DNA of 40,817 nt from Candidatus Hadarchaeales archaeon (GCA_038851755.1 JAWCKR010000013.1:1-40817); one strand, 5' to 3'; positions 1 to 40,817 are shown, numbered from the stretch's first letter. Translations and numbers: made by a program. The notes: generated by a model not told the origin, from the sequence alone.

Positions 1-1
1 G

Positions 2-205
2 CACGCCCTGGCGGCCCAGGTTTACTGCAAGAGGGTGGCGTACGAGGTGGCGGACGAGGCCCTGCAGCTCTTCGGGGGTTATGGTACCACGGACGAGTTC
101 CTGATCCAGAAGCTTTACAGGGATGCGAGGGTGAAATTGATAGAGGATGGGACCACGGAGGTCCTCAGTTTGGAGGGAGCGGGGGACCTCATCAGGAACT
201 ACTGA
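2..205 (+). CDS. Acyl-CoA dehydrogenase, C-terminal part (truncated by window edge)
   Basis: Manual translation from nt 2 gives ...VADEALQLFGGYGTTDEFLIQKLYRDARVKLIEDGTTEV..., matching the ACAD C-terminal signature QxxGGxGY...RDA...IxEGT. Stop TGA at 203-205. Confidence 0.9.
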   Translation, partial: HALAAQVYCKRVAYEVADEALQLFGGYGTTDEFLIQKLYRDARVKLIEDGTTEVLSLEGAGDLIRNY

Positions 206-220
206 TATCCTCGATTTTTC

Positions 221-477
221 CTAATACTTCCTGTAGACCGTGCTTCTGTGCCCCACTTCCAAGACAAAAACCACCATCCTCTCCCTCTCGATGCTCATTA
301 TCACACGATATTCTCCAACCCTCAACCTGTAAAGACTGAATCCCTTCAATTTTTGAACGTGCGCGAAAGGATTTTCGAGATGGATTCCACCTTATCCACA
401 ATCCTCTTAGCGACCCTTTCATCCAGCTTTTTCAGCTGTCTCAGAGAGGTTTCGGTCCACCTGACTTCATATTTCAT
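221..477 (-). pseudogene. relE: RelE/ParE family toxin, frameshifted
   Basis: ATG at 477 reads MKYEVRWTETSLRQLKKLDERVAKRIVDKVESI. After a one-base shift near 375-379 it continues ENPFAHVQKLKGFSLYRLRVGEYRVIMSIERERMVVFVLEVGHRSTVYRKY* with RelE motifs YRLRVGxYR and GHR. The span is 257 nt, one base short of a whole number of codons. Confidence 0.85.
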
Positions 478-695
478 TCAATTCCCAGTTTCTTTTTCAC
501 TTCGCCTGTGGAATAGGTCCGTCCTCTCTTAATGTCCTCCAAGGCCCTTTCGATGTTCCTTATGGTCCTAGCAGACAGCTCTTCCTCTTCAGCGTACTCC
601 ATCAACCTCTCTATAACCTTTGAGTAAGGTTCCCTTGGATGAACTTTCATCTCCCTCAATCTGTCCCTAATTTTTTCCTCGATCTGAATGGTGGT
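474..695 (-). CDS. Putative antitoxin of the RelE-type module; start codon apparently lost
   Basis: The frame reads TTIQIEEKIRDRLREMKVHPREPYSKVIERL...ALEDIKRGRTYSTGEVKKKLGIE, typical of archaeal antitoxins. It overlaps the toxin by ATGA. A TAA (696-698) sits where the ATG is expected. Confidence 0.7.
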   Translation of the reverse strand, partial: TTIQIEEKIRDRLREMKVHPREPYSKVIERLMEYAEEEELSARTIRNIERALEDIKRGRTYSTGEVKKKLGIE

Positions 696-794
696 TTAGC
701 CCTCTGTAGTACTTTATTGATCGCTCCCTTAAACTCACCGGAAGCCAGCCACACACCTTCGGGCTAGAAACACTCGGGTCGGGGTGGACTCCTG

Positions 795-2210
795 TTATGA
801 ACTACCGAAAACCTTCTTCCTCTCCAGGTACCTCCTGTACCCGTACATCCTGGAGAGGATCCTCCCCGCCTCCCTCACGTGCCCGCACACGGCCAGCCCA
901 CCCTCCTGGAACCACCTCCTCATCGCCTCCTCCGTGTCCCTGAAGTAGGAGGGAGGAACGGCCACCACCACGGGCTTGCCCAGCTCCTCCTGGATCCTCC
1001 TCCCTGCCTGGGCCAGCCTGCCCACGAAGTCCCTCAGCCACTCGGGGGGAGTCTCCCTGTAGGCCCTGAACTCCTCCGCCTGCATCTCCACCACGAGGGA
1101 GTGAACGACCTCCTGGGAGGCCACGGCCCTGAGCACCTCGTCCAGGTACCCCCTGGCGTAGGCCGGCCAGATGTCCAGGGGATTGCTCAGGCTCGTCCCC
1201 GCCCTCCTCAACTTCTCCTCCAGCTCCCCCCACCCTCCCTCCAGCCTGGGGACCCTCAGGCCCTCCTCCACCAGGGCATCCGTCTCCACCACGCTCGTAC
1301 CGCCTGAGACCGTGGTCACCGCCACCCCCCTTCCCCTGGGCAGGGGCGAACGGAGGAGGGCTGCCAACAAGTCCGCCATCTCGGTGAAGCTTCCCACCTC
1401 CATCGCACCCGTCTGCCTCAGAAAGCCCCTCCAGACCTCCCCCGCACCCGCAAGGGAACCCGTGTGGGAGGAGGCCGCCCTTCCCCCCTCCTCCGTCCTG
1501 CCGCCCTTCAGCACCACCACGGGCTTTCTCACGCACACCTCCTCCATCACCTTCCTCAGTTCCCTTCCCCTTCCCGGCCTGAGCCCCTCCAGGTACATCC
1601 CCACCGCCTTCGTCCTCTGGTCCTCACCCAGGTACCGGAGGAAGTCCACCGCGTCGAGGTCCACCCCGTTCCCGTAGCTGATCACCTTGCTGAACCTGAA
1701 GCCCCTCACCACCCCCGCGTAGATGAAGTTCACCGCCTGGCCCCCGCTCTGGGAGATGAACCCCACCTCGCCGGGCTCGGAGGGCTGGTGGTAGGCGAAG
1801 CGCAGGAAGGATTCAGGGCAGTAGATCCCCATGCAGTTGGGCCCTATGATCCTCACCTTTCCCCCAGCCGCCCTCAGCACCTCCTCCTCCAGCTCCCTCT
1901 CCCCCACCTCCCCGAACCCGGAGCTGAACACGTGGGCCGCCTTCACCCCCTTCCTCACGCACTCCCTGATGACCTCGGGGACCAGGCGGGCGGGTACGGC
2001 GATCAGCGCATAGTCCACGGGTTCCTCCACCTCCAGAAGGGAGGCGTAGCACCTCTGCCCGAAGAGTTCCTTCCTGTTGGGGTTCACCAGGAAGACCCTC
2101 CCCCCTGCCTCCAGCATGGGGAGGACGAAGTGGTCCAGGCCCACCGAGGCCCCCACCACGGCCACCGAGCGCGGGTGGAAGAGGGCGTCCAGCTCCTGGA
2201 AAGATACCAT
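795..2210 (-). CDS. Acyl-CoA synthetase (NDP-forming), alpha subunit / CoA-binding protein
   Basis: LFHPRSVAVVGAS, IIGPNCMG, ISQSGG, AASSHTGSLAG (phospho-His loop) and NPLD motifs. Confidence 0.9.
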   Translation of the reverse strand: MVSFQELDALFHPRSVAVVGASVGLDHFVLPMLEAGGRVFLVNPNRKELFGQRCYASLLEVEEPVDYALIAVPARLVPEVIRECVRKGVKAAHVFSSGFGEVGERELEEEVLRAAGGKVRIIGPNCMGIYCPESFLRFAYHQPSEPGEVGFISQSGGQAVNFIYAGVVRGFRFSKVISYGNGVDLDAVDFLRYLGEDQRTKAVGMYLEGLRPGRGRELRKVMEEVCVRKPVVVLKGGRTEEGGRAASSHTGSLAGAGEVWRGFLRQTGAMEVGSFTEMADLLAALLRSPLPRGRGVAVTTVSGGTSVVETDALVEEGLRVPRLEGGWGELEEKLRRAGTSLSNPLDIWPAYARGYLDEVLRAVASQEVVHSLVVEMQAEEFRAYRETPPEWLRDFVGRLAQAGRRIQEELGKPVVVAVPPSYFRDTEEAMRRWFQEGGLAVCGHVREAGRILSRMYGYRRYLERKKVFGSS

Positions 2211-2228
2211 CAAAGAAAGAGGAGGAAG

Positions 2229-2348
2229 CTACTTATAACGTTCTTCCGCGTCCGCCTTCCTGACCTTCTTCTCCTTGAGCTCCTTGTACTCCTTCCACCC
2301 CTCGAGGTTCTTCATCTCCAGGTACCTCTTCAGGGGCCTCTCGGCCAT
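2229..2348 (-). CDS. Putative 39-aa charged small protein
   Basis: ATG at 2348 gives MAERPLKRYLEMKNLEGWKEYKELKEKKVRKADAEERYK*. Codons are host-like, it fills the intergenic gap, and a TTTATT TATA-like element lies about 25 nt upstream. Confidence 0.55.
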   Translation of the reverse strand: MAERPLKRYLEMKNLEGWKEYKELKEKKVRKADAEERYK

Positions 2349-2377
2349 CTTTTCCCTTTCGGAGGGAGGGAATAAAG

Positions 2378-2734
2378 CTATCCCACCTCGCCCGTGGCCA
2401 CCACCTCCACTCCCAGGCCCAGCAGGTTCCTCACGATCACGTCGCCCACCCTCACGGGACCCTCCACCTCGACCGCCGCCAGCTCCCTCACCGCCTCCTT
2501 CAGCTTCTCCCTCGGGATAGGCCCCGTGCTCCTCACCGGCAGGACCCCCCCTCCCCTCACCCTCAGGACGGTGAAGAGGTCCCTCAGGGGGAGCTCCACC
2601 TCCCTCTTCACGTACTCCTCCCCCGCCTTGCACTCCAGACCCTCCCACCTCACCGCCCTCCCCCCCTCCACGTACACCCTGGCCCTGCAGCCCACCGGGC
2701 ATACTATGCAGGTGAGTTCCCTCACCTCCATCAT
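2378..2734 (-). CDS. DUF1667-type CxxC small protein (partner of GlpA-like oxidoreductases)
   Basis: ELTCIVCPVGC...C...LPVRS..PIP...GDVIVRNLLGLGVEVVAT; last gene of the operon. Confidence 0.85.
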   Translation of the reverse strand: MMEVRELTCIVCPVGCRARVYVEGGRAVRWEGLECKAGEEYVKREVELPLRDLFTVLRVRGGGVLPVRSTGPIPREKLKEAVRELAAVEVEGPVRVGDVIVRNLLGLGVEVVATGEVG

Positions 2735-3990
2735 CCCACCCACCCGAGCGGGAGGCCCGACACCCTCACCGGGACCTCCTCTCCCAGGGCCCCCACCTCT
2801 TCCTTCCCCAGCGTCACCGTGACCATCTCGGGTGGCCTCACCGCCTTCCTGGAGAAGACCTTTCCCCCCACCTCCACCCTGGCCTCCTTCAGCGGCCTGC
2901 TCACCCTCAGGTAGAGGCCGACCGGTCCTTCCCCCGTTATCCTCTGCGGCACCACCAGCCTCACGTTTTCCCCTGGCCTCACCTCCCTGACCCTCCCGGG
3001 GGGAGGCAGCTTTCCCTTGAGGTACCCGGCCGCGCTCTCACCCGCCCTCTCCCCCGTGAGGGTAACATGATCCACCAGGTCGAAGACCGTCACCGCGTTC
3101 CCGCAGGCGAAGAAACCCTCGAGGGAAGTGCGCATGAACTCGTCCACCACAGGTCCCCCCGTCCTCTCGTCCAGCTCTACCCCTGCCCCTTCCGACAGCT
3201 CGTTCTCGGGGATGAGGCCCACGGAGAGGACCAAAGTGTCGCAGGGAATCCTGACCTCCGTCCCCGGGATCGGGTTTCCCTTTCCATCCACCTCCGCCAC
3301 CGTCACGGCCTCCACCCTCTCCCTGCCGTGGATGTAGGTTACCGTCCTGCGCAGGAGGAGGGGAATGCCGAAGTCCTCCAGGCACTGCACCACGTTCCTG
3401 CTCAGGCCCCCCGGGTAGGGCATGAGCTCCACCACGGCCTTCACCTCCGCCCCCTCCATGGCGAACCTCCTGGCCATGATCAGTCCCACGTCCCCGGACC
3501 CCAGAATCACTATCTCCCTCCCCGGGAGGTACCCCTCTATGTCCAGCAGCCTCTGGGCCGTGCCTGCCGTGAGGATCCCCGCGGGCCTCCCCCCGGGGAT
3601 GAGGAGGGAGCCCCTGGGCCTCTCCCTGCACCCCATGGCCAGAACCACCGCGCCCGCCCTCAGCTTCATCAGGCCGTCCCGGGGGTTCACCGCCTCCACC
3701 TCCCTCTCCCGGGTGAGCCTGAGGACCATCGTCTCCAGCTTCATCACTATTCCCTCCTGCTTGGCCCTCCGGATGAAGCGGTGGATGTACTCGGGCCCTG
3801 TGAGGTTCTCCCGGAAGTAGTGCAACCCGAAACCCGTGTGGATGCACTGGGGGAGGATACCCCCGGGGCTCTCGTTCCTGTCCAGCACCCAAACCTCCCT
3901 CACCCCCTCCTCCCTCGCCCTCAGGGCGGCAGCCAGCCCTGCCGCCCCCCCTCCCACCACCACCAGCTCCACCTCCCTCTCCACCCTCAT
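2731..3990 (-). CDS. NAD(P)/FAD-dependent oxidoreductase (pyridine nucleotide-disulfide family)
   Basis: VVVGGGAAG, GGILPQCIHTGFG, LTGPEY, AMGCRER, ILGSGDVGLIMARR and FACGN motifs. The ATG at 3990 overlaps the upstream stop. Confidence 0.9.
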   Translation of the reverse strand: MRVEREVELVVVGGGAAGLAAALRAREEGVREVWVLDRNESPGGILPQCIHTGFGLHYFRENLTGPEYIHRFIRRAKQEGIVMKLETMVLRLTREREVEAVNPRDGLMKLRAGAVVLAMGCRERPRGSLLIPGGRPAGILTAGTAQRLLDIEGYLPGREIVILGSGDVGLIMARRFAMEGAEVKAVVELMPYPGGLSRNVVQCLEDFGIPLLLRRTVTYIHGRERVEAVTVAEVDGKGNPIPGTEVRIPCDTLVLSVGLIPENELSEGAGVELDERTGGPVVDEFMRTSLEGFFACGNAVTVFDLVDHVTLTGERAGESAAGYLKGKLPPPGRVREVRPGENVRLVVPQRITGEGPVGLYLRVSRPLKEARVEVGGKVFSRKAVRPPEMVTVTLGKEEVGALGEEVPVRVSGLPLGWVG

Positions 3991-5699
3991 CCCCCCAGCA
4001 GGGGCTCCTTGATCCTGCACATCACCACCCTGCTCCTTCCCCCTTTCTTCGTGATCTCCTCCACCGGCCTCCCCAGCTCCCTCGAGAGGATCCGGAGGAG
4101 GTGCGGGGTGCAGAAGCCCCCCTGGCACCTACCCATCCCTGCCCTGGTCCTGAACTTCACCCCATCCAGGGTGGTGGCCCCCCTCCTCACCGCCTCCACC
4201 ACCTCCCCCTCCGTGACGTGCTCGCACCTGCACACCACGTGCCCGTACCTCCTGTCCCTCGCCATCAGTTCCTCCCTCTCCCTCTCCCCGAGCTCCCTGA
4301 ACCTGGGCGGTGCCCTCCTCCTGGGGTTGAAGGAAGGCTTCTCCCTGAGCTCCAGCCCCTCGCTCCTCAGGATCTCCACCACCCTCCTGGCTATGGCCGG
4401 GGCCGCCGTGATCCCTGGGGACTGAATCCCCCCCACGTTCACCAGTCCCTTCACCTTGCGCGAGGGGGCTATGTGGAAGTCCTCGGTGTAGGTGGCCGCC
4501 CTCACCCCTGCGAAGGCCGTGATCACGTCCGTCCTCCGGATGGAAGGGAGGTACCTGCTGAACTTCTCCCAGACCCTCTCCGTTCCCTCCCTGGTGGTGT
4601 CCGTGTCCTCCTTCCAGGGAATCTCCTGGGCGGTGGGACCCCAGAGCATGTTCCCGTCCACGGTGAGGGAGATCCCCCCTCCCTTCGTGTAGGGGTCCTC
4701 CTTCAGCTCCCCGGGGGCCAGGTTGTGGCGGCAGGTCCCCGCCCTCTTCCAGTCTATCAGGAGCATCTCACCCTTCCTGGGGTGGACGGTGAACTCGGGG
4801 GCCCCCGCGAGCTCCGCCACCTCGTCGGAGTAAAGGCCGGCCGCGTTCACCAGGAAGGAGGTGAGGATCTCCCCCCTGTCGGTAACCACACCCTTCACCC
4901 TCCCCCCCTCCACCCTCACCCCTATCACCTCCGTCCCTAGCAGGAGCTTCACCCCGTTGGCCACCGCGTTCTCCACCAGCGCCACCGTCACCGCGTAGGG
5001 AGCCACCACGCCGTAGGTGGGGAAGAACAGGGCACCGGCGGCCTCCGGGGGAAGGCCGGGCTCCATCCGGTGCAGTTCCTCCCTCCCCACCACCTCCACG
5101 GGACACCCGTGCTCCCTCACCCTCTCGGCCGCCACCTCCAGCAGGGGAACGAGTTCCTCCTCCATCACCACCGCCAGCAGGCCCGGCCTCTTGAAGGGGA
5201 AGTCCAGCTCCTCCGCCCAGCGGTCGTAGAGCGCATTCCCCTCCACGCACAGCCTGGCCTTCAGGGAGTTGGGGTCGGCGTCCATGCCGGCGAAGCCGTG
5301 GACCCAGGAGGCCCCTCCCTTGCTCTGCCCCCAGGCCACGTCCTCCTCCTTCTCCACCAGCACCACCTCCAGCTCGTACCTGGAGAGCTCCCTCGCTATC
5401 CCAGCCCCCACGATGCCCGCCCCCACCACCACCACGTCCGCCCTCATCCCGTCCCAGGGCGCCCTCTCCTTGACCTCCCTCTTCCTCTCCGGCCTGGGGA
5501 GCCCCCTGGGCCAGAGCCTGTTCACCACTCCCCCCACCCCGTCCACCCCCGCCGCCAGGTGCCCGAGCTCCACCACCTGCTCCCAGCTCTCCGTCTCCCC
5601 CTCCAGGAAGAGGATGCCGTCCTCCAGGCGAGCCCGCAGGGAGACCCGCGAGAAGGAGGGATCGCTCTTCACCCTCTCCTCGAGCTCCTCCAGCCTCAC
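3987..5699 (-). CDS. GlpA-like FAD-dependent oxidoreductase with N-terminal BON-like domain and C-terminal BFD-like [2Fe-2S] domain
   Basis: GTG start at 5699. N-terminal LFLEGETESWEQ...AAGVDGVGGVVNRL is BON-like. Also VVVVGAGIVG, PRKGE, IQSPGITAAPA, and C-terminal VCRCEHVTEGE...RAGMGRCQGGFC. Confidence 0.88.
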   Translation of the reverse strand: MRLEELEERVKSDPSFSRVSLRARLEDGILFLEGETESWEQVVELGHLAAGVDGVGGVVNRLWPRGLPRPERKREVKERAPWDGMRADVVVVGAGIVGAGIARELSRYELEVVLVEKEEDVAWGQSKGGASWVHGFAGMDADPNSLKARLCVEGNALYDRWAEELDFPFKRPGLLAVVMEEELVPLLEVAAERVREHGCPVEVVGREELHRMEPGLPPEAAGALFFPTYGVVAPYAVTVALVENAVANGVKLLLGTEVIGVRVEGGRVKGVVTDRGEILTSFLVNAAGLYSDEVAELAGAPEFTVHPRKGEMLLIDWKRAGTCRHNLAPGELKEDPYTKGGGISLTVDGNMLWGPTAQEIPWKEDTDTTREGTERVWEKFSRYLPSIRRTDVITAFAGVRAATYTEDFHIAPSRKVKGLVNVGGIQSPGITAAPAIARRVVEILRSEGLELREKPSFNPRRRAPPRFRELGEREREELMARDRRYGHVVCRCEHVTEGEVVEAVRRGATTLDGVKFRTRAGMGRCQGGFCTPHLLRILSRELGRPVEEITKKGGRSRVVMCRIKEPLLGG

Positions 5700-6730
5700 G
5701 CGCTCACCCTTCCGTCCAGCACCTGTGAGAGGTCGAGGATCCTCAGTCCCTCCCTCCCCAGCGCCCACTTGCAGGTGGGACATGCCGTGACGGCGAACTC
5801 CGCCCCCGTTCTCCCGAGCTCCTCCGCCCTCCTCCTGGAGATCTGCCTCGCCTCCTCCAGCGGGTTCCCTCCCCCGCAGCACACGGCGTCTTCTCTGGTC
5901 TTGGGTGGTTCCACCACCTCCAGGCCCAGCTCCCTCAGCAGCCTGCGCGGGGGGTCGAAGAGGCCCTTCTTCCTCCCCAGGGAACAGGGGTCGTGGTAGG
6001 TAACCCTCCCCGAAAGACGGGGGAGGGAGAGCCTCCCCTCCTCCACCAGTTTCAGGAAGAAGGCGGAGGCGTGGACCACCTCCACTCCCTCCAGCCCCTC
6101 CGAGAGGAACTCGAAGCACCCCGGACAGCTCAGCAGGAGGGTCTCCGCACCAGAGGAGCGAAGGGCCTCCCTCACCTCGCCCCTGAGCTCCTCCGCCCCC
6201 CGCTCGTCCCCCGCCCTGAAGGCGGGGAGGCCGCAGCAGTATCCCTCCAGCAGGACCGCCTTCAGCCCCGCCCTCTCGAGCAGGCGCAGGGTGGAGGAGG
6301 GGACCTCCCTCTCCCTCAGCTCGGCCGTGCAGCCTGGGAGGTAGGCCAGCCTCCCCTCACCCACCACCCTCCTCTTCCTCTCCTCCCCGAAGGGATTGCC
6401 GTGCTCCCTCAGGCGGGAGAGGCGGGAGCGAACTTCGGGGGGAGGGATCCCCTTCTCCACCGCCTGGACGCGTGCGGGGTGATAGAGGAGGGAGAGGTCG
6501 AAGTCGAAGGGGCAGAAGCGCCTGCAGGCCTGGCAGTCCAGACACTGGTAGGGTGGCCTGGTGTTTTCCTCCGTGCGGGGGAGCTCGCCGCGGAGCAGGA
6601 GGAGGGAGGTGCGTGCCTTCCCCTGGGGGGAGGAGGACTCGGTCCCCGCCGCCTCCTCCATAGGGCAGGCGAAGCGGCACATGTTGGGGCAGAGGGAGCA
6701 GAGCAGGAGCTTATCCCCGATCTCCTCCAT
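5696..6730 (-). CDS. Fe-S oxidoreductase, GlpC/GlcF/HdrD-like (two ferredoxin motifs plus two CCG domains)
   Basis: CSLCPNMCRFACP, CLDCQACRRFCP, YLPGC..CCG..SCPGC and YHDPC..CCG..ACPTC. Confidence 0.9.
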   Translation of the reverse strand: MEEIGDKLLLCSLCPNMCRFACPMEEAAGTESSSPQGKARTSLLLLRGELPRTEENTRPPYQCLDCQACRRFCPFDFDLSLLYHPARVQAVEKGIPPPEVRSRLSRLREHGNPFGEERKRRVVGEGRLAYLPGCTAELREREVPSSTLRLLERAGLKAVLLEGYCCGLPAFRAGDERGAEELRGEVREALRSSGAETLLLSCPGCFEFLSEGLEGVEVVHASAFFLKLVEEGRLSLPRLSGRVTYHDPCSLGRKKGLFDPPRRLLRELGLEVVEPPKTREDAVCCGGGNPLEEARQISRRRAEELGRTGAEFAVTACPTCKWALGREGLRILDLSQVLDGRVSA

Positions 6731-8141
6731 CTCCCCACCCGGCCTTCCCCGGGTTCATCAGGTTCCCCGGGTCCAGGGCCCTCTTGATCCTCCTGAGCAC
6801 GGAGAGGAACTCCCCCAGCTCCTCCTCCGTCCACCTCGCCCTCACCAGTCCCACCCCGTGGTGGTGGCTGATCGTCCCACCCAGTTCCAGCGTGGCCCTC
6901 ATGACCTTCTCCCACGCCTCCCAGTAGAAGGCCTCCGGGTCCGGGGGGAAGCCCGCGAAGGTGAGGTACAGGCAGACCCCCTCCTGGTAGAAGTGACTGA
7001 AGTGCCCGGAGACGTGCAGCATCCCCTCCAGACCCTTCAGCTTCTCCCTCACCCTTCTGTAGAGTTCCCCGGCTCTGTCCCAGAGAACGGCCACCTCTAC
7101 GGTGTCCACCACCCCTCCCCCCCTCACCACCTCCTGGGCCAGGTGCACGTCGAAGCGGGTGCGGAGCCAGTGCTTCACCGGTTCCTCCCCGGAGGGTGAA
7201 CCCCCGGCCGATCCGCACTCCTCCTCCACCACCTCCCTCTCCACCTCCACCTGCCTCCCGTCCCCCTCCAGCACGAAGAGGGAGAGCACCCTTCCACCCT
7301 CCAGCACTCCGCGGAAGTGAAGGGCCACCTCCTCCTCGTCGTAGATCCTCAGCACCGCCGGTCTGAACCCCCTCCTCAGGATCTTCCTGGCGGCCTCCAG
7401 CGCCCCCTCCACGGAGGGGAAGGTGAAGGAGAGGAGGAGGCGCCTCTCGGGGAAGGGGAAGATCCTGAGGGTGGCCTCGGTGACGATGCCCAGGGTACCC
7501 TCGCTTCCGAGCATCAGCTGCTCCAGGCGCGGGCCGGTTGCCGAGCGGGGAACGGCCCTGGAGCGAACGACCGCGCCGTCGGGCATCACCGCCTCCAGCC
7601 CGACCACCAGGTCCTCGATCTTCCCGTACTTGGTGGAGAACTGACCGGCAGCCCTGTGGGCTATCCATCCCCCCACCGTGGAGGAGGGAAGGGACTGGGG
7701 GATGTGGCCTCCCGTGTATCCCCTGCGGTTAAGCTCCTCCTCGTACCTCCATCCGTTCATCCCCGCCTGCACCCTGGCGAGCAGGTTCTTCCCGTCCACC
7801 TCCAGCAAGCGGTTCATCTTCTTCAGGTCCACCACCAGCGACCCCCCGGAGGGAAGGGCCCCGCCCACCACCCCCGTCCCCCCTCCGTAGGGCACGAGAG
7901 GGACTCCGTATTCGCGGCAGAGCCTCACGAGCCTGGAGACCTCCTCCGTGCTTTCCGGGTAGGCCACCGCCCCGGGGAGGGCGGGCTTCTTCCCCTGCAC
8001 GAACCAGACCCCCGTCAGGAACCAGGCGTCCCTCGAATGGGAGACGAGCTCCGCCTCGTCCGTTCTCAGGTCCTTATCCCCCACCACCTCCCGCGCCTCC
8101 CTGAGAAAAGCCTCCGGCAGAGGGGGGTGAGTTGGACCCAT
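6711..8141 (-). CDS. FAD-binding oxidoreductase, alkyl-dihydroxyacetonephosphate synthase-like (VAO/PCMH family)
   Basis: PYGGGTGVVGG, GHIPQSLPSSTVGGWIA..AAGQFSTKYGKIED, GSEGTLGIVTEA, HFSHFYQEGVCLYLTF, TISHHHGVG and LDPGNLMNPGK. Confidence 0.88.
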   Translation of the reverse strand: MGPTHPPLPEAFLREAREVVGDKDLRTDEAELVSHSRDAWFLTGVWFVQGKKPALPGAVAYPESTEEVSRLVRLCREYGVPLVPYGGGTGVVGGALPSGGSLVVDLKKMNRLLEVDGKNLLARVQAGMNGWRYEEELNRRGYTGGHIPQSLPSSTVGGWIAHRAAGQFSTKYGKIEDLVVGLEAVMPDGAVVRSRAVPRSATGPRLEQLMLGSEGTLGIVTEATLRIFPFPERRLLLSFTFPSVEGALEAARKILRRGFRPAVLRIYDEEEVALHFRGVLEGGRVLSLFVLEGDGRQVEVEREVVEEECGSAGGSPSGEEPVKHWLRTRFDVHLAQEVVRGGGVVDTVEVAVLWDRAGELYRRVREKLKGLEGMLHVSGHFSHFYQEGVCLYLTFAGFPPDPEAFYWEAWEKVMRATLELGGTISHHHGVGLVRARWTEEELGEFLSVLRRIKRALDPGNLMNPGKAGWGDGGDRG

Positions 8142-8200
8142 CCCTCCTCCTTCCTCCTCCCTTCACAAAAACCTAATACCCCTCCAACCCACCTTTCCCG

Positions 8201-9646
8201 GTGGGAGAGAACCTCCTCGTCTTCGACCTGGGCACCACGGCCGCCAAGGCCGTTCTCTTCAGCGAGGAGGGGAGAGTGGTGGGGAAGGGATACTGCGAGT
8301 ACCCCACCCGCGCCCCCTCCCCAGGACTGAGCGAGCAGGACCCCAGGGAATGGTGGAAGGCCCTGGTGACCTCGTGCAGGCAGGCGGTGAGGGGAGGGGA
8401 AAACCTGGCCGCGGTGGGGCTCACCACGCAGAGGGCCACGGTGGTCCCCGTCGACCGGGAGGGAGAACCCCTGCATCCCGCCATCACCTGGATGGACACC
8501 AGGACCTCTCCCTCCCTTCCCCCCCTGGCGGAGCGCTTTCCCATGAGGATGGTGGCCCACAAGCTGGTGTGGTTCAGGGACGCTCTTCCGGAGGTCTTCG
8601 AGAAAGCCCACCTCTTCCTCACCGCCGAGGCCTACCTACTGCGGAGGCTCACGGGCAACTCCGTGAGCGATCCCGTCAACTCCTCCTACAGCCTTCTGGA
8701 CACCAGGAAGCTGGAGTGGTCCCGGGAACTCTCCGAGGCCTTCGGAATCCCTCTGGAAAAGCTGCCACCGGTGAAGCCGCCCGGAACCGTGGCGGGGGAA
8801 CTCCTTCCGCGGACCGCGGACGAGCTCGGTCTTCCCCCCGGTCTCCCCGTGGTGGTGGGAGGGGGGGACCAGCAGTGCTCGGCGCTTGGGCTGGGGGTGT
8901 TTGAACCGGGGACGGTGAAGGCCACCACGGGGACGGGGACCTTCGTGGACGCGGTGGTCGGGGAGCCCCTGCTGGACTTCTACGAGCCCTCCTGCAGGAT
9001 GTTCTGCCTCCCGCACGTGGTTCGGGGGAAGTGGTGTCTGGAGGCGGTGATGCCCGGCACGGGTCTGATCTACCGGTGGTTCAGGGATGAGCTCTCGGAG
9101 AAGGAGAAGGAAGAGGGAAAGAAACTGGGCGTCGACCCCTACGAGCTGCTGAACAAGGAGGCGGAGGGGGCCGAGCCTGGGTCCAGGGGGCTCTTGGTGG
9201 TCCCCCTCTTCTCCTACTCCAGGGGTCTCTTCCTGAACCTCTCCTTCAGCCACACCAGGGCCCACCTCATCCGCGCCATCCTGGAGAGCAACGGATACAC
9301 CCTCAGGCTCTTCCTCGACCTGATGGAGTCGCTGGGTGTCTCCGTTTCCGAGCTGAGGGTGGACGGGGGAGGAGCCAGGTCCCCCCTCTGGAGGCAAATC
9401 CAGGCGGACATCACGGGGAAACCTGTGGTCCTGACCGAGACGGTGGAGGATGCCTCCTCACTGGGGGCGGCGCTCCTGGCTGGGACGAGCGCTGGGCTCT
9501 ACAGGAGCCTGGAGGAGGCCGTGGGGAGGACGGTGAGGGTGAGGGAGAGGAGGGAGCCGGAGGAGGAGAGCAGGAGGGTGTACGAGGAGCTTTACCCGAA
9601 GTACCAGGAGGCCCTCCTCAAGGTGGTCTCGGAACTAGGGCTTTAA
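8201..9646 (+). CDS. FGGY-family carbohydrate kinase (xylulokinase/glycerol kinase-like)
   Basis: FDLGTTAAKA, EQDPREWW, ITWMDTR, GGGDQQCS, TTGTG and DGGGARSPLWRQIQADITG. Confidence 0.92.
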   Translation: MGENLLVFDLGTTAAKAVLFSEEGRVVGKGYCEYPTRAPSPGLSEQDPREWWKALVTSCRQAVRGGENLAAVGLTTQRATVVPVDREGEPLHPAITWMDTRTSPSLPPLAERFPMRMVAHKLVWFRDALPEVFEKAHLFLTAEAYLLRRLTGNSVSDPVNSSYSLLDTRKLEWSRELSEAFGIPLEKLPPVKPPGTVAGELLPRTADELGLPPGLPVVVGGGDQQCSALGLGVFEPGTVKATTGTGTFVDAVVGEPLLDFYEPSCRMFCLPHVVRGKWCLEAVMPGTGLIYRWFRDELSEKEKEEGKKLGVDPYELLNKEAEGAEPGSRGLLVVPLFSYSRGLFLNLSFSHTRAHLIRAILESNGYTLRLFLDLMESLGVSVSELRVDGGGARSPLWRQIQADITGKPVVLTETVEDASSLGAALLAGTSAGLYRSLEEAVGRTVRVRERREPEEESRRVYEELYPKYQEALLKVVSELGL

Positions 9647-9894
9647 AGATGCCACGAGGCTCTTCAGGAGAATCCACCTCCCGGTTCACGGGGGTTACAA
9701 CAGCGTGCATGGGGGACCAACGATGGTACTCGGACCCTGGGAGACCACAAAGACGGAACCCAGAAGGAATCAGGCTTGTGGATGCTTCCCATCAAGCTGG
9801 GGACCTGAACTTGCCCCGACCGAAGGAGGGGAAGATCTGAGGAAGCCTTCCACTAGCTTTATATGGGGGTAGAATAAGGGTAGCCGGCCATGGA

Positions 9895-11679
9895 ATGCCT
9901 GCTACTAAAATATTGGTAATTATTGTGATTGCAGTAGCGGTGGTAGCAGGGGCAGGGGCTTTCATCGCTATGTCAAACCTTTCAGCTCCACCGACCCCCA
10001 GTCCTGAGGAGAATGAGGCGACCACACCACACAGAAATCCCAACGCGAACGTGAAAGGTTACGTCACGGACAGCGCGGGGAACCCGATAGCAGGGGTCAT
10101 CGTTCATCTGGGCGGTTTGGCAGGACTTTTGACAACCACTGACTCAACGGGGTATTACGAGTTCGAGGTGGCCAGGGAAGAGAGGGATTTTGAGATGATC
10201 TTCGAAAAGACCGGATACGACAACGTTATAACGACGATCCATGTGACCGCAACGGGAGTAGCCCGGAAAGATGTTCAGATGGTCGCTTCCGGGCGTGAGC
10301 CTGTCACGGTGAAGTTCACGCTTACCGTTCCTTACACGATGGCAGGTGATAATTTCTCCATCCAATTCGGAAGCGGGGCCCCCGTCGCCATGCAACGGGT
10401 GAACGAGGTCACCTGGTGTTATCTGAAGGGGGCTACCGCAGGGGATGTCCTGACCTACAGGTACCTGAAAAACGATGCTCCTGTGAGTTCCCCCACCTCG
10501 CTGACCGTGGTTAAAGCAAAGAGGATATATGAAACGCGAGACATGCCCGACTGGCCAAACGTTGATGAGATGAACTACCAGAAGGTCTTCGATTTCGTAC
10601 CGTATACAAACAACGGCCTTGCCCCCGATTTGGAGCTTGGCCAGGGCTTCTTCGACCTTTGGGGGATTAACTACAACAAGGTTTTGTTTGAGAACACGTC
10701 CGATGCCGCCGGACCTTCGATGGAGAGGATGAAGGAGAAGATGAACGTCTCCTGGGTACTCATCACCGATTTCGCTGAATACGCGGCTCTGGATCCTTTG
10801 CCCGAGATAAACTTCATAGACCCCGGTCTAAAGTCCGTCTACACCATCACTCAGGAAGAGATGGACAGGCTCGTACAAAAGGCACACTCCCTTGGCATGA
10901 AGGTGCTCGTGAACATCGGTACCGTGTGGGCTGAAAACGTCGATGTTTCACTTGCCAACAGGAGCAAGGTGCGCACCCGGGATTGGCTTGACGCTGCCTG
11001 GGCAGAGTGGGGCAATCTGATGGTAGAGGAGGCTGAAAAATGCCAGGCGGCGGGCGTGGATGCGTTGCAAGTCAGACCGCGCGGAGACATGTGGAACGAG
11101 GGTTATGATTACGCCTACACCTCGGAAAAAATCCGCGAGGTGGCTAACAGGGTCAGGGCAGTATACGATGGCCAGGTGACCATCGGTCTGATCGACCTCT
11201 TGGACGTCGACGAGCCGTCCTCTCTGGAAAGGTTAACCATGTGGGACGCCGCCGATTTCATCTACGTCGACATGACGGGCTTAACAATTACCGATTCAGA
11301 CGCGCCCAGCATAAGCGAAATGCAACCCGTCTTCGAGCGAGCACTCACGCAGAGGATAGCGCCAATAGCGAACGCGTACGGGAAGAAGGTCATGCTACAC
11401 GTTCAGTTCCAAAGCTATGTCGGGGCCATAAGGGAGAAGTGGGTCGAGCCGACTTATGTCTATCCTGATTTGGTGCGTGACTGGCAACAACAGGGCGACG
11501 CTTACGAGGCTTTGCTCAGGGCGCTGGAGGGCAAGAACTACATCAACTGCCTCATGTCAGTGGGCTACTGGTGGGACGACGCCATGGACCCTTTCAACGC
11601 CCGCAACTCACCCAGCATAAGCCACAGCGTCCGAGGGAAACTGGCCGAGGCAGTGCTGGGCAAGTGGTTCGCGGGATGA
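9895..11679 (+). CDS. Membrane-anchored secreted protein: carboxypeptidase-regulatory-like domain, CBM20-like domain and GH113-like TIM barrel
   Basis: N-terminal hydrophobic helix; VKGYVTDSAGNPIAGV..TTDSTGYY; AHSLGMKVLV, VRAVYDGQVT, WDAADFI and terminal RGKLAEAVLGKWF resemble GH113-like barrels. Confidence 0.7.
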   Translation: MPATKILVIIVIAVAVVAGAGAFIAMSNLSAPPTPSPEENEATTPHRNPNANVKGYVTDSAGNPIAGVIVHLGGLAGLLTTTDSTGYYEFEVAREERDFEMIFEKTGYDNVITTIHVTATGVARKDVQMVASGREPVTVKFTLTVPYTMAGDNFSIQFGSGAPVAMQRVNEVTWCYLKGATAGDVLTYRYLKNDAPVSSPTSLTVVKAKRIYETRDMPDWPNVDEMNYQKVFDFVPYTNNGLAPDLELGQGFFDLWGINYNKVLFENTSDAAGPSMERMKEKMNVSWVLITDFAEYAALDPLPEINFIDPGLKSVYTITQEEMDRLVQKAHSLGMKVLVNIGTVWAENVDVSLANRSKVRTRDWLDAAWAEWGNLMVEEAEKCQAAGVDALQVRPRGDMWNEGYDYAYTSEKIREVANRVRAVYDGQVTIGLIDLLDVDEPSSLERLTMWDAADFIYVDMTGLTITDSDAPSISEMQPVFERALTQRIAPIANAYGKKVMLHVQFQSYVGAIREKWVEPTYVYPDLVRDWQQQGDAYEALLRALEGKNYINCLMSVGYWWDDAMDPFNARNSPSISHSVRGKLAEAVLGKWFAG

Positions 11680-11715
11680 GAAGACTCCTGCGCACGACGC
11701 CGGGAAATCTAAAAA

Positions 11716-13215
11716 TCAGGTGCCCCGCCTGAAGAGCTCGATCACCACGTAGTTGGTGAGGAGCTCCATGATGTCCGGCGGGAGGGAGTGGAACATCTGG
11801 TAGATCAGGGCCCACTCCTTGGTGAGGCCCTTGTCAAACCCTATGGTCTCCAGCACCTTCTCGCCGTGGGCGCCGAGGAACTTCTCCGCCTCCTCCAGCA
11901 TTTTCCCGAGGGAGGCCAGGTCCATCTGGGAGGGCGTCAGCATGCTCGCCAGGAGACCGAAGGCCTCCACGAACCTCTCCGCCTCGCTCGCGGGAAGCCC
12001 GGCCACCCTCTCCTTGCATTCCCTGAGGTCCCTGAGCATCTCACCCGCGAATTTTTCGTGGATGGGGGTGAAGGTGAGGTGGATGCTGGGAGGAATCTGC
12101 ATCTCCGGTATCCCCTTCTGGGGCAGGAAAATCCAGCCGCGCTTCATCACCTCATCGCATAGCCTGAAGAGGTTCACCTCCGGAGAGGTGAAGGCAGCGA
12201 TGACCGTCGGTTCCCCCATGAGGTCGAAACCGAGCTCCCTCAACCCGGTCACGATGCTGTTCCTGGCGCTCACGATTTTCCTGGCGAGGCTCGTGTAGCC
12301 CTCCTCCCCGAGGTAGTGGAGGACCGCCCAGGTGGCCGCCAGGGGCCCCTCCGAGCGGGAGGAGAGGACGGCGGGGTTCACGATGGGGTATCCGGGCCAT
12401 CTCAGGTTGGCGTACTGGGAGTACATCTTGTAGAACTTCTTCCTGAAGAGGATCACGGAAGCACCGATGGTCGAATACGCGTACTTGTGTGGATCCAGCG
12501 AGATGGAGGTAACGCCTTCGACGGTGAAGTCGAAGTCCGGGAGGTTCTCCCCTATTCTCCTCATGAAGGGGAGGATGAATCCCCCTACGCACGCGTCGAC
12601 ATGGAACCATATACCCTTGGTCCTGGCCAGGTCCGCCAGCTCCTTGATGGGGTCCACCGTCCCGAAGGGCCAGTTGGGCGCCGATCCCACGATCATGGCC
12701 GTGTCCTCGGTAAGGGCCTCGTTGATGGCCTCGGGATCCGCCTGGTAAGTCTTGGTGTCCACCCGGACCCTCTTGACCTTCATCCCCAGATACTCCGCAG
12801 CCTTCTCGTAGCAGGGGTGACCGGTCACGGGCATGACGATTTCCGGGATGGTGATGGAACCCCTTTTGAGGATGAACCTGTCTCTGGCGGCCTTGACGGC
12901 CAGGAAAACACTCTCGGTGCCACCGAAGGTGTAGGTGCCCACCACTTCCTCGTCCCCCCTCATCAGGGAGATCGCCATGTCCACGACATCCTTCTCGAGC
13001 CTTATCGCGCTGGGGAACTCGGTGAAGTCGAGGATGTTCTTATCGGCGAACATCTTCCAGGCCTCGAAGATGACCTCCCTCAGCTCCTCCACCCCAGGTT
13101 CGAAGGCGATGGTGAAGAGCTTCCCGCTCTTCGGCTCGAAGTCATCCCTGGCGTACTCCTTTAACCTGCTGAGGATTTCCTCCTTGGGGAGGGGCTTCTT
13201 GGGAAAAGTCTTCAC
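11716..13215 (-). CDS. PLP-dependent group II decarboxylase family protein, sphingosine-1-phosphate lyase-like
   Basis: TFGGTESVFLAVKAARD, VGSAPNWPFGTVDPI, HVDACVGGF, GVTSISLDPHKY (PLP lysine) and PPSIHL. Confidence 0.85.
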   Translation of the reverse strand: MKTFPKKPLPKEEILSRLKEYARDDFEPKSGKLFTIAFEPGVEELREVIFEAWKMFADKNILDFTEFPSAIRLEKDVVDMAISLMRGDEEVVGTYTFGGTESVFLAVKAARDRFILKRGSITIPEIVMPVTGHPCYEKAAEYLGMKVKRVRVDTKTYQADPEAINEALTEDTAMIVGSAPNWPFGTVDPIKELADLARTKGIWFHVDACVGGFILPFMRRIGENLPDFDFTVEGVTSISLDPHKYAYSTIGASVILFRKKFYKMYSQYANLRWPGYPIVNPAVLSSRSEGPLAATWAVLHYLGEEGYTSLARKIVSARNSIVTGLRELGFDLMGEPTVIAAFTSPEVNLFRLCDEVMKRGWIFLPQKGIPEMQIPPSIHLTFTPIHEKFAGEMLRDLRECKERVAGLPASEAERFVEAFGLLASMLTPSQMDLASLGKMLEEAEKFLGAHGEKVLETIGFDKGLTKEWALIYQMFHSLPPDIMELLTNYVVIELFRRGT

Positions 13216-13292
13216 AATAAGATTTGGTCGTTATTTTTAATAGTTTTAATCCTCCCCTGCCCTGGCCCTTACCCCGGACCAAGGTCCTAGGC

Positions 13293-13370
13293 TGGTGCGG
13301 CCGGCGGGATTTGAACCCGCGTCGCAGGCTTGGAGGGCCTGAGTCCTGGACCAGGCTAGACCACGGCCGC
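13293..13370 (-). tRNA. tRNA-Gly (anticodon TCC), CCA encoded, no intron, C at position 33
   Basis: GCGGCCG-TG-GTCT-AGCCTGGTCCA-GGAC-T-CAGGC-CCTCCAA-GCCTG-CGAC-GCGGG-TTCAAAT-CCCGC-CGGCCGC-ACCA folds as a full cloverleaf. Confidence 0.95.
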
Positions 13371-13419
13371 ACCAACTACGGAGGGAAGGAGCGGATTAAT
13401 CTGTTTTGGGGGAAGATGG

Positions 13420-13432
13420 AAAGGATATAAAG
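13420..13432 (+). promoter_or_regulatory. Putative BRE/TATA promoter of lsrF
   Basis: AAAGGATATAAAG lies about 23 nt upstream of the ATG at 13455, consistent with a leaderless archaeal transcript. Confidence 0.55.
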
Positions 13433-13454
13433 CCAGGGTGAAAAGGGGATTTCG

Positions 13455-14249
13455 ATGGAGTGGGGAATGAGGAACAGGCTGGCCCAGCTCATCCAGAGGG
13501 ACGGGAGGGCCCTCTTCCTTCCCATCGACCACGGCTATTTCCAGGGCCCCACCCACAGGCTCGAGAAGCCCGGCCAGACCATCGCCCCCCTCCTCCCCTA
13601 CGCCGACGCCATCATGCTCACCAGGGGAATCCTGCGCTCCTGCGTGGACCCCACCCACACGAAACCCGTCATCCTGAGGGTCTCGGGGGGGACGAGCGTG
13701 GTGGGGGAGGATCTCTCGCACGAGGGCATCACCACCTCGGTGAGGGAGGCCATCAGGCTGAACGCCAGCGCGGTTTCCGTCTCCATCTTCGTGGGGAGCA
13801 GGTACGAGCACGAGACCCTGATGAACCTGGCCAGGCTGGTGGACGAGTGCGAGGATTACGGGATACCCGTGATGGCCGTCACGGCGGTGGGCAGGGAGCT
13901 GGAGAAGAGGGAGGCAAGGTACCTGGCCCTGTGCTGCAGGATAGCGGCCGAGCTGGGGGCCAGGGTGGTGAAGACCTACTATTGCAAGGACGGCTTCGAG
14001 AAGGTGGTGGAGGGGTGCCCCGTCCCGGTGGTGATAGCGGGGGGTCCGAAGGTGGACTCAGAGAGGGAGGTCTTCGAGTTCGTGTACGACGGGATCCAGA
14101 AGGGGGCCATAGGGGTGAACCTGGGTAGGAACATCTGGCAGCACGACCACCCCGTGGCCATGATCAAGGCCCTGAGGGCGATCATCCACGAGAACGCGAA
14201 CCCGAGGGAGGCCCAGGAGGTCTTCGAGAGTTCCAAGGTAAGGGCCTAG
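13455..14249 (+). CDS. lsrF: LsrF-type thiolase / class I DhnA-family aldolase
   Basis: MEWGMRNRL, DHGYFQGPT, LRVSGG, RIAAELGARVVKTYY, VVIAGGPK and GRNIWQ. Confidence 0.88.
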   Translation: MEWGMRNRLAQLIQRDGRALFLPIDHGYFQGPTHRLEKPGQTIAPLLPYADAIMLTRGILRSCVDPTHTKPVILRVSGGTSVVGEDLSHEGITTSVREAIRLNASAVSVSIFVGSRYEHETLMNLARLVDECEDYGIPVMAVTAVGRELEKREARYLALCCRIAAELGARVVKTYYCKDGFEKVVEGCPVPVVIAGGPKVDSEREVFEFVYDGIQKGAIGVNLGRNIWQHDHPVAMIKALRAIIHENANPREAQEVFESSKVRA

Positions 14250-14252
14250 TGC

Positions 14253-14265
14253 AAAAACTTATAAG
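14253..14265 (+). promoter_or_regulatory. Putative BRE/TATA promoter of the giant surface protein gene
   Basis: AAAAACTTATAAG lies about 21 nt upstream of the GTG at 14286. Confidence 0.55.
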
Positions 14266-14285
14266 CGGGTTGGGAGAGCTTTCGG

Positions 14286-17200
14286 GTGGCACATAGTAGG
14301 GGTATTCTAGCCGCGATAACCGCCTTTATCGTCCTCACGAGTTCCGCCCCCCTCTCCGCCGGCCTTGCTTCCTCCCCTCCTCCGGAACCAGAACCTCGTC
14401 CACGCACGGACAACGCCCAATCCGTGGAAACCTCCTCCATGCCCCTCTACGCACTGGTGGAGGCGGAACTGGAGTCCCAGCACATCAGCTTCAAAATCGA
14501 CCTTGACAACCTGGCGAAGATACTGGGGAAGAACCCGAAATCGGAGGCGAAGGGTGGGGATTTCGACTTCAGCTTGGAGTTCGCCTACGACGAGAACGAG
14601 GACGGTGGCTTCGAGATCACCATCGAAATAGGCGGTGAACGTGGAATTGGTGGCGGGGGGGAAAACGAAGAAGATGAGGGGGGTGGAGAAGGAGGAGAAG
14701 GCGAGGAAGAGGACGAAAAGGTAAGCGCGAGCATAGGCGGAACCATACAGCTGAAGCTCTTTTTTGACAACAAGGGGGAACTCGTCGGCTACAGTGTCTC
14801 AGGAAGTGTCGAACTCTCGGTGGAGGTGGAGATTTTCGAGTACAAGTACTTTGTAACCTTCACCATCGGCCCGGTACCGGTATGGATAGAAATCGACCTG
14901 AGCGGGAAGCTCGGTTTCAAGGTGAGGGCTGGAGGGACCATCTTCGGCACCCCCACCGAAAGGACGAACATCACGGTGAAGCTCTACCTGGGGGTGGAGC
15001 TGGAGGCCCTCCTGTACTCCACGGCCGGGGGGTCGGGGGAGATAAAACCCTTCATACAGGCCAAGTACTTCGTGGACGAGAGGCTCTGGCTGGTGTTCGG
15101 CGGGGCTGCCCTCTCGCTGGATGCCAAGTTCAAGATAAGACCCTGGATAACCTACACCCTCTGGTCTGCCGAGTGGGAGTTCTCCACCCCCATCTTCGCC
15201 TTTCAGAGGGATGGAGGAAAGGGGGGAGACGCCGGAGATTATCTGGCCAATGCCAGGGAGATAGATTCCAAGGGCACCTACGTCGGGTACCTGGGCAGGG
15301 ACAGCCTGTGGAGGGTAGACGAAAAAGATTTTTACAAGGTCAGACTGAAGAGCGGGGACATTGTCAGGTTGAACTTGAGCAGGGGCTCAGAACACTCAGA
15401 CGACGCGAACTTCGACCTCTATCTTTACGACAACGCTGGGAACCTGCTGGGCTCCTCTTCCTCCGACGCTGGGGAGGAAGACCTCATCGAAAGCATGGTA
15501 CCGGCAACGGGGGACTACTACATCGAGGTGAGCAAGGCCAGCGGGATGTGGAGCTGGGGCACCTACACCCTGAGAACCGACAGGGAATCGCAGAACGACA
15601 TGCGGAGCGGTGGGGATGCCGGCAACAAAATCGAGGAAGCCCTCAACCTCACGACCTCCCTGTTACCCTATCTACTCCAGGGAGAAAACGGCTACTATAC
15701 GGTCGAGTTCGTAAGTTCTGAAAACTGTTATGTGGGGGGAAGCGACCAGTACGACTTCTACAAGGTCAACGTGATGGCCGCTGGCCACATGCTCAAGGCC
15801 CGGCTGGACCCCCCGGACGGGGCCAACTTCGACCTTTACGTTTACGGACCGGACCAAACCGTCCTAGCTTCCTCCAAGAATCCCGACGACAGTCCCGATT
15901 CGGTGAACCTCAGGGTCACTTCCAGCGGATGGTACTACATAGAGGTCAGAAGGGTTAGCGGTGCAGGAAGGTACTCGCTTGAGGTCACGAGGGAACAGTG
16001 GGACATCAAGGAAGGCGACGCGTGCTCCTCCAGAAGCCAATCACGCCCGATCTCTCAGGGGAGATATCGGAACTGCTACCTGGACGAGCTCGATACCACG
16101 GACGTCTACTCGTTCCCGGTCACCCAGGACAAGCTCATCGACGTGGTGCTGACCCAGCCCCAGGACGTGGAGTACTGGGTTTACTTGCTCGACCCGTACG
16201 GCGGCCTGGTGGCTTCGAGCAGGGAGAGAATCCTCACCTGCGCCACCTACTCGGGAACCTACTACCTCCAGATGTGGAGGAAGAGCGGGAGGGGCCTCTA
16301 CGACTTCGAGCTGTGGTTGAGGGACCAGGAGGACGGGGGTACCTACACGGACGCGGGGGATTCTGAAAGCTCAGCCCTCGCGCTCCCGTACGAAACGCGC
16401 ACCCACGAGGCTGGGATTACCTTCATTCGTATGAACGCCGCTGGATGGGTGGGAGGGGGAGACCCGGAGGACTTTTACAAGATCCCGGTGGAGGCCGGTA
16501 AAACCCTATTCGTGAAGCTGGAAGGGGCGGACGACGAAACTGAGATGTACCTCCCCAACTTCACCGGGACCATCTTCTCGTACGACAAGGTGGGAAGGAA
16601 CTGGTTCTTCTGCGGGAAGGCCGAAGGCTACACCGGTTCCAGGGAGGTCTACATCCGGACCACGAACGGGGGAAGGGGATGCTTCTACTCCCTGAGCTTT
16701 TCCGTGGCCCCCGAGAACGACGGCGGAAGCGGCGGGGACGCCGGCTGGGTCCAAGGACAGGAGGTGACGCTGAAAGCCGGGGAAAACTACTGGGGCTACC
16801 TGGACGCCTGCGACACGGAGGACCTGTACAAGGTGTGGCTGGGGATGGACGACCAGCTTACTCTGAGGATGAGCGGCCATGACTCCAACTTCGATCTCTA
16901 CTTCTACGACTCAACCGCGGTGTACAGGGGAGAAAACACCGTGCCAAGCGTGAGTTCGACCAACCCCGACAGCTCGGAGAGCATAACTTACCTCGCTCAT
17001 CACGCCGGATGGTACTACTTCAGGGTGAAGAGGGAAAGCGGGCTGGGGGCTTACAAGCTGGAACTCTCCGTCCTCAGCGTGCCCTGGCCCAAGGAAATGC
17101 ACGACGTGAAAAACACGGGAAGGGGTGCCTACCCTGGTCCAGAGGAGAACACGATGAGCTGGAGGTACAAGGTGAACGAGCCCTCCACCTTCTCTTCTTG

Positions 17201-20200
17201 CCCTGATCCCTCGCCGGTCGTCTCCTCCGACGACACCGTCTATGCCGCGGCCGGGGGTTTCCTCCACACCTTCGACAGGTACGGGAACCTCAAGTGGAAG
17301 GTCCCGGTCGAGAACATCTTCTGGAGATCCTCTCCCCTGATAGGCTCCGACGGAACGATATACCTCGCGCACGACAGCAGGCTCAGCGCCTTCAACCCCA
17401 AAGACGGGTCTCTGAAATGGTCCTGTAACCTCGGGGACATCGTCCTCGGAGCTCCCACCATAGGTCCGGACGGGACCATCTTCGTCCCCTGCTCACACCT
17501 TCACGCCGTGAACCCGAACGGGACCATAAAGTGGAGCTGGGAAGGTTGGACTACCACTACTCCTGCCATCGGCTCTGACGGCACGGTCTACTTTGTTGCC
17601 TTTATCATCCGTGGGAAAGACATACAGTACAGCCTCTACGCGCTGTACCCTGAAAATGGCGGGGAAAAATGGAAATACGGGACGGCGGGGGTGGCCGTTC
17701 CTCCGGTAATGGGTCCAGACGACACGGTGTACCTGGGGCACGAAAACGCCTTGGTGGCAATAAATCCCAACGGTACTCTGAAGTGGTCCCGCACTTTTGA
17801 AAACCTCTTCCTCGGCATACCTGCCATCGATAACGACGGTACGATATATCTGCCTGGGGTAAGCTTCCGGATCAGTGGGGGCTATGTGTTTGAAAACGCT
17901 GTGCTGATGGCACTCAATCCCTCCAACGGGTCTACGAGATGGGTCTTCTCCATCAGGTCACCTTACTACCCAATGCCAGCGGGAGTTTCATCGCCCGCCA
18001 TCGGCTCCGGAGACACCGTCTACTTTGGCCTCAACAGGATCATCTTCGCGGTGAACAAGAACGGGGGCCTCAAGTGGACATTCGACGCTGGAGGGCTGGT
18101 GAACTCCCCGGCAATAGGCAGGAACAGGGCCATCTACTTCATCTCCTCCGACGGATACCTGTACGCGATAGAGGACGACACGACGCCTCCGTTCTCGAGC
18201 GTGGCCCATCCCGCCGACGGTGCCGTCCTCAACGGGATAAACGAAATCATCGTTCAGGCCAGCGACTACTTCTCCGGGGTGCAGAGCGTGGAGGTGGTGA
18301 TAAAGCGGGAGAGGGATGGTGCCTTCCTGCTGCCGGGTGGGTGGGAAAATGTGGGGGAGGAGGACGCCTGGCGCATGGCCCAGTTCTCTGACAGCGACAA
18401 CTGCTGGAGGCTCAGCGTCCCCTCGGAAGCCTTCAGCTCGGGATGGTACGTGGTCAACACCAGGGCGACCGACGCCGCAGGCAACAGGGAGAGACCTTCC
18501 AGCGTGGCCACTTACTACAACCGTGGAGGTGTCTCCTTCTTCGTAGACAGCATCCCTCCAGCCGGTTACATCAGGATAAACAACGGCGAAGGAAGCACGA
18601 GATGTACCGACGTGGTCCTTTACCTGTGGTATAGTGACTACGCCAACTGCACTGAAGAATCGGGGTACTGCAGCTCCGGAGTGGTCTCAGCCAGGTACAG
18701 CAACGATGGTGTTAGCTGGACTGAGTGGGAGCCCGTCTCCACGTCCAGGTCCTGGACCCTCGACCCAAAGACGTGCACCGTCTACTACCAGGTCATAGAC
18801 CTGGCCGGCAACGTGAGCGAAGTGGCCTCGGATACCATAACCCTGGAGAACGAGGTACCTCCTCCCGAACCGGAGAGCCCGTCCTCCGAAGGAGAGGTGT
18901 TCGACTGGATCCCCGAGTTCAAGTGGTCCTCCCGGGACCTGCTGCCTGGAGAGGCCTACCTGCTGGAGATAGAGAGGGAGGACGGGAGTTCCAGGGTCAC
19001 CCTGATCACCAGGTCCAGGACCGTCTGCTACACCCTCCCTGGGATTTCCGCTCGGATAGTATCCGGGCTGCAGAAGGGTGAATCACTGGGGTACAGGTGG
19101 AGGGTTTCCATCCTCGCTCCCTTCGTCGACGCGCAGAAGAGCAGCAAGTGGAGGTACTTCCGGCTCTCCAGGGATAACCGGGAGAACTCCACCATGGAGC
19201 TCTTCGCCGGGGCTTTGGAGAACAAGCTGAGGCTGGGGACCGTCCTCAAGAACAAGAGGGATCTCCTCACGGGGGGACTGGGCGGGGTGGTGTCCCTGCC
19301 CATGAAGCTGCAGATCAAAGCGGGAGAAACGGGGGAGATCAGGACCATCTCCAAGATGATGGTCAAAACGGGCATGGTCGTGCCAGGGGAGACCGTGTCC
19401 ACCTTCACGGACCTGTCCCCGCCCCAGAGCGGGGACTACCAGATTTCCTGCGAGCTTGGAGGGGGCAGCATTTCCAAGGCTCCACAGAGAGTGGAAAACA
19501 AACAGGTGAAAACCCAGCCGGACCTCATCGCCTCTGCCTCCGACACGGCATACGACGAGAAGCTGGCCCTGATCACCACGAGGGTGTATAACAGGGGGAC
19601 CGCCGCCGCAGGTAGCTTCAGCGTGGCCTTCTACCTGGAGGAGGAGGGCCCGACCACCGTGCTGTTGGAGGGGCTGGCCGCAGGTGACGCCGCGACCGTT
19701 TCCATGTCCGCGAAGCTCCCACGCGGCACCGTTTCCGTGCGCATCGTCGTAGACCCTGAAGGCAAGGTGGAAGAATCCGACGAGGGAAACAACGAGGCCA
19801 CGGCCCTGGTAACCTCCCTCAGGGGTGCGCCTCCCGTGGCGAACTTCACCTACTCGCCCAGTTCACCCAGCGTGAACGCGTCCGTGAACTTCACCGATAC
19901 CTCCGCTGACAACGACGGAAAGATAGTGGCCTGGTCGTGGGACTTCGGCGACAAGACCACCTCCACGCTCCAGAACCCGACGCACACCTACTCCAGCACG
20001 GGAACCTACACCGTGACTTTGACCGTGACCGATGATGCGGGCAACACCGCTTCCTGCAGCAAACAGGTCGTGGTTACCCAACCCAACAAACCCCCGACCG
20101 CTTCCTTCTCCTACGAAGAGATCGATTATCTGACGGTCAGGTTCACCGACCAATCGAGCGACCCGGATGGAAGCATAGTGGCCTGGTCCTGGAGCTTCGG

Positions 20201-20339
20201 CGACGGTGCCACCTCCTCGGAGAGGAACCCCACCCATGTCTATCCTGAGGGTCACAAGAGTTATACCGTTAGACTCACCGTGACGGATGATAGGGGTGCG
20301 ACCGCCTCATATGAGACCTCGGTGTACGTGATGGGATGA
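14286..20339 (+). CDS. 2017-aa secreted multidomain surface protein (beta-rich N-domain, 5 PPC-like repeats, PQQ/BamB-like beta-propeller, Ig-like domains, CARDB, 2 PKD)
   Basis: Signal peptide; repeats of QxD..GGDAG...DFYKV...NFDLY.Y...G.YYI.V; repeated SPxIGxDGTIY...LKW; DTTPP Ig starts; PDL...VDPEGKVEESDEGNN; two DGxIVAWSWxFGD...NPTHxY...VTLTVTDD. Confidence 0.9.
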   Translation: MAHSRGILAAITAFIVLTSSAPLSAGLASSPPPEPEPRPRTDNAQSVETSSMPLYALVEAELESQHISFKIDLDNLAKILGKNPKSEAKGGDFDFSLEFAYDENEDGGFEITIEIGGERGIGGGGENEEDEGGGEGGEGEEEDEKVSASIGGTIQLKLFFDNKGELVGYSVSGSVELSVEVEIFEYKYFVTFTIGPVPVWIEIDLSGKLGFKVRAGGTIFGTPTERTNITVKLYLGVELEALLYSTAGGSGEIKPFIQAKYFVDERLWLVFGGAALSLDAKFKIRPWITYTLWSAEWEFSTPIFAFQRDGGKGGDAGDYLANAREIDSKGTYVGYLGRDSLWRVDEKDFYKVRLKSGDIVRLNLSRGSEHSDDANFDLYLYDNAGNLLGSSSSDAGEEDLIESMVPATGDYYIEVSKASGMWSWGTYTLRTDRESQNDMRSGGDAGNKIEEALNLTTSLLPYLLQGENGYYTVEFVSSENCYVGGSDQYDFYKVNVMAAGHMLKARLDPPDGANFDLYVYGPDQTVLASSKNPDDSPDSVNLRVTSSGWYYIEVRRVSGAGRYSLEVTREQWDIKEGDACSSRSQSRPISQGRYRNCYLDELDTTDVYSFPVTQDKLIDVVLTQPQDVEYWVYLLDPYGGLVASSRERILTCATYSGTYYLQMWRKSGRGLYDFELWLRDQEDGGTYTDAGDSESSALALPYETRTHEAGITFIRMNAAGWVGGGDPEDFYKIPVEAGKTLFVKLEGADDETEMYLPNFTGTIFSYDKVGRNWFFCGKAEGYTGSREVYIRTTNGGRGCFYSLSFSVAPENDGGSGGDAGWVQGQEVTLKAGENYWGYLDACDTEDLYKVWLGMDDQLTLRMSGHDSNFDLYFYDSTAVYRGENTVPSVSSTNPDSSESITYLAHHAGWYYFRVKRESGLGAYKLELSVLSVPWPKEMHDVKNTGRGAYPGPEENTMSWRYKVNEPSTFSSCPDPSPVVSSDDTVYAAAGGFLHTFDRYGNLKWKVPVENIFWRSSPLIGSDGTIYLAHDSRLSAFNPKDGSLKWSCNLGDIVLGAPTIGPDGTIFVPCSHLHAVNPNGTIKWSWEGWTTTTPAIGSDGTVYFVAFIIRGKDIQYSLYALYPENGGEKWKYGTAGVAVPPVMGPDDTVYLGHENALVAINPNGTLKWSRTFENLFLGIPAIDNDGTIYLPGVSFRISGGYVFENAVLMALNPSNGSTRWVFSIRSPYYPMPAGVSSPAIGSGDTVYFGLNRIIFAVNKNGGLKWTFDAGGLVNSPAIGRNRAIYFISSDGYLYAIEDDTTPPFSSVAHPADGAVLNGINEIIVQASDYFSGVQSVEVVIKRERDGAFLLPGGWENVGEEDAWRMAQFSDSDNCWRLSVPSEAFSSGWYVVNTRATDAAGNRERPSSVATYYNRGGVSFFVDSIPPAGYIRINNGEGSTRCTDVVLYLWYSDYANCTEESGYCSSGVVSARYSNDGVSWTEWEPVSTSRSWTLDPKTCTVYYQVIDLAGNVSEVASDTITLENEVPPPEPESPSSEGEVFDWIPEFKWSSRDLLPGEAYLLEIEREDGSSRVTLITRSRTVCYTLPGISARIVSGLQKGESLGYRWRVSILAPFVDAQKSSKWRYFRLSRDNRENSTMELFAGALENKLRLGTVLKNKRDLLTGGLGGVVSLPMKLQIKAGETGEIRTISKMMVKTGMVVPGETVSTFTDLSPPQSGDYQISCELGGGSISKAPQRVENKQVKTQPDLIASASDTAYDEKLALITTRVYNRGTAAAGSFSVAFYLEEEGPTTVLLEGLAAGDAATVSMSAKLPRGTVSVRIVVDPEGKVEESDEGNNEATALVTSLRGAPPVANFTYSPSSPSVNASVNFTDTSADNDGKIVAWSWDFGDKTTSTLQNPTHTYSSTGTYTVTLTVTDDAGNTASCSKQVVVTQPNKPPTASFSYEEIDYLTVRFTDQSSDPDGSIVAWSWSFGDGATSSERNPTHVYPEGHKSYTVRLTVTDDRGATASYETSVYVMG

Positions 20340-20343
20340 TACC

Positions 20344-20895
20344 ATGAAGGGCTCCCACAGGAGAACCTCCAAGAGAAGGATCGTGCTCCTCGCCGTGATA
20401 ATCGCGGTGGTGGTGGTTGCCTGCGTGCTGGTGGTAAGGCGAGCAGGAAAGGGCGCTGATCCCCTGGAACTCCTCCTGACCTACACCCCTCCCGAAAACC
20501 AGTATCCCTTCCCCGAGTTCATCACGGAGGGCCTGCCCGACGGCTTTGAAGCGGGGGAGCCCACGGTCCAGCAAACCACCTATCCCGACGGAACCCCCGT
20601 CACCGTGGGCGTGGTGGGCTACACCAGGGGTGAGGAGCTCGTGATAGTGCAGGTCCTGAACGTGTGCGGGGATAATTTCATCAACAACACGCCCGAGCTG
20701 GAGGCCTACACCTTCAAGCTGGTACGTCTATCAGGAAACAGGGTGGCGAGGTACTCCAAGGGGGAGGAAATGAGCGGATACGTGTGGTACTACGGAAAAT
20801 ATTCCATAGCCGTTTACACCTCGCCGGCGGGCTTCCCAGGGTACCTCACCGACTTCGCCAAGCTCTATCTGGCGGAGTATCCCTCCCACCTCTGA
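20344..20895 (+). CDS. Hypothetical membrane-anchored protein
   Basis: Basic N-terminus, one hydrophobic helix (IVLLAVIIAVVVVACVLVV) and a soluble domain; starts 4 nt after the giant gene. Confidence 0.8.
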   Translation: MKGSHRRTSKRRIVLLAVIIAVVVVACVLVVRRAGKGADPLELLLTYTPPENQYPFPEFITEGLPDGFEAGEPTVQQTTYPDGTPVTVGVVGYTRGEELVIVQVLNVCGDNFINNTPELEAYTFKLVRLSGNRVARYSKGEEMSGYVWYYGKYSIAVYTSPAGFPGYLTDFAKLYLAEYPSHL

Positions 20896-20967
20896 GAGAC
20901 GGGGCGAGGAACGGGTTTTCCCGACTCAGTTTTAAAGCCCGGACCGGATAAGGGGGACTGGGACCGG

Positions 20968-21990
20968 ATGCGCGTGGCCGTATATTACGCGGGCGGGGAG
21001 GTCAGGGTGGAGGAGAGGCCCAGGCCAGAAATCGGTCCGGGGGAGTTCCTCCTGAAGGTGATGGCCTGCGGCATCTGCGGGACCGACGTGCTCGGGTGGT
21101 ACCGGGACCCGCAGGCGCCCCGCGTCCTGGGGCACGAGGCCGCGGGGGTGGTGGAGGAGGTGGGGGAGGGAACGGAGAGGGTGAGGGTGGGGGACCGCGT
21201 CTTCGTTTCCCATCACGTGCCCTGCGGGCAGTGCAGGTACTGCAGGAGGGGACATGAAACGGCCTGCGAGACCCTCCACACCACCAACTACGACCCTGGA
21301 GGGTTCTCGGAGTACGTGAGGGTGCCCAGGATCAACGTGGAGAGGGGGACCTACCTCCTTCCACCGCAGCTCTCCTTCGAGGAGGCCACCTTCATAGAGC
21401 CCGTCGGATGCACGGTGAGGGCTCAACGGCTGGCTGGGGTGGGTGAGGAGGACACCGTGCTCATCCTGGGGAGCGGGGTCTCCGGCCTCCTGCACCTCCA
21501 GCTCGCCAAACTGAGGGGGGCCGGGACCATCCTGGTCTCCGACGTCCAGGAGTACAGGCTGGAAGCGGCCAAGCGCTTCGGCACCGACTTCGCACTGAAG
21601 GCCGGTGCTGACTTCACCGAAAGGGTGAGGGAGGTGCTGGGTAAAGGGGCTGACCAGGTCATCGTGTGCACGGGCTCTCCTCAAGCGGCGGAGCAGGCCC
21701 TGAAGTGCGTGGACAGGGGGGGGACCGTGCTCTTCTTCGCCGTTCCACCTCCTGAGGTTCAGTTGCCTTTCAGGCCCGTGGAAATCTGGAGGGACGAGGT
21801 GAGGCTGATGACCTCCTACGGGGCCGCCCCCAGGGACCTGGAAGAGGCCCTGGACCTCCTGCGCCGGGGAAGGATGAGGGTGAAGGAGATGGTGACCCAC
21901 AGGCTGGGGCTGGGGGAGATAGCAAAGGGTTTCAAGCTGGTAGCGGAGGCCGGAGAATCCCTGAAGGTGGTGGTGGAGCCTCAGAGATAG
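20968..21990 (+). CDS. Zinc-dependent alcohol/polyol dehydrogenase (MDR family)
   Basis: CGICGTD, LGHE, CGQCRYCRRGHETAC and ILGSGVSG. Confidence 0.93.
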   Translation: MRVAVYYAGGEVRVEERPRPEIGPGEFLLKVMACGICGTDVLGWYRDPQAPRVLGHEAAGVVEEVGEGTERVRVGDRVFVSHHVPCGQCRYCRRGHETACETLHTTNYDPGGFSEYVRVPRINVERGTYLLPPQLSFEEATFIEPVGCTVRAQRLAGVGEEDTVLILGSGVSGLLHLQLAKLRGAGTILVSDVQEYRLEAAKRFGTDFALKAGADFTERVREVLGKGADQVIVCTGSPQAAEQALKCVDRGGTVLFFAVPPPEVQLPFRPVEIWRDEVRLMTSYGAAPRDLEEALDLLRRGRMRVKEMVTHRLGLGEIAKGFKLVAEAGESLKVVVEPQR

Positions 21991-21998
21991 CGACCCGG

Positions 21999-22670
21999 GT
22001 GAGGAAGATGTTCCTGAGGGTGGATTCCAGGGTGGAGGACAGGTTCCCGGGGATAAGGGCCCTGCAGGTGAGGATGGAGGGGATAAGGGTGGAGGAAAAG
22101 CATCCAGGCGTGGAGAGGCTCAAAGAGGAAACGGTGCAAAGGATCAGGGGAAAGTACCTCCTCGATTCCCTCAAGGAGGTGAAGGCGGTGAGGGCCTACC
22201 GGGACTTCATGTGGAAGCTCGGCATAGACCCCACGAAGATCCGCCCCTCCGCCGAGGCCCTGGTGAGGAGGATCCTGCTCGGGAAGCCCTTCCCCACCAT
22301 CAACACGCTGGTGGACGTGTACAACGTGGTCTCCGTCCAGTTCCTGGTCTCCATAGGGGCCTTCGACCTCGACAGGCTGGAAGGGGAGCTCCTCCTGAGG
22401 TTCGCCGGGGAGGGGGAGGAGTTCCTGGGGATAGGGATGGAGGAGCCCCTCAGGCTGAGGGGCGGGGAGGTGGTGGTGTCGGACGGGAGGAAGCTCATCG
22501 CCATCTATCCCTACCGTGACTCGGAGCTCACGAAGGTCACCGAAAGGACCAGGAGGGTGCTCTTCCTCCTGTGCGGGGTGCCCGGGGTGGAGGTGGAGAC
22601 CCTCAGGGAGGCCGGGGAGAGGCTGAAGGAGTACGTGGGGACCCTGTGCGGTGGAAAGCCGGTGGGATGA
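21999..22670 (+). CDS. B3/4 domain protein (stand-alone PheRS beta editing-like domain)
   Basis: AYRDFMWKLGIDPTKIRPSAEALVRR, INTLVDVYNVVS, GAFDLD and YPYRDS. Confidence 0.88.
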   Translation: MRKMFLRVDSRVEDRFPGIRALQVRMEGIRVEEKHPGVERLKEETVQRIRGKYLLDSLKEVKAVRAYRDFMWKLGIDPTKIRPSAEALVRRILLGKPFPTINTLVDVYNVVSVQFLVSIGAFDLDRLEGELLLRFAGEGEEFLGIGMEEPLRLRGGEVVVSDGRKLIAIYPYRDSELTKVTERTRRVLFLLCGVPGVEVETLREAGERLKEYVGTLCGGKPVG

Positions 22671-23743
22671 GGATGAGGATCGCCGTTTTCTTCCACATGC
22701 CAGGCATCTTCGACAGCGGATGGGCCAGGAGAATCCTGGACCTGCTGAGGACGAGGCACGAGGTCAGGGCGGCCACGTACGGCACGATGGGTAGGACGGC
22801 CCTCCTGGACAGCGGCATGGAGGGGGAGGTGGAGTTCCTGGCGGGGGAGCCCAGCGAGATCCTAGCTAGGACTTCCAGGGAGGTGGATGCCCTGGTCCTC
22901 CCCATGTACGCCTCCTCTCCCGTGAAGAGCCATGCGCACTGCTGGCACCTCCTGAGGGCCTCGGGCGTGAGCAAGCCCCTGGTGGAGGTGGAGGCGAGGA
23001 GCGGATGCGTGGTGCCCTGGACGGAAAGTGCGAGGGAGCTCGCGAGCTGGATGGCGGAGGGGCTGGGGATGAGGCTCAAGGAACCGCCCTCCTTCGGGGA
23101 GACCTTCTGGAGCTCGGGTGGGAGGAACCACCGCAGGCTGCTGGGGGTGGAGGTGGGGGACCACGTGCTGGTGAACAGGATCGTGGTGGGGAGGGCCGTG
23201 TCGGAGGAGGTGGTCCTGGTGGAGGAGGGGGGGAAGCTGGTCGAGATAAGGGGGGTGGAGCTCAAGCCAGGAGCCTGGAAGAAACTGGAGGGAATGGGGA
23301 GGATGGACCTCAGGAAGGTCAGGCTCGAGTCCACTTCCTCCCTGCGTCCTTCTCCTCCAGAGCCCAGGAAAGTGGGCGTCTCGGGGGGAAAGGGGGTGGC
23401 TTTCATCGACCACGCCGGCTACCACGTTTACGAGCTGGCCAGGGGGGCTGAGGGTGCGGTGGTGGTGGGGGACGACACCTCGTCGGTGGTGGGGGACATC
23501 CTCTTCAGGCTGGGGAAGCCCGTGGTGGGGATAGTGGACGGGGACAGGGACGGGCTGCTGGAAAGGGCTCACCTGAGCCGGGGTTCCGTGATCCTCACCG
23601 TGGAAGAGGACGACCGCGCTGGGGAGGAGGTCCGCCTGGAGATCTTCGGGGGGAGGGAGAAGACCGAGAAAGGCTTCGAGGAGGTGAAGAAGGAGATCCT
23701 CTCCCTGCTGAAGGACAGGACCCTCCGCCTGCTCGAGGTGTGA
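22667..23743 (+). CDS. DUF2117 family protein
   Basis: IAVFFH.P.IFDSGWA, GTMGRTALLD, IDHA, VGDDT...GDILFRLG and GIVDGD; ATG at 22667 overlaps the upstream stop. Confidence 0.8.
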   Translation: MRMRIAVFFHMPGIFDSGWARRILDLLRTRHEVRAATYGTMGRTALLDSGMEGEVEFLAGEPSEILARTSREVDALVLPMYASSPVKSHAHCWHLLRASGVSKPLVEVEARSGCVVPWTESARELASWMAEGLGMRLKEPPSFGETFWSSGGRNHRRLLGVEVGDHVLVNRIVVGRAVSEEVVLVEEGGKLVEIRGVELKPGAWKKLEGMGRMDLRKVRLESTSSLRPSPPEPRKVGVSGGKGVAFIDHAGYHVYELARGAEGAVVVGDDTSSVVGDILFRLGKPVVGIVDGDRDGLLERAHLSRGSVILTVEEDDRAGEEVRLEIFGGREKTEKGFEEVKKEILSLLKDRTLRLLEV

Positions 23744-23767
23744 ACCTTTATCTCTGGAATCGGAAAG

Positions 23768-24808
23768 GTGGGAGAAACCATGATCCTCAGAACGGAAGTA
23801 AGGTTCGGAAGGATGGAGGAGGTCCTGGCCTCCCTGCGGCTGGAAGGGAGGGGGCTCCTGTGCTGCAGGAGGAGGTTCGAGGGGAGGATGGGGGGTGAGC
23901 TGGTTCCCCTGAGGATCTCCCCCGAGCCCTCCCTGGAGGAGGTGGAGGGATACTGGGAGGGGATACGGGGGGAGGACTTCCAGTACGTGCTCGCCGTGGG
24001 AGGGGGGAGCGTGCTGGACGTGGCCAAGGTGCTGGCGGCCCTGATGGAGAACCCCGGGAAGGTGAGGGACTTCTTCGGGGTGGAGAAAATCCCCAGGAGG
24101 ATGAGGAGGTTCATCGCCATTCCCACCACCCACGGAACGGGGAGCGAGGTGACGAAGTACTCCGTCATAAGGGTGGGGGAGGAGAAGTGGTCCATCGTCT
24201 CGGAGAACATATGCCCGCACGTGGCCATCCTGGACGAGGGACTGATGAGGGGTCTCCCCAGGGACCTCACCCTCTCCACCTCCATGGACGCCCTCTGCCA
24301 CCTCGTGGAAGCGTACCTCACCCCCTTCTGCGATCCGATGGTGGACCTCCTGTGCGAGCAGGGGATAAGGCTCTTCCTGGAGGGACTGGAAGGGGCCGTG
24401 GAGGACGACCCGGAGGGGAGGAGGAAGATGATGCTGTGCTCCCTGCTGGGAGGCGTGGCCATCACCAACGCCCAGGCCTCGCTGGTGCACGCCCTGAGCC
24501 ACGTGCTGGGAGGGAAGTACCGGGTCCCCCACGGAGAGGCCAACTCCCTCTTCCTTCCCGCCTTCCTGAGGTTCTACGCCGGGGAGAAAAAGCTCGAGGG
24601 GCTGGAGCGGTGGCTGGGGGTGAGGCTCGCTGAGGAGGTGGAGAGGATCAGGGAGAAGTACGGGATGAAGAGGCTCTCCGACTTCGTGGGCGAGAGGGAG
24701 GCGGTGGAGGTGGCGGAAAGGGCCTACCGCAACCGGAGGCTGGTGGAGGGCAACCTGAAGAAAGTGGGGCCCGAGGACCTGAAGGAGATAGCCCTCCGCT
24801 CCCTCTGA
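23768..24808 (+). CDS. Iron-containing alcohol dehydrogenase
   Basis: AVGGGSVLDVAK, IPTTHGTGSEVT, DALCHLVEAY, VHALSH and PHG. Confidence 0.92.
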   Translation: MGETMILRTEVRFGRMEEVLASLRLEGRGLLCCRRRFEGRMGGELVPLRISPEPSLEEVEGYWEGIRGEDFQYVLAVGGGSVLDVAKVLAALMENPGKVRDFFGVEKIPRRMRRFIAIPTTHGTGSEVTKYSVIRVGEEKWSIVSENICPHVAILDEGLMRGLPRDLTLSTSMDALCHLVEAYLTPFCDPMVDLLCEQGIRLFLEGLEGAVEDDPEGRRKMMLCSLLGGVAITNAQASLVHALSHVLGGKYRVPHGEANSLFLPAFLRFYAGEKKLEGLERWLGVRLAEEVERIREKYGMKRLSDFVGEREAVEVAERAYRNRRLVEGNLKKVGPEDLKEIALRSL

Positions 24809-25325
24809 GCCTCACCCCCACGAAGAAGAGGTCCTCCCCCTCCTCGCCTTCCTCCACCACCCTCAGGCCCGCTTCCTCCATCCACTCCCTCACCTCCGGC
24901 CCCTGCTTGTGTCTCAGGGTGCTCACCACGACCTTCCCTCCCCCCCTCACCACCCTGGCCATCTCCCCGAGGGCCTGGTGGGGGTGGGGGAGGTTCTGGA
25001 GGACGGTGACGGAGAAGACGGCATCGAACCTCCCACCCTTGAAGGGAAGGTGCTCCGCATCCCCCAGGACCAGTGGGACGTCCGGGTTCCTCTTCCTGGC
25101 CCTCCTGAGCATGCCTGGGGAGAGGTCCAGCCCCACCGCCCTGCACTTCCCCCCAAGCCTCTTGAGGAGCAGACCCGTACCACATCCCACGTCAAGCACC
25201 CTCCCCCCGGTCGGGAGATGGGGGAGGAGCCTGAGGTACTTTCCAAGCTGGATCCTTGAGTACCTCCGGTCGTAGAGGGAGGAGGTGCGGTCGTAGAGGA
25301 AGGAGAGTTCCCTCTTCCGCTCCAT
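24648..25325 (-). CDS. Class I SAM-dependent methyltransferase (UbiE-like); 3' end runs into the convergent ADH gene
   Basis: VLDVGCGTG, GLDLSPGML and GDAEHLPF...FDAV. Recognisable sequence ends near 24810. Confidence 0.85.
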   Translation of the reverse strand: MERKRELSFLYDRTSSLYDRRYSRIQLGKYLRLLPHLPTGGRVLDVGCGTGLLLKRLGGKCRAVGLDLSPGMLRRARKRNPDVPLVLGDAEHLPFKGGRFDAVFSVTVLQNLPHPHQALGEMARVVRGGGKVVVSTLRHKQGPEVREWMEEAGLRVVEEGEEGEDLFFVGVRLRGSGGLSPSGPRAPLSSGCPPPASGCGRPFPPPPPPPSRPRSRRASSSRTSP

Positions 25326-25362
25326 CCAAGGTTTTTAGCCGCACCACCTAAAACCCGTAGCG

Positions 25363-26412
25363 ATGAGGGAGAGACTGGAGAGGCTGCAGGAGGAACTGGG
25401 GAGGAGGGGGCTGGACGCCTGCCTGGTGCTGAGGCACCAGAGGTACTTCTCCGGGACCTCGGCCGGGACCGCCGTCCTGCTGCGGAGGGAGGGAAAGCCC
25501 CTCCTCTTCTGCTCCAGGATGGAACTCGAGAGGGCCAGGAGGGAGAGTCGCCTGCCCGTCCTGCCCTACGGTTCGGAGCCCTCGGAGGAACTGTGGAAGG
25601 TGGCCGGAAAGGTCCTGCGGAAGGGGGGGGAGAAGAGAGTGGCCTACGACGAGGCCTCACCTTCCTTCCTATGCAAGCTCCGGAGGGAGGCTGGTGAAAT
25701 CAGGCTCCTGAAGTTCAAAGGGTTCTTCGGTGAGTTCTGCGAGCCGAAGACTCCGAGGGAGATAGGGTGGATGAGGAAGGCGGCGGAGATAGCCCTGAAG
25801 GGGCTCGAGTGCGCCTCGGAGCTGGTGGGGGAGGGAAGGAGCGAGAGGGAGATAGCGGCGGAGGTGGAGTACGAGATGAGGAAGGCAGGGTCGGAGGGGA
25901 CGCCCTTTCCCACGATCGTGGCCTCCGGGAGGAACTCCCTTCTCCCCCACGCCACCTCCACCTCCAAGAAACTCAGGAGGGGGGAGCTGGTGGTGGTGGA
26001 CCTGGGTGCCCTCTATCGGGGCTACTCCTCCGACCTCACCAGGACCTTCGCCCTCTTCCCCTCTCGCAGACAGGAGAAGCTGGTGGAGGCCGTGAAGGCG
26101 GCCCAGCTGGCGGCCCTGGAAAGGGTGAAGGCGGGGGAGAAGGCGGAAAGGGTGGAGGAGGCCGCCAGGGAAGAGCTGGAGGCGGGGGGATACGGAAAGC
26201 ACCTCCTGCACGGGGTGGGGCACGGGATAGGTCTGGAGGTCCACGAATCCCCCAGCCTGCGGCGTGGCTCCAGGGACGTGCTCAGGAAGAACTCGGTGAT
26301 CACGGTGGAGCCCGGGGCCTACGTCCCCGGAGTGGGAGGGGCCAGGTGGGAGGACATGGCGGTGGTGAAGGAGGGGGGTGCCGCCCTGCTCTCCGGAGGT
26401 GAAGGAGTATAA
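25363..26412 (+). CDS. Xaa-Pro peptidase (M24 family)
   Basis: PHA, DLGA..GYSSDLTRT, HGVGHGIGLEVHE, TVEPG and RWED. Confidence 0.93.
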   Translation: MRERLERLQEELGRRGLDACLVLRHQRYFSGTSAGTAVLLRREGKPLLFCSRMELERARRESRLPVLPYGSEPSEELWKVAGKVLRKGGEKRVAYDEASPSFLCKLRREAGEIRLLKFKGFFGEFCEPKTPREIGWMRKAAEIALKGLECASELVGEGRSEREIAAEVEYEMRKAGSEGTPFPTIVASGRNSLLPHATSTSKKLRRGELVVVDLGALYRGYSSDLTRTFALFPSRRQEKLVEAVKAAQLAALERVKAGEKAERVEEAAREELEAGGYGKHLLHGVGHGIGLEVHESPSLRRGSRDVLRKNSVITVEPGAYVPGVGGARWEDMAVVKEGGAALLSGGEGV

Positions 26413-26448
26413 ATCCGCGGAGGAAAAGAGGCTCCGTCCGGTGAGGGC

Positions 26449-27849
26449 ATGAGGGAGGAGGACACCTTCGGGGAGTGGTTCAACAGGCTCATCCTGGAAG
26501 CGGAGATCATGGACCCGCGCTACCCCGTCAAGGGGCTCTGCGTCTGGCTTCCCTACGGGATGGAGCTGAGGAACAGGATCCTCTCGGTGATCAGGGGGCT
26601 CCTGCTGGAGAAGGGGCACAGGGAGGTCCTCTTTCCCCTCCTCATCCCCGAGGACCTCTTCAGGAAGGAAGAGGAGCACATCAGGGGCTTCGGGGAGCAG
26701 GTATACTGGGTGACCAGGGGGGGAGGGGAGGAGCTGGACGTGAAGCTGGTCCTCCGTCCCACGAGCGAGACCGCCATGTACCCCATGTTCTCCCTCTGGA
26801 TCAGGTCCCACACCGACCTCCCCCTGAAGGTCTTCCAGGTGGTGAGCGTCTTCAGGTACGAGACCAAGATGACGAAGCCCATGATCAGGATGAGGGAGGT
26901 CACGACCTTCAAGGAGGCCCACACCGTCCACTCCAGCAGGGAGGAGGCGGAGGCGCAGGTGAAGGAAGCCGTCTCCCTCTACTCCAGGTTCTTCGAAAGG
27001 CTCTGCCTCCCCTACGTGGTCACCAGGAGGCCGAAGTGGGACACCTTCGCCGGGGCGGACTACTCCCTGGCCTTCGACACCCTCCTCCCCGACGGCAGGG
27101 TCCTGCAGATAGGCACCGTGCACTTCCTGGGCCAGAACTTCTCCAGGGTCTTCGAGATAAAGTTCCAGAAGCCCGACGGCACGCACGAGTACGCCCACCA
27201 GACCTGCTACGGGATTTCGGAGAGGGTGGTGGCCGCCACGCTGGTGCTCCACGCCGACGGGGTGGGACCCTGCCTCCCCCCGAGCGTGGCCCCCGTTCAG
27301 GTGGTGATCGTCCCCATCCCCTTCAAGGAGGAGAAGGAACCCGAGCTCTTCTCGGAGGAGGTCAGGAAGAGGCTGGAGGAGGGGGGCTTCAGGGTGGTGC
27401 TGGACGGGAGGAACCTGAGGCCCGGAAACAAGTTCTACTACTGGGAGAGGAGGGGCGTCCCCCTGCGCCTGGAGGTGGGGCCCAGGGAGAGCTCCTCCCG
27501 CACGGTCACGCTGGTGAGGAGGGACAGGAAGGAGAGGAGGGAGGTTCCCCTCGAGGAGCTCCACGCTGTCCTCTCCAGGACGATGGAGGAGATGGAGGAG
27601 GAGATGAGGAGGAGGGCCTGGGAGAAGATGGAGGGGAGGATCAGGAGGGCCCCGGACCTGAAGGGAGCGGTGGAAGCCGTGAGGGAGGGTGGGATGGCCC
27701 GGATCTGCTTCTGCGGGGAGGAGTGCGCCGGGAAGGCCGAGGAGGAGACGGGCTTCCAGGTGCTGGGGGAGGAGGTGGGTGGGGAAGCGGGAAAGTGCGC
27801 CCTGTGCGGGAAGCCCGGACGGACCTTCCTGATGGGGAAGAGCTACTGA
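26449..27849 (+). CDS. proS: Proline--tRNA ligase (archaeal/eukaryotic type)
   Basis: [45 protein letters not shown], and a C-terminal Cys motif ending GKSY. Confidence 0.97.
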
Positions 27850-28733
27850 TCACCCAAGGCCTTCTGGACCTCGGCCGCGGAGGGGAAGCCCACCGGCCCC
27901 TTGTACCTCACCTTCAGGCCCGCCGCGGCGTTGGCGAACCTCAGGGAGCGCTCCACCTCCCTGGTCTCCAGGTACTTGGCCAGGAAGACCGCCCCGAACA
28001 CGTCACCCGCCCCCGTGGGGTCCTGGGCCTGCACCTTCAGCCCCTCCACGCTCACGGTCTTCCCCTCGTAGGAAGCCATGCAGCCCTTTTCCCCAAGGGT
28101 CACGATGGCGATCTTCACCCCCATTCTCTTCAGGAGCTCAAGCATCTCCTTGGGGCTCTTCTTCACTCCCTCCACCTCCTCCCTCCCCACCTTCACCACG
28201 TCCGCGTGCTTCACGAACTCCTGCAGGTTCCCTGGCATCCTGATCCTCACCTTCCCACCCTTCCCCACCTCCCTGAAGAGGCCCTGTGGATCCAGCATCA
28301 CCGTGGAGTCGGAGCGCTTCAGGCTGCGGAGGAGCTCGGGGGTCACCTCGCCCGCCACGGGTGAAACGTAAAAGCCCCTGACCTCCCTGTAGCCCTCAGG
28401 TACATCCTCGGGCGAGAGGGGAGGGGCCCTGTACCTGCACTTCTGTTCCCTCCTCCCCTTCTTGTCGTAGATGTTCTCGAAGAGGGTGGTGTGCTCCCCC
28501 ACCACCGCGATTCCCTCGGTGTCTATCCCGAAGGCCCGGTACAGGGGCGGGAACTTCTCAGGCAGATCCCTCCCCACCTTCGAGAGGGCCCCCACCTCCT
28601 TCCCCAGGGCCCTGAGGGCGAGTCCCCCGTACGTGGGGGCACCTCCCAGGATGTTCTCGATCACCCCCCAGGGAAAGACGTTCACGTCGATGGCAATGTG
28701 GCCCACCACCACGATCTCAGGCTCGGGCCCCAT
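27843..28733 (-). CDS. PfkB family carbohydrate kinase (possible myo-inositol kinase)
   Basis: VGHIAID, LGGAPTY, VTLGEKG and DPTGAGDVF; directly downstream of ino1. Confidence 0.9.
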
Positions 28734-28734
28734 C

Positions 28735-29802
28735 TCACACCTTCCCCCTTATGAAGTCCTCCACCGCCTTCCTGGCCACCTCATCCGGCATCTGGACGGG
28801 TGGGTGCTTGAAGAAGTACGCGGAAACGCCCAGCAGGGGACCCGCGACCTTCCTGTCCATGGCTATCTTCACGGCCCTCAGGGCGTCGATGACCACCCCG
28901 GCGCTGTTGGGGGAGTCCTCCACGGAGAGCTTCACGTCTATCGTGAGGGGAATGTCGCCGAACTTCCTCCCCCTGATGAAGATGTAGCACACCTTGTTGT
29001 CCTTCAGGAAGGGCACGTAGTCGCTGGGCCCTATCCTCAGGGGGACCTCGTAGGGGACCTGGCTGGAGACGGCCTCGGTCTTGCTCACCCTCTTGGAGCT
29101 GAGACGCTCCTCCTCCAGCATGTTCAGGAAGTCAGTGTTTCCCCCGATGTTCAGCTGGTAGCTCTCCTCCACCTTCACCCCCCGGTCGACCAGCAGCTTC
29201 ACCAGGGTCCGGTGCAGGATGGTGGCCCCCACCTGCGACTTGATGTCGTCACCCGCGCAGGGGAGACCCGCCTCCTGGAAGCGCTTGGCCCATCCCTTGT
29301 CCGAGACGATGAACTCGGGAATGCAGTTCACGAACCCGCACCCCGCCTTCAGGGCCGCCTCCGCGTAGAACCTGGAGGCCTTGTAGCTCCCCACCGGGAG
29401 GTAGTTGATCAGGATGTCCGCCTTGGAGTCCTCCAGCACCCTGACCACATCCACGGGCTTGGGCTTGGAGCGGTGGGGTATCACGGGGGTGAGGTACTTG
29501 CCCAGGCCGTCCAGCAGCGGCCCCTCCATCACCTCCACCCCCAGCCTGGGCACGTCGCAGAACTTGGCGGTGCAGTTCGGAGGGGTGAAGATGGCCTCCG
29601 ACAGGTCCTTCCCTATCTTGTTCAGGTCCACGTCGAAGGCGGCCACGAACTTTATGTCCCTGATGTGGTAGTCCCCGAACCTGACGTGCATCAGGCCCGG
29701 GACGGACTCCTCCTCCTTGGCGTTCTTGTAGTACTCCACCCCCTGCACCAGGGAGGAGGCGCAGTTCCCCACGCCGGCGATGGCGACGCGGATGGCCCCC
29801 AT
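28735..29802 (-). CDS. ino1: myo-Inositol-3(1)-phosphate synthase
   Basis: [44 protein letters not shown] and EDSPNSAG. Confidence 0.96.
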
Positions 29803-29886
29803 GTTTACCTTCGTCTTTACTCCCCTCCCCCTTAAAAATGTGCTTCACGTTCTGTCATATTTAAACCCTGGAAAACCTTTATTAGG

Positions 29887-29904
29887 TCCCCCCCGAAGGG
29901 GGGA
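29887..29904. repeat. Perfect 7-bp inverted repeat (TCCCCCC-CGAA-GGGGGGA) between the TATA element and the PadR start
   Basis: Seen directly in the sequence. Confidence 0.6.
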
Positions 29905-29913
29905 AGGGGGCTT

Positions 29914-30225
29914 ATGAAGAGGCTAAAGCGCAAGACCACCGTGGAGATGCTCTGGCCCTACGTGCTCAACCTCCTGCGGGAGAGGCCCATGTACGCCTAC
30001 GAACTCAGGGACGCCATCTACCATAAGTTCGGGTTCAGACCCCCTATGGTCTCCTGCTATCTGGTCCTGAACAAGCTGGAGAAGCAGGGATACACCTCCT
30101 CCGAGTGGAAGGACCAGCGGGGGAGGCCCGCCAGGAAGTACTACAAGATCACCCCCAAGGGGACCGAGCTCTTCAAGCAGGTGGGGAGCTACTTCAGGGA
30201 GCTGGCGGATAAGCTGTCCGCCTAG
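29914..30225 (+). CDS. PadR family transcriptional regulator
   Basis: LNLLRERPMYAYEL, YLVLNKLEKQGY and RPARKYYKITPKG. Confidence 0.92.
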   Translation: MKRLKRKTTVEMLWPYVLNLLRERPMYAYELRDAIYHKFGFRPPMVSCYLVLNKLEKQGYTSSEWKDQRGRPARKYYKITPKGTELFKQVGSYFRELADKLSA

Positions 30226-30803
30226 TCCCCCAGCCTCTCCCTGGCCACCACCATCCTCTGGACCACCGTGAGGTGGGAGAGAACGGCCACCAGCACCACG
30301 GCGTAGTTCGTGAAGCCCAGCACCGAACCGAAGCCCAGCAGGAGGAGACGCTCCCCCCTCTCCGCCAGTCCCACCTCCATCTTCCCCGTCCCGGCGGCCT
30401 CCCCTCTGGCCCTGACGTAGCTCACCATGAGGCTCCCAAGCATGGCCGCACCACCCCAGACCAGACCCGAGACCCCGAAAGCCTCGGCCAGACCACCCCA
30501 GACGATGGCCAAAAGGACGAGAAAGTCCACGTACCTGTCCACCACGGAATCCAGAACCCCCCCGAACCTGGTCTCCTTCCCCCCGCTCCTGGCCACCGCC
30601 CCGTCCAGCAGGTCAAAAAGGCCGCAGACCAGGAGGAGGAGCCCTCCCCAGAGGGACTCCCCCCTGGCGAAGAGGGCTGCGGAGACCAGACCCACCACCA
30701 GTCCCAGGAGCGTGAGGGAGTTGGGCGTCACCCCCCTCCTGGCGAGGGCGGACGCCAGGGGTTCCACCAGTTCCCCCACCCTGTCCTTCACTCCGCTGAG
30801 CAT
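30222..30803 (-). CDS. CDP-alcohol phosphatidyltransferase (likely archaetidylinositol phosphate synthase)
   Basis: TPNSLT, DLLDGAVAR...FGGVLDSVVDRYVD, SYVRARGE and GLAERGER; close to ino1. Confidence 0.9.
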   Translation of the reverse strand: MLSGVKDRVGELVEPLASALARRGVTPNSLTLLGLVVGLVSAALFARGESLWGGLLLLVCGLFDLLDGAVARSGGKETRFGGVLDSVVDRYVDFLVLLAIVWGGLAEAFGVSGLVWGGAAMLGSLMVSYVRARGEAAGTGKMEVGLAERGERLLLLGFGSVLGFTNYAVVLVAVLSHLTVVQRMVVARERLGD

Positions 30804-30820
30804 CCTCTCTCTTCGGAGGA

Positions 30821-30840
30821 GGGAAAAAAAAGGAAAGGGG
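30821..30840 (-). terminator. Oligo-T/pyrimidine tract after the 24-aa ORF
   Basis: Minus strand reads CCCCTTTCCTTTTTTTTCCC. It could instead, or also, be the AT-rich promoter element of the next gene. Confidence 0.45.
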
Positions 30841-30853
30841 GTAGGTGGGAAGT

Positions 30854-30928
30854 TCAGCGGCAGCAGCCCGAAATCGTCGTGGTTTCCTTTTCAGCCTTCT
30901 TCTTCTTAGCCGCCTTCTTCTTGGCCAT
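30854..30928 (-). CDS. Putative 24-aa Lys-rich peptide with C-terminal Cys-Cys (MAKKKAAKKKKAEKETTTISGCCR)
   Basis: ATG at 30928 is preceded by GGAGGGATTCC. AAAAACCTAAAT lies further upstream, a T-tract lies downstream, and Lys is always AAG. Confidence 0.6.
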   Translation of the reverse strand: MAKKKAAKKKKAEKETTTISGCCR

Positions 30929-31020
30929 GGAATCCCTCCGCTCGAGTGGTTGATGGGAGAGCCCCCATTTAGGTTTTTCCGGGGGAGAAGACCTAAATCC
31001 TCCCTCTCCGGGAATGGAGG

Positions 31021-31854
31021 ATGATTTTCCTGGGGCCAGCGGGAGTACCCCTGGGAAGTCCGGAGAAGAGCACCCTGGGCGGGCTCAGGTACCTGGCGAA
31101 GGTGGGGCTGAACGCCATGGAGGTTCAGTTCGTGAGGGGGGTGACCATGAGCAGGGAGATGGCGGAGGAGGTGGGAAAGGAGGCGAGGAAGCTGGGGATA
31201 AGGCTCTCCGTCCACTGCCCCTACTTCGTGAACCTCTGCTCCCCGGAGGGGGGAAAGGTGAGGGCCTCCCAGCGCAGGATCCTGGAGTCGGTGGAGAGGG
31301 CGGAGAGGATGGGAGCGTGGGTGGCCACCTTCCACCCTGGCTTCTACGGGAAGCTCAGCCCGGAGGAGGCCCTGGAGAGGGTGAGGGAGGGGTGCTCGGA
31401 ACTCAGGAGGGAGATGGAGAGGAAGGGATGGGGTGAGGTGAGGCTGGGGCTGGAGACCATGGGGAAGCAGGGGACCTTCGGAACCTTGGAAGAGGTGGTG
31501 GAGGTCTGCGGGGAGGTGGAGGGGTGCGTCCCGGTGGTGGACTGGGCCCACCTCTACGCCAGGAAGGCCGGGGAGCTGGACTACGGGTGGGTCTTCGAGA
31601 ACCTGAAGGGCCTGGGGCTGGAGCGCCTCCACACCCACTTCACGGGGGTGGAGTTCACCAGGGTGGAGGAGGGGAGGGGGAACGAGAAGCACCACCTGGA
31701 GCTCTCCTCGGAAAAACCTCCCTTCGAGCCCCTGGCCAGGGAGATCCTGAAGAGGAAGGTGGAGATTACCCTCATAAGCGAGAGCCCGGTGCTGGAGCGG
31801 GATTCCCTGGTGATGAAGGAGATCTTCAGGCGCCTGGGCCACAGGTTCCCCTGA
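31021..31854 (+). CDS. nfo: Endonuclease IV-like TIM-barrel protein (archaeal type)
   Basis: LGPAGVP, MEVQFVRG, SVHCPYFVNL, FHPGFY, LETMGK, DWAHLYAR, HTHFTG, GNEKHH and ISESP. Confidence 0.88.
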   Translation: MIFLGPAGVPLGSPEKSTLGGLRYLAKVGLNAMEVQFVRGVTMSREMAEEVGKEARKLGIRLSVHCPYFVNLCSPEGGKVRASQRRILESVERAERMGAWVATFHPGFYGKLSPEEALERVREGCSELRREMERKGWGEVRLGLETMGKQGTFGTLEEVVEVCGEVEGCVPVVDWAHLYARKAGELDYGWVFENLKGLGLERLHTHFTGVEFTRVEEGRGNEKHHLELSSEKPPFEPLAREILKRKVEITLISESPVLERDSLVMKEIFRRLGHRFP

Positions 31855-33079
31855 GCCTCTCGGCCAGCCTCCCCACCTCCACCTCCTCCTGCTCCCCGCT
31901 CTCCATGTCCCTCAGCGTGACCTTCCCCACCGCCAGCTCCCTGGGCCCCACGATCACCGCGTACCTGGCCCTCCTCGCGCTCGCGTGGGCCAGGGCCTTG
32001 CTCAGGCTCCTACCCATGAGGTCCACCTCCGCGCCCACCCCCTTCCTCCTCAGCTCCGTCGCTAGCCCCAGGGCCTCCTCCAGCACCCCCTCCGTGGCGG
32101 GCAGAACGACGCAGCAGAGTTCCTCCTCCTCCACCCCTCCCCTCTCGAGCAGGAGCTGGGCGATCCTGTCCACCCCGAAGCCCACCCCCACCGCCTGGCA
32201 GGGCTCCCCACCCAGCGCTTCCGCCAGCCCGTCGTACCTCCCTCCTCCCGCCACCTGGACCCCTCCCACGTAGACCTCGAACACGCAGTCCGTGTAGTAC
32301 TCCAGCCCCCTGGCTATGCTGAGGTCCACGCGCAGGCCGGTGGCCCCCATCCTCTCCGCCAGCTTCAGGATCCTCTCCATCCTCTCCAGGATCTCCCTTC
32401 CTTCCTTCCCCACCTTCCCAGCGGCCTCCTCCAGCACCTCCCTTCCACCCTCGAGCCGCACCAGCTCCCTGAACCCGTCCGCCCCCTCCCTGCCCTCCAG
32501 CTCCCTCTCCAGCCTCTCGGGATCCCTGGAGTCTACGGCCCTCAGGACCCTCTCCGCCTCCTCCCCCCTCACCCCCATCCCCTCCAGCACCAGACGGAGG
32601 AGACGCACGTTCCCCACCCTGAACTCGCCCCCCAGCCCCAGCTCCCTGAAGACCTCGTGGGTGAGGGCGATGACCTCGGCGTCGGCCTCGGGCCTGGGGC
32701 TCCCCAGCACCTCCACCCCCGCCTGCCTGAACTGCCTCCAGCGGTGGGCCTGGGGCTCCTCGTACCTGAAGCAGGGACCGAAGTAGAAGAGCTTCACGGG
32801 CTTGCTCTCGGACCTCAGCCTCTCCAAGTAGAGCCTCACCACGGGAGCGGTGAGCTCCGGCCGCAGCGCGAGTTCCTTTCCAGACTTGTCCCTGAAGACG
32901 TAAAGCTGTCTCACCACCTCTTCCCCGCTCTTCCTGGTGAAGAGCTCCAGGCTCTCGAAGATGGGGGTCTCCACCTCCCTGTATCCCCACCGGAGGAAGA
33001 CCCTCCTCATCACCTCCTCCACCCTTCTGATGCAGGTCAGCTCCTTTCCCAGCAGGTCCCTCGTTCCCTTGGGCCTCAC
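31826..33079 (-). CDS. hisS: Histidine--tRNA ligase
   Basis: PKGTRD, LRPELTAP, FRYEEPQ..RWRQFRQ, RGLEYYT and GGGRYD. Confidence 0.97.
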   Translation of the reverse strand: MRPKGTRDLLGKELTCIRRVEEVMRRVFLRWGYREVETPIFESLELFTRKSGEEVVRQLYVFRDKSGKELALRPELTAPVVRLYLERLRSESKPVKLFYFGPCFRYEEPQAHRWRQFRQAGVEVLGSPRPEADAEVIALTHEVFRELGLGGEFRVGNVRLLRLVLEGMGVRGEEAERVLRAVDSRDPERLERELEGREGADGFRELVRLEGGREVLEEAAGKVGKEGREILERMERILKLAERMGATGLRVDLSIARGLEYYTDCVFEVYVGGVQVAGGGRYDGLAEALGGEPCQAVGVGFGVDRIAQLLLERGGVEEEELCCVVLPATEGVLEEALGLATELRRKGVGAEVDLMGRSLSKALAHASARRARYAVIVGPRELAVGKVTLRDMESGEQEEVEVGRLAERLRGTCGPGA

Positions 33080-35463
33080 GCTCCCAGCCTCTCCCAGTCC
33101 ACCCTGAAGAGGAGCACGAGACCGTTGGAACTCCTGTAGACTTGCTGCAGGTAGGGTATGGAACCCGGACTGGTGAAGACCAGCATCCCCACCGGGTCAG
33201 GTATTGCCTGGATGGCCTCGGAAACTCCCCGAACGAGCCAGGCCCCAGCCAGGTTCTCCCCGAAGAAGAAGAGGACCAGGGTCTCCCGAAGGTCCACCCT
33301 GTCCGGCGGCCTGAAGCTGATGGCCTGTGGCTGTCCCTTCTCATCGAGGGAGATGTAGGCCACGCCGTCCAGGTAGAGGTCCCCGCTCTCGGTTCTGAGG
33401 TACACCTCGCCGTTGTCGGTGAGCACCACGTTCTTCCTGTTCTCGCTGAAGTCCAGAATCCATCCCCCCTCCTCCCGCGCGGGAGAGGATCTCAACCTGG
33501 TGGCGAGCCTCCCCGCACCCAGCACCTTTGAGAGGGGGGCATCGCGGGTCTTGTAGTAGTAGGCCTCCCAGTACTGCCCGGCGTGGAAGACCAGATAATC
33601 TATCCTGCAGCCGTAGTTGTCGCTGTAGGTCCTGAGGTACCACTCCAGCTCGTCCACGCCTATCAGGGGGAACCACTGCACGTCCGTCCTCCTCCCGTTG
33701 ATCGCCCACTCCTTCCGGGGGGTGTCCCCTCCGTATATCAGGGCACGGTTACCCTCCACCCTGTAGACGAAATCGGGGGGACGGATGGGGTAGCGCACGG
33801 GATCGTTCTCCCACGCACCTTCCTGGGCCGTGGACTCCACCCCGTCGCAGACCGAGTTCCTCTCCGAGACCCCCGTGAGGAGGTGGCCGTAGGACCACTC
33901 GACGGCCACCACGGAGTTCTCGGGGGAGTTCTCCCTCAGCCAGCTGAAGGTCTCCACCAGACCACTGTCCAACCCTCCCATCTCCCACTCCGTGGGGGGC
34001 GTGGTCCTTTCCGCGAACCTGTAGGCGTTGGAAACCAGCGGGGAGACCGCGAGCGCCCCACAGAGGGCAAGCAAGAGGGGTGTCCTGGACCAGTCCATGC
34101 TGGGAGCCCAAGGCTCCGTCGAAATCCTCTTGATGAGGGAGACCAGCAGACCCACCCCCACCCCGGCCATCACGGCCACGAAGGGCCACCACTGTCTTAT
34201 AAAGCGTGCCTGCCCCACCTCGGGCCAGACCAGACCCATGAGCACCACCAGCCAGACGAAGGGAAGGAAGTCCCCCGCCCCTCTCCCCTCCCGGGATGAC
34301 CCCAGCACCCTTCTCGCCATGAGGCCCGAAAACCCCAACACCACCAGGATGAAAACCCAGTCACCAGCTCTCTCCAGTCCGGCGTAGAACTGGGGGAAGA
34401 TCTCGCGCCAGGAACCGAAGGGTCGCATTTCGCTGGCATAGCGGGTGAAGACCAGCCCTCCCCCACCTCCAGAGCTCCAAGCCCACGCCACCAGGGAACC
34501 CACAACCAGGGAGAAGAGAAGCCAGCCCATACCCACCCTGCTTCTCACCCTGCTCGCCTCCCACCAGAAGTAAAGCCCCACCATCACCGCACCCGCACCC
34601 ACCGCCAGGGAGAGACGGGAGGGAAGGTAGCTCCAGAGACCGAGAAAAACTCCCCTCCAGTAATCCAGCCCACCGCCGCCCAGCGCATATACCACCGCCC
34701 CGAGGACGGAGAGGAGAACCAGCAAGCCCAGCGCCTGGTGGAGGTGCTCCCTGGTGGAGGAAAGGACGGCTTCCCCCGGGTTCCTCTTCTTCCACAGGTG
34801 CTCCAGGAATCCAGCCCCCACCCCTATCAAGGGCGCGACCACAATGGCGGGCAGGAGGTACCACCATCCCTCCCAGGAAAGGGCGAAGAGCCCTAGCACG
34901 CCCCCCGCCAGTCCCCCCCACCACAGGGCGGAGGAGAAGGACCTGGCCTTCAGCATCCTCAGAGAGAGAAAGACCGCCCAGAGGGTGAGGAGCGTCTGCA
35001 GGGCCTCCCTGTCGAAGGCCCCCACCTTGCACCAGTAGGTGAGGTTGGTCATGAGGGCTAGGAGGAGGGCTGCCACCGCCCCTGCCACTTCCCCCCAGAG
35101 CTCCCTGCCCACCAGAAAGGCCGGGATAAGGGAAAGGGCCAAGATGAGAGGTGACCAGAGTCTGCAGGCATCCATCAGGCTCACGTCGGAATCGAGGGAG
35201 TGGAGGGCCCGGTAGAGCATCACCAGCATGAGGGGCTGACCCTGCTCCCGAGGGGTGATGGACCATCCCGTCGGACCATGGGAGAGGGAGTACCTCTCCA
35301 CCATTCCGTCCTGCCGTTCGATCTCCCTGGCTATGCCGAAGAAGAAGCCGCTGTCGGAGGTGTTGAGGGTGTCCCCGTTCTTCCCCGGAACGAGAAGGAT
35401 GGAAAAGCTCAGGACCATCAGCGAGAGCAAATACAGGACCACCGCGAGTCTCTTGACGTTCAA
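33076..35463 (-). CDS. STT3/AglB-like oligosaccharyltransferase with divergent WWDYG motif (EWSYG)
   Basis: About 13 hydrophobic segments, then a soluble domain. Motifs DSGFF, GAFDRE, YASEMRP, QARF and WLRENSPENSVVAVEWSYGH...RNSVCDG. Confidence 0.85.
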   Translation of the reverse strand: MNVKRLAVVLYLLSLMVLSFSILLVPGKNGDTLNTSDSGFFFGIAREIERQDGMVERYSLSHGPTGWSITPREQGQPLMLVMLYRALHSLDSDVSLMDACRLWSPLILALSLIPAFLVGRELWGEVAGAVAALLLALMTNLTYWCKVGAFDREALQTLLTLWAVFLSLRMLKARSFSSALWWGGLAGGVLGLFALSWEGWWYLLPAIVVAPLIGVGAGFLEHLWKKRNPGEAVLSSTREHLHQALGLLVLLSVLGAVVYALGGGGLDYWRGVFLGLWSYLPSRLSLAVGAGAVMVGLYFWWEASRVRSRVGMGWLLFSLVVGSLVAWAWSSGGGGGLVFTRYASEMRPFGSWREIFPQFYAGLERAGDWVFILVVLGFSGLMARRVLGSSREGRGAGDFLPFVWLVVLMGLVWPEVGQARFIRQWWPFVAVMAGVGVGLLVSLIKRISTEPWAPSMDWSRTPLLLALCGALAVSPLVSNAYRFAERTTPPTEWEMGGLDSGLVETFSWLRENSPENSVVAVEWSYGHLLTGVSERNSVCDGVESTAQEGAWENDPVRYPIRPPDFVYRVEGNRALIYGGDTPRKEWAINGRRTDVQWFPLIGVDELEWYLRTYSDNYGCRIDYLVFHAGQYWEAYYYKTRDAPLSKVLGAGRLATRLRSSPAREEGGWILDFSENRKNVVLTDNGEVYLRTESGDLYLDGVAYISLDEKGQPQAISFRPPDRVDLRETLVLFFFGENLAGAWLVRGVSEAIQAIPDPVGMLVFTSPGSIPYLQQVYRSSNGLVLLFRVDWERLGA

Positions 35464-35515
35464 GCTCTCCCTGCTCTCTCAGAGGGCCCAAAATAAAAGC
35501 CGAACTAGGGGAACC

Positions 35516-35782
35516 TTACTTCTTTTTCCTCTTGGGCTTCTCCTCCACACTGGGTGGCGAGACATCCTTGGTGGTAGCCATGATCCATCCCAGCCAGAAA
35601 CCGAGACCGGCCAGGACGAGCATACCACCGGCCACGGGCACCACCACCCACAGGGGAGCGTTGTACCCCCCGAACTTCCAGATCTGCCACCACCTGCCCA
35701 GCGGGAAGAGGATGTAGAGGGCCGCTATGATGACGCACGCCACACACAGCACGGCTCCGAGTGCCCTTGAACCCGCTCCCAT
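35516..35782 (-). CDS. Small two-TM membrane protein
   Basis: Two hydrophobic helices, WLGWIMATT and a basic tail; TTTAAA element upstream at about 35813-35818. Confidence 0.8.
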   Translation of the reverse strand: MGAGSRALGAVLCVACVIIAALYILFPLGRWWQIWKFGGYNAPLWVVVPVAGGMLVLAGLGFWLGWIMATTKDVSPPSVEEKPKRKKK

Positions 35783-35831
35783 GCCGCACCTCGAGGAACT
35801 GGGAACACCCCCTTTAAATAGTTTCCCGCCC

Positions 35832-36340
35832 TCACCGCTTCTCCATCCTGACCCAGTGATGCCCCGTCTGGAGATCCACGTTGGGGTTGAAGAGGGCGCT
35901 GTCCGTCAGGATGTAGTCTCCCTGTCCGTTGGTCCAGGCGTAGCCGTAGCCGTTGGGGAGCTCCACCGAGGGCTGCGTTCCCGTGCCGAACTCCGCCAGC
36001 CCTGGCGCCGGATCGTAGGTCTCCACACCGCGAATCACCTGGCTCCAGCTCTTGGAGATCCTCTCCATCGCGGCCTCCTGGTTGGAGAAGGTCGAGGATA
36101 TAACCCTCTCCACCTCGTTCTGCGCCTGCGTCACGGCCTGGTGTCTTTCCATGGTTTTCTCCAGATGGGTCTGCCAGAGCTGGACCAGCAACTGGGAGTA
36201 CCGCTCCAACCATCTAGGGTTCCACCTGAAGGAGTGCAGGACCGCCATGAGCCTCTTGGCGTTTTCAGGGGAGAGGTTCTCTCTGGCTCTGAGCGACCAA
36301 AGGCCGCTGGCGTAATTTCCAGCAAAGTCAAAACTGCGCT
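35832..36340 (-). pseudogene. Probable 5'-truncated remnant of a larger hypothetical protein
   Basis: The frame stays open upstream of the ATG at 36248 (…GLWSLRARENLSPENAKRLMAVLHSFRWNPRW…) up to the T-tract at about 36371 with no further start codon. C-terminus WSQVIRGVETY..VELPNGYGYAWTNGQGDYILTD looks protein-like. The 5' limit is approximate. Confidence 0.55.
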
Positions 36341-36360
36341 CAGAACCGGCAAAATTTTGG

Positions 36361-36374
36361 AAGAAAAAAAATTA
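36361..36374 (-). terminator. Oligo-T terminator of the 3-hydroxyacyl-CoA dehydrogenase gene
   Basis: T-run on the minus strand about 10 nt after the stop codon. Confidence 0.55.
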
Positions 36375-36380
36375 GGGCCT

Positions 36381-37568
36381 CTACTCGTAGGTGTAGAAGC
36401 CCTTCTTGGTCTTTTGACCCAGCTCTCCCTTCTTCACCATTTCCTCGAGCAGCGGGCTGGGCTTGTAGAAGGGTCCGTACTTGGCCGAGATCTCCTTGAG
36501 CTTCTGGACCACCACGTCTATCCCCAGGGAGTCAGCAATTTCGAGGAAGCCCATCGGCAGGTTGAACCCCAGCTTGAGCGCCTTGTCGATGTCGTCCCTG
36601 GTGGCCACTCCGTTCCTTATGAGTTCCGCCGCCATGTTGATGCCCACATAGGTGGGGATGAAGGGATCGAACTTCTCGGCCTTCTCGAAGGGAAGGTCGA
36701 GGGGCACCCACTTCTTGTCGGGGTACTCGTAGAAGCCCTTCCCCGTCTTCACCCCCAGCTCACCCTTCTTCACCTTCTCCTCCAGCAGCGGGCTCATCTT
36801 GAACCCGGGCTCCCTCTCCTGCATGAACTTCGAGACGCTGTAGGCTATGTCTATGCCAGTGTAGTCCAGCAGCCCGAACATCCCCATGGGCATTCCGGCC
36901 TTGTGTATGGCCGCGGCGTCCACCTCCTCCACCGTGTACTCCCCGTTGTACACCATCCAGTGCACCAGGTTCGAGCCCGTGATCGTGCACCGGTTGGCTA
37001 TGAAGCCCGGAACGTCCTTGTTCACTATGACGGGTTCTTTCCCCCACTTCTTCGCCAGCTCCGCCGTGATCCTCACCACCTCGTCGCTCGTCTTGTCCCC
37101 CTTTATCACCTCCACCAGCCTCATGAGCTGCGGCGGGTTGAAGAAGTGCATCCCCACCACCTTCTCGGGTCTGGTGGTGGCGGAGGCCATCTCCGAGATG
37201 GGGAGAGCGCTGGTGTTGCTGGCCAGGATGGCGTGCTTGGGGGCGTTCTTGTCCACCTCCCTGAAGGTTTCCTTCTTCAGGTCCAGCTTCTCCGGGATAG
37301 CCTCTATCACGAAGTCCACATCCTTCACGGCGTCCGCCAGGGAGACGAACTTCTTCACCCTCTTCAAAGCCGCATCCGCATCCTCCTGGCTGATCTTCCC
37401 CTTCTGCGCCATCTTGTCCAAGCTCCACTTTATCTTATCAATCCCGGCCTGGACGAACTCGTCGCTGATATCCCTCAGGTTGACCTCCATTCCGCTCATC
37501 GCCGCCACCTGAGCTATTCCGTGACCCATGGCCCCTGCCCCGAGAACCGCTACTTTCTTTATTTCCAT
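36381..37568 (-). CDS. 3-Hydroxyacyl-CoA dehydrogenase (NAD-binding domain plus two C-terminal domains)
   Basis: VLGAGAMGHGIA, IEAIPE, ASNTS, GMHFFNP, PGFIANR, and duplicated PMG...GID...G.KT.KGFY.Y. Confidence 0.95.
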   Translation of the reverse strand: MEIKKVAVLGAGAMGHGIAQVAAMSGMEVNLRDISDEFVQAGIDKIKWSLDKMAQKGKISQEDADAALKRVKKFVSLADAVKDVDFVIEAIPEKLDLKKETFREVDKNAPKHAILASNTSALPISEMASATTRPEKVVGMHFFNPPQLMRLVEVIKGDKTSDEVVRITAELAKKWGKEPVIVNKDVPGFIANRCTITGSNLVHWMVYNGEYTVEEVDAAAIHKAGMPMGMFGLLDYTGIDIAYSVSKFMQEREPGFKMSPLLEEKVKKGELGVKTGKGFYEYPDKKWVPLDLPFEKAEKFDPFIPTYVGINMAAELIRNGVATRDDIDKALKLGFNLPMGFLEIADSLGIDVVVQKLKEISAKYGPFYKPSPLLEEMVKKGELGQKTKKGFYTYE

Positions 37569-37640
37569 CTGCTCACCTCTTTTTTTGAAGTAGTTCTAAC
37601 TGCCCCCATATATTTTTTGTGGAGAGGAGGAAGGGAAAAA

Positions 37641-38300
37641 ATGCGGGAGCAGGAAGTGGAGGGTCTTCGGGCCATCCTTCATTCCGTTGAAGCCTCTCGG
37701 GCCTGTGTGATCATGTGCCACGGCCTCTTCGGGAGTATGTACAGCCCTAAGTACATCGAACTCTCCGAGGAACTAGGGCGCAGGGGGCTCTCCTCCCTCA
37801 GGTTCAACCAGGGGACCGGAGAAGGTGGAAAGCAGGCCACCCTCACCCAGAGGATAGAAGACTTGAAGAAGATGGTCACCTTCGCACGCTCGCTCGGGCA
37901 CAGGAGGATAGGGCTGATGGGGAGCAGCCTGGGTGGATGCGTGGCCCTCCTCTTTTCCTCCCTGCAGGGGGGCGTGCACGCCCTGGCTACCTGGGCCACG
38001 CCCTGCAGGCTGGAGGGACTCCTGGAGGGGAGCGAACTGGAAGAACTGGCGAGGGACGCGGAGAGATACCGTCCGCTCGAGGCCGTGCGCAGGGTGGGGG
38101 CCCCACTCCTTCTCCTGCACGGAACGGAGGACGAGCTGGTTCCCCCTCACCACTCCCGCGAACTCTTCGAGGAAGCCCTCCCACCCAAGCTGCTGCTCTG
38201 GGTGGAGGGGGCCGATCACAGGTTCACCCACGAAGGGAGGAGAAGGGTAGCCGTTGAGGTCACGGCGGAGTGGCTGGAGAGAAAGCTGCTCTGCCCCTGA
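37641..38300 (+). CDS. Alpha/beta hydrolase
   Basis: ATG at 37641; CHG, GSSLG nucleophile elbow, HGTEDELVP and GADH complete a Ser-Asp-His triad. Confidence 0.9.
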   Translation: MREQEVEGLRAILHSVEASRACVIMCHGLFGSMYSPKYIELSEELGRRGLSSLRFNQGTGEGGKQATLTQRIEDLKKMVTFARSLGHRRIGLMGSSLGGCVALLFSSLQGGVHALATWATPCRLEGLLEGSELEELARDAERYRPLEAVRRVGAPLLLLHGTEDELVPPHHSRELFEEALPPKLLLWVEGADHRFTHEGRRRVAVEVTAEWLERKLLCP

Positions 38301-38330
38301 CCCAGGGGAGAAAAAGAGGGGAAAGGGGGA

Positions 38331-38618
38331 CTACTTCTTTATCTTTTCGATGAACTCCTCCACGGCCACGGCCGGAAGGCTCATCACCTTCAGCGTCCCC
38401 CTGGAACCCAGCTCGATGGAGATGCGGGCTATGGTTTCATTGTTCGGGGCCTCCACGATGTTGACGAAGTCGTAGGGACCGAGCACGGCGTACTGCTTCA
38501 GCACCTTGGCCCCGAAGGCTTCGATTTCCTTGTTGACCTCCAGAATGCGGGTGGGTTTCTCCTTGAGGGTCTTCCTCCCCTCCGCCGTCAGTATGGACAA
38601 CAGGACGTAGGTCGGCAT
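38331..38618 (-). CDS. GYD domain-containing protein
   Basis: MPTYVLLS.LT.EG, YAVLGPYDFVNIVEAP and LGSRGT. Confidence 0.88.
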   Translation of the reverse strand: MPTYVLLSILTAEGRKTLKEKPTRILEVNKEIEAFGAKVLKQYAVLGPYDFVNIVEAPNNETIARISIELGSRGTLKVMSLPAVAVEEFIEKIKK

Positions 38619-38627
38619 CAAATCTCT

Positions 38628-39338
38628 CTACGATTTCCGTTTAAAAAAGGTGATGGTCGAGAGGCAGCGCAGGGCTTCCTCCAGATCCCTCACTTCGCAG
38701 TCTCTCCTGCCCGAGAAGGTCTCCCCCCTCCTGTTGACCCATATAGTCTTCATCCCTGCCTCCCAGGCCGGCACGATGTCATGGGTGGTGCTGTCACCCA
38801 CCATCACGCTCTCCTCCGCCCTGGCTCCTGCGAGCTCCAGGGCCCTCAGGTAGTACTCCTTCTTCGTCTTCCTTATCCCTATGTTGTGATCGCCGAGCAC
38901 GCAGTGGAAGTACTTCTTGCCCCCCACCCTCTCCACGGAGGAAGCCTTCTGGGGGGCGTTCTCGGAGGTGGCGAGGCACAACCTGTACCTGCCTGAGACC
39001 TCGTCCAGAAAACGGAAGGCCTCGGGGAAGAAGGTGGGGTTCCTCCAGCACTCCTCCATGGCCCTCTCGAAAGCCGAGGTAATCCTGGAGGCCAGCTCCT
39101 CCCGGTAGGGCCTCCCCAGCTTCTGGAAGATCAGACGGCAGTGGAACTCCCTGTCGTCGTGCCTCTCCGGGTACCACCTGTGCACCGTGTCCCTGTGGAC
39201 CTCGAAGAGGTAGAGCCTCCAAAGCTCCCTCCCCGTGATTCCCAGCTCAAGGGCTGGACCCTCAAAGTGGGCCACGAACTTGGAATCGGAGTCGTGGAGG
39301 GTGTTATCGTAGTCCACGAACACGTTCTTTATCGTCAC
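38628..39338 (-). CDS. HAD family hydrolase
   Basis: VFVDYDNTL, LATS, K, and MVGDSTTHDI...AGMKTIWVNR. Confidence 0.9.
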   Translation of the reverse strand: MTIKNVFVDYDNTLHDSDSKFVAHFEGPALELGITGRELWRLYLFEVHRDTVHRWYPERHDDREFHCRLIFQKLGRPYREELASRITSAFERAMEECWRNPTFFPEAFRFLDEVSGRYRLCLATSENAPQKASSVERVGGKKYFHCVLGDHNIGIRKTKKEYYLRALELAGARAEESVMVGDSTTHDIVPAWEAGMKTIWVNRRGETFSGRRDCEVRDLEEALRCLSTITFFKRKS

Positions 39339-39390
39339 AGAGGAAGAAGGAGGAGAGAGACTTAAGCCTTGCCTCCCGGAGGGAGAGTGA

Positions 39391-39828
39391 ATGAGAGGGA
39401 CCTATGCCCTCATTTTGCACGTACCCTTCGACCTGCAGCTCAAAGTGGGCGAGCTGGGGGTGAGGAGCTTCAGGGAAGGATATTACGCCTACGTGGGCTC
39501 GGCCCTCTCAGGTGTGGAAGGGAGGGTGCGCAGACACCTCAGGAAGGAAAAACCCTCGCACTGGCACATAGATTACCTCAGGATGAGGGCCGTGGTGGTA
39601 GACCTGGTGAAGGCCGAAAGCAGGGTGAGGAAGGAGTGCAGGGTGGCGAAGGAACTGGCCGACCTACCCTCGGTGCTGGGGTTCGGGTCCAGCGACTGCC
39701 GCTGCACCAGTCACCTCTTCTACCACCCCGACAGGCACACCCTCACGGAAAGGGTCATACGCGCTTTCAGGAAGGCCGGGCTCAGACCCGAGAGGGGATG
39801 GGAGCCCCTCCCAGGAAGGGGGCGCTGA
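39391..39828 (+). CDS. GIY-YIG (Uri superfamily, DUF123) nuclease family protein
   Basis: GTYALIL, GYYAYVGSA, HWHIDYL and GFGSSDCRCTSHL. Confidence 0.9.
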   Translation: MRGTYALILHVPFDLQLKVGELGVRSFREGYYAYVGSALSGVEGRVRRHLRKEKPSHWHIDYLRMRAVVVDLVKAESRVRKECRVAKELADLPSVLGFGSSDCRCTSHLFYHPDRHTLTERVIRAFRKAGLRPERGWEPLPGRGR

Positions 39829-40466
39829 TGGCCTGGAGGAGGGAGGAAGCCTACCGCAGACTGGCCAGGAAGATGGGTTACAGGGCCAGGTCGGCCTTCA
39901 AGCTGAAGCAGCTCAGCTCCCGCTATTCCCTCCTGCACAGGGGGGAGGTGGTGGTGGACCTGGGGGCGGCCCCGGGGGGATGGATGCAGGTATCCAGGGA
40001 GGAGGTGGGTGAGGAGGGTTTCGTGCTGGGGGTGGACCTCCAGCCCATTCCCCCCTTCCAGGAACCCAACGTGCGCACCCTGGTGGGAGACCTCCTGGAT
40101 CCCTCCACGGCGGAGCTGATCCTCTCCCATCTCCCCAGGAAGGCCGATGTGCTCCTTTCCGACGCCTCGCCCAAGATCTCCGGGGTTTGGAGGGTGGACC
40201 ATGCCAGGTCACTGGAACTGGCGGAGGCCGCCCTGCGCCTGGCGGAGAAAGTGCTGAGGGAAGGGGGAAAGGCCCTGATAAAGGTCTTTCAGGGGGAAGG
40301 GCTCGAGGACTTCCTGCGGGAGTTCCGAAGGAGGTTCGAGTTCACGAAGGTCTCGAAACCCCCTGCGTCCAGGAAGGGGAGCGCGGAGGTCTACGTAGTA
40401 GGGAAGGGATACAGGGGGATCAGCGGAAGAGCTCCTCGATCTTCTCAAAGGGGGCATCCGTCCTGA
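39828..40466 (+). CDS. rlmE: 23S rRNA (uridine-2'-O)-methyltransferase RlmE/FtsJ
   Basis: GYRARSAFKL, DLGAAPGGW, SDASP, KVFQG and KPPASRKGSAEVY. Confidence 0.95.
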   Translation: MAWRREEAYRRLARKMGYRARSAFKLKQLSSRYSLLHRGEVVVDLGAAPGGWMQVSREEVGEEGFVLGVDLQPIPPFQEPNVRTLVGDLLDPSTAELILSHLPRKADVLLSDASPKISGVWRVDHARSLELAEAALRLAEKVLREGGKALIKVFQGEGLEDFLREFRRRFEFTKVSKPPASRKGSAEVYVVGKGYRGISGRAPRSSQRGHPS

Positions 40467-40817
40467 ACCCCGTGGGAGAGAAGTGGGTGCGCAGGGCTAG
40501 ATAACCCTCCCTCCCCAGTCCTTCCAGAATCTTCTCCAGCCTGGGGGGGGAGAGAGCCTTTCTCCTGGCCATGGCATGGGAGTCGTAGAAGAAGGGTGGT
40601 CCCTCCGCCTCCTCCGCGCAGAGCCTCAGCATCCTCGCCTCCAGCGCCCTGAGCCTGAAGTCAGAGGCCTCCACTTCCTTCAGGACCTCCTCCACGAACT
40701 TCTTCTCCCCCAGCCTCCCCAGCCACATCGGCCCGGAGACCTCCCTCTTCCTCCCGCATTCACAGGGCCCGCCCTCGGGCCTGCGAGAGGAAGACCTTCT
40801 CCCGCACCGACACGCCG
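40420..40817 (-). CDS. trm1: tRNA (guanine-26-N2)-dimethyltransferase, C-terminal part (truncated by window edge)
   Basis: CRCG...CECG...GPMWLG, PFFYD.H and RTHFSPTGFRTDAP. Confidence 0.9.
   Translation of the reverse strand, partial: ACRCGRRSSSRRPEGGPCECGRKREVSGPMWLGRLGEKKFVEEVLKEVEASDFRLRALEARMLRLCAEEAEGPPFFYDSHAMARRKALSPPRLEKILEGLGREGYLALRTHFSPTGFRTDAPFEKIEELFR

Follow-up and report, generated by a model that had tools for sequence, protein, structure and literature searches.

A hot-spring Hadarchaeales gene cluster with an AGPS-like flavoprotein, an FngABC paralogue and a divergent kinase: a candidate pathway for modified glycerol

Genes of the locus

A compact gene set from a hot-spring Candidatus Hadarchaeales archaeon was analyzed in a window (the whole stretch of DNA under analysis) of 40,817 nucleotides. 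It comprises five minus-strand genes at positions 2378–8141 and a divergent plus-strand gene for an FGGY kinase. These features and the genes on their flank are as follows:

2–199, plus strand: C-terminus of an acyl-CoA dehydrogenase (Acyl-CoA_dh_1, 6.5e-14)
795–2213, minus strand: ADP-forming acyl/acetyl-CoA synthetase alpha subunit
2378–2734, minus strand: FngC-like cysteine-rich subunit, 118 aa from ATG 2734, or 121 aa from GTG 2743 (Pfam DUF1667, 2.5e-22)
2731–3990, minus strand: FngB-like FAD/NAD(P) oxidoreductase, 419 aa from ATG 3990 (Pfam Pyr_redox_2, 3e-31)
3987–5699, minus strand: BON-FngA, 570 aa from GTG 5699 (BON-like, DAO and Fer2_BFD domains)
5696–6730, minus strand: CCG iron-sulfur partner of ADASL, 344 aa (Pfam Fer4_8 and two CCG domains)
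6711–8141, minus strand: ADASL, a short AGPS/YgcU-family FAD flavoprotein, 476 aa (Pfam PF01565 and PF02913, FAD_binding_4 and FAD-oxidase_C)
8142–8200: divergent intergenic region of 59 bp between ADASL and the kinase, read from the sequence
8201–9646, plus strand: FGGY kinase, 481 aa (Pfam FGGY_N and FGGY_C)

Direct reading of the junctions shows that the five minus-strand genes are translationally coupled. The ADASL and CCG frames overlap by 20 nt, CCG and FngA by 4 nt (GTGA), and FngA and FngB, as well as FngB and FngC, by 4 nt (ATGA), the last overlap being 13 nt if FngC starts at GTG 2743. Both putative promoters presumably lie within the 59-bp gap. The arrangement of five overlapping genes and a 59-bp divergent gap to an FGGY kinase gene, described in an earlier, sequence-only reading of this DNA, was thus confirmed by Pfam matches and junction reading. 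The same reading took the flanking acyl-CoA genes to fit lipid catabolism; however, the CoA-ligase gene recurs in only one of 80 related loci, that of the closest relative, and the flanks therefore provide no argument for lipid catabolism.

The flavoprotein ADASL and its iron-sulfur partner

The translation of ADASL contains the motifs H380-x-S382-H383-x-Y385...G388-V-C-L-Y392 and S425-H426-H427-H428-G-V-G431. In an alignment of PDB sequences, both motifs align with Dictyostelium and guinea-pig AGPS, and the aligned AGPS positions include those changed in the mutant entries R419H (4bc7) and Y578F (4bca). ADASL residues R265, Y392 and H426–H428 are the equivalents of AGPS Arg419, Tyr578 and His615–617 (guinea-pig numbering). 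This alignment bears out the earlier designation of SHHHGVG and HxSHxY..GVCLY as AGPS-type motifs. Across 18 aligned family members, the catalytic motif columns do not vary. The GlcD/D-LDH motifs HxGDGNxH and (S/A)xEHG are not in ADASL, which has HFSHFY and SHHHG instead. The same genome encodes a separate GlcD-type enzyme with GHVGDGNVH and AEHG motifs, adjoining its own CCG and Lut-like genes.

In a HMMER search of the PDB with the single ADASL sequence, AGPS (2uuu; 3.4e-64, 220 bits) scored above mouse D-LDH (8jdb; 4.5e-46, 161 bits), and the ADASL family profile gave 319/299 bits for AGPS versus 209 bits for D-LDH. Pairwise, ADASL is 33% identical to E. coli YgcU (243 bits) and 26% identical to GlcD (110 bits). 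Foldseek with the AF2 model of ADASL (pLDDT 82) returned AGPS (5ae3) as the top match at TMq 0.87, with D-LDH at TMq 0.81. All these comparisons agree with the earlier grouping of the flavoprotein with AGPS and YgcU and not with 2-hydroxyacid dehydrogenases; by sequence and predicted fold, ADASL is assigned to the AGPS/YgcU kind. It is a short form, with 476 aa versus 584–658 aa in AGPS, and lacks the N-terminal helical domain of AGPS, the alignment beginning at Dictyostelium residue 90–92 and guinea-pig residue about 163–199.

The CCG protein has a GlcF/GlpC-like architecture, in which an N-terminal two-cluster ferredoxin-like domain (C11/C14/C18/C22 and C66/C69/C73) is followed by two CCG domains; its cysteines are invariant in a 19-sequence alignment. 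Of 80 related ADASL loci, 69 contain a CCG gene. It adjoins ADASL in 61 of the 68 loci that extend at least 1.3 kb downstream and could therefore accommodate it, the remaining seven being six Actinomycetota loci and locus L060. The two proteins are also naturally fused in P0121, an 888-aa protein with the HHHG motif. The predicted ADASL–CCG complex reached an ipSAE of 0.92, compared with 0.00 for the best of three controls. In the benchmark, 116 of 157 solved complexes attained that mark, as did 2 of 215 mismatched pairs; this model may pass through likeness to solved flavoprotein/Fe-S complexes. The runs share at least 98% of contacts (partner pLDDT 92) and place CCG residues 6–75 on the FAD domain of ADASL.

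The adjacency, the fusion and the complex model identify the CCG protein as ADASL's own partner, a role that the sequence-only reading, although it had noted a CCG Fe-S gene in the operon, did not foresee. AGPS performs no net redox chemistry. The presence of a dedicated iron-sulfur partner therefore indicates redox chemistry at ADASL and suggests that the net reaction is a redox one, rather than lipid building.

The FngABC paralogue and the kinase

FngABC of Pyrococcus furiosus was described in 2026 as an electron-bifurcating, ferredoxin-dependent NAD+ glycerol-3-phosphate oxidoreductase (PMC13689815). Its FngA (DAO and BFD), FngB (FAD/NAD oxidoreductase) and FngC (DUF1667) subunits are encoded together in the window, and the three genes are an FngABC paralogue with FngA as the putative G3P-dehydrogenase-type catalytic subunit. 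Thus, the GlpA-like protein, FAD oxidoreductase and CxxC protein of the earlier reading are all there, but "GlpA-like" alone falls short of the FngABC subunit pattern. The window FngA matches DAO at 2.6e-71 and Fer2_BFD, a BFD-type [2Fe-2S] domain, at 3e-15; its best PDB match is Mycoplasma GlpO (4x9m, 5.3e-36), and its 570-aa form agrees with the collection's own gene call, P0144.

For the BON domain of this FngA, the full-length sequence gives 22.4 bits, below the Pfam cut-off of 27, and a 110-aa N-terminal piece gives 27.2 bits; Pfam BON was detected in all nine tested N-termini of ADASL-linked FngA. In a survey of 66 genomes of the phylum, which are related so that the counts are not independent, seven FngA matches include the BON region. 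They all come from the seven genomes with an ADASL orthologue, and six of them lie on the same contig as ADASL, within 3.5 kb. None of the five full-length FngA matches that lack the BON region adjoins ADASL. CCG, BON and FngA are fused in two natural proteins, L009 (937 aa) and L053 (940 aa), which are 55% identical to each other, and P0156 joins CCG with BON. The CCG–BON–FngA fusions therefore make it probable that the five proteins form one working assembly; together with the link between BON and ADASL and the ADASL–CCG pairing, they suggest a flavin/iron-sulfur complex in which BON probably docks FngA onto the CCG subunit.

Genome G054 holds two such clusters. In one, a GlpK that shares 50% identity with its E. 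coli counterpart adjoins a BON-less FngABC; elsewhere in the genome, BON-FngABC, ADASL and CCG accompany a kinase just 31% identical to GlpK. With both clusters in one genome, the module does not simply duplicate glycerol catabolism, and the substrate of the BON-tagged paralogue may therefore differ from sn-G3P.

The window kinase falls below the cut-offs of both NCBIfam models, XylB (269 bits, cut-off 380) and GlpK TIGR01311 (200 bits, cut-off 590). At six glycerol-pocket positions it reads RAWRDF, compared with REWYDF in GlpK: the catalytic Asp and the Arg, Trp and Phe of the glycerol site are kept, and Glu84 and Tyr135, which we take from the E. coli structure to be glycerol-site residues, are lost, in an alignment that is gapped near Tyr135. 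Canonical GlpKs of Hadarchaeota read REWYDF, and the ADASL-linked kinase of a genome with a canonical GlpK reads RSWTDF; Glu84 is retained in 3 of 42 ADASL-linked kinases. Given the TIGR01311 score and the altered pocket, an assignment as canonical glycerol kinase was rejected. A tree built solely by a quick method, which was not bootstrapped and contains several long branches, places the window kinase in a Hadarchaeota and Asgard clade that is sister to GlpK (support 91). The ADASL-adjoining kinases fall into three FGGY clades (window plus Asgard, GlpK and YgcE), and those from Chloroflexota and Caldisericota cluster with E. coli ygcE.

Of the 36 full-flank loci, 29 have a kinase near ADASL. 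In 22 of the 36, comprising 17 loci with CCG and kinase only and five with CCG only, ADASL has no neighboring gene of the G3P-dehydrogenase type; the C2 oxidation of the pathway proposed below therefore lacks a cis-encoded enzyme in some loci, and ADASL–CCG can occur by itself. Three further full-flank loci, all from Actinomycetota, were scored as kinase-only, and a GlpD-type ORF occurs in six Actinomycetota loci, with Pfam confirmation for one (L073).

Proposed function and comparison with known systems

The locus most likely serves neither ether-lipid synthesis nor ordinary glycerol catabolism. We hypothesize, with belief and doubt about evenly balanced, that its genes make up a self-contained pathway, probably a degradative one, whose substrate is a modified glycerol, whatever the substituent, and which runs parallel to the canonical glycerol pathway. 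The divergent kinase would phosphorylate a glycerol derivative that differs from glycerol at the far end. Judging by its family, the BON-tagged FngABC paralogue would then oxidize C2 of the phosphorylated glycerol derivative, giving a ketone of the dihydroxyacetone-phosphate type. Finally, ADASL would act on this DHAP-type compound by AGPS-like chemistry at the carbon adjoining the ketone and, unlike AGPS, would pass or receive electrons via its own GlcF/GlpC-like CCG subunit. The order of kinase, G3P-dehydrogenase-like enzyme and ADAS-like enzyme put forward earlier thus remains plausible, now as a dedicated module distinct from canonical glycerol catabolism; the iron-sulfur partner indicates redox chemistry.

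In one sub-case of this pathway, which corresponds to the route put forward in the earlier reading, the substituent is an alkyl chain: 1-O-alkylglycerol would be converted by the kinase to alkyl-G3P and by BON-FngABC to alkyl-DHAP, whose ether bond ADASL would split independently of O2, by AGPS chemistry reversed or oxidative. The conserved AGPS catalytic residues, the three-enzyme logic of a dedicated kinase, dehydrogenase and ADASL, and the space for a substituent that the lost pocket residues could provide all agree with this sub-case, as do the lipid-type neighbors seen elsewhere: in 17 Asgard loci the kinase gene is followed by one for an alpha/beta hydrolase, and five loci include a DAGK_cat/YegS lipid kinase. 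Even so, we consider it unlikely. The N-terminal domain and cap insertion of AGPS probably help form its alkyl tunnel, and neither that domain nor the 29–37-residue insertion has a counterpart in ADASL; non-redox ether exchange would need no near-constant CCG or ETF partner; and FGGY kinases are soluble enzymes that act on sugars and polyols. Within the window, no lipase, lipid kinase or SCP2 gene was found near the operon, and the flanking CoA-ligase gene is not conserved. A further favorable point is the co-regulation of P. aeruginosa PA3026–PA3023 with a phospholipase C (PMC8151288).

The reach of the CCG subunit to FngA fits equally well an arrangement in which ADASL–CCG is a parallel dehydrogenase rather than a later step. 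GlpA/GlpD-type enzymes do not take the sn-1 enantiomer of glycerol phosphate; ADASL–CCG might oxidize this enantiomer, or sn-G3P with another electron outlet, and share Fe-S wiring with FngABC. Oxidation of unsubstituted glycerol phosphate would complete the route from glycerol to DHAP in the 17 full-flank loci with CCG and kinase only, and in E. coli GlpABC the third subunit, GlpC, has the same architecture as CCG. Moreover, the AGPS active site holds the DHAP moiety, the product of glycerol-phosphate oxidation, beside the flavin; the literature search found nothing tying sn-glycerol-1-phosphate to an FAD-linked oxidase. We nevertheless judge this arrangement improbable: it leaves unexplained the loss of Glu84 and Tyr135, both kept by the canonical GlpKs of the phylum, and the second FngABC paralogue in G054.

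It is more doubtful that the locus encodes a C4–C5 polyol or ketose pathway, in which the kinase and the FngABC paralogue would handle a sugar alcohol phosphate and ADASL–CCG would oxidize it further, although XylB is the best, if sub-threshold, NCBIfam model for the kinase, P0174 is an Aldolase_II–FngA fusion, an LsrF-type aldolase/thiolase gene lies 4 kb away, and FngABC homologues often occur with sugar kinases and polyol genes (PMC13689815). The operon contains no isomerase, epimerase or polyol transporter gene, the kinase clade is sister to GlpK by the quick tree and not to XylB or other E. coli pentulose kinases, and the nearest characterized relative of the flavoprotein binds the C3 DHAP moiety. 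Very improbable, in our view, are two further alternatives: that ADASL–CCG, a mere neighbor of a glycerol operon, is a common 2-hydroxyacid dehydrogenase of the D-lactate/glycolate type, or that ADASL is a true biosynthetic alkyl-DHAP synthase. The fold and partner type are common to GlcDF-type enzymes, and many family members carry the JGI label "alkyldihydroxyacetonephosphate synthase". However, AGPS-type motifs replace those of GlcD/D-LDH, the genome already has a GlcD-type enzyme, and ADASL co-varies with BON-FngA. As for synthesis, the 93%-complete genome contains no PF01553 acyltransferase, a search for fatty acyl reductase gave just one weak generic NAD_binding_4 match (27.5 bits), and ADASL has a redox partner and no N-terminal domain.

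A wider and distinctly unlikely reading is that the five proteins are one flavin/iron-sulfur machine for oxygen-independent cleavage of glycerol ethers, in which the kinase and BON-FngABC would turn alkylglycerol into alkyl-DHAP and pass it on to the AGPS-like subunit, which would break the ether beside the ketone, with electrons flowing via CCG into the bifurcating FngABC core. If true, this would supply a missing anaerobic route for ether-lipid breakdown in sediments and hot springs, and a prokaryotic ancestor of eukaryotic AGPS, which would have arisen through loss of the redox partner.

Among known systems, AGPS/ADPS (EC 2.5.1.26; PDB 2uuu, 4bby) is the closest solved relative of ADASL, with which it shares a two-domain VAO-type FAD fold and about 29–31% identity in structure-based alignment. 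AGPS has the N-terminal domain and cap segment absent from ADASL, and is a stand-alone, non-redox enzyme, whereas ADASL has the near-constant CCG partner and lies beside a kinase and a G3P-dehydrogenase-type enzyme, not beside the AGPS partners FAR or GNPAT. In the systems of GlcDEF glycolate oxidase, the GlcD–GlcF-type D-lactate dehydrogenases and E. coli GlpC, a flavoprotein works with a subunit containing two [4Fe-4S] sites and two CCG domains, like the window CCG protein. In contrast to ADASL, the GlcD-type flavoproteins have GlcD metal/substrate motifs, and the window-type CCG, unlike the GlcDEF systems, is also tied by fusion to FngA.

P. furiosus FngABC has the same three subunits and a kinase gene alongside, but the window FngA has the additional BON domain, the paralogue is predicted to be co-transcribed with ADASL–CCG, its kinase is non-canonical, and a search of the genome found no glycerophosphodiesterase. 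According to PMC13689815, FngABC homologues in many cases neighbor genes for sugar kinases and polyol use, with no glycerol genes nearby; the available part of that paper does not mention FAD-linked oxidase neighbors. The P. aeruginosa operon PA3026–PA3023 (GliR regulon) encodes an FAD oxidoreductase, a GlpD-type enzyme, an FGGY kinase and a YegS lipid kinase, according to PMC8151288; by gene content, it resembles the window, with GlpD in place of FngABC.

E. coli YgcU shares the HHHG and H-x-S-H-x-Y motifs with ADASL, and its gene lies in the ygc cluster near ETF-like ygcQR, ygcNO and the FGGY kinase gene ygcE. The ygc cluster thus has ETF-type partners where the window has CCG. The window ADASL conforms to the YgcU-type pattern: it is short, carries the AGPS motifs and has genes for an electron-transfer partner and an FGGY kinase in its vicinity.

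The ADASL locus and its flavoprotein

In the Candidatus Hadarchaeales window, five genes form a run on the minus strand (2378–8141) that begins with ADASL, a short flavoprotein of the AGPS/YgcU family (AGPS, alkyl-DHAP synthase; YgcU, flavoprotein of the E. coli ygc cluster). By domain content, the products are:

6711–8141, minus strand: ADASL, FAD_binding_4/FAD-oxidase_C flavoprotein
5696–6730, minus strand: Fer4_8 protein with two CCG domains (the CCG protein)
3987–5699, minus strand: DAO and Fer2_BFD protein
2731–3990, minus strand: Pyr_redox_2 protein
2378–2734, minus strand: DUF1667 protein

The junctions, read off the sequence, are a 20-nt overlap followed by GTGA, ATGA and ATGA, and an FGGY kinase gene starts on the opposite strand 59 bp upstream of the run. 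The flanking genes for an acyl-CoA dehydrogenase (a fragment) and a CoA ligase alpha subunit, listed in the sequence-only reading, are real. The proteins and the locus nearest to those of the window are labelled Hadarchaeales or Hadarchaeota; the genome is 1.25 Mb and 93% complete.

Both motifs that had been quoted for the flavoprotein are present and align with the catalytic tyrosine and HHH loop of AGPS. ADASL R265 aligns with AGPS Arg419, and the catalytic Arg, Tyr and HHH-loop positions are invariant in an 18-sequence alignment of the ADASL family from archaea and bacteria. Searched against the PDB as a single sequence, ADASL scored 219–220 bits with AGPS versus 161 with mouse D-LDH and 149 with glycolate oxidase (9qgz), and the family profile scored 319/299 bits with AGPS versus 209 with D-LDH. 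Among E. coli proteins, YgcU (33%, 243 bits) exceeded GlcD (26%, 110 bits). Foldseek with the AF2 model (pLDDT 82) gave a TMq of 0.86–0.87 for mammalian AGPS versus 0.81 for D-LDH. As all these comparisons are higher for AGPS or YgcU, the flavoprotein sides with AGPS and not with 2-hydroxyacid dehydrogenases, as had been proposed, and ADASL belongs to the AGPS/YgcU branch, its AGPS placement being based on the PDB HMMER and Foldseek scores. A 602-aa ORF at a related locus, L061, was not used as a stand-in for long-form AGPS; its N-terminal extension does not align with the AGPS N-terminal domain.

The window's genome also encodes a GlcD-type paralogue with GHVGDGNVH and AEHG motifs and its own CCG and Lut-type genes alongside; therefore, ADASL is not the cell's lactate/glycolate enzyme. 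The locus of this paralogue, L095 (G000:C3:71000–86000), carries at about 3604–8160 (minus strand) genes for the GlcD-type flavoprotein and GlcF-like, LutA-like and LutB-like proteins, adjoined by 2-oxoacid:ferredoxin oxidoreductase genes, and is probably a lactate/glycolate dehydrogenase cluster.

Elsewhere in the window, a DeoC/LacD-family protein (13455–14249, plus strand) scores 382 bits (cut-off 297) on NCBIfam NF006081, the LsrF-type 3-hydroxy-5-phosphonooxypentane-2,4-dione thiolase; the AI-2 kinase LsrK is among the top solved and NCBIfam matches of the operon's FGGY kinase. Two plus-strand genes have products that look like surface or secreted proteins: one of 2017 aa (14286–20339) combines PPC, PQQ-like beta-propeller, CARDB and PKD domains, and one of 594 aa (9895–11679) carries CarboxypepD_reg and matches GH113 weakly. 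A myo-inositol-1-phosphate synthase gene adjoins a PfkB-family kinase gene (27843–29802, minus strand), near a xylose-isomerase-like TIM-barrel gene (31021–31854, plus strand). An Fe-ADH gene (23768–24808) was dropped as a candidate glycerol-1-phosphate dehydrogenase, its nearest NCBIfam families being alcohol or lactaldehyde reductases, below cut-off.

The iron–sulfur partner and the FngABC subunits

Neighbours were surveyed in 80 loci encoding an ADASL relative, with contigs from one genome per species. The next gene after ADASL encodes a CCG protein in 69 of the 80, and in 61 of the 68 loci with at least 1.3 kb of downstream sequence; the seven exceptions among the latter are six Actinomycetota loci and one other. 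A modeled ADASL–CCG complex scored 0.92 versus 0.00 for the best of three controls. For comparison, 116 of 157 solved complexes attain this mark, as do 2 of 215 mismatched pairs; the pass may partly reflect resemblance to solved flavoprotein/Fe-S complexes. At least 98% of contacts agree between runs (partner pLDDT 92), and the CCG protein is predicted to place its cluster-binding N-terminal domain against the FAD domain of ADASL. One of four long matches examined is a natural ADASL–CCG fusion (888 aa) that keeps the HHHG motif. The constant presence of an electron-transfer partner speaks in favour of ADASL catalysing a net redox reaction, which AGPS does not.

The CCG proteins of L067, L069, L077 and L079 (Thermoplasmatota, Thermococci and Njordarchaeum) have an N-terminal extension of ~40 aa starting MPGKWDWL or MAGKWEWL, possibly for membrane attachment or docking; that of the window has no such extension. 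Directly upstream of ADASL, 20 Asgard loci encode a conserved ORF of ~492 aa (for example, L031:7269–8747), for which no Pfam family was found (best E-value 0.0055).

The remaining three genes, described in the sequence-only reading as encoding a GlpA-like protein, an FAD oxidoreductase and a CxxC protein, are likewise real. Their DAO+BFD, Pyr_redox_2 and DUF1667 products have the FngABC subunit pattern, and among solved structures the A subunit is best matched by Mycoplasma glycerophosphate oxidase; the trio therefore represents one known kind of enzyme. FngABC was purified from Pyrococcus furiosus as a ferredoxin-dependent NAD+ glycerol-3-phosphate oxidoreductase, for which PMC13689815 proposes a new electron-bifurcating family.

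ADASL-adjacent FngA copies carry an N-terminal BON domain, matched by Pfam in all nine N-termini tested; in the window, BON scores 27.2 bits in the 110-aa N-terminal piece and 22.4 in the full protein (cut-off 27). CCG, BON and FngA form a single polypeptide at L009:5095–7908 (937 aa) and L053:4274–7096 (940 aa), from MAGs labelled Methylocystaceae and Acidobacteriota; the two fusions are 55% identical. Among long matches to the L009 fusion in a search of representative sequences, only P0155 and P0156 have CCG and BON, the end of P0156 falling inside BON, and most of the others are FngA–FngB, FngA–FngC or FngA–B–C fusions. A search with the BON region of FngA returned 10 matches, too few for fusion counts. 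FngA is also fused to FngB in P0168 (928 aa), to FngC in P0194 (719 aa), to both in P0213 (1166 aa) and to two Aldolase_II domains in P0174 (1019 aa).

A survey of 66 genomes of the phylum, which are kin to one another so that counts are not independent, placed ADASL orthologues in seven genomes (2 of 20 genera). Exactly these genomes contain the seven FngA matches covering the BON region, six of them on the contig of ADASL and at most 3.5 kb away; none of the five full-length FngA matches without BON is beside ADASL. We infer a single working assembly of all five proteins, in which BON docks FngA onto the CCG subunit.

Kinases and ordinary glycerol catabolism

Of the 36 loci whose flanks are complete, 29 have a kinase gene, 33 a CCG gene and 11 FngABC. 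Actinomycetota loci and one Bacillota locus have a GlpD-type gene instead of FngABC, as identified by clustering and confirmed by Pfam for L073 and L004; an initial neighbour count (tblastn at 1e-8) overlooked these genes, which clustering and Pfam recovered. In a kinase tree built with a quick method only and containing long branches, ADASL-linked kinases split over three FGGY clades. The first comprises window and Asgard kinases (SH-aLRT 96) and is sister, with support 91, to the second, the GlpK clade (SH-aLRT 100); the third contains the E. coli FGGY kinase YgcE (SH-aLRT 99).

The ADASL module most likely does not serve ordinary glycerol catabolism. One Hadarchaeota genome, G054, has a canonical cluster in which GlpK, sharing 50% identity with the E. 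coli enzyme, adjoins a BON-less FngABC and, on a different contig, BON-FngABC–ADASL–CCG, whose kinase shares just 31% identity with GlpK; G051 likewise has a canonical GlpK and FngABC cluster. Six positions hold glycerol in E. coli GlpK; the residues there are REWYDF in the canonical kinases of Hadarchaeota, RSWTDF in the ADASL-linked one of G054 and RAWRDF in that of the window; Glu84 is kept in 3 of 42 ADASL-linked kinases. In the window's 93%-complete genome, we found no canonical GlpK (best 196 bits, cut-off 590) and no MIP channel, GDPD or PF01553 acyltransferase.

A candidate pathway and its relation to known systems

The data fit a dedicated modified-glycerol pathway encoded by the kinase, the BON-FngABC paralogue and ADASL–CCG. 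In the putative order of steps, the FGGY kinase would act first, on a modified glycerol, the BON-FngABC paralogue would then give a DHAP-type product, and ADASL–CCG would act on that product. ADASL–CCG may instead work in parallel to FngABC rather than at a later step, because 22 of the 36 full-flank loci lack any G3P-dehydrogenase-type gene in cis.

The sequence-only reading envisaged anaerobic processing of alkylglycerol ether lipids, and a long alkyl chain is a possible substituent. It would suit the AGPS-type active site of ADASL and the lipid-type neighbours at other loci, where an alpha/beta hydrolase follows the kinase (17 Asgard loci) or a DAGK_cat lipid kinase follows FngC (5 loci), but the AGPS N-terminal domain is missing from ADASL, ADASL has a redox partner and the window contains no lipid genes. 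A role for ADASL as a biosynthetic AGPS has no support.

The ADASL module is widespread among subsurface archaea and bacteria and may act on a glycerol derivative that is abundant, ether-lipid debris being one candidate. We found no literature in which short AGPS-like or YgcU proteins are given a function, and the abstract and text passages of PMC13689815 covered here do not mention ADASL or CCG neighbours, which its supplementary tables may list. Short prokaryotic homologues carry the annotation alkyl-DHAP synthase. AGPS homologues have served as markers of ether-lipid synthesis in a blastp screen (PMC11868695), and a reconstruction of LUCA gene content lists alkyl-DHAP synthase (PMC11383801); a 2025 preprint on plasmalogen origins retained only AGPS of 500–700 aa and reported no evidence for the plasmalogen pathway in Archaea. 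If the short homologues are iron–sulfur-linked redox enzymes of a glycerol-derivative pathway, such marker and LUCA inferences need revisiting. The ADASL module also adds to the recently described FngABC family a variant that has two additional subunits plus a putative BON adaptor.

A P. aeruginosa operon described in PMC8151288 encodes an FAD oxidoreductase, a GlpD-type enzyme, an FGGY kinase and a YegS kinase; the operon is induced alongside a phospholipase C, and a mutant from which the operon was deleted still grows on glycerol. The ADASL module also offers a testable way into the evolutionary origin of AGPS, relative to which ADASL is without both the N-terminal domain and a cap segment of 29–37 residues. 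E. coli ygcU, for its part, lies within the ygc cluster, with ETF-like and FixCX-like genes nearby.
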